Shown here one piece after another: positions 1 through 64,000 of a stretch of DNA of 64,000 nt (its first letter is position 1; every line of letters starts with the position of its first letter). This DNA is from a virus (lineage: Duplodnaviria > Heunggongvirae > Uroviricota > Caudoviricetes). The translations under genes were made by a program, and so were the position numbers. The notes under the pieces were generated by a model. That model saw only the letters and a program-made list of their open reading frames with translations, had not been told where the DNA came from and made no database searches. The stretch lies in the IMG/VR virus record IMGVR_UViG_3300021400_002728, positions 261,154 through 325,153 of that record. The stretch is one strand, 5' to 3'.

Positions 1-112
1 TAATAGTAAGTATCATTCCATTACTAGCTTTATTAGTTTCACCTATTCTATTTTTCTTACGATTAAGACTACTTATATTTCTAAGATGTTCTAGTCTATT
101 AAATGACATTAC

Positions 113-706
113 TTAATCATTTGACTCCTTTAATCTAGTAATTTCTGCTTCAAGTTCAGCAATTTTTTCTAACTTTCTAAGTTCAGCACAACTTATATTA
201 CGCTGTTTGACACCTTCAAAAACATCATTGAGATAATCTTCATTATCAAGAATATCAATCAGTTCAAAGTATTTAATAGGAATACTAATAGTACCTGATG
301 CATAATCTCCATCACGTAAATCCTGATCAACTGAAAAATCAATATAACTACTTGAAATAGACTCTATACAGTTAATTTTGCTTCTAAGACCCGGTGAATA
401 TTCACTGTCATCATCTTTGTTAATAATCACACCAAATTCTTCTTCAGCAATAGTCCAATCTTTATAATAGCCTATACGATCTATAAGAATCTTTTCAATC
501 TTATGCAAAATATCATAGGCCTTATCTATAATCTGTTGGCATAACTGTTCTTTTTCATCTACAAGGTCTTTAACAGATAATTCATATGCAGCTTTTCGTC
601 TATCTAATTCAGCTTTAAGATCATATACAGATTCTTCGTACTCATCTCGTTTTTGTTCAAGTGTTACTTTTAGTTCAGTATACTTATTGATTTCGTCTCT
701 AGTCAT
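113..706 (-). CDS. hypothetical protein, coiled-coil rich
   Basis: 197-aa ORF, tightly packed with its neighbours; no motif recognised. Confidence 0.6.
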   Translation of the reverse strand: MTRDEINKYTELKVTLEQKRDEYEESVYDLKAELDRRKAAYELSVKDLVDEKEQLCQQIIDKAYDILHKIEKILIDRIGYYKDWTIAEEEFGVIINKDDDSEYSPGLRSKINCIESISSSYIDFSVDQDLRDGDYASGTISIPIKYFELIDILDNEDYLNDVFEGVKQRNISCAELRKLEKIAELEAEITRLKESND

Positions 707-708
707 AT

Positions 709-1383
709 TTATTTACCTCTAAATGATGTCTTTGTATCAAAACCATGAGAAGTAATCTTATCATTGTTAGTCATTCCAATAGGATCAGTTCTCTCAGATT
801 CTGTCTTAAGTAGTGAGAAGTGCTCTTCAATAGCTAAAAACATTTGCATAGGATCTATAACTTTACCAATTCCAGTATCTATAAGGATAGGTGGCTGAAA
901 AGTAGTATCAGTTTCTTTAGTCTTATAGTTATAGTGATGGTGTACACTATCACAAAGAGCACACTCAGAAATGTAGTCATTTGTATCGATCATATTTTTG
1001 ATCTTATCTACATTCTCTAGAATCTTATTATGATCAGTTTTGTTGCTTTTACCATGTAAGAAATAATTAGTAAAAGAAATAAGTTCAAGCTTAAGAAGTT
1101 CTCTCTTTTTATTGAAATTCTTCCAAGTAGTAAGTAACTCTACATCATAATTTCCATTAAAGTAATCTCTATTAGTAATAGTTACAAGCAGTAACCAGTA
1201 AGTAGCTCCGCACTGAAGAACTACAAATCTATAGTTAGAGTTTTTATCATATCTAACCCAATCAAGTTTATTACAAATATCAGCTTTAGGTACAATATAA
1301 GAATCCCTACGATCAAATACAAGTGGATCTTCGGGATTACTTAAGTAGTCATAAAAATCATGTTTCTTATCAATAATTCTCAT
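709..1383 (-). CDS. hypothetical protein
   Basis: 224-aa ORF with GGAG RBS. Confidence 0.6.
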   Translation of the reverse strand: MRIIDKKHDFYDYLSNPEDPLVFDRRDSYIVPKADICNKLDWVRYDKNSNYRFVVLQCGATYWLLLVTITNRDYFNGNYDVELLTTWKNFNKKRELLKLELISFTNYFLHGKSNKTDHNKILENVDKIKNMIDTNDYISECALCDSVHHHYNYKTKETDTTFQPPILIDTGIGKVIDPMQMFLAIEEHFSLLKTESERTDPIGMTNNDKITSHGFDTKTSFRGK

Positions 1384-1392
1384 AATATTCTC

Positions 1393-1587
1393 CTAATCTA
1401 TAGGTTTCCATGCAGCCACATCTTCTCTTTTGTGGTCCATATAATAAATATCTTCAAAACAATATCCACATTCATAGAATGACGAATCTACCTTAAATGC
1501 CTTATATACACGACCATCTCTAGTCATAATGTAAACCAGTTTTCCAAATTCAGGCTCTTCTTTTTCAATAGAAATATACTCACTCAT
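1393..1587 (-). CDS. small phage-type protein (DUF551-like)
   Basis: ISIEKEEP...V.AWKP pattern. Confidence 0.4.
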   Translation of the reverse strand: MSEYISIEKEEPEFGKLVYIMTRDGRVYKAFKVDSSFYECGYCFEDIYYMDHKREDVAAWKPID

Positions 1588-1967
1588 TTTTTAGTCTCCT
1601 CTACGTCGTCTAAGTACATTGGAACAATCATTCTATATGTGGTTTGCCAGTGATTGACGAGTTCCTTTTTACCGTCAAAAGTTTTATAATAAAGATCTCG
1701 ATCACCATTCTGTTCAATTTCTTTTCGAATTCGTTCAAGAATAGTATTAAGTTTAAGTCGTTTTTCAGGAAATTCATCTATTCGATGTATATCCGTTAGA
1801 CTTTCACATTTTTCTGGAATAAGAATGATCTGTGTTTTAAGTCCTTTTACATCAATGAAACCATACTGGTCATGATATGGATAACACATATGATTAATTA
1901 AATCATATTCCTTTGCATATTTATCTATATATTCTTGTATAGTATTTACAAATATAGATGCCTTCAT
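1584..1967 (-). CDS. hypothetical protein
   Basis: GGAGG RBS, directly downstream of a consensus promoter. Confidence 0.6.
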   Translation of the reverse strand: MKASIFVNTIQEYIDKYAKEYDLINHMCYPYHDQYGFIDVKGLKTQIILIPEKCESLTDIHRIDEFPEKRLKLNTILERIRKEIEQNGDRDLYYKTFDGKKELVNHWQTTYRMIVPMYLDDVEETKK

Positions 1968-1994
1968 ATAATACCTCCAATTATTGATAATTGT

Positions 1995-2023
1995 ATTATA
2001 ACTTATCTTAGACTATTTGTAAA
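1995..2023 (-). promoter_or_regulatory. sigma70/sigmaA-type promoter
   Basis: TTTACA-17 nt-TATAAT on minus strand. Confidence 0.8.
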
Positions 2024-2071
2024 TAGTTTTCAAAACAAAATACCTACCTCTTTCGAGATAGGTATTTAATT

Positions 2072-2224
2072 TTAATCACGCATCTTTGCTTTAGCTATAA
2101 GAATTATTAAAAGTACACTTCCAGCAATAGCTGCTCCAATTATACCAAATATAAATAAGAATGGTAATGATGTAAGTGCCCATCCACTATTACATATTAT
2201 TATAAAATATGAATTATTTTCCAT
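2072..2224 (-). CDS. 50-aa membrane protein (not in ORF track)
   Basis: GGAG RBS; MENNSYFIIICNSGWALTSLPFLFIFGIIGAAIAGSVLLIILIAKAKMRD; followed by a hairpin near 2040-2068. Confidence 0.55.
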   Translation of the reverse strand: MENNSYFIIICNSGWALTSLPFLFIFGIIGAAIAGSVLLIILIAKAKMRD

Positions 2225-2225
2225 A

Positions 2226-2948
2226 TTATTCTCCTATATTATATATCTCTGATTCAATAAATGCTCTAGTTTCGTCATCAAGACACCAAGGTTTTAGAAT
2301 AAAGATTTCCCAACATTGAGCATATCCTTCTTCAGGTGTATTATAATTGTTTATGTGCATACCGTAATTGTTATGCCATTCTTGCCAATGTGCATTATAT
2401 AAGTTTAAAAATTCTGTACTATTAACACCTTTTACTCTTGGACTATATTCAAATGCATGTCCAATTTCATGTAAAATAGAGCTATTAGCAGAATCCTTAT
2501 AGTCAATGAGAATTTGTTTATTTCCCCAAACAGTTAATCCAAGTATACTGTCAAATCCATAAACTGGACCCAAATTATAGTCTACTTTTTCCCAAGTCCA
2601 TCCATCTGCATAAAATGCATTTCTAACTGCTTCTGGAAACATGTTAAAATAATTCTCAGTAGTCATTACATAAACAGGAGCTACTGGAACTACTTCAGGA
2701 ATTATCTCTAATACATGTGCTACGTTATATCCTAATTTTGATTTACTATATAACATAGTAGAAGTATTTGTAGATAAATTTATTTTAGGATCTATAACAA
2801 GTTCACTTGTATTTATTCTTGCTTTAGTAGGTACAGATGTAAATCCTAAGCAGATTATAGATAAACATAAAATAATACATACAATAAATTTAACGTTATT
2901 TTTCATTTTTACATGACTCCGTATGAAATTTTTTTGAAAAAAGTTCAA
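2226..2948 (-). CDS. exported zinc metallopeptidase-like protein
   Basis: N-terminal hydrophobic segment; ILHEIGH (HExxH) plus downstream EGYA; real start probably the internal MKNNV. Confidence 0.6.
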   Translation of the reverse strand: MNFFQKNFIRSHVKMKNNVKFIVCIILCLSIICLGFTSVPTKARINTSELVIDPKINLSTNTSTMLYSKSKLGYNVAHVLEIIPEVVPVAPVYVMTTENYFNMFPEAVRNAFYADGWTWEKVDYNLGPVYGFDSILGLTVWGNKQILIDYKDSANSSILHEIGHAFEYSPRVKGVNSTEFLNLYNAHWQEWHNNYGMHINNYNTPEEGYAQCWEIFILKPWCLDDETRAFIESEIYNIGE

Positions 2949-3196
2949 ATTAAATATTTTATATTGTATGTATATAGCATATTAGTGTAACCTTTTTTGC
3001 TATTAATTACTTAATAAAAACTAGATTATATTTCAAAGAAATGTAATCTTCTAGTAGGCTTACATTCTGAAGCTCCTATGTATTTATCACATGCATTGCA
3101 ATAACCTAATCTATAAGCTGTAATAATAGCTAAAATAACCGTAACTAGTTCTGCTATATAGATAAATATCTTTTTCATAACATTTTCCTCAAAAAG

Positions 3197-3224
3197 AAGG
3201 CTAGCCATATTTCAGACTAGCCTT
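3197..3224 (-). terminator. intrinsic terminator after FtsK-like gene
   Basis: aaggctag...ctagcctt stem followed by a T-rich tract on the minus strand. Confidence 0.6.
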
Positions 3225-3230
3225 AATTGT

Positions 3231-6200
3231 TTACTGTGGATTCTTAGGTTTTAACTTAATAGTTGTCTTAGGCGCAGGTGCCATAGGCTGATCTGCAGTC
3301 GTTTTATCAATATTAAGCTTAATAACCGGTTTCTGACCTGGAATCTGATTTAATGCTGCTCCAATTCTCTCTCTATTTGAAGGTTGACCAAAATTAGGTT
3401 GAGTAGGTCCAGTAGGAGCACCAAAATTAGGTTGAGCTGGTACAGTAGGTGGTGCAGGTGGAGTTTCAGTCTTAGGTGCAGATCCTCCAAATAAACTAGT
3501 TAAATCATCCATTGATACCGCAGGTGAATCTGCTTCAACCTTAGGTTTATCGTCTTTAGGCTCATCTTTAGACTTCTTACCACCAAACTTAAATGTTACT
3601 GGTTCTTCATCTTCGTCTTCATCATCTTCAAACGTATCTTCTTTCTTAGGCGGAGCTTCTTTCTTAGGTGCGTCATCTTTAAAGAGTTCATCTTCATCAA
3701 GATCTTCATCCTCTTCAAACTCATCCTCTTCTTCTTCGATTTCATCCTCTTCCTCTTCAGGTTCCTCACCAATCTTATGCTGAGGTACCCAACCAGTATT
3801 TAACTCGTCGAAGTTTTTACCACGTCTCTTACATAACTCTACAAACACAGGATTATTGTAAGAAAGCTTCTGATCTTCATCAAACTCCCAGTCCGTTATA
3901 TTGGACATTCTTTTACTTTCATAAAAGTCTAGACTATATCATCATTATATATACTATTACCATATATATAACACCTACCACTTCAATTTAATAGACTTAC
4001 TTTAGACTAATCTCATCTAAATGCTAACCATGTTGGCTTTACTCTACTCATTTACTCTTTATAGTATTTAACTATAAATACACTTTCGATAGTCGTTGAA
4101 CCCACCTCTATTCGAGGCTTGGATGCTGATTTCCCATTCTTATTACCCTTAGGTCTCGCCATTAACGACCTTAGGTCATCTCTTCAATTTTTTCTACTTT
4201 CGTCGCGTTCGCACTTAGTCGTATTTCATACTTATGCTGTAGCTTGAAGAGCTCTTAGGTACGTATCGTTATTTGATACTGTTCCAGCAATTCGATAGGT
4301 TTAAGGAGAACCACTGGGATATTTAATTCTCCGGCTGTGTATAATAGGTCTGAGTTTCAATAATCTCATTACCAGATCCAATGAAACCACGACCTTTAAT
4401 CTGAGGTTTAGCTAACTGAGAAATATCCTTCTCAAACATAAGCTGAGAAGCACCATCATCAAATCCACCAAGAAGAACTGACATCTGAATATTGTTCTTC
4501 AAGTCAGTAGAAATAGTAGAACCTGAAGCTCTCTGACATGCAAGTGCTAAGTGTACTGCAGCAGCACGACCAAGACGGGCAATAGATCCAAGAGCCTGTT
4601 TAACAATATCAACTGACTTATAATCATCAGAGGTCATCAACTCATTCAACTCGTCCGCAAGGAATAAAAGTACCTTAGGCACATAAATACCTTTCGACAT
4701 TCTTATTGAATTCTTATCAATATATGAGTTGTAACCTTTTACTTCAGGTAACTGAGGATTTCTTCCTTCCCATTTACCTTCCATCATGCCATCGTAAATT
4801 TTTTGAATAGTAGTAATAATAGGCTGACGTCCATCAGGATAAATAGCCTTCATTTTACTATAGTTTCTATCAGATTCATCAAGGTCTACCATAAGCTCGA
4901 AGATTTCATCAAACTGAACCTTCTTACCAAATACTTCAAAGTAGTTAACTTCTTTGTCTTTGATTTTATAAACATTATTGCATAGATAACCAAGTATCAA
5001 ACTCAGATTTAGTATAAAATACAAATAATTGTACTTTATTACGTTTAGCTACTTTTAACTTGTGTGTATCTCTAACTGTCCAAGTATGAATAGCATTTTC
5101 AAAATACTTAGATGTTTTAGATTTTTCTATCCACTCTGTTAACTTTTTACTATCATTTTTCTTATTGTATGGATGTAATCCATGTGTCCAATGAAAGTTA
5201 AGTTCAATATAAATATCTTTAGATGGAATGTATAAATCACATACAAAAGGATATTTAGTTGACTTATATCCGTGTTTAGCATCTGGATAAATACTTAAAA
5301 GTTGTTCATAACATAAATCTTCTGTCTTTGATACCTTAAATGAATGATTCTTCTTTTTAGTCAGATAACTTTTATGTTTAATCTCAGCTTTTTCTTTATC
5401 TGACTTCAACATATATGCATCTCTATGTTTCTGACCAATAATCTTCATTTCTTCTTCAGTTTTACTATCAAATGTAGCTTGTCTCTTTGCATAAATTGCT
5501 TTCTTTTCTTCATCAGATTTAGCATAGTATTTGTCTGAAATTTTTTGCTTTACTGATTCTACCGCAAATGGACTAGTTGTTCCATATACCTTAAGACAAG
5601 TTTCTTTATACTTTTTACTATTATTGTATGTTTCATCTCCATACTTTGCTTGGCAAGTAGATTTTCTTTTAAGAATAGATTTCTGTTTTTCATCATCTGT
5701 TCTATTTAATAAAGACTCACTCGTCTTATTTGGATTATTGTATGTAGGAGTTCCATACCTAATAATTTTAGTAGTTTTAACTGAATTAGAATGTATAGTA
5801 GATTTATTTAAGCATGATCTAGAACAATACTTATTATAACCTTTGAAAATATCCTTAAAGTTTGTAGGTTTACCGCATACTTCACATACACCTTTTCCAA
5901 AGTACATATCATAATATGTTTGTTGACTAATGTTATGCTGTTCTAAATGTTTCTTAAACAACCTATTTGAAATTGGTTGATTACATATTCTGCATATTGT
6001 TTCATTCATTCTAATTTCTCCTTAGACTATATCTTCACCCTATTACTAGGGGACTACCTTTTCGATTTAAGGGAATCTCACCCACCATATAGGCCCTACG
6101 AGTATTGCTACAAATATTCGAGATTTCCACTCTTATTTTACGATGTAGCCTCTGTAAGCTCTAGTCGTTGAACTTTTACCCTCGACTTAACTAACTTATG

Positions 6201-7448
6201 GTCTAAGTATAACGTTAGGGTACTTAGCTGCTAAGGTTCCTCATTCTACTAGCCCTTAGGATTTAACCATAGGCCAAACAATCAATTTTTTCTACTTTCG
6301 TTGCATTCACATCTATTCTTTCGAATTATGTTGTAGCTTGATTGTTGTTAGAGTCGTATTCATTATAAGAATACTGTTCCAGCAATTAAATAGTTTATTT
6401 CTCACGCAGATTACTCTACGCGCAGGCCATACATGTTTATAAAACCTGCATCTGTTCCATGAACTTAAATCTGTCCATCATAATCTGTTGGAAGTTGGCC
6501 ACTGCATCTGCTGCTGTAGGTACATCCAACGCGACACCTTTCACGCCTTTTCGGTTAACTCTATAATTTTCATTATAAACCTGACTATATCTCGTATATA
6601 AATTTATATACTCCTATCACTTTCAACTGTAACTCATCTTCAGTCGTACTCTCCTTATGGAGATAGTCGATACACCTTCAATTAAGCTTGGCACGGTATT
6701 ACCTGCTATCTTACGAAAGACCGTAGGATCTCTTAGTCAGCTGCTTCGTCTATGGTCTAAGGCTATATATCTTGTTGTAACACTTCATATAGCAGTCTTA
6801 TTCAACTGATACCGTTAGCAATATAGAATAAGATCTATATCACACCCTTGAGTAATGAGGTTCAATAGGAATGCGCAAAGTTACTTACGCCGCGTAAAAG
6901 GTTAAATTCTACTCTTTTACAGTCAACACCTACTAATTGGAATCGATCTGAGTAACGCGATACGTGACCCACTATGCTTTGTTCACACCGAATTGTTATC
7001 AATAAGCTTTTTATCTTATTTTCTATGTCATTACAACATAAGTCCAGCGTACCTTTTCATTACAGATTCTGCATCTGTGTCATCCAATGGTGAGGCCTCT
7101 TGGAAGTATTATATTCTCTAATATCTCAATTAAAGGTTCAACTTCTACGCGTTGCCGTTGACTATACTTTTACATATAGCCTTAACATTCTGATTATGGT
7201 TGCAAACCATTTTCCAGCTTAATTCCTCACTAATAATCCATAATTTACTTGATGACTTCATTATGGACGGCGAACTAATAGCTATGCATTTATTGCACTA
7301 TTAGTCAGTTTACCGATTTACCTGAGTTGTGAAATACAGATCCATCAGGCATTAGATACATAGGGTCATCTTCAAGCGAAAAACCAAAATATTGGTCGGT
7401 TTTGTTCAATGGTTTAACACTGAACTCAACCTGTTTCACTACACTCAT
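3231..7448 (-). CDS. FtsK/SpoIIIE-family ATPase 1, C-terminal half with N-terminal IntC; 5 exons: 7448-7312, 6988-6887, 6551-6444, 4980-4326, 3893-3231 (554 aa)
   Basis: Exons total 1665 nt and join in one frame: ...FHN|SGKSVCEQSIVGH...VGVDCKRVEF...IMMDRFKFMEQMQVNNVYK...LLFLADELNELM (Walker B)...IARLGRAAAVHLALACQR...IKGRG..., then an acidic/Pro-rich tail; GGAGG RBS before ATG at 7448. Confidence 0.88.
3894..4325 (-). ncRNA. group I intron 4 of FtsK-like gene (no ORF)
   Basis: Exon ends in U (GAGAAU) pairing with GUUCUCC; CCCAGU pairs with 3' exon ACUGGG; core UGCUGGAAC / AAUCAGCA / CAACGACUA / GAUAUAGUC; ends in G. Confidence 0.88.
4975..6009 (-). CDS. intron-encoded homing endonuclease (Zn-finger + KYG repeats + Vsr-like PD-(D/E)XK domain)
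   Basis: CxxC..HxxxH, CxxCGK, CSxxC; C-terminal CDLYIP..IELNFHWTH; lies inside intron 3 with AGGAG RBS. Confidence 0.8.
   Translation of the reverse strand: MNETICRICNQPISNRLFKKHLEQHNISQQTYYDMYFGKGVCEVCGKPTNFKDIFKGYNKYCSRSCLNKSTIHSNSVKTTKIIRYGTPTYNNPNKTSESLLNRTDDEKQKSILKRKSTCQAKYGDETYNNSKKYKETCLKVYGTTSPFAVESVKQKISDKYYAKSDEEKKAIYAKRQATFDSKTEEEMKIIGQKHRDAYMLKSDKEKAEIKHKSYLTKKKNHSFKVSKTEDLCYEQLLSIYPDAKHGYKSTKYPFVCDLYIPSKDIYIELNFHWTHGLHPYNKKNDSKKLTEWIEKSKTSKYFENAIHTWTVRDTHKLKVAKRNKVQLFVFYTKSEFDTWLSMQ
4981..6443 (-). ncRNA. group I intron 3 of FtsK-like gene, carries homing endonuclease
   Basis: GCAGGU pairs with GCCUGC (P1); core UUGCUGGAAC / UUCAACGACUAG / GAAGAUAUAGUC in 6020-6390; terminal G at 4981 restores Q-V-N-N-V frame. 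Confidence 0.85.
6552..6886 (-). ncRNA. group I intron 2 of FtsK-like gene
   Basis: 5' exon ends GGCGU; core AAUACCGUGCCAAG / UAUCGACUAU / GAGAUAUAGUC; ends AACCG; splicing restores R-G-V-K-G-V. Confidence 0.85.
6989..7311 (-). ncRNA. group I intron 1 of FtsK-like gene
   Basis: 5' exon ends UCGGU pairing with GCCG; AAUCAG, AACGCGUAG / GGUACGCU P7-like pair; ends AAUUCG; splicing restores S-G-K-S-V-C-E. Confidence 0.8.
7326..7448 (-). other. split intein C-fragment IntC-1 (41 aa)
   Basis: MSVVKQVEFSVKPLNKTDQYFGFSLEDDPMYLMPDGSVFHN followed by Ser: intein blocks F and G with His-Asn/Ser junction. Confidence 0.9.
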
Positions 7449-8518
7449 ATGTAATTTTCCTCCTTTACTAATTTTCCTGCACCATATATAGTTAATCTTC
7501 CATCTGAATATATAATAGTTGGTTTAGGAATTTTCGTAATTAAATTATTCTTGTTAAAATCTACTGTAGAATATTTATCAACTCCATGTAATAAACTTTT
7601 CAATAGTTTTAACTGCACATCAAAATCTTCAAACTCATAGATATGAATCAACCTAATTCCACTATCTCTGCAGTTAATAGATTTCTTAAGATGATAATCA
7701 ACTTCAGTTCCATTTTCTACTGCATGATAGTAAGATCCATTAAATTCAATTGCAAGTTTTAGATCAGGTAAGTAAATATCAATTTCATTTGGTGGAATTA
7801 CTTTTCTAGAATTAGTTGTAATTTTACCTTTATAATTCTTTTGAATCATTTCAACCAATTGTCTTTCTTTAGATGATCTATTACTACTTTTGAAGTTTTT
7901 GATGTAGTCTATATCAGATTTCTTTATAAGTCTTCTATTTTTATAAACCAATATATCTATATCATATATCCATCCACAACATTTATTTAGCTTAAATACA
8001 GACTCAAGATATACTAAATTATGTTCTTTTGCATATTTGTCTACAGCTGCCTCTTGTGACGATAATCGTTTAGCTTTAGCTTCATCTGTATGGCTATTTA
8101 TTTTAGCTTTTTCTGCAATAGATGGTATTTGGTATGAATTAACTACTCCATATCGATCTAATCTAGTTTTAACGGCTTTTTCTTGTATTTGTTGTGACTT
8201 AAATCCAACTCCACCATACTTTTTATTACATGTACGAATAGTTTTAGCTCTAATATTTGTATCTTTTTGTGGATTATCTACACGAAAATGATTCTGTGTA
8301 TTAGGATCAATTTGTGCACATTTAGCACAACAATGTTTCTGATAACCTTTTCTTAAATTTAGAAATGGAGTGGGTTTTCCACATATACATATTCCAGTAT
8401 TAGGCTGTTTTAGATATTGGTCATAATAATCTTTAGGTTTAACATTATGCACTGTATTGATGTGCTTAGATAATCCTTGGTATGATTTTGTGATATGACC
8501 ACATATTTCACACTTCAT
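7445..8518 (-). CDS. free-standing homing endonuclease (Zn-finger + PD-(D/E)XK/Vsr-like)
   Basis: Same N-terminal Cys/His module; EIDIYLPDLKLAIEFNGSYYH; stop overlaps the IntC start (ATGA). Confidence 0.8.
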   Translation of the reverse strand: MKCEICGHITKSYQGLSKHINTVHNVKPKDYYDQYLKQPNTGICICGKPTPFLNLRKGYQKHCCAKCAQIDPNTQNHFRVDNPQKDTNIRAKTIRTCNKKYGGVGFKSQQIQEKAVKTRLDRYGVVNSYQIPSIAEKAKINSHTDEAKAKRLSSQEAAVDKYAKEHNLVYLESVFKLNKCCGWIYDIDILVYKNRRLIKKSDIDYIKNFKSSNRSSKERQLVEMIQKNYKGKITTNSRKVIPPNEIDIYLPDLKLAIEFNGSYYHAVENGTEVDYHLKKSINCRDSGIRLIHIYEFEDFDVQLKLLKSLLHGVDKYSTVDFNKNNLITKIPKPTIIYSDGRLTIYGAGKLVKEENYI

Positions 8519-8586
8519 ACAGTGCTCCTTTCTTAACTGATTTTCTACAATAATTTGACAAAATTACTTATATTATTAAATAGCCT

Positions 8587-9237
8587 CTAGCAGCAATCCC
8601 AGTTATATAGAATATCTGAGAAGTCGTGTTGTTTAAGTTTAGCTCCGTTAATAAAGAAGTTTGCTACACCACAATCTCCCCATAACATAACTCCATTTTC
8701 AGAATCTAACTGGAAGAGCAATGTATCATACTGATTATCTTCTCTTGGATCAAACTGAGTAAAGAACGGATAACCTAAAACTTTACTACCGCATCCACCA
8801 AGTTCCTTATACATTTCATCAGTAATATCACCTTCATAACTAAATCTATAGTCAGCTATAGACAAATAATCTTCAGACAATTCAAATTTCATACCAAGAT
8901 CAGTTTGTTCTAAAGGTGAATCTTCCCAGTCTTTTCGTAATTCGTATCCTTTAGATATATCTTCATGATAAACTACCAAATGACTATTTTCTGCAAATAA
9001 TCCCCAACTATCATCATCTGCAACAAAGAACTGTAGTAATCCAGTTTTAGGGAATATATCATTTTCTGGTAGTTCTTCAAAATTGATCTGAGCTAAAAAC
9101 TGCATCTCAGGTCCAGTCTCAGTGGGCCAATAAAATGACCCACCGAGCTTACTTTTCTTATAATCAACCTTATCACCAAAAGATATATTAAATACCTTTG
9201 TAGTAGGTAAAAGTTGTTTTAATTCATCAACTGTCAT
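8587..9237 (-). CDS. YwqG/DUF1963 family protein
   Basis: SKLGG, FLAQIN, GLLQFF, GYPFFTQFDPR, LLFQLDS, WGDCG. Confidence 0.85.
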   Translation of the reverse strand: MTVDELKQLLPTTKVFNISFGDKVDYKKSKLGGSFYWPTETGPEMQFLAQINFEELPENDIFPKTGLLQFFVADDDSWGLFAENSHLVVYHEDISKGYELRKDWEDSPLEQTDLGMKFELSEDYLSIADYRFSYEGDITDEMYKELGGCGSKVLGYPFFTQFDPREDNQYDTLLFQLDSENGVMLWGDCGVANFFINGAKLKQHDFSDILYNWDCC

Positions 9238-9246
9238 ATAAACTCC

Positions 9247-9399
9247 TTATTTTATTTTGAATAGACTTCCAAATTTTCTTTGACGTCCACCTTTAGTAGT
9301 AGGAATACCAGTTGCCTTAGCTACCTTCTGTTTCATAGAAGATATTCCAGTAGCGCGTTTCCAACTAAATGAAAAACCGAATTTCTTTTTCTTTGCCAT
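9247..9399 (-). CDS. 50-aa basic small protein (not in ORF track)
   Basis: GGAG RBS; MAKKKKFGFSFSWKRATGISSMKQKVAKATGIPTTKGGRQRKFGSLFKIK fills the gap exactly. Confidence 0.7.
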   Translation of the reverse strand: MAKKKKFGFSFSWKRATGISSMKQKVAKATGIPTTKGGRQRKFGSLFKIK

Positions 9400-9410
9400 G
9401 TCAATTCTCC

Positions 9411-10087
9411 TTATACATTTATATTAGAATATTGATAACTTGTTATAATAGTACCGTCTAATTTAATATATACTACACCATAATTTACTACCGGTAGAGA
9501 CTTATTTTTTGAATATCTTTGATCTCTTGAACCATCCTTATTTGTATGTTGCCAATGTTTGCCAATTACTTCAGCATCTTTTGGAACTCTTTTATGTTCA
9601 ATAAATGGTTCATTTGCAGTATAAATATCAAAATCATTATAAGTATACTGATATAATTTAGATCCTTTACATACTATAACTCGATCAGGTAAAAACCAAA
9701 ATTTGCATTTTTTACTCTTAACTAATATTCCTGTATTAAGAAATGGAAATACTGATTTTAACTTAAATTTAGCATTTCGTCTTTTTAGAATAGTTCCTAC
9801 ATAACCATTTGTCTTTGAACATGTTTGTTTAGACGAATTAGTTATTTCATATATTTGTCTACTCTTCATTATATTTTGTATTAAAACGAAATTTTCATCA
9901 GTATCTTTAATATCTAATTGTATAGCTTGTTTTTTTAACTTATTCATGTATATAATACTTAATACTAATAATGGAATTGGAATTATATAACATGATAATA
10001 TACTACTAATTACTATTAGCGTTACTGCTAATTTTTTTTTGCGTACAAGTTAATTATTTGATTTTCCATTAAGTTGTTATTACTCAT
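9411..10087 (-). pseudogene. membrane protein gene frameshifted in an A9 tract
   Basis: ATG at 10087 hits a stop right after A9 (10032-10040); adding one A gives a 225-aa ORF with a TM helix continuing into ORF 9411..9947 (WQHTNKDGSRDQRY motif). Confidence 0.55.
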
Positions 10088-10105
10088 ATTAACGTCCCCT
10101 TTAAA

Positions 10106-12835
10106 TTATTTTTGATTCTTCTCACTAATAGGTACAATAACTGATCTTCCACTAGTAGCATCATATACAATTACTCTCTTGATATGTAAATCACTTCTCT
10201 TAGTAGATAGATAATGATATGCAAGAACTTGTCTTATATATCCTTCACCTATACAACCAGTAACCTTAATATCAAGAATTGTATCTTCAGTTATATAGTC
10301 AGCAAGACCTGCTATATGTGAAATAGATAAGTTTGGATCACAACAATTTGTTATATTTCCATCTGGATATAAAGTTTGCTTAACAAACTCTGCAACTTGC
10401 TTACCTTTAGATACTACTAACTTAACAAAGTATCTATAGTTGTCTTGAATAAGTGTACTTACTGATACTGACTTAATCAAAGCTCCTAATGATGTACTAC
10501 TATATGATTTAGCCATGTTTTCCTTATATTTCTGTACACATGCCTTGATGATAATACCATCATTTACAGTGTCAGACTTAGATTCTTGCATAGCTTTGTC
10601 TATATAATAACCTAAGAACTCATCACCATAAACTAAATACTTGGAATAGTACTCAACACAATATCCAAGCATAGAATTTACGCGTTTATCAATCTTGTAG
10701 TTATTCGAACCACTAAATAATTGATCTTTAGCAATTTCAAGCTCTTTTTCATATGTCATACTAAGATATTTGTTAAACTTATTATAATTACCTACTTTTG
10801 AACTAACTGCTTTTGTTTCAAACCATTGTGTTTTACCATCTACATTTGCAGCATGGAAAGATTCTACACCTAACATTGCGCTTTCATAATCATTTGTTTG
10901 TTTAGTGTATTCTTTATATAAATGAACTGCATTAAGCGGTGCTTTCTTATCATATACTGGTTGTAGATTATGTTCAATAAGGTTTATATCAAAATCTGTA
11001 CAGCGTTTCTTATACTTATTCAAATTATATGGATCAATCTGACATCTTAGAATAACTACAACATCTTGATTAGATAAATCTTGTTCAATTGCATCAAGAT
11101 TATCATTAACCTCTTCAATAATCATTTCAATATCTGTATCATCTATATTACTGATTTTGATATTTTTCATTGAACGTTCTACTAATGCGAAGAAATGATC
11201 TATATCTGCATAACCAATTTTAACTGTACTTAAATCTAAATTTTCAATGGCTTCTTTATTTTGTAGCTGTCTACGTAACTTAAAATTGACGAATGTATAA
11301 TTCTTAATCTCACGTCCATCATAATTTAGATTTACATACTTTTTGATATTATGTTTAGTGATATTTGGTCGTTTAGACTTGAAATAATCTAATACATCTT
11401 GGTCGAAAGGAATAGTAATTTTACATGCCTTTACACCATTCATAGAATAATATAGATTAGTCTTTCTATATTCAATACGACCTGTACCTTCATCAAAATA
11501 TCCTTCAGTATCAGTTACTAAGAAATGCTCAAAATCTTTACATAATACTTTTCGATATTCACCATCACTATCTATTGTATAGATACATGGTTGAACAGTT
11601 TTATGTTGATCTGAATAAAATTCTGTAAGAGGTTTAACTACATTAAAACCATATTTAGGATCTTTTACAATTTTGTACTTACCAGTTTTACCTTGAAGTT
11701 CAATAATATAAAGACCATTAGCCATTCTACCATTTTCAACTTCAACTGTTCTATTTGCTTTGATAGCTTGACAAGATATAATATTGCAGAATGCATACTG
11801 AAGTTCACCAGCTTCATCTTCACTAATTTGAAACTTTTCATTGTAATATACATAACATTCTACTGTATCATGTAACAGTTTCTTATTCTTAGGATTACAT
11901 ATATCAATTCCAGTTCCAGGATAGTTATTATTAGGATTAGGGAACTCATTGTATAAAAGAGCATTTCTTCTACAACGACCAATAACCTGAATAGTAGTCT
12001 TTACATTACCGGGTTGGTTATCCATATAAAGAACATGTGCTCTTTTAATGTTGATTCCTTCTACAATCTTAAATTTATTGATAATAACATCATATTCATT
12101 ATCATCTCTACAAATATCTGCCATATCATAAGCTTCATCTGTAATATTGATTACTTTTAGCTTATACTTTTTACAAATAATATCAAGTCTTGACATAATT
12201 TCTGGATCATCTTTAACACATCTGAAAATAGCACATGGATTGTAGTTAGGCACATTTTTATGCTGTTTCTTTACTTCCATCAATTTTTCAATAGCTTGCT
12301 CAGGTGTACCAACTTGTTGATTAACTGTACGAAGCATAAGTGTATCAGTAAAGTTACAATCAATAGCCGGATCTAAAATAGGCGTAGCTGAAAAATTGAT
12401 TACTTTGTAGCAAACTTTTTCAAGTAATTCATCATAACGGTTAGTTTTTATATGACCTTCATCACGAATCCATATACACTTAGTATCTTTAGGAATCTTA
12501 GCAATTATTTCATCTGCCTGAAGTTTACTGTTTAGTCTAAAGTCCGCAGTACCATATACAAACCAATTATCTTGCTTACAATCATCTTTTAGATCAGATC
12601 TAGTTTGATGTTGTAAACCACCTTTAGAAAGAGTAGTTACAATGAAATAGTAATTAGGAAACTTATTGATAAGTTTACTCATCATTTTAGTCTTACCTGT
12701 ACCAGTATTTGACTTAAAATCTACTCTTTTCATTTTAGTCCATAAAGGACTATCAATAATTTCAGATAACTCATTGATATATTCATCTTGTATCTGATTG
12801 ATTTTAGCAAATTCTTCCTTCTTTGATAAACTCAT
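10106..12835 (-). CDS. SF2 helicase (type III Res-like) fused to C-terminal PD-(D/E)XK nuclease
   Basis: TGTGKT, DEGH, SAT, QVIGRCRR; C-terminal ADY..LDIK..QVLAY. Confidence 0.75.
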   Translation of the reverse strand: MSLSKKEEFAKINQIQDEYINELSEIIDSPLWTKMKRVDFKSNTGTGKTKMMSKLINKFPNYYFIVTTLSKGGLQHQTRSDLKDDCKQDNWFVYGTADFRLNSKLQADEIIAKIPKDTKCIWIRDEGHIKTNRYDELLEKVCYKVINFSATPILDPAIDCNFTDTLMLRTVNQQVGTPEQAIEKLMEVKKQHKNVPNYNPCAIFRCVKDDPEIMSRLDIICKKYKLKVINITDEAYDMADICRDDNEYDVIINKFKIVEGINIKRAHVLYMDNQPGNVKTTIQVIGRCRRNALLYNEFPNPNNNYPGTGIDICNPKNKKLLHDTVECYVYYNEKFQISEDEAGELQYAFCNIISCQAIKANRTVEVENGRMANGLYIIELQGKTGKYKIVKDPKYGFNVVKPLTEFYSDQHKTVQPCIYTIDSDGEYRKVLCKDFEHFLVTDTEGYFDEGTGRIEYRKTNLYYSMNGVKACKITIPFDQDVLDYFKSKRPNITKHNIKKYVNLNYDGREIKNYTFVNFKLRRQLQNKEAIENLDLSTVKIGYADIDHFFALVERSMKNIKISNIDDTDIEMIIEEVNDNLDAIEQDLSNQDVVVILRCQIDPYNLNKYKKRCTDFDINLIEHNLQPVYDKKAPLNAVHLYKEYTKQTNDYESAMLGVESFHAANVDGKTQWFETKAVSSKVGNYNKFNKYLSMTYEKELEIAKDQLFSGSNNYKIDKRVNSMLGYCVEYYSKYLVYGDEFLGYYIDKAMQESKSDTVNDGIIIKACVQKYKENMAKSYSSTSLGALIKSVSVSTLIQDNYRYFVKLVVSKGKQVAEFVKQTLYPDGNITNCCDPNLSISHIAGLADYITEDTILDIKVTGCIGEGYIRQVLAYHYLSTKRSDLHIKRVIVYDATSGRSVIVPISEKNQK

Positions 12836-12847
12836 AATTCCTTTCCT

Positions 12848-13630
12848 CTATTCATCTGCATCTTCTAACTCATTATTAAGTATCTGATTACTTAATTTTG
12901 TAGATTTAGATTTAGCTTGTACTTCTTCTGCCTGTGTTATATAGTCTGTTCCATATTTCTTTTTAACACCTTGCTTATACTCTTCTTTTCCTTTTTCAGA
13001 TTTCATATTATGGCCAGTTCCGTAGTGTTTTATATAAGTTTGTTTACATTTTTCTTTAACTATATCAGATTGAAAAGGATTTTCAACACCATAATGATCT
13101 AATGTAGTTTGTTTACGTTTCTCTTTTGCAGATTCAATCTGTCCAGTATAATCTACACCATAAGTTTGTTGTATAGTAGAAATTCGTATAGACTCATATT
13201 CAGCAGTCTTCTGATATTCATATTGGCAAGCTCTACTACATGTTTTATTATATCCAGTCATAATAGTTCCAAATTTAGTAGGTTTTCCGCAGATTCTACA
13301 CACACCTTCTTTAAGAAACTTATCATAATAATCTTTTGTAGTAAGTCCATGTTTTTTACAATGACTTGGCATACCTAAAGCATTAGTTTCTTGACCACAT
13401 ATTCTACAAATTATCTTTTGTGATTGATTCTTACATGACTTACATAGTTTATGATAACCATTAGATAGGCTAATAAAGTCCGCTTCTTTTCCGCATTTTT
13501 CACAAATACCTTCAGATTCAGCTTTAATATACCTATCATAATATCTTTTATCACTTAAATGATGAGAAAAATGAATATGGTATGCAAAGCCTGCATCAGT
13601 AAATTCTTGATTACATATTTGACATATCAT
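12848..13630 (-). CDS. homing-endonuclease-like Zn-finger/KYG-repeat protein without nuclease domain
   Basis: Two copies of the Cys/His module, YG repeats, ends ELEDADE. Confidence 0.65.
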   Translation of the reverse strand: MICQICNQEFTDAGFAYHIHFSHHLSDKRYYDRYIKAESEGICEKCGKEADFISLSNGYHKLCKSCKNQSQKIICRICGQETNALGMPSHCKKHGLTTKDYYDKFLKEGVCRICGKPTKFGTIMTGYNKTCSRACQYEYQKTAEYESIRISTIQQTYGVDYTGQIESAKEKRKQTTLDHYGVENPFQSDIVKEKCKQTYIKHYGTGHNMKSEKGKEEYKQGVKKKYGTDYITQAEEVQAKSKSTKLSNQILNNELEDADE

Positions 13631-13642
13631 AATTATTTCTCC

Positions 13643-14491
13643 TTATTCATCTGGATCATCAATTTCAGAATCTAATTTTTTATTTTCATAGTGCTGTATT
13701 TGTTTAGATTTAGTTTTAACTTCACGTAGCATCAATATATTTTCTACACCATATTTTTCTTTATTAGTTTTACATATTTTATCTTTTATCTTTTTATTTT
13801 GCCCAACATATTCTACACCATATTTTTTCTTATTAGTATTTTTTATTTTTTCTCTAATTTCTGGCGCAGATAAACTATATTCAACTCCATATTTTTCTAA
13901 ATTATGTTGTTTTATTTTTTCTTTGACTTCTGGTATTGATAAATTACAGTTAACTCCATACTTGTCTAAAATAGTCTGTTTTGATTTTTTCTTAATCACT
14001 TCAGCTTGGCCTGCATATTCTACACCATACTTTTTAATATTAGTGTGTTTAATTTTTTCTTTAATACTATCTAATTGAAATGGATTTTCAGTTCCATACT
14101 TTTTAAGATTAGTTTTCTTACGTTTTTCTTTTGCATTTTTAGATTGACCTGCGTTTTTAACACCATACTTTTCTAAATTACACTTTTCCATTTTTATTTG
14201 TATTTCATTTGACTGCAATGCATGTTTGACTCCATAATTATTTAACATGCTCTGTTCTCTTTTTTCTCGATCAATTGGATTCAAATTTGAACATCTATTA
14301 CTACAATTACGTTTATATCCATAAAATAATCCATCAAAAGCTGTTTCTTTTCCACATACTTGACAAATACCTTCATTTGGTTGTTTTAGATATTTGTCAT
14401 AATAATCTTTTGTCGAAATACTATGTGTTCTTAAATGATTTATAGCACCTTTTTTAGTATTAAATTCTTTTCCGCAAATCTCACACTTCAT
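13643..14491 (-). CDS. homing-endonuclease-like Zn-finger/KYG-repeat protein without nuclease domain
   Basis: Cys/His module plus about 8 KYGV-type repeats, ends EIDDPDE. Confidence 0.65.
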   Translation of the reverse strand: MKCEICGKEFNTKKGAINHLRTHSISTKDYYDKYLKQPNEGICQVCGKETAFDGLFYGYKRNCSNRCSNLNPIDREKREQSMLNNYGVKHALQSNEIQIKMEKCNLEKYGVKNAGQSKNAKEKRKKTNLKKYGTENPFQLDSIKEKIKHTNIKKYGVEYAGQAEVIKKKSKQTILDKYGVNCNLSIPEVKEKIKQHNLEKYGVEYSLSAPEIREKIKNTNKKKYGVEYVGQNKKIKDKICKTNKEKYGVENILMLREVKTKSKQIQHYENKKLDSEIDDPDE

Positions 14492-14499
14492 ATAATTAC

Positions 14500-15150
14500 C
14501 TACTTCTTAATTGATTTCTTTAAGATCTTATTATAATCATCTAAAGTTTTAATACAATAAGAAATACTATATTCTAAATCACTAAAGCTTAGTGCAAACC
14601 ATTTTTGATACAATGTATTTCCATTATTTTTAGTAGGATAAACTTTTAAGTAGATATACGATTTATTTTTAGATGGTTTATTATTACAGCCTTTTATAGA
14701 TAAATATATTATATCATTTGGTTGTCTTATAAATTTAGACCAAGTAGAATAAATATCTGTTAATATATAAGTTCCATCTAATCCAAACTTAGGATGTCGA
14801 TTAGTTTCAAGTGGATGAGCTACAATAAACGAACGTATTGCTATTACAAATTTATGTATCTCATTATACTTACTAGACGTAATTAAATTTATACTAAATG
14901 TGTCATTTAATTCTTTATAAATACAATCAACTGCTTCAATTGCCCACCATGTATACGTAACTGCTGCTAATATATCTGATCTGCTTAAATCCTCTATAGA
15001 TTTTTTAATTATTTCATCAAAATCATTACATATATGACTAAGTTGTTCCAAATAATTTTGAGAATTATAATTAGACTCACCTAATGTCTTACTAAGTCGA
15101 TCATTTATTTTTTCTTTATTATGAAATACCATCCATTCATCTTTTAACAT
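14500..15150 (-). CDS. hypothetical protein, possible HEPN-like
   Basis: Helical N-half with RSFIVAH (Rx5H). Confidence 0.4.
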   Translation of the reverse strand: MLKDEWMVFHNKEKINDRLSKTLGESNYNSQNYLEQLSHICNDFDEIIKKSIEDLSRSDILAAVTYTWWAIEAVDCIYKELNDTFSINLITSSKYNEIHKFVIAIRSFIVAHPLETNRHPKFGLDGTYILTDIYSTWSKFIRQPNDIIYLSIKGCNNKPSKNKSYIYLKVYPTKNNGNTLYQKWFALSFSDLEYSISYCIKTLDDYNKILKKSIKK

Positions 15151-15220
15151 ATATTACCTCTCTTAGAATTAAAAATAAAAGAGGCAACTAGAAGTTACCT
15201 CCTTATTATAATTAAATAGT

Positions 15221-15688
15221 TCAAATTACCATTGATGTTTTAGTCCATTCAACCAGTTCGATATTATGTTCCTTAAACCATCTAATTAGTCCAGTTCTTT
15301 CTGAACATGGATTATCTGGTTTTTCATACACTATAAAACAAACATCTTGAGTATTGTATTGAGTGTTGAGTTCTTTAAGCTTATCAACAATTTGTGTAAA
15401 ATCAAGTGTATCTAAATGGTTGTTATATTTCTTTAAGAAATTACATGAATCTGGAGTATGTTTGCAAGGTGTACCTTTTTGAGGACAGTCATTTTCTGGA
15501 TCATATAAAGATATTGGTGCAAACTCATCCATTCTAACACCATTTACTACATTTCGTTTATCTCTGAATACGACATTAGATTTACCAAAATTATGAAACC
15601 ATTTTGGATCCCATGCTGCAGTAGATACTGGAAGCAAGTTTTCAGGAAAAAATCTAATGTTATAAAAGTATGATATATAAATGTTCAT
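15221..15688 (-). CDS. DUF488-like phage protein
   Basis: IYISYF...YEKP..CSER..LIRWF pattern. Confidence 0.5.
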   Translation of the reverse strand: MNIYISYFYNIRFFPENLLPVSTAAWDPKWFHNFGKSNVVFRDKRNVVNGVRMDEFAPISLYDPENDCPQKGTPCKHTPDSCNFLKKYNNHLDTLDFTQIVDKLKELNTQYNTQDVCFIVYEKPDNPCSERTGLIRWFKEHNIELVEWTKTSMVI

Positions 15689-15704
15689 AATTAGATTTCC
15701 TTCC

Positions 15705-16775
15705 TTACAAATTTGCTAAATTCACATTTTTATAAGACTCATCGTCTGTTACTTCTTTGATTACCTCTATCTCCTTAGGAATAGAGATTTCATCATCTTC
15801 TTTAGAAAGTTCAATTTCAAGAATTGCTTCGTCTTTCCAGAAAGGATATACATCAAGCTCTAAGTAACAGTTATTGTAAGTCATACAATATCTAGTCTTA
15901 CGAATCTGATGTTTTGAGGTATCAGCATTCATAAGTTCTGCAAGATATTCATCTTTAGATAGTCTTCTTTCAAGCTCAAGTCTCTTAATATCAGATACTT
16001 TACGCTTAGTAGTCTTAGTATAGATATAATTACCATCTTTACCTCTCTGACGAACTCTAACTTCTTCATTAGGTTCACTATTAAGATATGTCTGAATAAT
16101 TTCTACCTTTTCTACATTAGGTAAAGATTCTAACCATTTAATATTAGGATATTTGATTAAGAACTTTCTTTCAATTTCAAATGGTTCAGGTTCACCTAAG
16201 AAAGCTGTAATCTCTTTCAAAAGTCTCTTAATCTTTTCATCAAAATAAGTACTATTATCAATTACTCTAAAATGAGGATGACCTGTCCAAGATTCAAGAA
16301 GAGCATCATCTGCCTTAGCTGCTTCTTCAGGAGTTTCTCTTCTTGCTGCATTATTAGCAGTAGTATAGAATTCTGCTGCACCTTTAGCTGCAGTTACTAA
16401 GTGGAATACTGCATCATAATGATCTCTTAATTCAATCTCAGTAGTATTAAATTCTTTTAAGAGATTCTCCCATTCATCTTTAGACATATAACCTTTGCTA
16501 TCAAGAGCACCTCTGTCAAGAACTATAATAACCTTGCCACCAATATCATTAGCATAATCATCATAGATACGTTCTTTTTGTAACTGATAATCTAACAAGT
16601 GCTTCTGGAAGTTTGGATCCATAGGACTAACTCCACTGGTCATAATTTCTGTGGCAGATTCAGCTATAAATAATACTCTATAGCCTAGCTGTCCCAGTTC
16701 AGACTGAATTCTACTCATAGCAGTAGACTTACCTGCACATGGACCACCTGTAATAACAATTTTAGTTACACTCAT
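15705..16775 (-). CDS. P-loop kinase-like (AAA_28) + CYTH domain protein
   Basis: TGGPCAGKS, LDRG; C-terminal EIERKFL, RVRQR, IRKTR, LEIE. Confidence 0.85.
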   Translation of the reverse strand: MSVTKIVITGGPCAGKSTAMSRIQSELGQLGYRVLFIAESATEIMTSGVSPMDPNFQKHLLDYQLQKERIYDDYANDIGGKVIIVLDRGALDSKGYMSKDEWENLLKEFNTTEIELRDHYDAVFHLVTAAKGAAEFYTTANNAARRETPEEAAKADDALLESWTGHPHFRVIDNSTYFDEKIKRLLKEITAFLGEPEPFEIERKFLIKYPNIKWLESLPNVEKVEIIQTYLNSEPNEEVRVRQRGKDGNYIYTKTTKRKVSDIKRLELERRLSKDEYLAELMNADTSKHQIRKTRYCMTYNNCYLELDVYPFWKDEAILEIELSKEDDEISIPKEIEVIKEVTDDESYKNVNLANL

Positions 16776-16821
16776 TTTTTAACTTCCTTTCTTAATCAAG
16801 ATTCTTTTATTTCTTCTATTT

Positions 16822-17508
16822 TTAATTCATTTCAGGATCCCATTCATTTGGATGAAGTGACCATGCGCCTTCTGAACCATATGCATAGACAAAGTAAAAA
16901 CATTTATCTTCTGAATTATATCTAACATTAGTAATACGTTTTTGAAGTTCTAATTCAGTAAGTTTTGCAGTTAATAATGCGTAGCGAGTTTTATCATCAG
17001 CTTTCTGGAACTTTTCACTGTCAGATACTTCCTGTAATTCTTCATTTACATCTCCCATATCTTCAAGGAGTTCTTCATCAGTTCCATCAATCATTTTAAC
17101 TTCAAAACCATCAATTGGTTTAGCAACAGGATCATCAAGTTCAATTATATGATTGATACTTAATTCAGTCCAACCATTATCTTTACCTATCTGAATAACT
17201 TCTTGTAAGTCTTTATCAGTAGTAAAAGTAGCTACACCATTTGCAAATTCAACTAATGTAATATCATATAATTCTGCAATATCTTCGGCTTCTGCCTGTG
17301 AGTCAGCTAAACACATTAGTTCAGCTCCTTCTACAACCGGTTGTTGGAATACATCACCTATAGGTGTAAATGTTCCATCACCTTTAGAAGGTTTCCAGGT
17401 GACCTCTGGTGATCCATTCTCATCTAGCTTTAATGATATATTACCACCACATCCAACTAATCCAGTTAGACACATGGTAACTACTAGAAATAATACTAAA
17501 CGTTTCAT
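16822..17508 (-). CDS. lipoprotein
   Basis: Signal peptide with LVGC lipobox. Confidence 0.7.
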   Translation of the reverse strand: MKRLVLFLVVTMCLTGLVGCGGNISLKLDENGSPEVTWKPSKGDGTFTPIGDVFQQPVVEGAELMCLADSQAEAEDIAELYDITLVEFANGVATFTTDKDLQEVIQIGKDNGWTELSINHIIELDDPVAKPIDGFEVKMIDGTDEELLEDMGDVNEELQEVSDSEKFQKADDKTRYALLTAKLTELELQKRITNVRYNSEDKCFYFVYAYGSEGAWSLHPNEWDPEMN

Positions 17509-17513
17509 TGCAT

Positions 17514-19289
17514 TTACTCCTTTTCAAAATACTTTTTAACAAAATCATAAGTAGCCACAATAAGTTTTTCAGGATTGGTTCCATTAAAACTCATTCGTCT
17601 TTCAGATTCTGTTACTGATTCAACTTTATGTGCCAATGTATGGCTAATGAATCGAGTATTGATAACACAGAAATCTGAGTATTTTGCAACATCCACACCA
17701 GTACTAATATTATTTTTATCTACCTGATCTACATTAACCCAACCATACTCGTTGAGTTTACCAAGTAGTTCAGTTCTACCACCAACCATGAGAATCTTAA
17801 AGTCATTAAGCATAGCTACCATTTCTTCTAATGTAGTTGCGCTTATTTCTTCATCTTCTTCAAGGCTATCTTCATCAGTATAGAAGTCATCAATTCTCTT
17901 ATTGAGTTCAGAGTTCTTTTCTACTAGATCACTAATAGTTTTTGTCTTGTTCTCAATAATAGACTGAGCTTCAGCTAGCTGTTTCTTAAGTGATTCTATC
18001 TCTTCACTTTCAATATTTTTGCATTGACGTTCAGCATCTTTATATAGATTATGCTGACGCTCCACTTCTGCCATAAGTTTGTCATTAGAATCCTTAAGAG
18101 TAAGAATAGCATTAACATATTCTTGTTCACGATTTACCATTAATTTTGTTGAAGATAAGTAGAATAATTCACCAATAGCGGCAAACAAATTATAGATATT
18201 TGAATAATGCATATTGATGTTCTTATTATACTGAATCTGATCTATGTTATGACGATTCATAAATAAAACAACTTCCTCATAATAATGCTTCACAAACTTT
18301 TGACTATTGATTGTAAAGACAACATTATTAGGTTGATCATAAACAAACATATTTAATGTATTGAACTCAGCTTTTTGATTAAGTCCTTTGCCCTTTAATG
18401 CTTTAGACTGATTATCATCTCCTATACATGACTTAATCACTTTATCAATCTCTTTTATGATTCTGTCATCATGATAGGAAATTGCGGGAGTTCTTTCACA
18501 GTCAAATCCATAATTGTACAGTAATCTATAATACAAAGACCATACTAAGTAAATAGATATTCCTCTACAATCAGTGATTTTTCTTATTTTATCTGTACCG
18601 GGAATAGTGTATTCTATTGCCCCAAATTTAAGATCAGAATCTTTACTTAACCAAGGCTGTTTTACATCAAAATCAATATTTGGATTAAGATAATCACTAA
18701 ACATAGTAAGTAGACTTAAGTTAGTAAAACTTAATATGTCAAAAAATACTTCCCAATACGTCTGAGGATCAACTAACCATATTAGCATTAGCCAATCTGC
18801 ATACCTTAATAATGTCTGATGTCCAGACCGATCATAATGTGTCCTCATCATAAAATATAAGTTGAATGCCTCATTATAATCATTGCCTTCTTCAGCTAAA
18901 CTACTCATAACATCATAGATATTTTCTACATCTTCACAAGATGAAAATACATTATTGACACTACTTGTAAACATTGAACAAAACTGAGCAACACTACTAT
19001 GACAGTCATCTTCTTTAGCTGAACAAAGACCTAAATACAAAAGTTCCAAAATACCAATAGAATAAAGTCCGATATAATCAAGCTCAATAGCTTCATCATC
19101 TTTTGAGAAGATCTTCGGAACTATAGACATCTTGTCAGTATTTACTTTGACTTTGCTTAGATCTGCATACTCAAACTTACTACCAGTAACACAAAATTGA
19201 TTTCTAAATTTCATGTTACAACCAGGAATTTTTGTGCTGAGAAATTTCTCTTGGTCTGATAATTCTTCATTAAATTTGAGAATATTCAC
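17514..19289 (-). CDS. coiled-coil protein with C-terminal DUF2325-like domain
   Basis: KILMVGG...DFCVINTRFISH after a coiled coil. Confidence 0.55.
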   Translation of the reverse strand: MNILKFNEELSDQEKFLSTKIPGCNMKFRNQFCVTGSKFEYADLSKVKVNTDKMSIVPKIFSKDDEAIELDYIGLYSIGILELLYLGLCSAKEDDCHSSVAQFCSMFTSSVNNVFSSCEDVENIYDVMSSLAEEGNDYNEAFNLYFMMRTHYDRSGHQTLLRYADWLMLIWLVDPQTYWEVFFDILSFTNLSLLTMFSDYLNPNIDFDVKQPWLSKDSDLKFGAIEYTIPGTDKIRKITDCRGISIYLVWSLYYRLLYNYGFDCERTPAISYHDDRIIKEIDKVIKSCIGDDNQSKALKGKGLNQKAEFNTLNMFVYDQPNNVVFTINSQKFVKHYYEEVVLFMNRHNIDQIQYNKNINMHYSNIYNLFAAIGELFYLSSTKLMVNREQEYVNAILTLKDSNDKLMAEVERQHNLYKDAERQCKNIESEEIESLKKQLAEAQSIIENKTKTISDLVEKNSELNKRIDDFYTDEDSLEEDEEISATTLEEMVAMLNDFKILMVGGRTELLGKLNEYGWVNVDQVDKNNISTGVDVAKYSDFCVINTRFISHTLAHKVESVTESERRMSFNGTNPEKLIVATYDFVKKYFEKE

Positions 19290-19789
19290 TGTTTCCTCCT
19301 TTTAATATAAGTAACTAAATTCATAATAACTGTGATAATTCTACCAGCAGCTACTATGTATAAACCAGTTGCAGTATTATATATAAACCAGGCACTATTG
19401 CCGATTATATTACCGATTCTAAGTTTTTGTGTGGTATCGTAAAACCACATATAATAACATACATAGCACGGCATTAACATTGGAATTAATTGCCAAGCAT
19501 TCTCTATAGTCATTATTCCAACTACTATATGAACCATTATAAAGAAAATTGGAATAATTGGATGCCATTTCCTTGTTTTTATTTTATCTTTATATATATA
19601 TATGAATGATCTAACACAGATGATTATATAAAAATAGACTGTTGGCCAATCTTTATTTAATATATAACACAACATATTAGCAGTATTAAAAAGAAAAGTA
19701 ACTAAGAAAATATTTTTCTTTTTCTCAGTTGTCGCTATATAATACTGTATAATACATACTAGTATTTGTGCTAAGATTAATTTTATCAT
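19286..19789 (-). CDS. YgjV-like inner membrane protein
   Basis: Multiple TM helices, LR..WFIYN motif. Confidence 0.65.
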   Translation of the reverse strand: MIKLILAQILVCIIQYYIATTEKKKNIFLVTFLFNTANMLCYILNKDWPTVYFYIIICVRSFIYIYKDKIKTRKWHPIIPIFFIMVHIVVGIMTIENAWQLIPMLMPCYVCYYMWFYDTTQKLRIGNIIGNSAWFIYNTATGLYIVAAGRIITVIMNLVTYIKRRKQ

Positions 19790-19807
19790 ATTAACCTCTA
19801 TATTTAT

Positions 19808-19836
19808 ATAATAACATGTTTTATTGCATTTGTAAA
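19808..19836 (-). promoter_or_regulatory. sigma70-type promoter
   Basis: TTTACA-17-TATTAT. Confidence 0.65.
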
Positions 19837-19858
19837 TAATTTCCCTACCAAAAAATTG

Positions 19859-20485
19859 TTATCGGTTATCACAACTTACCAATAACAAGAATAAGTCTTT
19901 ATCTAAGTTATCTGTGCATAATATTTGATATGCGCTATACTTAGATTTAGCTTCTCTATATGGACGATCTTCTGTCATAGCATCATATCGATCACATAGA
20001 GATACAAGTCTAGTGGCAGTGCTAATCTCACAGATATTATCTGGATAGCCAGTACCATCAATACTCTCATGATGATGTAGTACGATGTCCTTAACCATAT
20101 CAGAAAATTGAACTTTGCATTCTGGAGTAGATGTGTTTTCTAATTCAATTAGTTTATTATACCCTAGTTTTGGATGTTCCATAAGGATGCGGACCTCTTC
20201 AATTGTTAATTCCTCCTTCTTATGCAACACCTCTTTTGGTATGTCTAATTTTCCAATATCATGTAACAGCGCTCCACGAATACAATCCATTCTGTTATCA
20301 ATCATATCCGCTCTCATGTTTTTACCAACTTGAGAATAGCAAATTTCCGCAGTCAAGTATGCTACGTTAAGCGAATGTCTAAACACCTCTGGTAATTCTT
20401 TTGACATTTTATGCATTATTCTCGCTATTCCTGGTTCAACTAAGATTCTAGCCACTAATAAGTTTGGTTGATCTTGGTTATTCAT
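19859..20485 (-). CDS. HD-GYP domain phosphodiesterase
   Basis: HSLNV, LLHDIGK, HHESIDGTGYP, DRYDAM..RPYR; start moved to the ATG with GGAG RBS. Confidence 0.88.
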   Translation of the reverse strand: MNNQDQPNLLVARILVEPGIARIMHKMSKELPEVFRHSLNVAYLTAEICYSQVGKNMRADMIDNRMDCIRGALLHDIGKLDIPKEVLHKKEELTIEEVRILMEHPKLGYNKLIELENTSTPECKVQFSDMVKDIVLHHHESIDGTGYPDNICEISTATRLVSLCDRYDAMTEDRPYREAKSKYSAYQILCTDNLDKDLFLLLVSCDNR

Positions 20486-20565
20486 GGTAATTCTCTCTCC
20501 TAAAATAAAAAATGGATGCAAGCCATGCAGACTTGCATCCATTTGATTATTGAGTTACTTACTTA

Positions 20566-21030
20566 TTACTCAGCCTTAGGAGCCTCTGCCTTAGGAACTA
20601 CCTTTGTCTCAGGAGCTGGCTTAACCTCTACCTTCTTCTCTGCCTTAGGAGCAGCTGCCTTCTTAGGTGCAGCAGGCTTCTTTACAGCAGCCTTCTTAGC
20701 AGCTTCCTTAGCCTTAGCAGCGTCTGCCTTTGCCTTCTCAGCAGCCTTCTTAGCCTCAGCCTTTGCCTTCTCGGCAGCGGCCTTCTCAGCTTCCTTAACC
20801 TTTGCAGTAGCAGCCTTTACAGCGGCCTTAGCAGCAACAGACTTTGCCTTTGCCTTAGCAGCAGCATCTGCAGCCTTTGTAGCTTCCTTGTCAGCAACCT
20901 TAGCGTTAGCCTCTGCCTTCTTAAGAGCTTCCTGAGCCTTAAGAACAGCCTTATCTACCACCTTAGCTGTAGCCTTCTTTGCAACGGGCTTCTTAGCCTC
21001 AACATTCTTTGCATCATTTGTCTTTGTCAT
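20566..21030 (-). CDS. Lys/Ala-rich histone H1-like protein
   Basis: AKKA/KAAE/PKK repeats; distinct GC-richer codon usage; followed by a terminator hairpin at 20510-20544. Confidence 0.65.
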   Translation of the reverse strand: MTKTNDAKNVEAKKPVAKKATAKVVDKAVLKAQEALKKAEANAKVADKEATKAADAAAKAKAKSVAAKAAVKAATAKVKEAEKAAAEKAKAEAKKAAEKAKADAAKAKEAAKKAAVKKPAAPKKAAAPKAEKKVEVKPAPETKVVPKAEAPKAE

Positions 21031-21090
21031 AATTTTCTTTCCTTTCAATATTAAAAGTTTTTGTGTTATATATGCTAACCGCATAGCGGA

Positions 21091-22308
21091 TTAACAACAT
21101 TCTTTATTGACTTCATATACATATCTCTCTAGCGACCAACTGCCACTATGATAAGCTAAAAGTCCAATAGGAATTTTTAATGTTCCATCCATACTTTCAA
21201 TAACTAGAAGTACATTAGTTACGATAGTTGATTCTTTTTTATTTTTCATTTTAAGTTTATCAGATCGAACATATACATTTGTAATATTAAATAGCTTTTC
21301 GTTCCAACTTGTGATATCAGGAATATTTTCAATTTTGAAATATCCTTTACGTATATTGTACGTTACAATTGCGTTGCTAAAATCAATATCAAATGTTTGA
21401 CAAACTAATTTACATGCTTCTTCTAATTCATCTTGAATATTTTTAGGTACTTTCATCAATAAGTCCTATTCTTTCTTTTAGAGTAAAAGTCCAATAATCA
21501 TTATAAGTAATACAACTGCCCATACAATAATTGTCTCTGTCATTATAACTCCTAATTATTCATTAAGTAGTTAAGCAATTCTTCATATGTATGATCTTCT
21601 TTATTAAATTTCCAGCTTGTTACAATAGAAAGATCTTCAGCTTTAAGCTTCTCTATAGATTCAACTGACGGTTCGAATTCCATAACTACTTTTATTCTAT
21701 TTCCACCACAAGTAGGAAAGTCAACTAGTCTAGTTCCAGAACTAATTGCTTTCCTACATTGAATCTTTATAAAACGTTCATATTCTTCTTTGGATAATTT
21801 CATATTACCATAACTCCCACTGAAGATCAACAAGTCTTTTATATGAACTGTTATCAAAAACCTCTTCTACAGGTTTTCTTCTTACTTTTCTTGCGGTTAA
21901 TTTCTTACAGTATTTCTGTATATTAGTGCTGTTTGCTCTTCTGAGTCTCTTAGGAATCTCAACATATTCGCCACCATAATGTCTTTTTCTATCATGAGCA
22001 GGAATAACTTTTCTTTCAGTAATAACAGGTACACGATATATCTTTTCGGTAATTTCACCATTAACATCCAAAGATTTAATAGTAATATACTTGTACTCTG
22101 TCTTTTCCTCTACCTGCTCAGGAATATGATCGATTACGATATGTCCTACATACTTACTATCCTTAACCCAGTAGCCTCTAGCATAGGAATACTCACCATT
22201 TGCTGCCTTCTTAAATCTATCCTTTTTCTTTAATGCAGTTTCTTTTCTTCTAAGACTTGCAATAAGTTTTGATTTTCTTACACCAGGAATAGTTTTTACT
22301 TTTGACAT
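21091..22308 (-). CDS. three hypothetical proteins (21091-21459, 21552-21857, 21805-22308)
   Basis: Consecutive ORFs downstream of the promoter at 22337-22365. Confidence 0.5.
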
Positions 22309-22336
22309 AAACTGTACTCCTTATTTAATTAAATTC

Positions 22337-22365
22337 ATTTTAACATAACAATATTCAGTTGTAAA
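22337..22365 (-). promoter_or_regulatory. sigma70-type promoter
   Basis: TTTACA-17-TAAAAT. Confidence 0.7.
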
Positions 22366-22410
22366 TAGTTTTTTGAAAATTTTTTAAGATCTTTTTATCT
22401 TATATCAAAC

Positions 22411-23298
22411 TTATTCTGTAACTAATATTGTCTGATCAAATTTAGCACCATCTGTAGAAGTCCAACGAATTATATACTCTCCTGGTACAGTAATTTCTGT
22501 TACAAGTACACCAGAAATCTCGCCATTTCCATAATAATGAACATACTGCTTAGCATAATCAATGATCTCTGCGGAATGATTAGACATAGACCAAGTACAA
22601 TACTCAGCATCAATAAGAGCTGCTCCAGTATATTCTTCTACGATAGTAACTGTAAATACTGCATAGTTAAGCGGAAGATATGTTCCATCATCCATAAGTC
22701 TTACCCAAGCACATTCATAAACACCTGGAGTATTAAAATCTACATTATCAATTACTGGAAATGTATTAGGATACGCAGAAGTTCCTTTAATGATCTCTTC
22801 AATAGCAGTATTATAATCACAACCTTTAGGAAGTGTTACACTATGACAGTTAGAAACTGCTAAGCCTGAATACGGATCTGGTTCTGCAATAGATATTTCA
22901 ACTGAATCTGATACTTCATCTATAGAAGCAGTAATTGTAGCAGTTCCATAGTTTACAATTTCAATCATACCATTCTTATCTACAGTAATAACTGATTCAT
23001 CACTAGTAGTCCAGATAACTTCCTTATTAGTAGTATCTTCTGGTAAAATAGTTACATCTAACTGTAAGGTATCACCTTTACGTAATTTATCTATTTCACC
23101 AATTTTAATCGATTCTGCAGTAATAACTATCTCTTCAGGTTCTTCTTCAATTATATCTTCAATTACTTCTTCAATAGGTTCTTCCTCAACAATAACTTTG
23201 TCAGGAATTGGATCAGTAATCTTATGTTCAGTATTAGAACATCCAGCTAAACATAAAATACAAGATAATACTGCAATAGTTGCAAAAGATTTTCTCAT
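22411..23298 (-). CDS. lipoprotein with bacterial Ig-like (Big_2) domain
   Basis: LAGC lipobox; VIWTTSDESVITVDKNG..GTATITA. Confidence 0.8.
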   Translation of the reverse strand: MRKSFATIAVLSCILCLAGCSNTEHKITDPIPDKVIVEEEPIEEVIEDIIEEEPEEIVITAESIKIGEIDKLRKGDTLQLDVTILPEDTTNKEVIWTTSDESVITVDKNGMIEIVNYGTATITASIDEVSDSVEISIAEPDPYSGLAVSNCHSVTLPKGCDYNTAIEEIIKGTSAYPNTFPVIDNVDFNTPGVYECAWVRLMDDGTYLPLNYAVFTVTIVEEYTGAALIDAEYCTWSMSNHSAEIIDYAKQYVHYYGNGEISGVLVTEITVPGEYIIRWTSTDGAKFDQTILVTE

Positions 23299-23337
23299 AA
23301 TTTTTTAAATTCCTTTCTGTTTATACTCCCTAAATTT

Positions 23338-24438
23338 TTATGGCTTAAAATATTTGGTGCTATTAGAATCAGTTCCAACCGGAATTTTAATCAAATAATT
23401 TTTATTATTTTGAGGTATTTCGTAGAATCCTATTCCTTCACTCCAAATACTTCCAGCTTTTACGTTTTTCATTTCTGGTGAAATATCTAATAATGTACTT
23501 GGCAAATCAGTATATCCACCAATTCCTCTACCATCATCATTAAGATTACAAATAGTAATAGGTGATTCAATACCTGTTATTTTTCTTTCAGCAGTAAAAC
23601 TGCTAGGGAAGAAAATTGAATAATAATATACTACCCATTCACAAGCGCTATCATGTAAGTCTACTACATCATCTTTAGTTGCTTGATTACTTTCTAGTAT
23701 ATTATTGTAATCCTCAACTATTGATTCTGCGTTTTTTCCAGTTTCTATTCTAGTAATACTAATACAAACTGGTTCATATGAATCAATTTCTGGATTATAA
23801 ATATACGTACTAATCCATTCACCAATTCTAGCAGGTGAATCTAAACTACCTTCTACTATAACACTTTGCTGACTTAAGGGTACTGGCGTATAACATTCTT
23901 CTTTCGTCATAAATGCTAGATTCTGTAATGCATCTTCAATAGATAAAGGATCTTTAGTATTATTTACAATACTCATTCCAACTATGTAATTATTGATTTC
24001 AGTATAAAACACTCTTGTATAAGAAGTTTCATCTTCTATATAATTATTAGCTATAGTCCAAGAATCACTTACTCTACTACAATTAGCTGATATTCTAAAA
24101 TCAGGATCATTTAACTCAAAAATAGACACTGTTTTGTTTACATTACCTTCAGCGTCTTTTCTCTTAAATTCTCCTATATATTGAATATTATCTTGTGTTA
24201 GTAATAATGAACGATCTGTTTCTTCAAAATCACTTGTGAGTGTTATAGATAATAGAATATTATCAGTGAAATGTTGATTATCTAGATCATACTCATGACA
24301 GTCAAATCTAGCAGTTTGAATCTGAGGTTGATCTTCAGTAGGCTGAGCAGGTTCTTTTGAACATGCGCAAAGGCCAATTGTAAGAACCATACAGCTCAAT
24401 AAAGCTAGTAGTCTTTTCATAATACTGTTTCCTTTCAA
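23338..24438 (-). CDS. lipoprotein
   Basis: LCAC lipobox after signal peptide. Confidence 0.65.
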   Translation of the reverse strand: MKGNSIMKRLLALLSCMVLTIGLCACSKEPAQPTEDQPQIQTARFDCHEYDLDNQHFTDNILLSITLTSDFEETDRSLLLTQDNIQYIGEFKRKDAEGNVNKTVSIFELNDPDFRISANCSRVSDSWTIANNYIEDETSYTRVFYTEINNYIVGMSIVNNTKDPLSIEDALQNLAFMTKEECYTPVPLSQQSVIVEGSLDSPARIGEWISTYIYNPEIDSYEPVCISITRIETGKNAESIVEDYNNILESNQATKDDVVDLHDSACEWVVYYYSIFFPSSFTAERKITGIESPITICNLNDDGRGIGGYTDLPSTLLDISPEMKNVKAGSIWSEGIGFYEIPQNNKNYLIKIPVGTDSNSTKYFKP

Positions 24439-24458
24439 AATTAAAAACAGGAAAAGTA

Positions 24459-24713
24459 TTATTGATCTTCTCCTGTTAAGAAATAATTTGGATAATTCTG
24501 TTTCGTATCGTTAATGTATTCCTTGATTCGATCTACACAAAGTTGAATATCTTTATCAACTCCACCTTCGTATAAAATTAGTTCAGCACCATTATATACG
24601 ATATCGTAAAATGTGTCAGGATCTTCAGCAACTGGTACACCCTGTCGTTTTAGTTCACATGCCAACATATTTGCAACAGTTGTACATTGCAACTCTTTAG
24701 AAATCTGTGCCAT
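24459..24713 (-). CDS. hypothetical protein
   Basis: 84-aa ORF with GGAGG RBS. Confidence 0.55.
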   Translation of the reverse strand: MAQISKELQCTTVANMLACELKRQGVPVAEDPDTFYDIVYNGAELILYEGGVDKDIQLCVDRIKEYINDTKQNYPNYFLTGEDQ

Positions 24714-24717
24714 CTTT

Positions 24718-25212
24718 TTATTCCTCCATAATTTTTTCCATTACATAATGAGATCTAAACTCATCATTCATGTGCATGTATATATTTACAGGAATTTCAA
24801 GATGTTCACCAGTATCTCGGTCAACTAATGCAAGAATATGTCCACCATTTACAGTGTACGAAGTTCCATCAATAGAAATTTCAAACATTTCATCTTCACC
24901 AGTATGTAGTTCTTTTACCTTACGTGGTTGTCCATCCTTACCCATAACTACGTCACCTAATTTAACGTCTTTTGCAAGTTTAATTCGTGAACCGACTGGA
25001 TAATTATCGTCATTTGAAAATTCTTCAATAGTAAAACTTCTCTTTATTCGTTTTCCGTCAACAAGGTCAACAAGATGATGTTTCCTGTACATATTTTTAA
25101 TTAAATAGTCTTTTACTGACACAACTTTTTTACAACCAAATCTAAAAAGAGTTAGTTTGTAGTTTTCGTCAGCTATAATAAAACTACCATCATCTAAAGT
25201 GATTTTATACAT
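24718..25212 (-). CDS. free-standing intein middle fragment IntM-1 (Hint core lacking blocks A, F and G)
   Basis: GSRIKLAKDVKLGDVVMGKDGQPRKVKELHTGEDEMFEI...YTVNGGHILAL matches the VMA-type intein N2 to block B region; no N-terminal Cys block, no terminal HN, no extein. Confidence 0.82.
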   Translation of the reverse strand: MYKITLDDGSFIIADENYKLTLFRFGCKKVVSVKDYLIKNMYRKHHLVDLVDGKRIKRSFTIEEFSNDDNYPVGSRIKLAKDVKLGDVVMGKDGQPRKVKELHTGEDEMFEISIDGTSYTVNGGHILALVDRDTGEHLEIPVNIYMHMNDEFRSHYVMEKIMEE

Positions 25213-25214
25213 TG

Positions 25215-26621
25215 TTAACGTCCTTTCACTGCATAATTTTTAAATGTATCTATATCATAGAATCCATTTAGTTTTTCTTTTGCATATCTACTATGTCTTA
25301 GTTTTCTAATTGCTTTTGACTCAATCTGTCGTATTCTTTCCTTAGTTACGTTATATATAACTGCAACCTGCTCCAAAGTACGTGGAATCTCATCATCAAT
25401 ACCAAATCTGAGTCTTAATACTTTACGTGCTCTGTCATCAGTTATTACTTCATTAATAACATCATTCATAATCTCTTTTAGCTGAAGCTTTTCTACTTCT
25501 TCTTCAGGTGAAGGCATTTTAGACGGAATAAAGTCACCTAAAACTGAATCTTCATCCTCTTCATTTCTAACTGGAGCAGATAATGATACTATATTTCCTT
25601 CAAAAGTCGCCTCATATAATCTTAATGTAGGAATATCGATTGATGTAATTGACGAGCTAGCAAAAAGCTTATTTTCATTAATATAATCAACTAGTTCTTC
25701 TTCAGTGCACGCTCGATCTAACTTCTTTTCAAGTTCTACTTTTGAATGCCTATTTTTAATGGCTTGCTCACATGCATGTATAGGAAGTCTTATAGTTCTA
25801 CTATCATTTCCTAAACCTCTAAGAATACTCTGTTTGATCCACCATGTCGCATAAGTGGAAAACTTAAATCCAAGTGAAGGATCAAATTTATCAACAGCTG
25901 TCATAAGCCCAATATTACCATACTGAATTAAATCCATAAATGATAATGCTGGATTGGCAAAATGTTTAGCTATTGATACTACAAGTCTTAAATTATGATT
26001 AATTAGTTTGTTTTTAACTTCAGGATCATGTGTATCTGCATATTGTAACGCTAATGCAATTTCATCTTCAGGACTAAGTAGCTCATATTGTCCTATATCT
26101 AATAAATATTGTTTTACACTATCTATAGTATAGTATGTAGTTGGAATTTTATCTGGATCTATATCGTCATCATCTTCAGCTACTTCATATGCGTCTTCAA
26201 ATTCAGATAGTTCTATATCATTAATATCAGTAATATCAGTAATAGGTACATCTACATCATTTATTTCTTTTACTATATATCCAAGTTGTTCAATATATTT
26301 CACAAATAATTTTAACTTATTATCATTAACTGCGACTGTAATGTCGTTAAGATCAACATATTTATGATCCTTTGCACCTTTACATAATTTTTTAATTACT
26401 TGCATTTCATCTTTATTAAAGTTAATAGATGAAATCTTACCTTTTTCAGTAATAATGATTCCTTTCTCTATGAAATAACAGACAGCATTTGCATGCTGTC
26501 CGTCAGTTCTAAAGTGAGAATTTTTGTCTACTTCAGTTATAAGTGTTGAGTAATCTAATGAATTGTTTTTAATGAATGTTTTTTCAATTGATTGACATTT
26601 TTTAATCAAATCCTTATTCAT
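25215..26621 (-). CDS. RpoD-like sigma-70 factor
   Basis: NLRLVVSIAK, DLIQYGNIGL, KFSTYATWWIKQ, TLEQV..VTKERIRQIE. Confidence 0.93.
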   Translation of the reverse strand: MNKDLIKKCQSIEKTFIKNNSLDYSTLITEVDKNSHFRTDGQHANAVCYFIEKGIIITEKGKISSINFNKDEMQVIKKLCKGAKDHKYVDLNDITVAVNDNKLKLFVKYIEQLGYIVKEINDVDVPITDITDINDIELSEFEDAYEVAEDDDDIDPDKIPTTYYTIDSVKQYLLDIGQYELLSPEDEIALALQYADTHDPEVKNKLINHNLRLVVSIAKHFANPALSFMDLIQYGNIGLMTAVDKFDPSLGFKFSTYATWWIKQSILRGLGNDSRTIRLPIHACEQAIKNRHSKVELEKKLDRACTEEELVDYINENKLFASSSITSIDIPTLRLYEATFEGNIVSLSAPVRNEEDEDSVLGDFIPSKMPSPEEEVEKLQLKEIMNDVINEVITDDRARKVLRLRFGIDDEIPRTLEQVAVIYNVTKERIRQIESKAIRKLRHSRYAKEKLNGFYDIDTFKNYAVKGR

Positions 26622-26634
26622 TCAAAAAACTCCT

Positions 26635-28002
26635 TTATACACTAATCAGATCTCTAAGTTCTTTTCTAAATCTTAGTTTTCTCTTAGCTTTATCTTCAAT
26701 CTGTCTTATACGCTCACGCGTTACACCATAAATCCGTCCAACCTGTTCAAGCGTCATTGGTTCTCTATTATCAAAACCAAATCTATACTTTAATATTGCT
26801 ACTTCTTTTGGTGTTAAGTACTTTTCAAATACTTCATCAAACTTTTCTTTTAAGTCATTACTTTCAGCATGACTTTCTACATTAGACGATTGATCAGGAA
26901 TAAAGTCACCTAAGTATGACTGTTCACCGTGCTCATCTTCACCAATAGGAGTAAACAATGAAACTGCGTTAGTCATATCATAATAATGTAAGTATTCTTT
27001 TATCTTAGCCGCAGTAATGGTCTTATTATTAGCAGTAGTTTTTACAACCCAACCCTTTTCATTACAAAGTTTTGCAATTTCTTCTGGTTCAGGCTGCGAT
27101 TCATTGCCTTTAGTTAGCTGAATTTCCTTAATTGCTTTATGAATATATCTAAGTTGTTCGGTTGCATGGACTGGAAGTCTAATAGTTCTACCTTCATCAG
27201 CAAGTGCTCTAGTAATAGATTGACGAATCCACCAAGTAGCATAAGTAGAAAACTTAAACCCAAGTTCAGGATCAAATCTTTCTACTGCCTTCATAACTCC
27301 CATATTACCTACTTGGATAATATCTTCAAAATCTAATGAACTAGATCCACTAAATACATATCTTTTGGCTATGCTAACAACTAATTTAAGATTATATTCT
27401 ACTAAAAGCTGTCCAGCTAAAGTATCACCCTTTTGGTAACGTCTAGCTAAATCTGCTTCTTCTTTAGATGAAAGTAGTTTATTATCATGTAATGATGAAA
27501 TATCTTTAAGATATTGTTTTACACCATCTATTTCATAATAAGTGTTAGCTTTATCATCTTCAATATCTTTAAGTTCAGCTTCAGTAGGCTCATTATCAGA
27601 TTCGTCTATATAAGATTCAAATGCTTCGTCTTCAATGGCTTCCATTAGATTTTCATCTAATTCTTCTGGTAATTCAGTTGAGTCTTCGTCTTTTATAGTA
27701 GACTTTATAGGCTTAGTATAAAAATTAGTTTTATTTTTATTAGACTTGCTAGACTTACTTCTTTTAGTATTGGTTTTCTTTGGTTTAGCCTCTTTTACTG
27801 TAGGCATTTCAACTACTATTCCATTAGCTTCTAAATAGTCTAAAGCATTAGGAATAGTGGTGTTATATCTTAACAAATCTTTATTTTTAGCAATTTCATT
27901 TATAAGATCACTATAAAGAAGAGTTTTATTTGTAGCAAGATTTATAAGTTTATCACATTTTGTTTTAAGCTTACTATTCATATACTTACTCTCCTTTCCC
28001 AT
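26635..28002 (-). CDS. RpoD-like sigma-70 factor
   Basis: NLKLVVSIAK, KFSTYATWWIRQ, RTIRLPVH, VTRERIRQIE. Confidence 0.93.
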   Translation of the reverse strand: MGKESKYMNSKLKTKCDKLINLATNKTLLYSDLINEIAKNKDLLRYNTTIPNALDYLEANGIVVEMPTVKEAKPKKTNTKRSKSSKSNKNKTNFYTKPIKSTIKDEDSTELPEELDENLMEAIEDEAFESYIDESDNEPTEAELKDIEDDKANTYYEIDGVKQYLKDISSLHDNKLLSSKEEADLARRYQKGDTLAGQLLVEYNLKLVVSIAKRYVFSGSSSLDFEDIIQVGNMGVMKAVERFDPELGFKFSTYATWWIRQSITRALADEGRTIRLPVHATEQLRYIHKAIKEIQLTKGNESQPEPEEIAKLCNEKGWVVKTTANNKTITAAKIKEYLHYYDMTNAVSLFTPIGEDEHGEQSYLGDFIPDQSSNVESHAESNDLKEKFDEVFEKYLTPKEVAILKYRFGFDNREPMTLEQVGRIYGVTRERIRQIEDKAKRKLRFRKELRDLISV

Positions 28003-28063
28003 TTAATGAATTTAGATCAATCTATATATCATGATCTATTATATTATTTTAATAATAACATCA

Positions 28064-28951
28064 TTAGTTATCATTGTAAATAGTTTTTTCTGTATCATCA
28101 AAATTTTCTACGCTGTCTGCCTCATTGTTAATAAGATCAATATCGTCTGAATCAATAAGTTTACCAATTACAATAAGACGTCCATTAGTAACATGATATG
28201 CACATGTAGATAATGTAACTAATCTATCACCATATTCTACATCACCAATTCCAGTAGTTTTATACAATGATTTCTTAGCTATCCAGTCAATATATTCATT
28301 AAACTCATCTTCTGTACAATCTACTACTTCCCAATAAGGAAATGCACCTTCATTTACGTGAGTTAAAACTACACCAATGATTTCATATGTACCTGTTCTA
28401 TAGATTGTATCAAAAGTGAAAGTCTTGTGTTCTTTGTAAAATGCTTCTTTTTGGAATAAAGTTAAATGATTGAACATTGTTCCAGCTCGCATGTGATGGC
28501 CATAAATGACTATATTGTCTGAAGGTCTCTCAATATCTGATGCTGAATTACAGAATGGAACACCTGCATAGTCATAATTTTTATAGAAATTTCTGTGAAG
28601 ATAGTATTCTTCATTTCCAGGTGTCTGCATTACAGGATAATCGATACTTGTACCATCAACTGTAAGCCATCCAACAAAATCACTATTTGCTTCTATAAGT
28701 GCACTGAAGTCAGGTTTAGTACGAACATCTAATGCATGTCCATTATTTCCAGAACCTAACCCAGTTTTATCTCTTAGTTGTTCATCATCAATAGGTACTT
28801 CGACTATAAGATCTTTTAAGTCATCAAATGTACTTTCAGCTTCATGTGAGTCTTTAAAATACAAAAACAAATATGTACCTACTGTTGTGATTAAAAAGAG
28901 TCCAATAAGTAAAAACATATAAGGGACTGCTGATCTAATCTTAGTTTTCAT
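28064..28951 (-). CDS. srtB: class B sortase
   Basis: N-terminal TM; IDYPVMQ, IYGHHM, TLSTC, GRLIV. Confidence 0.9.
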   Translation of the reverse strand: MKTKIRSAVPYMFLLIGLFLITTVGTYLFLYFKDSHEAESTFDDLKDLIVEVPIDDEQLRDKTGLGSGNNGHALDVRTKPDFSALIEANSDFVGWLTVDGTSIDYPVMQTPGNEEYYLHRNFYKNYDYAGVPFCNSASDIERPSDNIVIYGHHMRAGTMFNHLTLFQKEAFYKEHKTFTFDTIYRTGTYEIIGVVLTHVNEGAFPYWEVVDCTEDEFNEYIDWIAKKSLYKTTGIGDVEYGDRLVTLSTCAYHVTNGRLIVIGKLIDSDDIDLINNEADSVENFDDTEKTIYNDN

Positions 28952-28967
28952 AATCTTCCCATCCTCT

Positions 28968-29747
28968 TTAATGTATTATACTTAGAATGTGCTCATCTAA
29001 GTAATGCTTACAGCCTTCTTTAAGTTCATCAGGAACTCCATAATAGGCTTCAGCAATAGAACCAGTAATGGCTCCAATAGTGTCACTGTCACCACCCATA
29101 GAAATTGCAGTTCTGATAGCATCTTCAAAACTTCTGCTTTCTAAGAATGATTCAACTGCAACTGGAATAGTACCTTGACAAGAAACATCAAACTTATATT
29201 TAGGTCTAACAAAACCACATCTATGAAGCTTATACTTCATTGTAAGTTCAATATATCGTTTAACTTCTCTTTTACTATGTGTTGTTCGAGCTATAAATAC
29301 TGCACCTGCTGCAGCTTTAGCTCCTCTTATTCCCTCAATATGGTTATGCGAAGGCTTAGCAGAAAGTTCTGCCATTCTTTCGACTTCTTCAAGAGAATCG
29401 AAAAGCCAACCAATTGATGATACTCTCATAGCAGATCCGTTTCCCCAACTATTATAAGGCTGAGGATTATCACTGAATATCCATTCACAGAATCTACCAC
29501 CATATCCAGCACCAGGATATTCACGACCCCATTTAACCATAGAGTCTCTAAAGCATTCTTCAATTTCTAATGAATCAGTATATCCATTTTCTTTGATTTC
29601 TTTACAAGCCTCATATATAGCCATAGTCATTACTGTATCATCTGTAAAACGATCCTCATAATTAAAAAACTCAAAGTCTTTTCCTTTGTAGTCATAACAT
29701 TCGAATCTGCTTCCAGCAATATCACCAATGGTTGCTCCAAATAACAT
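28968..29747 (-). CDS. ADP-ribosylglycohydrolase
   Basis: GDIAGS, FTDDT, GNGSAMR, GGDSDTIGAITG. Confidence 0.92.
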   Translation of the reverse strand: MLFGATIGDIAGSRFECYDYKGKDFEFFNYEDRFTDDTVMTMAIYEACKEIKENGYTDSLEIEECFRDSMVKWGREYPGAGYGGRFCEWIFSDNPQPYNSWGNGSAMRVSSIGWLFDSLEEVERMAELSAKPSHNHIEGIRGAKAAAGAVFIARTTHSKREVKRYIELTMKYKLHRCGFVRPKYKFDVSCQGTIPVAVESFLESRSFEDAIRTAISMGGDSDTIGAITGSIAEAYYGVPDELKEGCKHYLDEHILSIIH

Positions 29748-29751
29748 AATC

Positions 29752-31608
29752 TTATCTCCTTATAAAGTACTGACTTTCTAAACCTTTAAGATAATGAACT
29801 ATATCATTAAATAAAGGTAATCCATTTGCTATTGTATATTGAGGTATAGAAATGATTAAGTTGTCTTCAGCTCTAGTCATTGCTACATACCAACATCTAA
29901 GTTCTTCTTCTTCATCATCTATATCATACTCAACACAGTCAAGTAAAATAGTAGTAGGCCATTCAAGACCTTTAGCACTATGGATAGTTGTAATTATAAC
30001 TCCACTCTCATCATCTTTATCTTTAACAGAATCAAGTGCAATATCATCAAGAAAATCAATTACGTTCTTATAACTTGCTGACATACTCTTAAGGATTTCA
30101 TAGATTTCTTGATCTCTCTTAATCTTTTCTAATGCATCAAACTTAGCACTGCTAGACATCTTTGTAGAGTTCTCAATCTTTGCTGTTCTTAATGCGAAAT
30201 AATATTCAGAAATCTTATCAAGTAACTTAGGTACATCATCAGTCATAGTCTTATAATCTTCAACCTTAGATACAAGCTCATTAAGATCATTACTGAACTT
30301 TCTAGTCTTAAACTTATCCCAGAATCTTTCTTCACTACTTACATCTGAAATATCTGTAGCAGCTTTAGCACCAATTCCAGGAATCAACTTAAGTACATTA
30401 AACCAACTAAACTTATCAGCCTTCTTAGTAGTGAGTGATAAGAATGATAACATATCATCAACTACTGCATACTCAGTAAACTTAAGACCACCACGCTTGA
30501 TAAATGGAATACCGGCCTTTGCAAGTTCATTCTCAAGTTTGAATGATGACATTGACTTACGCTCAATAATTGCTATATCACTTAAGTCATGCTTATGATT
30601 TGTATTAAGATCTTTAATCTTATTTATGATCCATTCTGCCTGATCTCTATCATCTCTATGGACCTTAATAACTGGCTTTTCACCATGTTTATTATTTGAT
30701 ACCATATTCGTATATGTCCAAGATCTGACATAATTGTTCATCATTGCATTAGTAGCATCAAGTATTTCCTGAGTAGATCTAAAGTTTGTACTTAATGAAA
30801 ATACTTCACAGTGTTCAAATGAATCTATAAAGTGCTGAATGTTCTGAACTCTAGCACCTCTAAACTTATAGATTGACTGTGAAATATCTCCTACAACAAC
30901 TATATTGTCGTTATATTTACTCATTCTAAGAAGCATTCTCAACTGAAGTTCATTAGTGTCCTGAAACTCATCTACCATAATAAATTCATAGGTTTTTGCG
31001 ATCTTTTCACAGATATCGTCCTTAGCAAGTAGATCGTTCATGTAAACTAACATATCATCAAAGTTGAACTTCTGCTGTTCCATTCCGGCTTTCTTAACTT
31101 CTGAGTATAATTGTCTAATTTCATTAGCATATTCAGAATACTTAGTATTATAAATGCACTGTTCTACTGTAGCATCTGTGTTAGTTATTCTAGAGAATAT
31201 TGTACCTAACTTGGTTGCGCTAGGAAAATTTTTCAGTTCTTCATAATATTCATTAGTACTCTTAACATACTCAATAAAAGTATTGTATTTAGAACCTGTA
31301 AGTATTTCAAATCCAGGCATAATGCCAATAGCTCGACCATAACGTCTAAGCATTAAGCCACAGAACTTATGATATGTAGATGCATATACATCTTTACATT
31401 TATCATTTACTTTAGAAGCTCTATACTTCATTTCTTCTGCAGCTGCATTAGTAAACGTAAGCATAGCAATTCTATTAGGTTCAACAAGATTAGCCAATAC
31501 TTGTATTCTACCAATTAGAGTAGACGTCTTACCACTACCAGCACCAGATAATACTGCTGCAGGTCCATAGGTATGATTTACTACTGCCATTTGCTCGTCA
31601 TTTAACAA
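29752..31608 (-). CDS. UvrD/PcrA-family SF1 helicase
   Basis: GAGSGKT, VDEFQD, QSIYKFRGA, NFRS, TIHSAKGLEW, YVAMTRA. Confidence 0.93.
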   Translation of the reverse strand: MLNDEQMAVVNHTYGPAAVLSGAGSGKTSTLIGRIQVLANLVEPNRIAMLTFTNAAAEEMKYRASKVNDKCKDVYASTYHKFCGLMLRRYGRAIGIMPGFEILTGSKYNTFIEYVKSTNEYYEELKNFPSATKLGTIFSRITNTDATVEQCIYNTKYSEYANEIRQLYSEVKKAGMEQQKFNFDDMLVYMNDLLAKDDICEKIAKTYEFIMVDEFQDTNELQLRMLLRMSKYNDNIVVVGDISQSIYKFRGARVQNIQHFIDSFEHCEVFSLSTNFRSTQEILDATNAMMNNYVRSWTYTNMVSNNKHGEKPVIKVHRDDRDQAEWIINKIKDLNTNHKHDLSDIAIIERKSMSSFKLENELAKAGIPFIKRGGLKFTEYAVVDDMLSFLSLTTKKADKFSWFNVLKLIPGIGAKAATDISDVSSEERFWDKFKTRKFSNDLNELVSKVEDYKTMTDDVPKLLDKISEYYFALRTAKIENSTKMSSSAKFDALEKIKRDQEIYEILKSMSASYKNVIDFLDDIALDSVKDKDDESGVIITTIHSAKGLEWPTTILLDCVEYDIDDEEEELRCWYVAMTRAEDNLIISIPQYTIANGLPLFNDIVHYLKGLESQYFIRR

Positions 31609-31620
31609 AATACTTTCCTC

Positions 31621-32115
31621 CTAAAATAAATCCTCAAAACTTATTCCGCAGTTTTCAAAGGATTTTCTGATTTTGTTTTCAGCGTACTTGATCGTCCAAC
31701 GAATATGCTCTTCAGAAGCATTAAATTCTTTTGCGATCTCTTTTAATGTTTTACTATTAGTGAAAACACCATAGTAATCAGTAAGTATCTTAAATTCCTT
31801 ATTGTTAAGGCATTCTTTAACTTTTTCTATAACCTTCTCAGGATCAATTGTTTTAATAGTAACAAACTGAATTGAATCGAAGCTTACCTTATCCTCTTCA
31901 TGTTTCTCAGAGATTTTTCTGAGTTTATTTTCAAGAGAAGCGTACAAGTTCTTCTTAAGATTTTTGTTATCATCTTTATGACTACGAAGATACTCTAACA
32001 TAGACCATTGCCCATCAGATAATAACTCATCTTCATCATGCTCTTCATTAGCATATTTCTTTACTAATGTCATAAGGCTCGGCATGAACTCCTCTATAAA
32101 TTTTTCATCGAACAT
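31621..32115 (-). CDS. sigma-70 region 4-like HTH protein
   Basis: YYG...KTLKEIAKEFNASEEHIR...AENKIR. Confidence 0.65.
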   Translation of the reverse strand: MFDEKFIEEFMPSLMTLVKKYANEEHDEDELLSDGQWSMLEYLRSHKDDNKNLKKNLYASLENKLRKISEKHEEDKVSFDSIQFVTIKTIDPEKVIEKVKECLNNKEFKILTDYYGVFTNSKTLKEIAKEFNASEEHIRWTIKYAENKIRKSFENCGISFEDLF

Positions 32116-32138
32116 TTAATTAATTTCCTTTCATTATT

Positions 32139-32167
32139 ATTATAACATGATTTGCACAAAATGTAAA
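32139..32167 (-). promoter_or_regulatory. sigma70-type promoter
   Basis: TTTACA-17-TATAAT, TG extended -10. Confidence 0.8.
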
Positions 32168-32230
32168 TAGTTTCGAAGTATAGCTGACATCCTGCAAAAA
32201 TTACAGAATGCCAGCTGTAGAAGGTAGACT

Positions 32231-33247
32231 TTATGAAAGTCTATTATCAGACATTTCGCACAGTTTATCATATACCAAATCCATAGACTGTACAATCTGT
32301 GGATGTGGTGAACCTGTTGTTCCATGCTTTCTAAGATTGATGACATGCTGCCACTCAACTTCATTAGCTGTTATAATAATCTCAGTTTTTACACTAGTAG
32401 GAAGTACATCTCTAGCAAACTGAGGCTTTACTTCAAGCTTAAGTAACTTAAAGTAATCGTACTCTGCTTTTTCACATGCATCTTTCCATGTTTTGAACTC
32501 TTCAGAGTCTTCAGCAAATTCATTAGGACGAATGAAAGTAATTTCATTTCCAAACTTATCTTTAGAATAGTTACAGTATCTAGTACTCTCCTGAGCAAAA
32601 CTGCAGAGTCTATGACGTACAAACTCATGGGTAATACCTCTATCACATACAAATAATACAGTATGAACGAGATGTCTCATGATAAGCTTATCTGCAATCG
32701 CTTTATCCGTAAATGTATCATAAGCATATTTCTTAAACTGATCTCTACTAAGAACTTCAATCTTATTTCCAGTGAATTCAGCAGGGAATATAGTTACTTC
32801 ACCAATATCATCAAATACTTCAGGATATTCTGCATTAAGCTTTTTATGTACAAGCTTAGATAAGTTACTACATGAAGCTAAGAACTTCTCATCAAATATA
32901 CCAATAAAAGATCTAAATGATCCAGAAATTACAAAGTTAGAACCACAGTCAGAAATATTAATAAAATTCTTAAGAGGGAAATTAGTTCCGTCTATATCAA
33001 TATCATTGTTGTATACTGCCTGTGAAAATGGTACTGCTATTTCAGTAGGTACTAACATAATAACATGTGCATGCTCAAGCATTGCTGTGTGACCTGACTT
33101 TTTAAGCCCCTGAACAAACTTAACTGCGCTATCGTCAGTAATGTTGTTTTCAGACTTATAGCAAGTACGTCCGGCTTTCTCCATAAACTGATATGGAGTT
33201 AAACCGTTTGCATCTAAATAAGTAGAAGATGGTTCGATAATTCTCAT
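32231..33247 (-). CDS. thyX: FAD-dependent thymidylate synthase
   Basis: GHTAMLEH, HEFVRHRLCSFAQESTRY (RHRx7S), ARDVLP. Confidence 0.93.
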   Translation of the reverse strand: MRIIEPSSTYLDANGLTPYQFMEKAGRTCYKSENNITDDSAVKFVQGLKKSGHTAMLEHAHVIMLVPTEIAVPFSQAVYNNDIDIDGTNFPLKNFINISDCGSNFVISGSFRSFIGIFDEKFLASCSNLSKLVHKKLNAEYPEVFDDIGEVTIFPAEFTGNKIEVLSRDQFKKYAYDTFTDKAIADKLIMRHLVHTVLFVCDRGITHEFVRHRLCSFAQESTRYCNYSKDKFGNEITFIRPNEFAEDSEEFKTWKDACEKAEYDYFKLLKLEVKPQFARDVLPTSVKTEIIITANEVEWQHVINLRKHGTTGSPHPQIVQSMDLVYDKLCEMSDNRLS

Positions 33248-33266
33248 TTTTCTAATTTCCTTTCTA

Positions 33267-33626
33267 TTAATTTAACGCTTTATTTATAGCTTCTAATACG
33301 CGATCAGCTTGAAATGGTTTTACAATAAAATCTTTTGCACCAGATTGAATTGCTTCAATAACCATCATTTGCTGACCCATAGCAGAACACATAACAACCC
33401 TTGCATCTGGATCAACTGCTTTAATATTTTTCAGACCTTGCAGACCATCAATTTCTGGCATGGTTATATCCATAGTAACAAGATCTGGATTGACTTCTTT
33501 ATATTTTTCTAATGCCTCTCGACCATTTGTAGCCTCTCCAACAATTGTATGCCCATTTTTTACTAAAATATCTTTTAGCATCATTCGCATAAATGTTGCA
33601 TCGTCTACTATTAAAATTTTAGCCAT
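33267..33626 (-). CDS. cheY: CheY-like single-domain response regulator
   Basis: ILIVDDATFMRMMLKDIL, MDITMP, MCSAMGQQ, FIVKPF, close to Firmicutes CheY. Confidence 0.88.
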   Translation of the reverse strand: MAKILIVDDATFMRMMLKDILVKNGHTIVGEATNGREALEKYKEVNPDLVTMDITMPEIDGLQGLKNIKAVDPDARVVMCSAMGQQMMVIEAIQSGAKDFIVKPFQADRVLEAINKALN

Positions 33627-33645
33627 TACTCCACCTCGCTAAATA

Positions 33646-34080
33646 CTACTGTGCGATGTCTTTTTTATCATCATTCAATAAAAACTTTGGAATCCTATCT
33701 GGATTCTGCTCATAAAACTCTTTTCTGATTTTATTACATCTTTCATAGCTTGTACTATTAAATAGTTCATCTACATATTTAACTACTTCTTCGAAAGATA
33801 ACTTTTCAAAATACTCTGTGTTAGGTATACGATTCATATTATAATGTGTATGCAATGAAGTTTCAAGCGAATATAAATAAGTCATAGGACTAATCGCTAC
33901 TCTTAAAATTCGGTTTCCACCATTATTACTTCCAGATAAAGATCTGAACCTTTGAATAGGATTAGTCGTACGACCTATTTTAATATTTCCTTGTGGATAA
34001 TTCTGAAGTACATATATGTACAGTTGATTCTCATCTGCAACAGTTTCTCGTATATCTGAAAGATTCATATATACATTCAT
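33646..34080 (-). CDS. GIY-YIG-like (T5orf172) domain protein
   Basis: YIYVL..IKIGRT.NP..R..LE..LH...EYF. Confidence 0.7.
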   Translation of the reverse strand: MNVYMNLSDIRETVADENQLYIYVLQNYPQGNIKIGRTTNPIQRFRSLSGSNNGGNRILRVAISPMTYLYSLETSLHTHYNMNRIPNTEYFEKLSFEEVVKYVDELFNSTSYERCNKIRKEFYEQNPDRIPKFLLNDDKKDIAQ

Positions 34081-35723
34081 TTTATTTCCTTTTTATATTG
34101 CATTTTTATAGTACCACAGTCATATACTTGTAACCAGCCACATCTACGCATATTCTGAGATTCTGTTTCATTTGGGTTAAAATCAGATCCTAGCAATTTA
34201 GATAATTTATGTTTTTGTGCAGCTATACGATTAAGTGCTATATTACCTTTATAATATTTATATGATGGACCAGAGGTACTGATGATTGTAAAACCTAATG
34301 TTTTATAACCGTTTCCAGAAAATATAGCTCTATCTACATAAGATATAAGTTCAGTATATGGTTGATGTTTCATAAGTTTAGAGAACCCACCAATAACTTG
34401 AGTATTAAGTTTGGTACACATTCTAAGTAATTCTATTTCATTTTTCTTAAATCTAGAACTACCAATACATATTAACTGAACTAATTCATCATTATAGTAT
34501 AAACCTAATCTATAAGTAGATTTTACTTTTCCTTGTATATGATTGACATTTAAGAAATTGTCAGCTTCATTATGATCTACTTCTTGTATTTTACACTGTC
34601 TAGCATATATTTTAGTTTCATATTCACCTAATGCAGACAATATAATAGATTTACATATATCAGTTTTATTTATCCAGTCATAATCTGTAATATGAATCAG
34701 TCGTATACCAAGTTCTTCACATGCTATAGACTTATCTAAATGATAGTGTGACTCAGTACCAGCATTAGCTGAATGATACCAAATTCCATCTACTTCTATA
34801 GCTACTTTTATGTCTGGTAAATATACATCTAATTCTTTTGGATTAATAACTGATCTAGTATTTCTAATAATAGTTTTATTATAATGTTGTTTAACAAATG
34901 ATGCGATATTATTTTCTATAACTGACTTTCCAGTACTAGTAGGTTCATGTTTTAATATTTCATCTATATCAGAAATTTTAACATAGTATCTATCATTATA
35001 TAATAAAAGTCTATTATGAAATACTGAATCTTTTACACTATAACTTACATCTAATTCAGTTAATGGTATACATGCATTTTGACTACAGAATTCTTTACTT
35101 TTTAATTCTCTAGTTTCTTTTATTTTGGCTTGAGCTTTTTTAGACGCTCCGCCATTTTCACATCCATATCGTTCTAAGCATGTTTGCTTTATCTTATTTT
35201 TGCCATATTCTGATGCAAATATATTTTCACTACCATATTTTTCTACATTATTTTTCTTAATTTTATCTTGTATTTTTGTAGATGAAAATGGATTAATTGC
35301 ACCATATTTTCTTAGACAAGTTTCTTGTCGTTTTTTAACAGTAACTTCTGATGATATAGCATCTTTACACTTTTGTCGAGTCGAACTAAGTTGTAATATA
35401 GAAGCTACTCCATATTTTTTCATATTAGTTTCTCTTATTTTATCCATTTTTGCTTGACGCTTTTCATCAGTCATACTTGATTTAATTTTATCTTGCACAT
35501 CTGGATCTAAATTAGCACACTTAGATGAACAATATACTCTATATCCATCTATTGCACTTATAAAAGATGTAGGCTTTCCACATATTTTACATTTACCATC
35601 TGTATCAACTTTTATATATTGATCATAATAGTTTTTAGCTGTTATATTATGTGAATGTGTTAAGTGTGACGGTATGCCTAATTTATTTTTTAATTCTTTA
35701 CCACATATCTTACATATAATCAT
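34077..35723 (-). CDS. free-standing homing endonuclease (Zn-finger, KYG repeats, Vsr-like nuclease, Hef-like C-terminal domain)
   Basis: ELDVYLPDIKVAIEVDGIWYH; ELLRMC..GGFSKL..SYVDR..VYDCG. Confidence 0.8.
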   Translation of the reverse strand: MIICKICGKELKNKLGIPSHLTHSHNITAKNYYDQYIKVDTDGKCKICGKPTSFISAIDGYRVYCSSKCANLDPDVQDKIKSSMTDEKRQAKMDKIRETNMKKYGVASILQLSSTRQKCKDAISSEVTVKKRQETCLRKYGAINPFSSTKIQDKIKKNNVEKYGSENIFASEYGKNKIKQTCLERYGCENGGASKKAQAKIKETRELKSKEFCSQNACIPLTELDVSYSVKDSVFHNRLLLYNDRYYVKISDIDEILKHEPTSTGKSVIENNIASFVKQHYNKTIIRNTRSVINPKELDVYLPDIKVAIEVDGIWYHSANAGTESHYHLDKSIACEELGIRLIHITDYDWINKTDICKSIILSALGEYETKIYARQCKIQEVDHNEADNFLNVNHIQGKVKSTYRLGLYYNDELVQLICIGSSRFKKNEIELLRMCTKLNTQVIGGFSKLMKHQPYTELISYVDRAIFSGNGYKTLGFTIISTSGPSYKYYKGNIALNRIAAQKHKLSKLLGSDFNPNETESQNMRRCGWLQVYDCGTIKMQYKKEIK

Positions 35724-35783
35724 AATAAATTACTCCTTTCTATTATGATTAAATAGCCTTTAATACTATCTTAATATGCGGTA

Positions 35784-36575
35784 TTAATGAACTAATGTAT
35801 CATACATCATAACTGGTGTATTTTCTTCCATACATCCGGTACCACCGCAAATAAGTATACTGGTACTTGGTACAGTTTCATATAACTCGTCATTCTTATT
35901 TTGATCGTTAAGATACCAACCAATTGGACTGACTTTTTGCGTATTTGGATTAATCGTAAGTCCCATAGGAACGATATTCCAGAACTTATCATCATTAGGT
36001 GTAAATGAAGCTCTATTAGGAATAGGCTGTCTCTTTTTACACTCTACCATGATAACACCTTGGTCAATGAATGTTTTGATATAGTAGTAAGAATAATGAA
36101 TTGATTTATCTGACATTTCAGTAACAAATTCTTTCTTATCTACTTCCTTACCAGATCTATCATAATTGATATAGATATATCGACTATCATAGAAGATAAT
36201 TGAGGTACCCAAGCGTTTTTCAGCAATTTCATATACCCAATCATCAAAAGGTGCTTTTCTTAAAAATATCATTTTTACTAATATACCAAATGCTAAAATT
36301 ACTAATGAGATTACGACTAAACCAATACATATGTAAAGTCGATAAATCTTATTTGCAGTAATAGCTAAGAATATTGGATTCTGTGTCTTAACTGCTAAAA
36401 TTGCTGCACCAAAAGCAAGGGCAGCCATGACTAATCCGAAGATAGATAAAAATCTGCAAACCTTAAACATCTTATAGGCAATTTGATGTTTAGGTTGCAC
36501 ACCTTTTAGGACTTGGACGTCATCATGGGAATCAGCCATACTATCATGGACCTGTTTAGCTTCCTGTTGTGCCAT
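35784..36575 (-). CDS. FtsK/SpoIIIE-family ATPase 1, N-terminal half (2 TM) ending in 16-aa IntN-1
   Basis: Two TM helices, VPMGL..IGW, SILICGGTG (first half of Walker A), then CMEENTPVMMYDTLVH-stop. Confidence 0.85.
   Translation of the reverse strand: MAQQEAKQVHDSMADSHDDVQVLKGVQPKHQIAYKMFKVCRFLSIFGLVMAALAFGAAILAVKTQNPIFLAITANKIYRLYICIGLVVISLVILAFGILVKMIFLRKAPFDDWVYEIAEKRLGTSIIFYDSRYIYINYDRSGKEVDKKEFVTEMSDKSIHYSYYYIKTFIDQGVIMVECKKRQPIPNRASFTPNDDKFWNIVPMGLTINPNTQKVSPIGWYLNDQNKNDELYETVPSTSILICGGTGCMEENTPVMMYDTLVH
35787..35834 (-). other. split intein N-fragment IntN-1 (16 aa)
   Basis: CMEENTPVMMYD matches intein block A (C-h-x-x-x-T-x-V-x-M-x-D). Confidence 0.85.
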
Positions 36576-36611
36576 GTTCTTTATTTCCTTTCATTTTACT
36601 ATAATTTCCAT

Positions 36612-37342
36612 TCAATATACATCATCAACTATATGGAATACCTCTCCATCTATCATTTCGATATGTATTCGAACTGTAGTTTTAGTTGATTCTTCAAAAG
36701 ACTTAATAAACTTATCAAGAACCTTTCCATATACTGTACCAAATTTCTTTGGATCTGTAGTAGGATAACATTTACCCTTCAGCCTGCTACAATACTGATC
36801 AAATCTTTTATACCAATCAGTAGGTAGTTTTTCTACCTCTACTACATCATCTTCAAGATCATCAATACAGTCTTTGGCATCAGATTCATCAGCAGCAGAC
36901 ATAATGTAGTTACCACTTCCATCTCTAATTATACATCCATCTTCAGTTATCTGGATCTCATAACCATTGTACTGCATTTGTCTACTCCTTTCTATAGTTC
37001 ACCTTCATATATTCCTGCTTCTTTTAATTTGTTTAGCATTTCCCATTGTGCATGTGTCAAGGGTTTATCATCTGGTTTAGTAATAGCACCACTCCAAATA
37101 GATACACATCCAGACATATTACATAACCATGTAACGAAGTCGAAGTAGTAGTCCTCTGGACACATATCAGCTAACTCCGACCTCGAAACATGTAATTGAT
37201 CACAACATATAGCAATCAGTTTTTCCTGATGTGATGGTACGGCGTATTCCACTGTGCCGTCTGGGAACATAACTACTTCCAAATAGTGCACATAGTGTTG
37301 CTTATGCTGTTCAATATCAAATTTAGAATATAAATCGTACAT
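36612..37342 (-). CDS. two hypothetical proteins (36612-36977, 36992-37342)
   Basis: Consecutive ORFs with RBS-like sequences. Confidence 0.55.
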
Positions 37343-37346
37343 TTAA

Positions 37347-38243
37347 TTATCCTTTTATACTTTCAATTACTCCTGCTAAAGATGCAATGTTTGAAGGAAT
37401 AACAATCTTCTCAGCTTTACCATCTGCAGCTTTCTCAAACGAATCAAGTGCCTTAAGCTGTACAAACTGATCTGCACTGATTCCAGCTTGTTTAAGCATA
37501 TTAAGACCATCAGCTTCAGCCTGCTTATGAAGTCTAATATTTGCTGCATGACCTTCAGCTTCAAGTTCAAGCTCTTTCTTAAGTGCTTCAGCTCTAAGTA
37601 CTCTAGCTTCCTTTTCACCTTCTGCTTCAAGAATAGCCGCTTTTTTCTGACCTTCGGCAATGAGGATCTGTTCTCTTCTTTCACGCTCGGCTTTCATCTG
37701 CTTTTCCATTGCATTCTGAATTTCTGCAGGTGGCATAATGTTCTTAACTTCTACTCTATTTACCTTAATTCCCCAAGGATCTGTAGCTTCATCAAGTACA
37801 CTCTGCATTTTAGCGTTAATAGTTTCTCTTGACGTAAGAGTCTCATCAAGTTCCATCTCACCAATAATATTTCTAAGTGTAGTTGCAGTTAATGATTCAA
37901 GTGCAAAGAAAGGATCTTCTACACCATAAGTAAACAGTCTAGCATTAACTACTTTATAGAATACAACTGTATCAATATGCATAGTTACATTATCTTTAGT
38001 AATAACTGGCTGAGGTGGATAATCACCAATCTGCTCTTTAAGTGAAACCTTTCTAACTACTCTATCTACGTAAGGTAAAATAAAATTTAACCCTGCAAGT
38101 TTAGTTGAACAATATTTTCCGAGACGCTCAACTACATATGCATGTTCCTGAGGAACGATTTTAATTGTAAATACAAGTAATGTGATGATTAAAGCCATCA
38201 ATAGAATAATAATGAATACTGGCATAATTATTTCTCCTCTCAA
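37347..38243 (-). CDS. SPFH/band 7 (stomatin-like) membrane protein
   Basis: VVERLGKY, VITKDNV, LRNIIGEMELDETLTSR, QMKAERERR. Confidence 0.92.
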   Translation of the reverse strand: MRGEIIMPVFIIILLMALIITLLVFTIKIVPQEHAYVVERLGKYCSTKLAGLNFILPYVDRVVRKVSLKEQIGDYPPQPVITKDNVTMHIDTVVFYKVVNARLFTYGVEDPFFALESLTATTLRNIIGEMELDETLTSRETINAKMQSVLDEATDPWGIKVNRVEVKNIMPPAEIQNAMEKQMKAERERREQILIAEGQKKAAILEAEGEKEARVLRAEALKKELELEAEGHAANIRLHKQAEADGLNMLKQAGISADQFVQLKALDSFEKAADGKAEKIVIPSNIASLAGVIESIKG

Positions 38244-38297
38244 TAAAAAATGGAGTGACTGTTTTTACAATCACTCCTCTTTTATATTAAATAGCTC

Positions 38298-40817
38298 TTA
38301 ATTTTTTGGTTTTACATTAAGGTTAAGCTTAATTCTAGGTTTTTCAACTGTAGAACCTTCATCAGGAACAGCTTCGATCTGAAGTTCAACCATATTACTA
38401 GTCTGCTCAGAAGTATTGTTTACTGTAGTATTAACTGCAGTATTCATCATATTCTGAATCTTTTCTTCAACGTTCTGAGGAATAGTCGGTGGAACTATCT
38501 CGGTAGGGAATACAAGATCTTCTTTAGTAATCATATACTTGTTAGCTTCATCACCATTGAAATTAGCTATATGCTGCTTAACTGAATTATTGAAAATTCC
38601 CTGAATATCTCTAATTCTGCACTGCCAATTTCCAAGATATTCCCAAACAGTATTTCTTGCTTCATCAGTAGTATTAAATCCCTTATTTATAGCAAGCATA
38701 TCAAAGATCTGAAGTAACTGACTATTATCATAAGTAGGGAATTCATATACTAATGTAAATAGATTCTTCATAGAATCGATTACGGGTGAAGCATAATCAC
38801 CAAGAACGATAGTTACATCAGTATTCTCATTGATAGCAGTATTGATTGCTGAAACTGCTTCACCAGAGAAGTTATCATTATTTTCAACTAACATATTATA
38901 GTTCTTAATATACAGTACACCGCCAGATGCATAAGAGATAATTGCTTGAGCTCTCTTAGCAGTATGTCCTACGAATGAACCTTTAAGAAGTTCTGCAGGA
39001 ATTTCGAGGTACTTATTCTCTGTGATGTAACCTAACTGGTAAAGATAACCAGTAAGGATCTTTGTAATAGAAGTCTTACCACAACCTTCATCACCAATAA
39101 GAAGTACTTTCTGATGAGTAATCTGATTGTAGAACTCTTTCTGACTTCTAAGAATATCGATCTCTTTCTTAAACGAATCAAGACCAATAAGACATGCAAG
39201 ATCTCTATCAGGATCTTCAGAACCAACCTTCATTCTAGGCTTAAGTTCTGACAATCTAATAATCTGCTCATCTAACTGATCTGCTGCTGAAGCATTCTTT
39301 AATTCATGCTGAAGTACTTTTCTACGAGCATCTGCATAAATCTGAATATCTTCAGAAGTAATAATCTGATTGTTATTACCTGTCTTGGTAACTCTATCTA
39401 CGTAGTTATCCATAATAGCATCAACTGCGTTACGAACTGTACGAGCATTACCAAAGGCTTTAGATTTCTTTTCAAGAGCAAATGCATCTTTAAGAAGTGG
39501 AATAGCTTCATCACTAAGTTTGTAAGAGTTCTTATTATAATCTTTAATGAAGTAATTGAAAATGTCAATCATTTCATCTTCGGTATAATCAGGGAAGTAG
39601 ATAGTATGCTTTACACGAGAAGTAAAACCTTCGTTAGTAGCAAACAATCTAGTCATCTGCTCTTCATAACCGGCTAAGATACAAACAAAATCTTTACGAT
39701 GATCTTCCATTGCTTTCAAAAGAACACCAATTACATCGAAGCCTCTCTTTTCCATAAGATATGCTTCATCGATGAATAGTACTCCACCGTATGCATATTC
39801 AATAATTGCCATTGCGCGGCTTGTATCACCTGCGCAAAGGTAATCACCAGAGATTTCTATATATTGATTATCTTTAATGTAACCTAAATCATAAAGGATC
39901 TTGGTAACGATACGAGCAACGGTTGTTTTACCAGTACCAGCAGAACCAAGGAATGCTAAGTGACAACCATTATTTGAATCTTTACCAAAGAACTTAATTC
40001 TATTCTTGAACTTCTCAATCTGATCTTTAACTGAATCAAGACCGATCATATCATGAAGTTCCTTATCAGAATCTTTTGCACCTTCAAATATCTTAGTATC
40101 AATGTCCTTAGGAAGGTATTCTGATCTCTTCTTATTAGGATTCTTTGCATCTACAATAGGTGTAGTTCCATTTTCTTCAGAATCTTCCATATTAAGGAAA
40201 GGACAATTACAAGGAAGATCAAACATTACTGAAACATAAGGAGTAGCATGACCTGCCTGTTTAAGATAATCATCTACGCAGTTAAGAATAATGTTTGGAT
40301 CAATGTTAGGTTTTGTAAAGTATACCATTGCGATAGTCTTCATTTTTTCAGAAGTTCTATACGTCATAGGAACAGTAGTCATAAAATCATTAAGATTAGT
40401 TTCGATCTTCTTAAGGGTTGATTTCTGTCCACGGTATACTAAGAACTTGAATAAGATTCCAAGACCTATACAAATTATAAAAGCAAGAATTGCAGGAAGT
40501 ATAGCACCTTTTGCACATGTTCCAAGTTCACCCTTAAGTGCGTGTACAAATCCGAGTTTAATCATATTTCCAATAAGTGCAACTATCCATGCAAAAACAG
40601 ATAACACTAATGATATACCGATAGTTTTAGGTAAACTTCTCAGTACACCACCAATGAATTTTTCCTTATTATAACAACCAGTCATAAATGGAGTGTCATA
40701 ATCTGGAACTATTTTTAAGTTTTTGTAAAAGGCAGTTAACTGCTTCTCATATTTTTCAACAACCTTAGATTGTTCATCTAATGCAGTAAACCAGTCTTTT
40801 CGACTTCGTATTTCCAT
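38298..40817 (-). CDS. membrane-anchored double AAA+ ATPase, SpoVK/CbbX/EccA-like
   Basis: 2 TM; IGLDSVK, GSAGTGKTTVAR, GGVLFIDEAY, ILAGY, FGNARTVRN; second AAA domain has a degenerate Walker B (LYIKNY). Confidence 0.85.
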   Translation of the reverse strand: MEIRSRKDWFTALDEQSKVVEKYEKQLTAFYKNLKIVPDYDTPFMTGCYNKEKFIGGVLRSLPKTIGISLVLSVFAWIVALIGNMIKLGFVHALKGELGTCAKGAILPAILAFIICIGLGILFKFLVYRGQKSTLKKIETNLNDFMTTVPMTYRTSEKMKTIAMVYFTKPNIDPNIILNCVDDYLKQAGHATPYVSVMFDLPCNCPFLNMEDSEENGTTPIVDAKNPNKKRSEYLPKDIDTKIFEGAKDSDKELHDMIGLDSVKDQIEKFKNRIKFFGKDSNNGCHLAFLGSAGTGKTTVARIVTKILYDLGYIKDNQYIEISGDYLCAGDTSRAMAIIEYAYGGVLFIDEAYLMEKRGFDVIGVLLKAMEDHRKDFVCILAGYEEQMTRLFATNEGFTSRVKHTIYFPDYTEDEMIDIFNYFIKDYNKNSYKLSDEAIPLLKDAFALEKKSKAFGNARTVRNAVDAIMDNYVDRVTKTGNNNQIITSEDIQIYADARRKVLQHELKNASAADQLDEQIIRLSELKPRMKVGSEDPDRDLACLIGLDSFKKEIDILRSQKEFYNQITHQKVLLIGDEGCGKTSITKILTGYLYQLGYITENKYLEIPAELLKGSFVGHTAKRAQAIISYASGGVLYIKNYNMLVENNDNFSGEAVSAINTAINENTDVTIVLGDYASPVIDSMKNLFTLVYEFPTYDNSQLLQIFDMLAINKGFNTTDEARNTVWEYLGNWQCRIRDIQGIFNNSVKQHIANFNGDEANKYMITKEDLVFPTEIVPPTIPQNVEEKIQNMMNTAVNTTVNNTSEQTSNMVELQIEAVPDEGSTVEKPRIKLNLNVKPKN

Positions 40818-40864
40818 AATTTACCTCCAAATACAAAGACAATGCTAGTTTATTCTTATTATTT

Positions 40865-40893
40865 ATTATAACAAGAAAAACTAGCATTGTAAA
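40865..40893 (-). promoter_or_regulatory. sigma70-type promoter
   Basis: TTTACA-17-TATAAT. Confidence 0.8.
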
Positions 40894-40922
40894 TAGTTTT
40901 TTCAATTATTTTTTATTATTTT

Positions 40923-41534
40923 TCAATTATTTTTTACTATATTTATCTGCTCATCATCTTTTAGACCGTATCTATCTCTAAGAGCCTTTTCTACATTGCT
41001 AGTATTATTAAATAGCTCGTATACTTCACTATCAAGCATGTGATCCCAATAGTCATCATCATTAGTTTCAACATGAATTTCAGTCAACTGGCCGAAGAAG
41101 TATGCCGCAAATGTATCTACCTTAATTGCATCTTTTACAAATACAATTTCTACCCAATCACTTTGATTATATCCACGCGCAGTATTCTGTTCTAAATCAA
41201 GACCGGGATTGATGATCTGCGCAACTTCTACAATAAATTCAGTATCATCACTATATCTACAGTTCTGATATGCCTTATAAACTCTTTCAAGCTGATCTTT
41301 GGTGTAGCTATCTTCATATTGCATAAGATCGTCAACATCCCAATCATAATTATCTAAGTCTGCAATAAGTTCTTTAGCTTTATTCCACCAAGATGCTTCT
41401 TCTATAGAAGAATATTCACGGTTTCCAATAACTACGACTTTCTCATCAAAGTCTTCACATACATATTCTTTCCATTCATCATGATTATATAAGAAGCTAA
41501 GATCTCCAGCTCCATCAAATGTAATTGTTGCCAT
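40923..41534 (-). CDS. acidic hypothetical protein
   Basis: GGAGG RBS, RGYNQSDW motif. Confidence 0.55.
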   Translation of the reverse strand: MATITFDGAGDLSFLYNHDEWKEYVCEDFDEKVVVIGNREYSSIEEASWWNKAKELIADLDNYDWDVDDLMQYEDSYTKDQLERVYKAYQNCRYSDDTEFIVEVAQIINPGLDLEQNTARGYNQSDWVEIVFVKDAIKVDTFAAYFFGQLTEIHVETNDDDYWDHMLDSEVYELFNNTSNVEKALRDRYGLKDDEQINIVKNN

Positions 41535-41552
41535 GACGATTCCTCCTTAATT

Positions 41553-42143
41553 TTAAGTTTCATATCTACCAGTATCAGTAGAAATACAGAAACATGGTAA
41601 TTCTCCAACAAGTTCAATTTTATTTATAATCATTCCATTACAATAAAGTTCTGCGTTATACTTACCAATAAGATAATCCATACCTTTACAAGTAAGCCAA
41701 TATGTATTCTCATCTACTTTCTGAGGTTCACTCTTAACGACAACCTGCTTAAGATAGATTCTTTTAACCTTATCAAAATGAAAATCATAAATTTCAGTTT
41801 CAGCGTTTGTTATAATAGGATCTACCTGTACATTGATAGGCTCATTATAACAGAATTTTTCTATAATTGATTTTTCTTCTAGTGTGAGTTCTTCATCACT
41901 AGAAATATCATAACTTTCCTCAAGTGGTACAAATGTACAGAACTGATCAAGTTCTGCTTTTGCTTCTTTAGGAAGTTTACTTACATCTATAAGTAATACA
42001 TGATTATAAGCGCATGTAAATTCTTCATTTCTATTATATGTGATCTTGCAGCAAAGCTCAGGATGTGTTCTATGAATCTGAGTAACTCTACTACCATCTT
42101 TCATAATATCTCCGACTTTAACGTCTTTCCACTGTTTTACCAT
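41553..42143 (-). CDS. free-standing intein middle fragment IntM-2 (lacks blocks A and G)
   Basis: VKQWKDVKVGD..., FTCAYNHVL (block B), IINKIELVGELPCFCISTDTGRYET-stop (block F); GGAGG RBS. Confidence 0.75.
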   Translation of the reverse strand: MVKQWKDVKVGDIMKDGSRVTQIHRTHPELCCKITYNRNEEFTCAYNHVLLIDVSKLPKEAKAELDQFCTFVPLEESYDISSDEELTLEEKSIIEKFCYNEPINVQVDPIITNAETEIYDFHFDKVKRIYLKQVVVKSEPQKVDENTYWLTCKGMDYLIGKYNAELYCNGMIINKIELVGELPCFCISTDTGRYET

Positions 42144-43100
42144 AAATTCCCTCCGATATGTCTAGTTGACTAAACTTATCATACTTATCAATATATCTAG
42201 TAAGTTTTTCATACTGTTTGAAAATATCTGTTTCTAAATAATCAAGCATAATCTGTCTAGCTTTTTCATCATCTCGTTCATAAAGCAGGATAAATTTACC
42301 ACCTAGCACAGTACCTATATCAGATTTTGCATATACTTTACCATGACCATTTTCAGCACGTGTATATACAATAATATAGTTTCCTTTTCCATATTTGTTT
42401 TCAGCAAACTTAAATGGACTAGGATCTTCTTCAGTATACTGCTCTTTTACTACTTCTATTAAACCTTTATCGTATTCAAAATAGTAGTGGTAAATGTCTT
42501 TTTTCATAAGTTCCTACCTCAAAATCCTCTACGTTCAAATTCCTCTTCGGCTTCAAATCTTGAAGCTAACATAGCAAATTTACGTACTTTATCTAGATCT
42601 TTACATCTGATAGTTATTCTTATTATATTTGTATTAAGACGAGTATCTATACCTTCTTCAATAACTTCGATATAATTAAAGTTTGCATCATCACCTAAAG
42701 CATCTAATGCCTGTACATAAGCTTTACGTGTGTGATTTCCAATAGAATATCCGTCATAATTTACAAGTTTATAATTAGTAGATGCAGCCTTACCTTCATA
42801 TAGCATGAAATATGTTCTTAACGAAAATTGACTTATATTATTATCTGGATCAAATCTATCAGGATCATCAATCCATTCACGATAAAATTCATCAATAGTA
42901 TAATCATCTTTAATCTCTTTAAGCGCATATTCATATGCTAAGTAAAAAGCTCTTAATTCTAATGGCTGACTATCTGCTTTAACTAATTCAGTTTTAACTT
43001 TATACTGTTTAAGTACATCTTCTGTTCCAGTGATAGTAGCGCCTGTATCAAGTGTTCCAGTATATAATGTTTTTGCTTTAATTTCTTCTAAAGTTAACAT
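42118..43100 (-). CDS. two hypothetical proteins (42118-42507, 42519-43100)
   Basis: ORFs downstream of the promoter at 43143-43171. Confidence 0.55.
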
Positions 43101-43142
43101 GATAACTCCTTTCTATCTTAATAAAGGCACTATCTTATTATA

Positions 43143-43171
43143 ATTATAACAAGATAATGCCATTATGTAAA
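43143..43171 (-). promoter_or_regulatory. sigma70-type promoter
   Basis: TTTACA-17-TATAAT. Confidence 0.8.
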
Positions 43172-43184
43172 TAGTTTTTCCATA

Positions 43185-46100
43185 TCAGTCGTTTCTTACA
43201 AATTCAAAAATATAATCATTAGATTCCCAATCAAATGATGCCATAATCCATTCATTATCCCAGTCAGAGTCCTCATAACCCTCAAGACCTTCATCTTCAT
43301 AGTTAGCAAACTCCTGCTGTTCGAATCCTTCTCCAAGACCATCTGAATTCTGACCAGATACCCACTCACTAATAGGTTTGAGTTCTGTAGCAGATAATGC
43401 TCTTGATGTAGTAAGTTCAATATTACCAGAATCTTCATCCTTAAGATGCCACTCAATTTTCTCTACAGCATTTCTTACATCTTCTGGAATACGATCATCA
43501 TCTTTAAGATACTGAGTCATATCATCTTCTGTAAGATATTCTTGTGCAGCTGATAAATCATTTACACATGCTGTAAGTTTGAAATATGTTCTATAAATAT
43601 ACATAATTCTCACTCTCCTTCTTCATAGGTCCATAATATACGGAAGACTTCTTCTACAGCTTCACACTGAGAATTAGTATCAGACTCAAATGTAGTCTTA
43701 TTACCATCTTTATCATATACAATTAACTCATAACTTGGATAATCACAAATAAGTCCTTCAGTGATTTCTACATTATTTGTATTAAAGTCATCCCATAAAG
43801 TATAGATAGTTGATACATCTTCATCTTTAAGTCTAATTCTGTCTTTAGTGCCATCTGCATATTCTTTATTGACTTTACCTTCAGATGTAATGTAATAAGT
43901 AACTATTTTAGAATCATACTCTTCCTGCGACATTGAACCACCAGGATAGTCAGTTGCTTCGAATAAAAGTCTTTCCTGTAATATAGTAGTATTTCCATCT
44001 GCTGTAGGTTCTACAGATCCAGTAGGTGTATTAGTAGCCATATTAGTACAACTAGTTACAGATAACATCAATACTGCTATTAAACTAATGATTATTTTTC
44101 TCATCCTTGCTCCTTACAGTACTTTTCTTTGTGTTCCCGTACTACAGAATCTTTTGCAAATCCAAGAAGATCTTTATTATCACGTTTGATTTTGTATGAT
44201 TTTGGATTTGAATTTAGTTCAGTTACAAATATAAAATTACCTTCTGATGGTGTACACCCAAATCCACCAGTACAAAGAACAAGTTGATATTTTTCATTTT
44301 GATATTCCGGTTTAAAGAAATCTTCTTTTAGAATTACAAATCGTCCCTGTAAATCTGAATTATACACATTTTCATCTGTACAATCTTTCAGTGTATACAT
44401 AAGCATTCCCTCCTATTTTAGTCGGTCGGGATTGTACTTATCATTAAGCCAACTTTCAAGAATTATGTTAAAATCTTCTCTATTAACTATATCAAACCAA
44501 TCTCTTGGACATAAAGCTTGATAACATTTTGTCTTATTGAGAATAGTTGTCCACATCCATCCTTGTCCGGCGTCAAGATAACAATCGCCAACCTCATATA
44601 GTTCCTTATTAGGACTATTTTTTGTCATAAGTGCTGCAAATTCTTTCAAGCTTTGATACTCTTCAGAATCTTCTTTAAAGGTACATTCCATACCTTGATG
44701 ATATTTTCCCATAATTACTCCTCAACTATATCAAAATACATATCAATCGGTTCATCTTCAAAATAAAGATCACACTCAATATTCTTATACTCTACTGTAC
44801 AATCTAAATTAGGATTGCTAGGTTTCTTTAATGTACAACGAGCATTTCTTGGAATATATACATCAATTCTATCTCCAGTTTCAACTAAGTCTAATCCATA
44901 AGACTCGTCAATATTATCTAATTCGAGATTATCATTAGTAAGATTATCCCAACACTCAGAATATGAATTTAACGTTTTAGTATAAATACATAATGGTTGA
45001 ATTACAAATACTGTTAATTTACCTTTGCTATTAAGTGCATCTAATAACATAATTATCACTCCTTTCAAGTTTTTATAAGAACCACCCGCACATCCACACT
45101 TTTTCAAACCAATTATAAATTGCTACTACATCTCCAGATCCATCTCGTTTATATACCATCATGGCAAATGTTTCTGCATCATCATAGTTACTAAAACGAT
45201 CGTCTATATTTGACCATAGCAATTCAGTGGTATGCTCACTTAAAAATTGTTTTAACGCTCTTTTAGAAGATCTATCAACTTCTTTAATCTCTTCAAAAAG
45301 ATCGGCTTTGATATAGCATACCGAATATCTATATGAAGCCATTATACCGTTAAGAATTGGTCAGTTTCGCTATCTAATACAAAACTGCCCCATGATCCTT
45401 CATAGATTGTGCTTTTGTCTTTAGTGTCGATGGAAGTAACAGCTCCAGTTAAAAACTTTCCTTGTTCTGCGATTATATTCTTAGGTGAATCTGATCCTTT
45501 TGCATAAAGCACTACAACAGTATCACCTATCTTTATTGGTTGTTTTCCATATCCATTTTGTAACATTCTACCTTTGACTACAAATGTATTGCATAAATCA
45601 CAACATCTACTTTCATAATCATCTTTAGCGCATAATGGAAATGGATTATTTCCCCATTGTCCTACTGGTTTTCCACATATACAACAATTCATAATTATTT
45701 ACCTCTTTAATTTACCATATATATCTTTAGAAATCTAAATAGATAGTAAAGATATTATCATAAGTCTGATGTTCAACACAATATTCAAAACTCATATCTT
45801 CACCCATATCTGGATTAGGTCTGAAATCGTTTTTAAGTTTAAGATCAGAAAGTTTATCTTTAATAATATCAATTGCCTGCTTTAAGTTCTTGATATTATC
45901 TTCACAAAGTTTTTCACAAATAGTATAATGGAATCCAGTACCACAATTTCCGCACATACTAAGTGAATGGAACTCTACCATATTTTCACCTCGATTAGTT
46001 CTTATAAGTGAAAGTACTATTCGGGTCTTTTCTACTCCACCTTCAATTTCTTTCATAAGAAATTCCTGAAGTTCATCTTCAAATTTCTCTTCTCCAACAA

Positions 46101-47722
46101 TCTTCTGAATCTTTGCAGCTACATCACAAAATGCTTCAGATGTGTCTTTTGCCTTTTTAAGCTCATCTAAATTAAATGCCATTGTCATATCCTCCTCTAA
46201 ATGCTTATAAGAAATATGTCTTCTGCTAAATCGAGATACTCTACTTTATATTCATCTAAATTTGATTGATACTTAGTAAAGTTATTGATAATTATATTAT
46301 TTGAATATATACCAATATCAGTATCATCAAAATCTAATAATGTTTTAATGAATATAAATATTTCATCAAAAGAATATTCTTTAAGATGACGTTCATCAAA
46401 TGAATGATAATCTACGTCATTTATAATTAAGTCTCGCTTAGATCTCCATTCTTCTTTAAGAAGAGCACCCATATCTTTGAATGTAAATAGACATTGAACA
46501 GTATAGTAGTTCATATCAAAATTTACTATATGTGGTTGTGCCCTAAACTGCTTTACATTCATAATATTACTCCTCTAATCCATGATCATATAATGCATTT
46601 TTAAGTTCGTCTTCAAGTTCACTTAAACGATCATTATTGAGATCATCTGTATCACTAGATACTAACTTAACATCATTCTCAAACTGATAGAATATTTCAA
46701 CTGTAGTGTTTGGATTCTGTTCTTGTACTTTCTCATAGATAATTCTTTCAAGCAGAGCAACTGGCACTAATTCCTTTATAGTAATACCGTCTCTAGTTTG
46801 GAAGTTATCTTCGAAAGGTTGATTAGCATCCATATACAATCTTCCATAAACAGTTATATCATACTTAGCTGTTACTCTAGTAGTGTAATTAAATACTACA
46901 TTTGCATTAGATCTATCAATTTCTTCTATATTACCTTCTGACTTAAATACTTTAAGATTATCTTCACGAAGTTCTACTGATATACTATTATTCTCAGTAT
47001 CTTCAATATATTTTGCGATTATATCAGGAATTTTGATACTATGCATAAATGATTCATAATTCATCATTCCTTTTTCACCAGTGATAGTGTCTATTCTAGT
47101 TTGACCGTTGTACTTTTTAATTGTTGCTGGACATTCTAGAATTTCTTCTAATCTAACTTCAAAATCAGCTTTAAGCTGTACTTTTATATCTTGATATAGT
47201 CTCATAATCATTTACCTTTTAATCGTCTGATAATATTTTATTCATTACTAGATTATCTAACTCTTAATCTTTTGGTGCAAGTTCTTTAAGATCAAACTCA
47301 TGAAGTTCATCTGTATTAAGAACTCCATCTAATAAAATAAATGTTCCCCAAGTTCCTTTTTCATTCTGTCCTTCACGTGTTTCTAGAACATGAAGATCTT
47401 TTGGAATAGTACCAGGACCGGTACCATGTAGTGTAAAATACCAATATCGTCTTTCTTCATATGGTCTTGCATCTGAATATCTTTCCATAGTCTACTCCTT
47501 AATAAGTTAGGTTGCTTCTATAATTAACTTAGGTCCATTTTCACCTTCTCTGAAATTATCAAGTCTAATATTTCCTAAAGCTGGTGATAATTCAATTTTA
47601 GCATCATCAGGAACTGTAGCTAAGAAGGATTTAAGTTCTCTAACTGTTTTGTCCTCAAATTGATGAATATAGAATAAGGGCATCTGTGAACTCATATTAT
47701 TTCTCCTTTTATACTGGTTCAA
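43185..47722 (-). CDS. run of about 12 small, mostly acidic hypothetical proteins, including a lipoprotein (43610-44104)
   Basis: Contiguous same-strand ORFs with RBSs; VTSC lipobox in 43610-44104. Confidence 0.55.
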
Positions 47723-48308
47723 ATGTCTTATAATTAGTTACTTTACCATATTTATCAAATTCGAACCAAGCAATTTGATAAATACAATAACAGTCTACTC
47801 CATGAATTTCTCTATGATCAAATGTATGGTGATGACCATAAATAATAGTAGCAGGTCTATTTCTTTTAATATATTCAAGAATACCTTTAAGACCACAATG
47901 AGCTGAATCTTCTAGAATACCACAATAACCATAAGGTCCATCATGTGAAAATAGAATATCTGCATTTGGCATATTATTGAATTGTTTTATAGATTGTTCC
48001 TGTGTATAACCATAAACTTGACTTTCTTTGTACTTATGTGATCCTTGCCATCCAGTAAAAGATGGTAAGCTGCCAATTCTTTTCGCATGTAAAGGAAATG
48101 CGTCTTTATGGATCATCATAGTTGGCATATCATGGTTTCCATTTAATCGATACACAGGAACATTAAATTCTTCTATTGCTTGGTTTATATCTCCAGTAGA
48201 ATGATCTCCTAGCATTACTACAACGTCATACTCTGGAATTTCATCTTTGTATTTTGTATAGACAGTGTTAAAAACACCATGAGTATCTGTGATTACTAAT
48301 ACTCTCAT
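47709..48308 (-). CDS. calcineurin-like metallophosphoesterase
   Basis: DTH, GD, GNHD, SHDGP, GHHH. Confidence 0.88.
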   Translation of the reverse strand: MRVLVITDTHGVFNTVYTKYKDEIPEYDVVVMLGDHSTGDINQAIEEFNVPVYRLNGNHDMPTMMIHKDAFPLHAKRIGSLPSFTGWQGSHKYKESQVYGYTQEQSIKQFNNMPNADILFSHDGPYGYCGILEDSAHCGLKGILEYIKRNRPATIIYGHHHTFDHREIHGVDCYCIYQIAWFEFDKYGKVTNYKTFEPV

Positions 48309-48324
48309 CTATTCTTCCCTTCCA

Positions 48325-50969
48325 TTAAATAAACATCTTCTTCGTGAAATCGTAATACTCATCTTCAGTAGCTTCTTCAATTTCAGCAGTATTACTCATT
48401 CTAATTATACCCTCTTGAGCAAATTTCTTGAACCAATTCTTAGCATCTGATTTATCTTTAGCCATTATCACACAAACAATTGCTTTGGATGTAAAAAGTT
48501 CAGCATTTGCATCAAATTCAGTTGTTTCCACTAACTTATAATACATAAGCTAATTATCCTTTCCAAAATTTTCCACAATATCTAGCATACGCTACTAATT
48601 CAGACTCAGTTGCTGGTTCAAAGTCATCTTCACGATACTGATACGTACCATACTTATTGACAAATTCAAGGATAGCATCAATGTCCTTGCCAATAATTAC
48701 TGGAATATGCTCTACATCAGGTGGAAGACCAATTCTTCCCCACTCAGTACGATCATATCTAACCTTTCTGATAATCCAATCTGGCTGAGTATCAAGTAAG
48801 TAGTTAATGTAATCTACAAAAGCTACCTCTTCTTCTTTCCACTCTACATTATCGAGATTATCTTTGACAGGTGCACCACACATATCACAGAATTTAGGCT
48901 TATAATTAGGACCAGCATTAATAATGTGTCTACAATTATCACAATATACATTAGTACAAATTGTAGGAGAATTTCCATACTTTAAATATACTTTGTACTC
49001 AACCATATCTCTACCTCTCTAATTAAACCATATTTTTTCCTCTCTATCATAAATAGAGGCGTCATCACTACTTCTATGAGAATCTACATATTTCATGGCA
49101 CATTCATTTGCATCATCTTCTGAATCAAATTCACCAAGTTGATCACCATAATCCATAGGATCACGACGTCCAGATTCAAGAGCATCAAATAATTCTATAC
49201 CCATATCATCTGCATAGCTTTCTTGGCAATCACTATCAAAGCCGTATACGACATAACGTTTATCCATGACTCCAACCTCCTTAATTACATTTCCTGCCAA
49301 CCATAACTATCACAATACCACATACGAGAATCGTCAAGAATAACGATGTCTGATGTACTCATTGAATGAGCTTTGTAGTCAGTAGGACGCTGCATATTGA
49401 ATTTATAAAACAACTGTTCCAATATCTCCTCATCTGTATGATTTCCAAAATCTTCTTCGTACTCGTATTTCTTTTCATAGTACTGTTTAAGATCACGCTT
49501 AAGATCTGGAACGACCTTAATTACATATGAATAATTCATAAAGGAGAGATCGTGTCGCTCGTCAATATCTTCGCGTACATGATAAATTTCAACTTTAGTC
49601 ATCATTGTTTTATCCTCCTTTTATTTTTGTATGTATTTTCTAATTTCCATTCTATTTATATTAAATAGCTTTTTCAATTTTGTCGCATTGTGTTGCTGTC
49701 AACGATGTCATCGAACCATTTTGCACCAATTTCAAATCTAGCGGCAAAGATGAGATTAGCATCTTTAATATCGTCTAACTTAACTGATACTATATGAATA
49801 TCATCAGGATATGCGTTATTTCCTGTAAGTTTATATATATCATTCATCAACTTACCTGATATAATATAGAAATCATCTGTCATCATCTTAGCACCATGTT
49901 CTTCAAACCAACCTCTTAGTGCTTCAAGATTGTCGTCATCTGTATTAAAACCAACCATAGTAAAAGCTGATCCATCATAAAGATCTTTAAGGTCTGATTC
50001 TTTACAGTTAATTTTATTGATTCCCATATTTATCACCTCTCTACTATCCTAAAAGTTCCTCAGCACATAACTGAATTGCATAAGCATTCTTTGCTATTTC
50101 AGATTCTGACATTTTAGTAAGCTCCGTTAAAAATTCTTCTACAGTCATATCACAACTATATTCAACTTCACCTCTATGTCTCATACACTTAGGACAGCCA
50201 CCACAGATTTCTGATGGATTTTCTACATCACCATCTGAATTGCATCCACTGCAATACCATTTCATTCTTAGCATGATTAAATCCTCCTATACTAAATCCC
50301 TAAGAGTTACTTCATTTACATGCTCCATCTCTTCTGAATCTAAAAAATTCAATACTTCTCGACTAGTCATTGGTTTAGTGTCAAATAAAACTGCCCAAAT
50401 AACATCATTAGACCAGACATCTGTGATATACGCACCATCAACATCATCAACATGCTCATTAATGTCACCACTAATTTTCCACTGTTTATCTGAATATTTG
50501 CTAAATACTATATCTTGTATTTCTTTTAGAGATACACCTTTTGCAGTAGTAGTATCATGTAGACTATCTTGTTTGAGAGCTTCCCAGTCAAAATCATCTT
50601 CGTCATATTTATCAAATAACGATATAATATTGCTTTTTGGTACTAAATCATACATATCAATAGACAGTATAAATTTTTTATCTGTAACTGCTTCTATTTC
50701 ATTTTCAGGAATTTGTGTTATATCTATATCATAACCATCTCTATACTTTTCAAATCTTTCCATAGTTATACCTCCAAGCAAATTTTAATATAACCACCAC
50801 ATTTGTAAACTTTCTCTGAATTATCCCACTTCCAATCAGCGTCTTTCATGGGTTCATAATCTTCAATTCCTTTATAAATCTGACTTTCATTTTCATCATA
50901 TACGATAACAATATCATCTTCAAATTCTATTTGTTTTCTTGCGTATGTCTTATATCCTCTTTTCATCAA
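48325..50969 (-). CDS. run of small hypothetical proteins
   Basis: Contiguous same-strand ORFs; two have CxxC pairs. Confidence 0.5.
49285..49605 (-). CDS. YodL-like domain protein
   Basis: LEQLFYKFN..RPTDYKAHSMSTSDIVIL...YCDSYGW. Confidence 0.8.
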   Translation of the reverse strand: MMTKVEIYHVREDIDERHDLSFMNYSYVIKVVPDLKRDLKQYYEKKYEYEEDFGNHTDEEILEQLFYKFNMQRPTDYKAHSMSTSDIVILDDSRMWYCDSYGWQEM

Positions 50970-50978
50970 TCTACCTCC

Positions 50979-51632
50979 TTATAGAATACCTACATACAAT
51001 GCAGGTTGTTTCTTAAAATATGACCAGAATTTTGTTCCATAATCATAATGCCACCATTCAGAAGGAAGATTAGTGAATCCAACTGATGTCATTGCTTCAT
51101 ATAGAATTCGTCTATTATTTGTTATTCTGTTGTTTGCAGATTCAAAATGACTTGTCCAAGCTTTATTAGTAAAATCATCGAACTTTGTACCCATATCTAC
51201 TTCCATATTTTTGTATACAAGAGTTAGATCAACTGAACCACCAGTATTGTGAATAGATGGTTTATTTATATCATAAGATGGTTTACTAACAAATATACTT
51301 GTTATATCATCAAGATCTTTATCAGATATGTTAGGATCTGACATTTTTATCTGATTTCTATACTTATCCCATAAATATTGTTGAACAGCTATAGGACGAT
51401 ATGCATCGTAGATCTTAAATCTATAACCTTCAGGAAGCTTAGACTCTGCTTCTTTTAACAGTTCCACTACTGATTTTCTAGCTAAACAATCCTGTAGTGA
51501 ACCTGGTATGTTTTGTAGATAGTATTGAGATTCACATATAAATCCATTTTCTGATAATGAAACTAAAGGCTCATCTAGAGGATCTATCTCAAAGGTATCT
51601 ACTACAGGAAAATCAATAGTAGGAATATTCAT
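50979..51632 (-). CDS. D-Ala-D-Ala dipeptidase (VanX/DdpX, M15)
   Basis: YDAYRP, SIHNTGGSVDLTL, DMGTKFD, EWWHYDYG. Confidence 0.88.
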   Translation of the reverse strand: MNIPTIDFPVVDTFEIDPLDEPLVSLSENGFICESQYYLQNIPGSLQDCLARKSVVELLKEAESKLPEGYRFKIYDAYRPIAVQQYLWDKYRNQIKMSDPNISDKDLDDITSIFVSKPSYDINKPSIHNTGGSVDLTLVYKNMEVDMGTKFDDFTNKAWTSHFESANNRITNNRRILYEAMTSVGFTNLPSEWWHYDYGTKFWSYFKKQPALYVGIL

Positions 51633-51647
51633 TTGTAAGTTACCTCA

Positions 51648-53578
51648 TTAGTCCTCTATATTCAATAATCTAGGATTATAGATGTAGAATCGATTATCAT
51701 CGTCAGTAGGTACAAAATATGCAGTCATCTTAACATATTTTCCTTCTGCAAAAGCAAGTTCTTTAGCAAAGTTAGAATCATATTCTGTCATATCAGCATT
51801 CAATGAAGCATCATAGATATAAACATTTGATCCATCTCTAAATGTAAATGCATCATGATTCTTTCCTTTATAATAATCAGTATTTGCTACAGATTTAAGT
51901 TGTAATGTCTTTGTTTCTCTTTCACATTCAACTTGATTACCGTTAGCTGTTCTAAAAGTCTTCATACTTGATTCTCCTTAATGAGTTCCAAGCATAACAT
52001 CCCATGCTTGATACCAATATTTACTTTCTGAATCTTCATTTGACCAGAATTCTGTTTCCATTACTTCTACTTCAGCTGGAAATTCTACATTATGATATTT
52101 AGCCTGCGCCATTACTGTTTGCTTCTGCATTACCTCATACCAAACTGCACCATCATCAAATACATATGTTTTGTGATAGTATTCTGCAGAAGATCCTTCA
52201 GTTTCACATTGGAACTCGTTATTATGTTTTCTAAAGAAAGTTCGCTTTATATCATTATATTCTTGTTCAGTTACAATATCCATAATCATTCTCCTTATGC
52301 AACTTCAATTTTATCCAAAGTAAACGGTTCTAATTCTGGATGAGTTTTGAGTAGGTCTCTAATGTTCTTATCAAGCTTTTCTTTTAATTCTTCAAGATCT
52401 ACATCTTTTTTACCTGAACACATCCACTGACTTTTATAATTATCCATTACTTCAACTTGTTCATTGAAAGCACTGACAAGAATAATTCCATATTCTCTAA
52501 GAATTTCATTGAACTCAAATTTAGTGTCCCACTTAACAAAACTATTATAGCCACCATTGAGTGTAAGAATAATATTAAACATGTAATACCTCCATAATGT
52601 TATTATATCACGTAATCATGGAAATGTAAACAAATTTTTAGCATGTAATCATGGAAATGTAAACAAATTTTTAGCATGTAATCAATCTTTTTGCACGAGC
52701 ATAGTCCTCATTGTCTAAACCATTCCACAATACTTCAAATGCATCACCTTGCTCATATTTATCATCAAAATTGAGATGCTTCTCATCATTTACGTCTGCA
52801 TAGATTCTATATCGAGTAGATTCACTGAATTTATTTTCAGCTTCTTCTAAGTAGATTGTCATTACTCTACTTAGATCTTCTTTTAATTTAATTATGCATA
52901 CTCTCTCACGATTATATTCATTGAAGTGTACAAAACTATCTGCATCTTCACAATTTCTAAATTCAATAACAAATAGATTTTTATATTCATCTAATCTTTC
53001 TATAAGTATAAGAAAGTCTTCAGCATCAAGTATATAATCTACATCTACATAGTCGTGATCTTTACGTGATTTGTGGTGGTTTGAATTATGCAACGCATTA
53101 TATGTTGTTGATACCATAATTTAACACCTCCATAATGTTATTATTATGCTAATACATCATAGTCGTATTTAGTATAAATTATTTCAGGGTGTTCATCAAT
53201 AATCATAAGTGTTTTAATATCAAGTGCATGCTTTACATCTTTAAAATATCCTTTGAACTCAACTATATAAGCAAGTAATGAAGTTACATAAATTCTTGGC
53301 CATTCTCTTGCAACAAGTTCTTTTATATACTCACCATCTTTATCAATTTCTACTTTTTGAAGATCAATTTTTTCTTTACCAGTCTCAATAAGTATTTTAG
53401 AAAATGCACCATAAGACATAACAATATCAATAAGCATTTCATCATCTATTTGGTTCTTTTCATTTAACTCATATAATGTCATATCATAACCCTCCATATA
53501 AAACAAAATGCTAACCTCAATTAAGAGATTAGCATTTTTCACATTCTTACTTATTATTATAATTAAATAGCACTTCAA
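51648..53578 (-). CDS. five small hypothetical proteins
   Basis: Contiguous ORFs with GGAG(G) RBSs. Confidence 0.5.
52602..52630 (-). promoter_or_regulatory. sigma70-type promoter
   Basis: TTTACA-17-TATAAT. Confidence 0.75.
52612..52683. repeat. 33-bp perfect tandem duplication
   Basis: gtaatcatggaaatgtaaacaaatttttagcat x2 plus gtaatc. Confidence 0.9.
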
Positions 53579-53581
53579 TGT

Positions 53582-56101
53582 TTATAGTTCATCAATCTTT
53601 TTTGTAAAAAAGGATGATGATTCAACTTTGATCTTTATAGTCTTTCCATTTACCTTAGCTGTAAGTGTAGCCTTACCTGCATTATCAGTAACTACAATCT
53701 CCTGATTAGAATTTACATATGCTACAGAAGGATTATTACTCTTAAAGATAATTGGTCTAGACATTTCAATTGAAGCAAACTCCAGTGGAATTATATTATT
53801 AGTAGCAGATACAACCTTATATGTCTTCTTAGATAATGTCACACCTTCATTTACAATTGACGGATCTTCTACAAATACTTTTATGTTGTATTCATTTCCA
53901 TCCTTATTTGTAGTAAGTGTGACGGTACCAGTCTTAAGAGCTTTAATCTTATTACCTTTTACTGATACTATTGTATTATCTGAAGACATCCAATTTTTAA
54001 GACCTTTGATCTTAATTGTCTTAGAGCTATTTACATTGATATGTAAGAGTCTATTTGCTGATATAGTAGGTTCTTTTACCTTAACCACACAATTAAATCT
54101 AGATCCATTTACACATGCAGAAATAGTCGAAGTACCTTTATTTAAGGCAGTTATTGTACCATCTTTATCAACAAGTACTGCATCTGGATTACTGCTATAC
54201 CAGAATGTGTTATACTTGTCAGATAAACCAGTTGATAAGTCTACTACTTTACCTGCATCCAGAGTCATCTTTTTAGTGAGTTTAGACTCTTCAATATGTA
54301 CTGCTATCTTCTGTGTACCATTTGTAATCAATACTTCTTTATCTCCTGTTGCCTTTTTAGCAGTAGCGATATTCTTTTTACTGATCTTAAAGTACTCAGA
54401 ATCTGTACTATTGACTAATGTAAATGCACCTATATCAAATTTCTGACCTTTTACTAAATAAATGTCAGTAGTAAATGATGTTATAGATGGAGCAGGATTA
54501 AAAGGATCTTCAATTGATGCAGGTGGCATCGGTGGTCCAATAATTAACTCACCAGTAATGGTTGCAACCTGTGTACACTGTAAGCCTTCTGTACATTCCC
54601 ATACAATAGCATACTTTCCAGGACCATCTACAAATGTATCAATTCCAGGACCTGAAATAGGATAAGCTTCTCCTGAACCATTATAACTAACATTAGCTTT
54701 AGCTCTATCCCACATCTGTTTAATTGTACCATCTTTTGTAAGATCCCAACTTATATCATTTGCAGATAAAGTTACAGTTCTAGATGGTCTCTTGTATGTT
54801 ATAGTAGCAGTTAAAGTGTGCGTCTCATATAATAACGAAGCCTCATAAGTTTTAGATGATGATGTAGAATCAATTAACTTAATTGTTTTTGTAGTAATAG
54901 TCTTCGTCGATACATCAGACCCGCGCTCTATCCTGATTGTCATTTCACAAGATGTAGGCATCTGATTGAAACTTCCATTCCATTTAGCAGATTGTACTTT
55001 ATATACAGCTTCTGGTGCACGGAACTCTTTATGAGCTGAAAGTATCTGTTCATTAAAGAATAGGAATGCTTCATACTGTACATATGTACCATCTTGATTC
55101 TTAGCAGACATTGATATGTTTGTAGTTTCTTTTACTATCTTTTCTGCATTCGGATTAGCTTCATCCTGTAATGTAAATTCAGCTTTAGAAGGAGCTTCTG
55201 TAAGACTTCCACCTGTCCAAACTACGTCTATTACTTTATAGACTGTTTTAACTATAGGTGGATCAATTGTTTTATCGTATACACGAACATCAGCGTACTC
55301 ATTACCATTAAAGGTTACTTTAGCTGTGAAAGTTGCAGATTCAGTTGTCTCTTCGGTAAGAATAGCATTACCAGTGACGATCGCTTTGTTATTCTGATAT
55401 ATTGTACCGTCATAAGTAGGTAAACTTAATAACGAAATCATATATCCAATTATCTTATCTCGACATTTTCCAGTATCAATATTAGACAAGTTTTTAACAC
55501 TATTCAGTGCATCCATTATATCTTTAGAAGCAAAACCTGATTTGTTCTTAAAATATGTTTCAACTTCTGCTAACCAAGCATGTGCTTCTTCTGAGGAACC
55601 ATCTGTAAACCCTTGACCATTATTGATAAGTTTTACAACAGTAGCTTCATCTATATGATTAGACTTCTCAATGTTGTAATTATAGTTGGCCCTTGCAGAG
55701 TCTTTACTTATACGATTAAGTATATCTATAATCGACTCTTTATAACCATTTGTTGCAATACTTTCTGAGTTTCTTGCAGATTTGATTAGATTATCTAAAT
55801 CTGTATACTCAGCAGGATGAACTATCTCATTGTAGTAGTAGACATCTTCTAACCACTGCCATGCATGGAAACATGAATCATTTACGGACTTACATCTACC
55901 GGCCAATGTTGCAACTGGTTCGGTATATGTAAATACAAAATCGACATTCATGTTCTCTGAAGGCTTTTTAGGCCAAGCAGCTTCTTCTAACTTCCACTTA
56001 TCATAAGCGACTATACCGTCTGCTTGAGCTGTGATTGGAACGCCTGTGAAAATCATAATAGCACTAAGTAAGAATGTAATTATACGATTTTTGAGCTTCA
56101 T
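53582..56101 (-). CDS. secreted/surface protein with C-terminal Ig-like (Big_2) repeats
   Basis: Signal peptide (AQA); WYSSNPDAVLVDKDG, WMSSDNTIVSV, FKSNNPSVAYV repeats. Confidence 0.78.
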   Translation of the reverse strand: MKLKNRIITFLLSAIMIFTGVPITAQADGIVAYDKWKLEEAAWPKKPSENMNVDFVFTYTEPVATLAGRCKSVNDSCFHAWQWLEDVYYYNEIVHPAEYTDLDNLIKSARNSESIATNGYKESIIDILNRISKDSARANYNYNIEKSNHIDEATVVKLINNGQGFTDGSSEEAHAWLAEVETYFKNKSGFASKDIMDALNSVKNLSNIDTGKCRDKIIGYMISLLSLPTYDGTIYQNNKAIVTGNAILTEETTESATFTAKVTFNGNEYADVRVYDKTIDPPIVKTVYKVIDVVWTGGSLTEAPSKAEFTLQDEANPNAEKIVKETTNISMSAKNQDGTYVQYEAFLFFNEQILSAHKEFRAPEAVYKVQSAKWNGSFNQMPTSCEMTIRIERGSDVSTKTITTKTIKLIDSTSSSKTYEASLLYETHTLTATITYKRPSRTVTLSANDISWDLTKDGTIKQMWDRAKANVSYNGSGEAYPISGPGIDTFVDGPGKYAIVWECTEGLQCTQVATITGELIIGPPMPPASIEDPFNPAPSITSFTTDIYLVKGQKFDIGAFTLVNSTDSEYFKISKKNIATAKKATGDKEVLITNGTQKIAVHIEESKLTKKMTLDAGKVVDLSTGLSDKYNTFWYSSNPDAVLVDKDGTITALNKGTSTISACVNGSRFNCVVKVKEPTISANRLLHINVNSSKTIKIKGLKNWMSSDNTIVSVKGNKIKALKTGTVTLTTNKDGNEYNIKVFVEDPSIVNEGVTLSKKTYKVVSATNNIIPLEFASIEMSRPIIFKSNNPSVAYVNSNQEIVVTDNAGKATLTAKVNGKTIKIKVESSSFFTKKIDEL

Positions 56102-56244
56102 TTTGTAATTCTCCTTTTAATATTTAATTGTTCGATATGATAGTATTTCAACTATATTTGTAAACTTCTTCTCACATTAGCCTCACCTCCTATAAAATAA
56201 ATGCTTAGCCTATCTCTAGACTAAGCATTACTTCAATCTTATAC

Positions 56245-56484
56245 CTAACCCATAAAATGCATAATTAACACAGTTATATCAAATGCTAATATAAACATAA
56301 ATGGGATAACTCCACCAAAGAAAAATTCTTTGACATCACTTTGTGCTACAACAAGTGTTCCAGCTTTATACTGAGCAATTTCTTCTTTACTGAAGTCATC
56401 ATCTACTATTGTATAAAGCTTTTCTATTTTCTTCCAAAATGTGTTATTCATCATCTTATCCTCATTCATCTTGTAATTCAACAT
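56245..56484 (-). CDS. small membrane protein
   Basis: C-terminal TM helix; followed by a terminator-like hairpin. Confidence 0.5.
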   Translation of the reverse strand: MLNYKMNEDKMMNNTFWKKIEKLYTIVDDDFSKEEIAQYKAGTLVVAQSDVKEFFFGGVIPFMFILAFDITVLIMHFMG

Positions 56485-56490
56485 TTTGTT

Positions 56491-57525
56491 CTACATAATT
56501 TCTTTTAGATAGCTAATATAGAACTCTATTTCTTGTCTAGACCATAATACTACATAATTAAGATTATTCTTCTTTGCAGTATCTCTCTTTTTTAGATCAC
56601 TTTTTGTCCAAACATTAATAGCATTAGCATATTGTTTGTGTCCATTTTTTGCCTTATCTTTCCATATAGCTAAAGTATCTAGATCTGCTTGATTATTTTT
56701 ATCAAAGAAGTGGTTATTATGTGACCAATATATGTTAAGTTCTACATAAATATCATAATCAATTAAATAAAAATCACAATAAAATGGATATTTTGCTGAA
56801 CTATATTGTGTCTTAAATCTTATACCAAGATTAGTTAATTCTTTCTCAAAATAATCTTCATCACTAGAATAATTACCATTCTGTCTCATAGTAGCATTAG
56901 CCTTTATTCTTGCATCTCTGCTATTACCTGGATTAGTTGTTCCATATTTTTTAATAGATGTAGATATAATCTTGTCTTTTACTGATGGAAGTTGATAAAC
57001 ATTAGTATATTGTTCACCATATTTGCGTTTGATTGTACTAACTATACTCTCTTTATGAGAAGCTGATTTATTATAGCAAGTCATACAACCAATTCCAATT
57101 AAATGTTTTGTAGTTTGTTGACAAACTTCACACCATTTTACTGTATCTTGTTCATGAGCTTTTTTCATATTTACTGAACCTGTTTTTAATCCTACTTTAC
57201 TAGAAGCTATTCTAGCTTTTTCAGACTTATTTCGTTCAATAATATGTTGTCTAGCTTGTTCTATATTTTTAGGATTACTTCTAAAAGTTTGACTCTGTTT
57301 TTCTATTTTGTCAGAATCTTTATTAGAACATTTACTACTACAATATGTATAAAAACCATTTGCAAGATTTATAAATTTAGTATCATTTCCGCAAACTTTA
57401 CATGTATGGTTACTGTCAATATACTGTATATAGTACAAATCAGATGACATTTTATGTGTTTGTCTAATATGTGAACTTAAAGCTTTATAGCCTATAAAGT
57501 CTTTTTCACAAATTTTACACTTCAT
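56491..57525 (-). CDS. free-standing homing endonuclease (Zn-finger + Vsr-like)
   Basis: Cys/His module; YPFYCDFYL..YVELNIYWSH; start overlaps the end of the FtsK-2 N-half. Confidence 0.8.
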   Translation of the reverse strand: MKCKICEKDFIGYKALSSHIRQTHKMSSDLYYIQYIDSNHTCKVCGNDTKFINLANGFYTYCSSKCSNKDSDKIEKQSQTFRSNPKNIEQARQHIIERNKSEKARIASSKVGLKTGSVNMKKAHEQDTVKWCEVCQQTTKHLIGIGCMTCYNKSASHKESIVSTIKRKYGEQYTNVYQLPSVKDKIISTSIKKYGTTNPGNSRDARIKANATMRQNGNYSSDEDYFEKELTNLGIRFKTQYSSAKYPFYCDFYLIDYDIYVELNIYWSHNNHFFDKNNQADLDTLAIWKDKAKNGHKQYANAINVWTKSDLKKRDTAKKNNLNYVVLWSRQEIEFYISYLKEIM

Positions 57526-58807
57526 CTGATTGTACCTCCACAGACTGATCTATATAGATCGCTTTTCCACCACCAGTTTGATAAATATATGCTGCATCAA
57601 ACGGATATGATTCTCCTCCATTCCACTTATTATTCTTAGTATCTGTAAATAAGAATAAATGATTATCAGAGTTAATCATAAAACAACGTACAGATTTATT
57701 CTTAACTACTTTTACATCTGAAATTAAATAATCTGTAAGATTTCCAGGAATAATGTCACCAGATTTAACCTCTGATGCAGTTACTGGACATATTTTATCT
57801 TTTCGTAAAATTGCTAATTTATGCACATCATCTGCATATAAAACTATACTATCATCACTATACTGACTCATTGCCTCTAATGTAAACTTATACAGTTTAT
57901 TAGATTCATGAATTTCGTATACTGCAAGTACTTTGACTGGTTTATTTCCATATCCAAATACTTCATCACCGACTTCAATCGTCTTTATAGTTTTATATCC
58001 TTTAGTAGTAGGTACTATTGTATTTAACCCTAAAGGAGAACCTACACATAACGCCTGAGGTGCAGATGGTGTATCAACAGTTTTAGCAATTTTGCCATCT
58101 TCATATATGTAGTTAGATCTACCTTCATTCTTGATCGAGTTCAAATTCCAGGAAACTTCTCCAAGTCCTGAAAGACCAATAGGAATAAATTCAGGTGGTC
58201 TTAACCAACTACCTTTATATTTTGCAATATGAGGTGGAAGAGGTGTACCAACAAAGGCACATTCTCTTGCAGCAAAGTCAAATTCATTAACCCACTCATA
58301 GTTAGGTAGGTACTTATTCAATGACAAACACAAGTTAACTGCAACTTGTTCCTTAAACGTATTAGGATTGATCTTAATCGTGATCTTGTTAATTTTAGTA
58401 CCTTCATAACCTAGTTGGAAAGGTGGATTGTTAATGTCTTTTAATTCAAATTCGCCAGTTTCTTTATTTTTAACCTTCGAATCGTTAGAAATAACTGGCT
58501 CAAGAACTCCAAATACTGCTAGCAATTCTTCTCTTTGTTTGGCGACTATAACTTTTTTAATAGTAGCAAGAATTACCATCGTAATCAAAATACCAAATGC
58601 ATAAAGGCCTAATAATACCCAAAATATTTTATGACCTTTAAGTGGTAAAACTTGGAATAGTACACCTAAACCAAAAATTCCTACAAGTATAAGGGCATCT
58701 CTTTTTGAATATTGATAACCAACACTATTGCCGTCGCTGATGTTCAGTATTTTATTAGTCGCAAACTGAGCAATAGCAACGACTAAGAAAAATACAAATA
58801 TAAACAT
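57515..58807 (-). CDS. FtsK/SpoIIIE-like protein 2, N-terminal half: TM region, cis mini-intein and terminal IntN-2
   Basis: 3 TM; FIPIGL..VSW; PQALCVGS[intein]TGGGK = Walker A, then AIYIDQSVEVQSDEV-stop. Confidence 0.78.
   Translation of the reverse strand: MFIFVFFLVVAIAQFATNKILNISDGNSVGYQYSKRDALILVGIFGLGVLFQVLPLKGHKIFWVLLGLYAFGILITMVILATIKKVIVAKQREELLAVFGVLEPVISNDSKVKNKETGEFELKDINNPPFQLGYEGTKINKITIKINPNTFKEQVAVNLCLSLNKYLPNYEWVNEFDFAARECAFVGTPLPPHIAKYKGSWLRPPEFIPIGLSGLGEVSWNLNSIKNEGRSNYIYEDGKIAKTVDTPSAPQALCVGSPLGLNTIVPTTKGYKTIKTIEVGDEVFGYGNKPVKVLAVYEIHESNKLYKFTLEAMSQYSDDSIVLYADDVHKLAILRKDKICPVTASEVKSGDIIPGNLTDYLISDVKVVKNKSVRCFMINSDNHLFLFTDTKNNKWNGGESYPFDAAYIYQTGGGKAIYIDQSVEVQSDEV
57518..57562 (-). 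other. putative split intein N-fragment IntN-2 (15 aa, Ala start)
   Basis: AIYIDQSVEV directly after Walker A GK; fits the block A pattern of Ala-start inteins. Confidence 0.6.
57578..58036 (-). other. 153-aa mini-intein, Pro1 / block-F Cys / C-terminal Gln
   Basis: PLGLNTIVPTTKGYKTIKTIEVGDEV..., ADDVH, VRCFMINSDNHLFL, ...YIYQ|T; removal restores GSTGGGK. Confidence 0.8.
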
Positions 58808-58885
58808 GCTTTCCTCCTTATACTAGTATTTGAAGTGTAGTATATAAAGTTTTATGAATATTCTATTTTTCATAAGCATTCACTT

Positions 58886-59395
58886 CTAGGATTCTTCTAC
58901 ATCTGCAGAAAGCAACTTTCCAGTCTTTACATCAATAATTCGCTGGTTAGACGATCCTCTAAAGGCGAGTGTAGTATCTTTAAGGTCTACTCTAAATTCA
59001 CCATCAACTACTACATCAACATACTTCATTACTTCTAAGTCTTTTGAGTCTCTATATAAATTTCCAGTATAAAGCCAGATCGTTTTATCTGGAAATCTTT
59101 CTTTGAACTCTTTGCATAATTCAGTTACCTCAGGTAGATTTTTCTTGTATAATGGATCTCCACCTGAAAGAGTTAATCCATCAATTTGATCAGTTATACA
59201 GTTAAAGAGATATTCTTTAACTTCTTTTGTAAATGATTGACCAGCATTAGGATTCCAAGATTCCTTGTTATGACACTCCTTGCAATGATGATGGCAGCCT
59301 GCAACAAACAGGACAGTTCTCCAACCTTCACCATCTGCTAAGCTGGTTCGGTAAATAGTCATATAATTCATAATTTGCCTCCATTGATAGGCCAC
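58886..59395 (-). CDS. nrdG: anaerobic ribonucleotide reductase activating enzyme
   Basis: DGEGWRTVLFVAGCHHHCKECHN, GLTLSGGDP, FRGSSNQR. Confidence 0.93.
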   Translation of the reverse strand: MAYQWRQIMNYMTIYRTSLADGEGWRTVLFVAGCHHHCKECHNKESWNPNAGQSFTKEVKEYLFNCITDQIDGLTLSGGDPLYKKNLPEVTELCKEFKERFPDKTIWLYTGNLYRDSKDLEVMKYVDVVVDGEFRVDLKDTTLAFRGSSNQRIIDVKTGKLLSADVEES

Positions 59396-59691
59396 CTTTT
59401 ACCTATCAATTTTTTGTTTAATTTTATATTGTTACTTTATTTATCTAATTATTTTGAAAATAAAATTAGACTTAATATAATTGATCCAGCAATAATATAA
59501 AATATATAAGTTTATAATAAAAGAATAAATAACAAATGCTAAAAACAGTTTAGATAATGTGTGTTTGAACTCTTTCACTACAGAATCTGTATTATCAATA
59601 TTTAATTTAGCTTGTCCTCTTAATATAAATCTTATCATATCATTTATCAATGCTGAAAATTCAATTCCATTTTATAATGATGCATTGATTC

Positions 59692-60302
59692 TTATGATAA
59701 AATTTCAAATACATTAAGTTTAGCTTCACCATATTCTGTCAGCTTATCTATAGCTTTTTGTGCAGACTCGACTGAAACAAATTTCTTTGCTTCATTTTCA
59801 TTAGAAGTATTTACAAAATGCTTGTTTTTATAATCAATATACTTTATAAATCCGCTCTCATGACTATAAGTATTTGTCCACTTAATCTTCATCTTTGTAA
59901 TTTCCTTTCTTTAGATTTTCTGTATTATCTAGCATTCTCATACATTTCAGAGATGCGAGACTCCAGCTCATCAGTGTTCTCATTTTCATTTACATCAAAT
60001 AACTCATCACTATTACCACCAAATTTTTCAGCAATGCACTTAGAGCACATATATCTAGTTGTAAATATATTGTGGTATGAGTTAGGGAAAAATTCAGGTG
60101 GGAAAATATTAGCGATTTCTCTTTCTCTTTGCATAATTTCCTCAAATTTGTCCTCAGTAATAAAAGTTACTTTATTCTCACCACAAGATGAGCATGTGAA
60201 TTCAAATCTTTTTAAGCGTACCATGATTATTATCCTCCTGTAGTCATTTATAATACCATTTGTAATAGTTTTCTTCTTAATATATAAATTATAAAACAAC
60301 AT
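59692..60302 (-). CDS. two small hypothetical proteins (one with CxxC pairs)
   Basis: ORFs 59692-59892 and 59925-60302. Confidence 0.45.
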
Positions 60303-60426
60303 AATTAAAGTTCCCAGAAGTCATCCTAGGAACTCCAAATGATATAAAATGAGTGCAATAGTTATTGCTTCCATTGCACTCATCCATACTTTAATTATAT
60401 AATTAAATAGCTCTTATTTAAGCTTT

Positions 60427-61725
60427 TTAATCAGCGAGCTCAACAAGATATCTGCAAGCTACCTGAGCTTTATCATACACGATAACTTCATCTCTTCGAA
60501 TGTATGAAGCAGAATTTGCGTGAGCATGTACTGACTGATAACCCATCTTTCTGAACTTCTCAAACTTCTTACTGTCAAGATCACAAACACGGATTTCTCC
60601 ATTAATTCGATCGTAGTTATTAGTGCAATCAAATGAATTGCCCTTAATAACAGCATTTACAAACATCCATCTGGACTGACGATCTGAATCTCTTCTTGTA
60701 TAGTTCCAAGACTTATTAGGACTTGGTGCACTATAGATACCATCACCAAATGCAGATCCGCAATAAGCTGCGTTTGCAGGTCGAATGATAAGACCGTTTG
60801 CCATGATCGAAAGAACGTTTTCAGCACCAGTACCATGCCAGTACAACTTAATGTTTGTATCACAATCTTCAAGACCGTTGGTCTTAAGATACTCAGCAAA
60901 CTCAGTATCTCTTACCGGATTTGCAACTTTATATACATGCTTAACTCTGAAAGATCCGGAATCAGATTCTTTCTTAAGTTTATCTTCGATCATCTTAACT
61001 TCCTTAGCAGTTGCAGTAGTAAAACCAAAACCAAATGCCTGCGAAATAGTATTTACACCATCTGCATTATTAGTAGCTTTACTCTGAAGGATAATGTTAT
61101 CCAACAGTGACTGCTCATTACTGATGTACTTATCGAGATCTTCGGCTTTAGGAAGCTGTGTAGGATTATATACTGCATCTCGTACATTTTTGATCTTTCT
61201 AGGAATGATCGTCCAGATCTTTAACAGTGCTTTATTAAACTGATCTGCGCATTCTTTAATAAAGCTTGCCTTTGTCTGAGAACTATCTGCAACTCCCTTT
61301 TTCTTACACCAGTTTTTATAACTATCTGATGTAGCGAAGTCGTTCTTAACAGTAGTAAGTGTATTGATAAGATCCTGAACTTCGGCGATTGTTGCAGGAT
61401 TCAAAGTTCCGATATCAGTCTGATTAGAGACGTACTGTCTTGAAATGGCGAGTAGATGATTGAGCAGCTTCTCAATTTCTGGATCATTCTCAGGTTTGTA
61501 ACCTTTCGTAACTGTCGTCGTCTTAGAAATGTCTTGATAACCTTTCTTCACCTTTGAGTTGTACTTAGATGACCAATCCTTAATAGGATAAGTAGTCTTA
61601 GTTCCATCAGTACCAACTCTTCCCCATGTTACAGTGAAAGTTCCATCATTGTTGTCATGCATGTGATAGAACTTGTTGTGATTGTCTGCGGTTACCATAA
61701 TGAGCTTTACATCTGCATTCGCCAT
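60427..61725 (-). CDS. WGR-domain poly(ADP-ribose) polymerase-like ADP-ribosyltransferase
   Basis: NKFY..VTWGRVG (WGR); YWHGT, FGDGIYSA, KSWNY, DEVIVYD (H-Y-E triad). Confidence 0.88.
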   Translation of the reverse strand: MANADVKLIMVTADNHNKFYHMHDNNDGTFTVTWGRVGTDGTKTTYPIKDWSSKYNSKVKKGYQDISKTTTVTKGYKPENDPEIEKLLNHLLAISRQYVSNQTDIGTLNPATIAEVQDLINTLTTVKNDFATSDSYKNWCKKKGVADSSQTKASFIKECADQFNKALLKIWTIIPRKIKNVRDAVYNPTQLPKAEDLDKYISNEQSLLDNIILQSKATNNADGVNTISQAFGFGFTTATAKEVKMIEDKLKKESDSGSFRVKHVYKVANPVRDTEFAEYLKTNGLEDCDTNIKLYWHGTGAENVLSIMANGLIIRPANAAYCGSAFGDGIYSAPSPNKSWNYTRRDSDRQSRWMFVNAVIKGNSFDCTNNYDRINGEIRVCDLDSKKFEKFRKMGYQSVHAHANSASYIRRDEVIVYDKAQVACRYLVELAD

Positions 61726-61798
61726 ACTTTTACCTCTTTTCTTATATCTTACACTGTGTATTGTTGGTATATAACTAACTTTATTAGATCTTAAATTT

Positions 61799-61827
61799 AT
61801 TATATCAAGAAATAGTATAAATGTAAA
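61799..61827 (-). promoter_or_regulatory. sigma70-type promoter for the PARP gene
   Basis: TTTACA-17-TATAAT. Confidence 0.8.
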
Positions 61828-61850
61828 TAGTTTCTAAAATATTTTTAGCT

Positions 61851-63262
61851 TTATACTTCAGGAATTTTTACTCCGAGTTCCTTAGCAATAACTGCAAATG
61901 CGAAAGCCACTTCTCTACGTTGCGACTCTGAAAATTTCTCTGCGATATTTGCAGTATCACTATCGCCTTCTAATGTTTCATTAACAGTTTTAACTAACTG
62001 TTCAATGGGGTACATTTTTTCCTTAATATAAAATGCTGATATGTGTTTATCCATAATCACGCCTCCTCAAAATGATATGCATTAGGTTGCATTCCGTAAG
62101 CACAAAGAAACTCTTCATATTTATGATGGATAATTATATCTTCACCAAATTTTGCAATCTGTACACGACATGCATTATGATATGAAGGATTTGTACTACC
62201 ATAACATTCAGGTTCAAGATCAAAACTAACAATAAATTCATGATCTACTTTATCTGAATATTCTTTTTCATGATAGTCAACTTCAATATTAGTAATAATA
62301 ACATGATATTCTTTAAGCCAATCATGAATATTACTTCTAAGTCTGCCCTGAATACACCTCATTTTTTCATGTGTCATTTCATTTGGATAATTTATATAAA
62401 ATTTGAACATATACTTTACTCCTCTATGAGAATATCTAAACAACCTTCAGTAATACCAGCTACAGTTACATCAAAATTCTTAAAGTTATTGTCAGGCCAC
62501 TCTTCATCTACTTTAGTAGAATATTGATAGAGCTTTCCTTTATAGATAATTTTATTAGCTGAAACTGGACCACTAGATAAAAGTTTAATGATTACTGGTG
62601 TGTCATTACTAAAAATTCTTGTAAATTCTCCAAGTGTCATATTCTCACCTCCTTAAGCAAAAACAAATGCCAATGCTATTTTATAAGCATTGACATTTTT
62701 CTCATTCTTACATAATTTCTTCAGGTGTTCCAATCGGATTTACATACTTACCACCATTAGAGCCAGATTCAATTTTATAGTCATCAATCCAATACTTAAT
62801 GTTATTTCTCTTAGCATTGAGTCTAATAGATTTATCAAATCTACTGCGAAGGATTCCATCCTTAGGTGTCTGAATATATGCATGAATGGTACCGTCGTCA
62901 CCAACCTTATCACGATCCATATAGATGGTGTGATATGACTCGTATTCTTCTACACTTTCAATGAATCCATCAATAGTGTCATCAATTGTATCTGATTTTA
63001 TAAGTTTAAAAGTTTTAATAACGCTTCTATGTCTAAAGCTATAATCATCAACAATATTAAGACTATCTGTTACACCTGCAAGTGCGATCTGTATTGTTTC
63101 AATCTTTCCAAGCATCTGAGAGTTCTTCATATACTCTCCATTATCTAACTTTTCAATACATTTGTCAGGCATATCAAGGATTTTTCCTGAACCGATATCT
63201 TCAATTTCCCAACCAGAAGGTGATGTTGCAGATCGCTGAACCTTAAAAATTCTCTGTACCAT
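61851..63262 (-). CDS. four hypothetical proteins
   Basis: ORFs 61851-62060, 62057-62443, 62416-62640, 62708-63262. Confidence 0.5.
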
Positions 63263-63356
63263 AATAGTTTTTCTCCTTTAAATAAATTCTATTTTTCGAT
63301 CTTTATTAAAGTAATTTCTCTATTATATATAAATAGTTCTTTATTACTATATCATT

Positions 63357-63385
63357 ATTATAATATGTTTTTTATTATTTGTAAA
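63357..63385 (-). promoter_or_regulatory. sigma70-type promoter
   Basis: TTTACA-17-TATAAT. Confidence 0.75.
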
Positions 63386-63402
63386 TAGATAAATCACAAA
63401 AA

Positions 63403-63441
63403 ATATAGGCACTGCCCTCAATTAAGAAGGCAGTACCTATT
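63403..63441 (-). terminator. intrinsic terminator after nrdD
   Basis: ataggcactgcc...ggcagtacctat stem followed by a T run on the minus strand. Confidence 0.65.
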
Positions 63442-63449
63442 TGTGTTAT

Positions 63450-63554
63450 TTAACAATTCGAACAAGCTGATCTAATATTTGTTACTTCTCCATGATGCTT
63501 TACACGATGCTGAACTTCATCGATCTTTCCATCATTGAATGCTGTGAGAAAATC
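63450..63554 (-). CDS. nrdD: last exon of anaerobic ribonucleotide reductase
   Basis: DFLTAFNDGKIDEVQHRVKH matches the NrdD C-terminus that follows the glycyl-radical loop; nrdG is nearby. Confidence 0.7.
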   Translation of the reverse strand, partial: DFLTAFNDGKIDEVQHRVKHHGEVTNIRSACSNC

Positions 63555-64000
63555 CTCTATCATATTAGATTGATTCCATAATACAATATAATTTAATTGT
63601 TTACTATATTCTTTTTTACGTATATCTAGACTTGTCCATACATTTATAGCAATTTTGTAGTACTTACTATTTTTACTTTTCCACATATTTAATTTTTCTA
63701 TATCTTGTTCATTAGTTTCATCAAAATAATGATTATTATGCGTCCAATGGAAATTACATTCTATAAATAAATCTAATGACTTAATATAAAAATCACAATT
63801 AAATGGATAACGTTCATCAGAATATTGTCTTACTATATCAGTTTCTTTAAATATAGTTAACAAATACTCATAAAATTTATCTTCAGCTTTAGATGAACAA
63901 AACGTATTATTTTTACGTTTTGTGTCATTTTGACGTTGAATCATTTCTTTCGAATGAACTTTTTCAATAACATTAGGTTGATTAAATGGATTTTTTACAC
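63450..64000 (-). CDS. homing endonuclease (5' partial), read in frame into the nrdD last exon
   Basis: Frame is open to the window edge; YPFNCDFYI..FIECNFHWTH resembles the intron-3 endonuclease. Confidence 0.75.
   Translation of the reverse strand, partial: VKNPFNQPNVIEKVHSKEMIQRQNDTKRKNNTFCSSKAEDKFYEYLLTIFKETDIVRQYSDERYPFNCDFYIKSLDLFIECNFHWTHNNHYFDETNEQDIEKLNMWKSKNSKYYKIAINVWTSLDIRKKEYSKQLNYIVLWNQSNMIEDFLTAFNDGKIDEVQHRVKHHGEVTNIRSACSNC

Follow-up and report, generated by a model that had tools for sequence, protein, structure and literature searches.

How can a single protein be made from a gene whose second half is interrupted four times, and what are the interruptions? We addressed this for the C-terminal half of an FtsK/SpoIIIE-like ATPase gene encoded by a jumbo phage (genome of 394 kb), using the window, i.e., the whole stretch of 64,000 nucleotides analyzed here, together with related loci (3 viral loci with a single-protein query, 7 with an alignment query, and 27 in a metagenome scan). 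Taken as a whole, the data make it very likely that the interruptions in the C-half of this gene are four mobile group I introns belonging to three sequence families.

Removal of the four insertions from the minus strand of positions 3231 to 7448 leaves a frame of 1665 nt that is free of internal stops and comprises 554 codons and the stop codon. On this strand, the frame opens with a C-terminal intein fragment (IntC; 7326 to 7448; 41 codons, MSVVKQ...SVFHN), a start also present in the homologues P0004 and P0022, and continues into the extein part of exon 1 (7312 to 7325), whose 14 nt encode SGKS and the GT of a Val codon. These residues are the second half of the Walker A motif, and contiguous homologues have GGTGSGKSV there. 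Intron 1 (6989 to 7311; 323 nt, no ORF) is followed by exon 2 (6887 to 6988; 102 nt; CEQSIVGHVSRYSDRFQLVGVDCKRVEFNLLRG), intron 2 (6552 to 6886; 335 nt, no ORF), exon 3 (6444 to 6551; 108 nt; KGVKGVALDVPTAADAVANFQQIMMDRFKFMEQMQ), intron 3 (4981 to 6443; 1463 nt), in which a group I core at ~6443 to 6025 precedes a homing endonuclease ORF, exon 4 (4326 to 4980; 655 nt), which encodes the latter half of the FtsK/SpoIIIE ATPase domain, intron 4 (3894 to 4325; 432 nt, no ORF), and exon 5 (3231 to 3893; 663 nt including the stop codon), which begins with the conserved DWEFDEDQKLSYNNP and runs into an acidic and proline-rich tail. A terminator-like hairpin with a T-run (3197 to 3224, minus strand) lies directly past the stop codon; within the gene such a hairpin is found at this end only, weak matches aside (the minus-strand search gave two further matches, both weak, one being intron 2's own P1).

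The joins were compared with six uninterrupted homologues (P0004, P0022, P0027, P0030, P0039, and P0042), and the alignment is gap-free over all of them (GKSV|CEQS, LRGV|KGVK, MQV|NNVY, and QPEN|DWEF), three of the four lying inside a codon. The protein encoded by exon 2 is 97% identical to residues 47 to 80 of the intron-less P0004, that of exon 3 is 97% identical to residues 81 to 116, and that of exon 4 is 93% identical to the same homologue. As judged from these alignments, the agreement of the junctions with uninterrupted homologues is far beyond chance. At the DNA level, intron-less alleles in the related loci L007, L008, and L010 lack the corresponding segments base-exactly at the predicted joins. 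All four pairs of intron coordinates in the initial annotation are borne out by these three lines of evidence (open spliced frame, gap-free homologues, and base-exact intron-less relatives), as are its uninterrupted frame, its two short internal exons, and the 14-nt distance from the intein end (...FHN|SGKS) to intron 1. Misalignment of intron-less homologues at the joins, which it had named as one finding that would speak against it, was looked for, and all six homologues align residue for residue.

The introns are polymorphic among related phages. In the DNA comparison, L007 carries intron 1 only, out of the four, L008/L009 carry only intron 2, L018 carries only intron 3, L010 has introns 2, 3, and 4, and L019 lacks intron 4 but carries introns 1, 2, and 3, ordered as here. 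Seen by intron, intron 1 is present in L007 and L019 and precisely absent from L008 and L010; intron 2 is absent from L007; intron 3 is present in L010, L018, and L019 and precisely absent from L007 and L008; and intron 4 is absent from L007, L008, and L019. Between L019 and the window, intron 3 is 97.6% identical and the 5' part of intron 2 is 97.5% identical, and the intron-bearing arrangement is retained at 86 to 97% identity in the independent contigs L007, L018, and L019. The relatives together have 13 or 14 separate insertion sites over a coding stretch of ~900 nt, with the L019 allele holding up to six group I introns and micro-exons of ~22 to 26 nt.

With respect to the nature of the insertions, a U precedes each of the four and a G is its last base, as first noted. 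The exon-final U is in every case wobble-paired (U.G) to the internal guide sequence, in P1 helices that read CGGU/GCCG in intron 1, GCGU/GCGC in intron 2, GCAGGU/GCCUGC in intron 3, and GGAGAAU/GUUCUCC in intron 4, so that P1 of introns 1 and 2 has just 4 exon-guide pairs. Every intron ends in omega-G and its excision restores the frame exactly; the P3-P8 core has a P3/P7 pseudoknot and a P4-P6 domain, and a structured insert of 50 to 110 nt lies between P7 and P3' in all four, at the position where subgroup IA2 has P7.1/P7.2. A P10 (CCCAGU/ACUGGG) is seen in intron 4. For intron 3, the case for a long "P10" is weaker, since the pairing depends largely on TTTATAAA, a self-complementary sequence; between the catalytic core of this intron and its 3' splice site there is ~1 kb of ORF.

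The folds are further supported by covariation. Alignments of intron 1 have 96 to 98% of cells paired, with 12 and 16 compensatory pairs, values that none of 500 shuffles reach. Intervening sequences that lack annotation, found in the gyrA genes of Yersinia phage phiR1-37 and of Bacillus phage vB_BsuM-Goe21, are 72 to 77% identical to the core of this intron, and with these relatives included 96% of cells are paired and 16 of 45 pairs are compensatory (slid controls, 33 to 43%). Compensatory changes fall in P3, P4, P5, P6, and the P7 pseudoknot, and the U.G is invariant in all five family members. The intron 2 family has 30 compensatory pairs out of 71, including P1 and P3, with support in P3, P4/P5-like helices, P7.1, and P7.2; its P1 is recovered by RNAalifold, and two additional, non-canonical hairpins lie between P3 and P4. 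For the intron 4 family the count is 38 of 89 (P3, P5, P5a, P6, P8, and P9), and an nhmmer profile built from that family finds intron 3 with 115.8 bits (E = 2e-34). Introns 3 and 4 form one sequence family, characterized by GAAA loops and an 11-nt motif of the GAAA-receptor type (UAUGG/CCUAAG), and introns 1 and 2 are each separate; by its topology, intron 4 appears to be IA2-like. P7 is GCGUA/UACGC in intron 1 and GACUA/UAGUC in introns 2 to 4, where it is invariant in the alignments and counts as neither support nor refutation. Two other P7 candidates were rejected: in intron 1, GACUA (bases 6 to 10) with UAUAGUC (146 to 152), the latter pairing locally as P6 while covariation gives GCGUA/UACGC, and in intron 2, GACUA at 149 to 153, which by its covariation pairs with UCAG in a P5-like helix; P7 of intron 2 is the GACUA at 219 to 223. 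The P1 pairing and P7-type cores proposed at the outset are upheld by the U.G in all four introns and by P3-P9 cores with covariation support, and junctions, P1, terminal G, cores, endonuclease ORF, and polymorphism together support the claim of four group I introns in the FtsK-like C-half.

Group I covariance models, suggested earlier as a check, gave a divided result. Matches to RF00028 were obtained for intron 4 (41.4 bits, E = 4e-8), intron 3 (22.1 bits), and intron 2 (21.3 bits over P8-P7'-P9), all below the gathering score of 50 bits, whereas a focused E-value search of intron 1 with this model gave no match, nor did Rfam at the gathering threshold anywhere in the window. We read the low scores as limited sensitivity of the model for phage-type introns, because the structural and junction evidence is model-independent. 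The Rfam placement of intron 4's P1 and P2 inside exon 4 was overruled by the homologue-defined junction. Megablast of positions 3200 to 13000 against GenBank phages returned a 140-nt match only. The core of intron 4 shares ~74% identity with a sequence of Clostridium phage D-1873 that is annotated as "Group I catalytic intron" and has blastn matches in 61 Staphylococcus phage records. Across the whole genome there are about six group I-like matches, the four introns being in the FtsK-like gene.

Could the introns be group I by descent, with at least one now inactive, in a gene copy that is a decaying pseudogene tolerated thanks to FtsK-like paralogues? The likeliest candidates would be intron 1 and, given a P1 of 4 bp, intron 2. 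The sub-threshold or absent RF00028 scores, the short P1 helices, the several other FtsK-like fragments in the genome, and the fact that three of the four introns have no endonuclease ORF (lost, or never had) would suit such decay, but we consider it improbable, given that the exon frames are all open at the identities to P0004 reported above, that the core helices are intact and compensated between phages, and that the arrangement is retained in L007, L018, and L019. Expression with no joining at the RNA level, through separate peptides, ribosomal bypassing, or another non-ribozyme route, has precedent in phage split genes whose fragments act as subunits, and is nevertheless highly improbable where exons 2 and 3 encode 34 to 36 residues and neither a ribosome-binding site nor a start codon was seen in them, three of four joins split a codon, and the insertions (323 to 1463 nt) have an RNA structure of group I topology that is conserved and covaries. 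Equally hard to credit is a chimeric assembly of intron-containing and intron-less variants, with no genome having all four, which the metagenomic origin of the record and the polymorphism among close relatives might invite, since the independent L019 has introns 1, 2, and 3 in the same order at the high identities given above (introns 2 and 3), L010 has introns 2, 3, and 4 together, and the record is rated complete, with direct terminal repeats.

The reading as mobile group I introns extends to the endonuclease genes of the locus. The gene borne by intron 3 (4975 to 6009, minus strand) encodes 344 aa with a zinc-finger N-terminus, has AAGGAG 8 nt ahead of its ATG, and ends with a stop codon 6 nt into exon 4. 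It matches the phrog_3339 "homing endonuclease" profile (E = 1.2e-13), which places it in phrog_3339/DUF7487 as a putative nuclease, and is 28 to 31% identical, in partial alignments, to two free-standing copies in the window. One of these (phrog_3339, E = 4e-44; DUF7487; 357 aa; 7445 to 8518, minus strand) abuts the IntC start codon; the second matches phrog_3339 with E = 7e-116. The abutting gene is absent from L008 and L010, has a 96% identical copy in L019, and counts among its closest relatives an intron-borne enzyme (41% identical) at the gene start in L028 and L031, where the intron follows SG at a neighbouring site, 8 nt before site A. Intron 2 of L008 and L010 carries an ORF of the homing endonuclease family in its P8 loop (334 aa and 187 aa, respectively), and intron 4 orthologues in sister phages also encode an endonuclease of the zinc-finger family.

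The host gene is a membrane-anchored FtsK/SpoIIIE-like ATPase. PF01580 is found in the contiguous homologue P0027 (71.3 bits) and P0004 (51.1 bits; cut-off 24), exon 4 of the window reaches 22.8 bits by itself and has 518 relatives at E <= 0.001, and the nearest solved chains are 6o1z, a "DNA translocase coupling protein," and FtsK 2ius. The N-half of the same protein (35784 to 36575, minus strand), to which residues 7 to 237 of P0027 align, lies 28.5 kb from the C-half and encodes hydrophobic N-terminal segments, the start of the ATPase domain up to ...GGTG, and a 16-aa intein block-A stub, CMEENTPVMMYDTLVH. Walker A (GGTG|SGKS) is complete only once both halves are joined. This IntN stub with Cys1 is conserved in the majority of ~120 homologues, HN|S is present at the C-extein, and block B lies on a separate ORF, P0325 (24718 to 25212, minus strand; 164 aa), a candidate middle intein fragment of Hint type that has 44% identity (E = 1e-17) with the contiguous IntN of P0320 and matches PF05203 Hom_end_hint with 39.8 bits. 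Searches of the whole genome with two Pfam intein models, PF14890 and PF13403, turned up no more than one weak match, located elsewhere. A complex prediction for stub, IntC, and P0325 returned no verdict, with a high score for the three and a lower but still fair one for a control in which one chain was replaced, and we count it neither way as to assembly. Three-way protein splicing of stub, Hint fragment, and IntC is plausible. Because introns and inteins are concentrated in FtsK-like paralogues, the phages of this group may well depend on these ATPases and conserve them.

In the mechanism that we propose, one pre-mRNA probably runs from the IntC start codon (7448) to the terminator-like hairpin (3224 to 3197). 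Each intron folds into a P1-P9 ribozyme whose guide pairs with the last 4 to 7 exon bases, with the U.G at the 5' splice site; exogenous guanosine would attack this site, and the terminal G would then dock in P7, leading to exon ligation. The spliced 554-codon mRNA would yield IntC plus C-extein, the latter to be trans-spliced as a protein to the N-half encoded 28.5 kb upstream. The introns would spread as selfish elements via one zinc-finger homing endonuclease family, whose members are encoded by intron 3, by the sister-phage orthologues of introns 2 and 4, and by the free-standing neighbouring gene. Transposition of group I introns by reverse splicing has long been proposed and rarely documented. 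At five neighbouring sites, all intron 2-type copies with a readable 5' junction have an exon end that pairs with their own 4-nt guide (GCGU opposite GCGC at four sites and GGGU opposite GCUC at one), which would fit guide-directed reverse splicing, beyond endonuclease homing alone.

One ATPase would need four ribozyme reactions (six in the sister phage) in addition to trans protein splicing, which illustrates how heavily selfish elements can load one conserved gene without destroying it. Most of this escapes gene callers and Rfam alike: gene calling breaks the gene into at least five "hypothetical" fragments, and the intron 1 family is invisible to RF00028 even in the cultured phages phiR1-37 and Goe21. 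Sister alleles with and without each intron are material for studying homing, collaborative homing, and possible reverse-splicing transposition, as well as splicing order and micro-exon recognition.

Several known systems share parts of this arrangement. Collaborative homing, in which a free-standing endonuclease serves an ORF-less intron, is described for cyanophage psbA and for T4-like phages; the ORF-less intron 1, ~140 nt from a free-standing endonuclease gene, may be similar, although in L007 intron 1 is present and the endonuclease gene beside it is missing. The gyrA elements of phiR1-37 and Goe21 have the helices of intron 1, with compensatory changes and an invariant U.G, but there the host gyrA is split and the copy follows an ORF of ~310 to 335 aa between gyrA fragments. 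In the SPbeta genes bnrdE and bnrdF, introns plus an intein occur in one operon or gene. Three intron sites are reported for nrdE of the Bacillus cereus group (PMC2248736). As here, these nrdE/nrdF systems combine RNA and protein splicing for one protein, with insertions in conserved catalytic motifs, but their inteins are contiguous, whereas ours is split, with halves 28.5 kb apart, and may be in three pieces.

Jug (jumbo gut) and crAss-like phages also have genes fragmented by group I introns and inteins, with an average of 18.5 group I introns per genome, terL in 2 to 3 fragments, nrdD in up to 4, and stand-alone endonucleases; of the introns predicted there, roughly half have their splicing borne out by metatranscriptome reads (PMC12880540). 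Our record matches the Jug phages in size (360 to 402 kb) and GC content (~30%), a likeness of these two properties; it has about six group I-like matches, four of them in one gene, and FtsK is unmentioned in the text of that paper. Several group I introns in one gene, often with homing endonuclease ORFs and polymorphic between related phages, are likewise known from orf142 of Staphylococcus phage Twort and from DNA polymerase and terminase genes of Bastillevirinae (mostly IA2). The maximum given in the literature consulted is three per phage gene (PMC11878797, citing Landthaler & Shub 1999), as opposed to four here and six in L019, and the known hosts are polymerase, terminase, RNR, or tail genes rather than an FtsK/SpoIIIE-like ATPase. 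The initial view that four introns are unusual holds against this maximum and is tempered by the six of L019 and by the intron-rich gut jumbo phages already published. We would only tentatively entertain that the FtsK-like gene is the most densely intron-colonised protein gene so far in a prokaryotic virus; it is an extreme but recognisable pile-up of selfish elements in one conserved gene.

When 7311-6989, 6886-6552, 6443-4981 and 4325-3894 (introns 1 to 4) are cut out of the minus strand of the C-terminal half of the split FtsK/SpoIIIE-like gene and 7448-7312, 6988-6887, 6551-6444, 4980-4326 and 3893-3231 (exons 1 to 5) are joined, the product is 1665 nt long and comprises 554 codons and a stop codon with 0 internal stops. 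The uninterrupted frame proposed in the initial annotation is therefore recovered exactly at its coordinates, as are the two short internal exons (102 and 108 nt). Intron 1 begins 14 nt past the intein end (FHN/SGKS), and each of the four insertions ends in G and follows a 5' exon closed by U. With exon 4 as query, we observe 68 longer relatives, and 518 at E <= 0.001 in a representative library. When uninterrupted relatives are compared with the genome by tblastn, their residue numbers run on consecutively across each gap; for P0004, a 552-aa homologue with the same start in the C-terminal intein fragment (IntC), the blocks are 1-46, 47-80, 81-116, 116-334 and 335-548. The joins GKSV/CEQS, LRGV/KGVK, MQV/NNVY and QPEN/DWEF are gap-free in six homologues (P0004, P0022, P0027, P0030, P0039 and P0042), so the misalignment of intron-less homologues that had been named as evidence against introns is not what we find.

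DNA comparisons with sister phage loci show that the four insertions differ in presence from one locus to the next. A 504-kb NCBI contig (L007) carries intron 1 only, with introns 2, 3 and 4 missing exactly at the predicted bases, while L008 and L009 carry intron 2 only, with a 334-aa endonuclease open reading frame (ORF) in its P8 loop. Introns 2, 3 and 4 are present in L010, intron 3 only in L018, intron 4 in L023, and introns 1, 2 and 3 of this set in L019. Mobile introns are expected to be polymorphic in this way, and the pattern also argues against an assembly artefact.

With respect to group I character, no match was obtained at the Rfam gathering score. With an E-value threshold, the Rfam group I model RF00028 matches intron 4 (41.4 bits), the core of intron 3 (22.1) and the 3' part of intron 2 (21.3), but not intron 1. 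Read from the sequence, a canonical P1 helix with a U.G pair is present in all four (GGAGAAU/GUUCUCC in intron 4, GCAGGU/GCCUGC in intron 3, GCGU/GCGC in intron 2 and CGGU/GCCG in intron 1), adjoined in intron 4 by a P10 of CCCAGU with ACUGGG of exon 5. P7 reads GACUA/UAGUC in introns 2 to 4 and GCGUA/UACGC in intron 1. In all four introns, a structured segment separates P7 from P3', at the place where phage IA2 introns typically have P7.1/P7.2. Intron 3 is matched by the intron 4 family profile at 115.8 bits, and the two are evidently homologous; their family has the 11-nt GAAA-receptor motif UAUGG/CCUAAG together with GAAA loops. RNAalifold consensus folds, each from four sequences, show P3, P5, a long-range P5a, P6, P7.1/7.2, P8 and P9 for the intron 4 type (38 of 89 pairs compensated) and P1, P3 and P4/P5-like helices for the intron 2 type (30 of 71). 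Introns 2 and 4 both have relatives in cultured phages. The core of intron 4 has matches in 104 phage records, among them 61 Staphylococcus phages and Clostridium phage D-1873, where the matching feature bears the annotation "Group I catalytic intron"; for intron 2, the matches lie in Bacillus phage G, in Mammaliicoccus phage DNA polymerase genes and in Prevotella phages.

For intron 1, a P1-P9 fold was proposed by hand and then tested for covariation. Over three orthologues, 97.7% of cells pair and 12 pairs are compensated, a result reached by 0 of 500 shuffles. Furthermore, blastn recovers the intron 1 core in Yersinia phage phiR1-37 and in Bacillus phage Goe21, in both cases unannotated and lying between fragments of gyrA. 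With these two added, pairing is 96% (slid controls, 33-43%) and 16 of 45 pairs are compensated; covariation is seen in each of P3, P4, P6 and the P7 pseudoknot, where GCGUA/UACGC is replaced by GCAUA/UAUGC, and the U.G at the splice site is the same in every member of the family. From this compensatory pairing across orthologues and gyrA copies, we infer that intron 1 is a ribozyme of group I type whose family RF00028 misses. Both gyrA loci, at ~244.6 kb of AJ972879.2 in phiR1-37 and at ~44.9 kb of OM728297.1 in vB_BsuM-Goe21, belong to cultured jumbo phages. Their gyrA annotation consists of two CDS, between which lie an ORF and the intron 1-type core; a group I intron with a homing endonuclease has probably gone unrecognised there. 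As far as sequence can tell, all four insertions in the FtsK-like gene are very likely functional self-splicing group I introns; the observation behind the initial annotation is confirmed, and its reading as group I introns is supported.

Intron 3 carries a 344-aa ORF (6009-4975, minus strand) that matches the homing endonuclease family phrog_3339; its ATG is preceded at 8 nt by AAGGAG, and its stop falls 6 nt into exon 4. Proteins of the phrog_3339 type are also found inside intron 2 and intron 4 orthologues and at other sites in relatives, and the same family occurs free-standing twice in the window (7445-8518 and 34077-35723). The gene at 7445-8518 and the IntC start codon overlap (ATGA). 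L008 and L010 lack this endonuclease gene, L019 has a 96% identical copy, and the encoded enzyme is 41% identical to the intron-borne enzyme at the start of the FtsK-like gene in L028 and L031. The endonuclease gene lies ~140 nt from intron 1, which has no ORF of its own. This arrangement resembles collaborative homing, and the endonuclease may mobilise intron 1. The gene at 34077-35723, directly after the intein stub of the N-terminal half, encodes a 548-aa endonuclease (phrog_3339, E = 7e-116). With endonuclease ORFs both there and at the start of the C-half, homing-type nuclease genes flank both break points of the host gene. A 144-aa ORF at 33646-34080 has endonuclease phrog_681 as its best named PHROG match (E = 1e-5).

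Mapping the spliced protein onto 38 related loci revealed insertions at many other codons besides these four, with 13 or 14 insertion sites counted in the gene overall. In L019 (Ga0255341_1003412, ~1600-8260), the exons read through six introns, after GKSV, DCKR, LRGV, KGVA, MQV and GFIG, leaving exons of only ~26 nt (VEFNLLRGV) and ~22 nt (KGVKGVA); additional sites after SG and LLR are present in L031 and L034. In every intron 2-type copy with a readable 5' junction (window 6873-6890; family copies in L019, L031 and L012), the exon end pairs with the intron's own 4-nt guide; four sites have GCGU facing a GCGC guide, and a fifth has GGGU facing GCUC. The four GCGU that occur in the spliced coding sequence of the window gene are all confined to a 92-nt stretch around the site of intron 2. 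The junction pattern fits, and hints at, guide-directed reverse splicing; selection for P1 compatibility after homing would explain the same exon ends equally well. Across the 394-kb genome, RF00028 and the intron family profiles give only about six group I-like matches, three of which, plus intron 1, sit in this gene. An RF00028-like match of the intron 3/4 family at genome 230755-231154, ~30 kb before the window (nhmmer, 258.7 bits), adjoins an FtsK-like paralogue fragment at genome 230746-230489, and another RF00028-like match lies just past the window end (genome 326589-326838).

The FtsK-like identity of the host gene holds up in contiguous homologues, which match PF01580 (FtsK_SpoIIIE; 71.3 bits in the 725-aa P0027) and phrog_1358 "FtsK/SpoIIIE-like protein"; among solved structures, the closest chains are those of 6o1z, a DNA translocase coupling protein, and of FtsK. 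The N-half (35784-36575, minus strand), 28.5 kb upstream of the C-half, has hydrophobic segments that by eye look membrane spanning, and it ends in GGTG followed by CMEENTPVMMYDTLVH and a stop. This Cys-first stub (16 aa here) is kept, at 15-17 residues, in most of ~120 homologues. P0325 (164 aa; 24718-25212, minus strand) has a PF05203 match (39.8 bits), placing Hint block B on a separate ORF, and its C-terminal part is 44% identical to P0320, a homologue with a contiguous N-terminal intein part. The Walker A intein thus seems to be spread over three genes, namely, the N-half stub, P0325 and the 41-aa IntC (7326-7448, minus strand). The conserved stub, the likeness of P0320 to P0325 and the PF05203 match lend sequence support to the proposed three-way protein splicing; a natural three-piece split intein, if true, would be new. 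Pfam Hint_2 (PF13403) has a single, weak match in the genome (E = 0.066), at ~57917-58024 in a 430-aa ORF (57515-58807).

The virus record (394,266 bp) has direct terminal repeats and is rated complete. Within the window, GC content is ~30% and all genes lie on the minus strand, among them a 468-aa protein that is sigma-70-like by eye (25215-26621), a 119-aa protein with the look of a CheY-type receiver (33267-33626) and a DUF1963 protein (8587-9237; Pfam E = 1.5e-45). The record resembles the Jug gut jumbo phages (PMC12880540) in size and GC. A Jug phage genome holds 18.5 group I introns on average, terL is broken into 2-3 fragments and nrdD into as many as 4, and RNA reads confirmed about half of the predicted introns; FtsK goes unmentioned in the published text on them (PMC12880540). 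Three introns in one gene are described for Twort orf142 and for certain polymerase and terminase genes of the Bastillevirinae (PMC11878797), whereas this gene has four and its L019 allele six. Since introns are on record in Twort, Bastillevirinae and Jug phages, this kind of element is already known. What is new here is the number of introns per gene, the host gene, the intron 1 family to which RF00028 is blind, the micro-exons of the relatives and the presence of a dispersed split intein alongside the introns.

Follow-up and report, generated by a model that had tools for sequence, protein, structure and literature searches.

How a phage could make use of an FtsK-like ATPase gene that stops in the middle of its Walker A motif, and whether a free-standing Hint domain encoded elsewhere in the genome is involved, are the questions raised by the 64,000-nt stretch analyzed here (in the following, the window), which is part of a 394-kb phage genome from an animal gut. 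An intein is generally viewed as part of its own substrate and as capable of a single turnover. To our knowledge, natural split inteins are known only as two pieces, with three-piece versions being a laboratory result. The evidence presented in the following is computational throughout and makes it probable that a naturally three-piece split intein repairs the P-loop of this ATPase. The N-terminal gene (N2) and its neighbor comprise the following features:

57515-58807, minus strand: N2 open reading frame, 430 aa
58037..58807, minus strand: N-extein of the FtsK-like protein, aa 1-257 of P0001, ending ..ALCVGS
57578..58036, minus strand: contiguous 153-aa mini-intein (Pro1 ... Gln153, +1 Thr) between VGS and TGGGK
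57563..57577, minus strand: TGGGK, the final N-extein residues (Walker A up to Lys)
57518..57562, minus strand: IntN-2, a 15-aa stub forming the block A strand, with Ala1
56491..57525, minus strand: homing-endonuclease-like gene (zinc finger at the N-terminus), sharing 11 nt with the end of N2

The initial annotation had described N2 as ending at Walker A GGGK and a 15-aa stub that starts with Ala, which is what the gene encodes: ...TGGGK with the Walker A Lys is followed by AIYIDQSVEVQSDEV and a stop codon. The N-extein consists of a conserved N-domain and three predicted membrane helices, and the same region forms the N-terminus of a single long FtsK_SpoIIIE protein in the unsplit relatives L037 and L038, this Pfam match being obtained on relatives. 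Of 121 cluster representatives compared as N2 homologues, 106 keep the Walker A motif, and in 99 of the latter a stop codon follows 9-23 aa after the Walker A Lys. The stubs of these relatives feature the pattern [A/S]-I-Y-[I/V]-x-Q-x-[V/I]-[E/D]-[V/I/L], with an invariant Gln6 (99/99) and either Ala (64) or Ser (35) as residue 1. Read-through into an intron/endonuclease cassette was considered as the origin of the tail and rejected because its amino acid sequence is conserved in relatives without a downstream endonuclease gene, e.g., G002. In this phage, the last IntN-2 codons double as GGAGG ribosome-binding site and start codon of the next gene, the product of which matches phrog_3339 'homing endonuclease' (E 7.5e-6); a PDB sequence search with this protein gave no useful match. 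A paralogue is found at 7445-8518 (E 4e-44) and further ones adjoin other break points of the ATPase gene. Endonuclease-like genes adjoin both break points considered here, one after N2 and one before the C piece, and the halves are not adjacent. Neither tRNA genes nor Rfam matches at the gathering threshold were detected in the window.

The two remaining pieces are:

41553..42143, minus strand: IntM-2 (M2), a free-standing extein-less Hint core of 196 aa
genome 231317-231282, same strand: IntC stub of 12 aa ending ..GLISHN, followed by Ser and the ATPase continuation, 29.8 kb left of window position 1

M2 starts directly after block A and ends with ...GRYET ahead of block G, so that only the first and the last strand of the fold are lacking. 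It features His48 in block B, an insertion of ~85 aa and Cys186 in block F as well as its own translation signals, i.e., GGAGG 6 nt upstream of ATG and a TAA stop codon. The AlphaFold2 model (pLDDT 93.5) was superimposed with VIA-align on the class 3 DnaB intein 6bs8 (Z 10.3, rmsd 1.7 A over 96 residues) and on gp41-1 (Z 10.2), and all of the top 36 structural matches were inteins or Hedgehog Hint domains, with aligned intein ranges beginning near residue 13 and ending ahead of the last strand. Foldseek alone yielded no match at E <= 0.001, inteins heading the list. Judged by the model, M2 is a Hint fold, and the earlier description of an extein-less Hint domain extending from just behind block A through block B to the end of block F is borne out by both sequence and structure prediction. 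M2 is under strong purifying selection, as dN/dS amounts to 0.059 at dS 0.75 between G000 and G001 and to 0.18 against G002. Within the family, His48 is invariant and Cys186 is invariant wherever block F is present. Pfam searches with N2 and M2, tblastn of both against 50,697 phage records and a PHROGs search of M2 gave no match. Queried with N2 and M2 by BLAST and HMM, the genome showed no close M2 paralogue and only a distant 118-aa core (genome 238533-238889). Pairing of this core with the ..GLISHN stub 7 kb away from it was rejected by homology, since it is the M2 family that occurs fused to ..NGLxHHN followed by SV, and the match of the 118-aa core is another intein, the third one in P0126 (ending ..FTHN followed by C).

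A C-terminal half had been predicted outside the window, probably to the left of position 1, and the search of the remaining genome located it there. It lies 87 kb downstream of the first piece and provides Ser+1 followed by what remains of the ATPase's Walker A half, the three genes being 16 and 72 kb apart. The expected gene order N-M-C is thereby realized in this phage but is not universal, as relative G006 shows the order M, N, C; the interleaved arrangement N2, M2, N1, M1, C1 within the window was described correctly. The motif L-x-x-H-N-S-V is invariant in short stubs as well as in fused forms. Removal of both stubs and joining of the flanking sequences of N2 and the C piece results in GSTGGGKSV, identical to the unsplit relatives (VGSTGGGKSVTLRNVIFHC in P0113 and P0118; whole gene in L037, L038 and L070-L075). 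The reading frame of the C-extein piece is interrupted in this phage by an 18-nt insert with two stop codons, located 12 codons after Ser+1, and additionally by a 418-nt group I intron. A full-length product would therefore require further recoding and RNA splicing, and the extein frames are open on both sides of every insert. A separate, plain break without intein motifs occurs in the same ATPase gene between ..YEYLYN-stop and a Walker B piece. In an RNA run from the source sample (X21), nothing mapped to the C-piece locus.

That N2 and M2 belong together, as initially proposed, is supported by relatives which carry the M2 domain fused to the same extein. In at least 10 clusters at 50% identity and in phages G003 and G004, it forms a ~190-210-aa IntC linked via ..NGLxHHN followed by S to the ATPase continuation, and the corresponding N pieces end in the same short stub, which makes these systems two-piece split inteins. 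Since the N pieces share this stub, M2 and the 12-aa peptide together amount to one IntC cut after block F. Four complete phage genomes (G000, G001, G002, and G006) encode a free M ending G[R/K]YET together with the short stub [K/R]GLISHN followed by S, and the open reading frame end points are the same in all four, down to ~60% identity. In G005, M is cut before block F and accompanied by a 33-aa IntC, and G007 and G008 possess an unsplit ATPase and no M. Accordingly, the co-occurrence of M and stub forms is perfect across the 9 phage records. Among classified metagenome loci, 15 of 37 feature the short C stub and count as three-piece forms; P0123, situated on a 1.3-kb contig, was left out of the partner search.

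Co-folding had been suggested as a check, and the three chains dock in the model with a score of 0.82, compared to 0.41 for the best control. Of 80 solved complexes, 58 attain the mark applied, as do 2 of 110 mismatched pairs, and because split-intein complexes have already been solved, passing it means likeness to these complexes and not proof of binding. At least 67% of contacts agreed between runs, with a partner pLDDT of at least 87. In the model, stub residues L14-H17 lie against the block B strand (48-51) and the C-terminus (192-196) of M2, and residues 22-23 of the modelled N2 tail touch M2 residues 43-44. Within these bounds, the model supports assembly of the three parts.

The motifs expected of an intein are present, namely a His in block B and His-Asn in block G with Ser, Thr or Cys at +1, which here is Ser. 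Regarding the class, position 1 lacks a nucleophile in this phage (Ala1) and Cys186 aligns with block F position 4 (motif C2:4), i.e., the features by which Hoffmann et al. (2020, PMC7891396) recognize class 3 inteins, which have a Cys at C2:4 but none at position 1. The WCT triplet of this class is incomplete: B:12 is occupied by Leu50 instead of Trp, and G:5 is not Thr (Ser in the short stub, His in fused relatives). Ala1 and the invariant block F Cys thus point to class-3-type chemistry, and the assignment made in the initial annotation stands with respect to Ala1 and Cys F:4 and fails with respect to Trp B:12 and Thr G:5. Because of the incomplete triplet and Ser1 in 35 of 99 relatives, the chemistry could differ. 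We infer assembly in vivo, splicing and a class-3 route as follows. Each of the two stubs would add one strand to the M2 core, whereby the Hint fold becomes complete. As residue 1 is Ala and Cys186 occupies block F position 4, this Cys most likely attacks the Lys-Ala junction, whereby the N-extein would become thioester-linked to M2. The acyl group would then move to Ser+1, cyclization of the stub Asn would free the stub, and an O-to-N shift would give ..GSTGGGKSVTLRN...

The invariance of Cys F:4 wherever block F is present, while residue 1 varies between Ala and Ser, also argues against a splicing route other than class 3, in which Ser+1 would attack the N-junction (class 2, KlbA-like) or class 1 chemistry would operate in Ser1 variants, Cys186 being structural. 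Such a route would be in line with the missing Trp B:12 and Thr G:5 and with the Ser1 stubs; we hold it to be quite unlikely, as both class 3 features of Hoffmann et al. (2020) are found here and their active split class 3 intein likewise lacks the Trp. Assembly without ligation is an unlikely explanation as well. Here, M2 and the two stubs would form a non-covalent three-part clamp on the ATPase fragments and the Hint core would be domesticated as an adaptor, which is compatible with a model that supports docking only, with the incomplete triplet and with the intein-free break at ..YEYLYN-stop/Walker B piece that the same gene tolerates. Nevertheless, a P-loop interrupted between Lys and Ser would probably not bind nucleotide unless a peptide bond joins the two, and the invariant residues are catalytic (His B:10, Cys F:4, the terminal His-Asn, and Ser+1) and not confined to an interface.

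Decay is a third alternative. The stops, the intron and the scattered fragments of the C-extein piece, along with selfish endonuclease genes at every break, would fit an FtsK-like gene shattered by homing endonucleases, introns and insertions, nonfunctional and with M2 and the stubs as relics. This is very unlikely in view of the dN/dS of 0.06 for M2, the identical reading frame ends in the four complete genomes, the stubs conserved across 99 N and 15 C pieces, and the open extein frames flanking every insert. A three-piece split intein that restores the ATPase P-loop is therefore the reading we prefer.

Among the known systems closest to this putative three-piece intein is AceL NrdHF, with which natural splitting was first reported for class 3 (Hoffmann et al., 2020, PMC7891396). 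Both share a phage-like metagenomic origin, Ala at position 1, Cys at block F:4, a fractured gene accompanied by a homing endonuclease gene and an incomplete triplet (MCT in AceL NrdHF, Leu-Cys-Ser here). However, AceL NrdHF consists of two pieces (98 + 48 aa) split at the canonical endonuclease-insertion site and encoded by adjacent halves, whereas the present system is cut after the first and before the last strand, with an extein-free core and widely separated genes. An N-extein that carries only a very short IntN, with a large second fragment supplying the rest, is also known from AceL-TerL, an atypical natural split intein with a 25-aa IntN (summarized in PMC11766414). The two-piece relatives G003, G004, and P0125-P0132 are of this kind. 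In comparison, the present IntN comprises fewer residues (9-23 aa; 15 in this phage), Ala at position 1 is combined with a block F Cys, and the large fragment has been cut again in this lineage. The two-piece definition, according to which each polypeptide combines extein and intein part, applies to G003 and G004 but not to the present system, the largest part of which carries no extein.

A split into three polypeptides has a synthetic precedent in Ssp DnaB, the pieces of which reassemble and splice, and S1 and S11 have been engineered as split positions (Sun, Yang and Liu, 2004, J Biol Chem 279:35281; PMC3620165). S1, behind the first strand, and S11, ahead of the last one, equal both cut positions found here; the constructs are laboratory-made from a class 1 intein, and S1 and S0 were the sites used for the published three-piece version. 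No natural three-piece intein was found in the literature searched. Fractured genes, in which a free-standing homing endonuclease gene parts the split intein halves (Dassa et al., 2009, PMC2677866), resemble the present locus: the break in a phage gene coincides with an intein, and next to it lies a free-standing homing-endonuclease-like gene that has a ribosome-binding site of its own. In fractured genes the halves flank the endonuclease gene, whereas here they lie far apart and a third, extein-less gene is required.

If this is a conserved natural system, evolution is able to detach a splicing catalyst from its substrates. It would moreover show to what extent selfish elements can fragment a gene of a giant phage while its function is retained, and that, with the catalytic core as a separate protein, peptide tags as short as 9-15 and 11-12 aa may be enough. 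As M2 is linked to neither extein, its release and turnover are conceivable. A tentative and rather doubtful extension of the splicing model is thus that M2 is not consumed but freed unchanged in each reaction, acting as a multi-turnover trans-acting protein ligase which carries the N-extein thioester on Cys186 and joins any two proteins provided with 9-15-aa and 11-12-aa tags, the phage possessing three such enzyme-and-tag sets (systems 1, 2, and 3). These systems would then have to tell their own tags apart. For protein engineering, a conserved natural three-piece system would offer a ready-made trio of two tags and a ligase, possibly with three mutually selective sets per genome.

Besides, N2 harbors the contiguous mini-intein listed above, which interrupts the same P-loop as the three-piece system but is not part of it. 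According to the alignment, it is absent from relatives P0033, P0078, and P0082, which read VGSTGGGK. It is present in 73 of the 106 N2 relatives and features a conserved Cys at block F position 4.

The FtsK-like ATPase gene of this phage carries a candidate three-piece split intein (system 2), comprising an N-extein with a short IntN stub (N2), a free Hint core (M2) and a C piece in which an IntC stub precedes Ser+1 and the ATPase continuation. The pieces, together with genes and elements at N2, are located as follows:

58886-59395, minus strand: small radical-SAM / 4Fe-4S protein just upstream of N2 (PF13353, E 8e-45)
57515-58807, minus strand: N2 (P0001, 430 aa)
57578-58036, minus strand: mini-intein of 153 aa between VGS and TGGGK of N2 (alignment A1)
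56491-57525: homing-endonuclease-like gene, with its GGAGG and ATG within the last codons of the N stub
41553-42143: M2 (P0002, 196 aa), with its own GGAGG and a TAA stop
genome 231317-231282, minus strand: C stub (12 aa, ending ..GLISHN) at the start of the C-piece ORF

N2 has a conserved domain as well as three hydrophobic segments at its N-terminus, and ends with ..TGGGK, 15 further residues and a stop. A search of 5.8 billion proteins revealed 129 relatives, many of them on contigs of 300-530 kb; of the 106 in which the motif is intact, 99 end 9-23 residues past the Walker A Lys. Gln6 is present in all 99 of these stubs, while position 1 is Ala in 64 and Ser in 35. In six representatives, as in L037 and L038, where the gene is whole, ..GGGK-SVTLRNVIFHC.. 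instead leads into an FtsK_SpoIIIE ATPase domain, and this comparison of stub-ended with unsplit relatives places the N stub in the extein's position exactly after the Walker A Lys. The same P-loop holds a further insertion two residues ahead of the split intein. Relatives of 262-275 aa show ..VGSTGGGK uninterrupted in alignment A1; P0001 therefore contains a contiguous mini-intein of 153 aa, featuring Pro1, a last residue Gln (Asn in relatives), a +1 Thr and, at block F:4, a conserved Cys; this mini-intein was found in 73/106 N2 relatives.

The gene after M2 begins 18 nt further on. When 1.84 billion representatives were searched exhaustively with HMMER, 43 relatives of M2 were obtained. In most of them, the domain spans residues 2 to ~195, within a protein of 300-576 aa, and continues via ..NGLxHHN, then Ser, to the same FtsK extein. 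P0002 and its relatives P0122, P0123 and P0133 end two residues past a conserved Gly-x-Tyr, ahead of block G. The AlphaFold2 model (25-row alignment) reached pLDDT 93.5 and pTM 0.80. Foldseek placed inteins on top with probabilities near 1.00, but with E-values >0.001. In VIA-align, all of the top 36 rows were Hint domains, including the class 3 DnaB intein 6bs8 (Z 10.3, rmsd 1.7 A over 96 residues) and gp41-1 (Z 10.2), and the matched intein ranges ran from near residue 13 and stopped short of the final strand. These matches and their ranges identify the modelled M2 as a Hint core that contains an insertion of ~85 aa and is devoid of the first and last strands. Its dN/dS was 0.059 against the related phage G001 (dS 0.75) and ~0.18 against G002.

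The initial annotation had expected a short peptide followed by S/T and the ATPase C-half outside the window, probably to its left, and it was indeed found there. Using the extein of unsplit relatives as tblastn query, the continuation was located on the minus strand, at genome 231.3-230.5 kb, where the C stub is followed by Ser and VTLRNVIFHCI. This C piece comes directly after a second endonuclease-like gene and lies 29,837 nt to the left of the first base of the window. The C-extein of this phage is not a single open frame, featuring two interruptions:

genome 231245-231228 (L007 5228-5245), minus strand: 18-nt insert with TAG and TAA, 12 codons past Ser+1
genome 231172-230755 (L007 4756-5173), minus strand: ORF-less group I intron of 418 nt between ..KQTE and FYPFKG

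The intron matched Rfam RF00028 with 25.3 bits (E 8e-4), which is under the gathering score, and has U at the 5' splice site and G as its last base; it was not found in G001 or G002. Metagenomes from bovine gut and from sludge contain close copies, and one RNA contig showed a circularly permuted junction located ~16 nt inward from the 5' end, the pattern that an intron circle would give. In addition, the C piece, representing the Walker A half, ends with ..YEYLYN, an end point shared with many relatives (P0113, P0118, P0119), and the Walker B part is encoded separately, by an ORF at genome ~180 kb starting MGWFDH... This break is plain and without intein motifs (L007 4475-4738; L002 1432-1821), the halves being 50 kb apart. 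Owing to the stop-containing insert, the intron and the separate Walker B ORF, several additional steps would thus be needed for the full protein.

With regard to mechanism, system 2 combines Ala1 with a Cys that is invariant at F:4, in line with the class 3 criterion of Hoffmann et al. Because Trp B:12 and Thr G:5 of class 3 are replaced by Leu and Ser, a class 3 route is regarded as likely rather than established. If valid, the free core would transiently bear the N-extein and exit the reaction unchanged, which would make turnover possible. The assembly was modelled from M2, the C-terminal 35 aa of N2 and a 30-aa open frame with the C stub, with an alignment for each. The median score of three runs was 0.82 versus 0.41 for the best control, a mark reached by 58/80 solved complexes and 2/110 mismatched pairs; contact agreement between runs was at least 67% and partner pLDDT at least 87. 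In the model, L14-H17 of the C stub lie alongside M2 48-51, the block B strand, and the C-terminus of M2, and I22 and Y23 of the N stub lie against M2 43-44. As split-intein complexes have already been solved, the prediction indicates likeness to these and not a demonstration of binding.

All pieces were looked for in nine IMG/VR phage records, including this phage (G000), with the following arrangements:

G000, G001, G002, G006: N piece ending in a stub, M free with the end G[R/K]YET, stub of 11-15 aa on the C piece
G005: M ending ahead of block F; blocks F and G on an IntC of 33 aa
G003, G004: two-piece form (short N stub, long IntC fused to the extein)
G007, G008: gene unsplit, without M

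The four records of the first arrangement span 290-467 kb and are rated 100% complete, with terminal repeats in G000, G001 and G006 and G002 being linear. M of G001 and G002 shows synteny with this window, lying immediately upstream of the AAA ATPase gene, and the gene order in G006 is M, N, C. G005 represents a different three-piece break point (L012 2953-3525, L015), with a TnpB-like ORF just upstream of its C piece. Among 38 metagenome loci, the junction was readable in 37: 10 unsplit, 8 with long and 4 with medium IntC, and 15 with a short stub.

No natural three-fragment or tripartite intein was found in the literature searched, in which the only three-piece split intein was a synthetic Ssp DnaB construct. 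In natural split inteins of the atypical kind, IntN measures ~25 aa (PMC11766414), the one known split class 3 intein has its cut at the canonical site (Hoffmann et al., 2020, PMC7891396), and fractured genes carry an endonuclease gene between adjacent halves (Dassa et al., 2009, PMC2677866).

The 18-nt insert of the C-extein (L007 5228-5245, outside the window) is one of a group of very short inserts with stop codons, 5-38 nt long and in many cases of a length not divisible by 3, which also occur in the same gene of L013, L014, L033 and L046-L078. They are confined to short-stub lineages, with four hot spots within the first ~40 extein codons past the intein junction. Nearly all follow a pattern of take-off codon, TAG (or rare codon), hairpin and identical or near-cognate last codon, e.g., ATT[TAGGCGAAAGCCTAAAGA]ATC, CTT[TAG]CTC and CTT[TAGCAAGTGTAA]CTT, and a 10-nt insert was retained in an RNA-library contig of a relative. 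By sequence, they look like many independent ribosomal bypass sites of the T4 gene 60 type beside homing endonuclease genes (for comparison, bioRxiv 10.1101/2022.08.31.505936).

Two further three-part candidates were observed, system 1 in a second FtsK-like gene inside the window, with break points unlike those of system 2, and system 3 outside the window, later in the same gene as system 2:

35784-36575, minus strand: N1 (system 1), ending GGTG plus a 16-aa Cys1 stub
24718-25212, minus strand: M1 (system 1), free Hint body
~7448-7308, minus strand: 41-aa IntC (system 1) ending ..VFHN, then SGKS
genome 179442-179407: N stub (system 3), 12 aa, starting Pro-Leu-Ser (Pro1)
genome 238533-238889: free core (system 3), 118 aa, with block B His-Gln-Trp and a block F Cys
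genome 195582-195553: C stub (system 3), 10 aa, ending ..FTHN, then Cys; an in-frame TAG follows after five codons

The window represents bases 261154-325153 of one virus record of 394,266 bp, which is rated complete and has direct terminal repeats. The G+C is ~31%, nearly all genes are on the minus strand, and the nearest DNA matches are in animal gut metagenomes. The window also encodes:

60427-61725, minus strand: protein with WGR and PARP catalytic domains (PF00644, E 3.8e-24)

Outside the window, genome 104893-125227 holds a tmRNA and a cluster of 39 tRNA calls (1 unassigned). One of the tRNAs has the anticodon UUA and would decode UAA and UAG; nevertheless, the majority of ORFs are intact under table 11.
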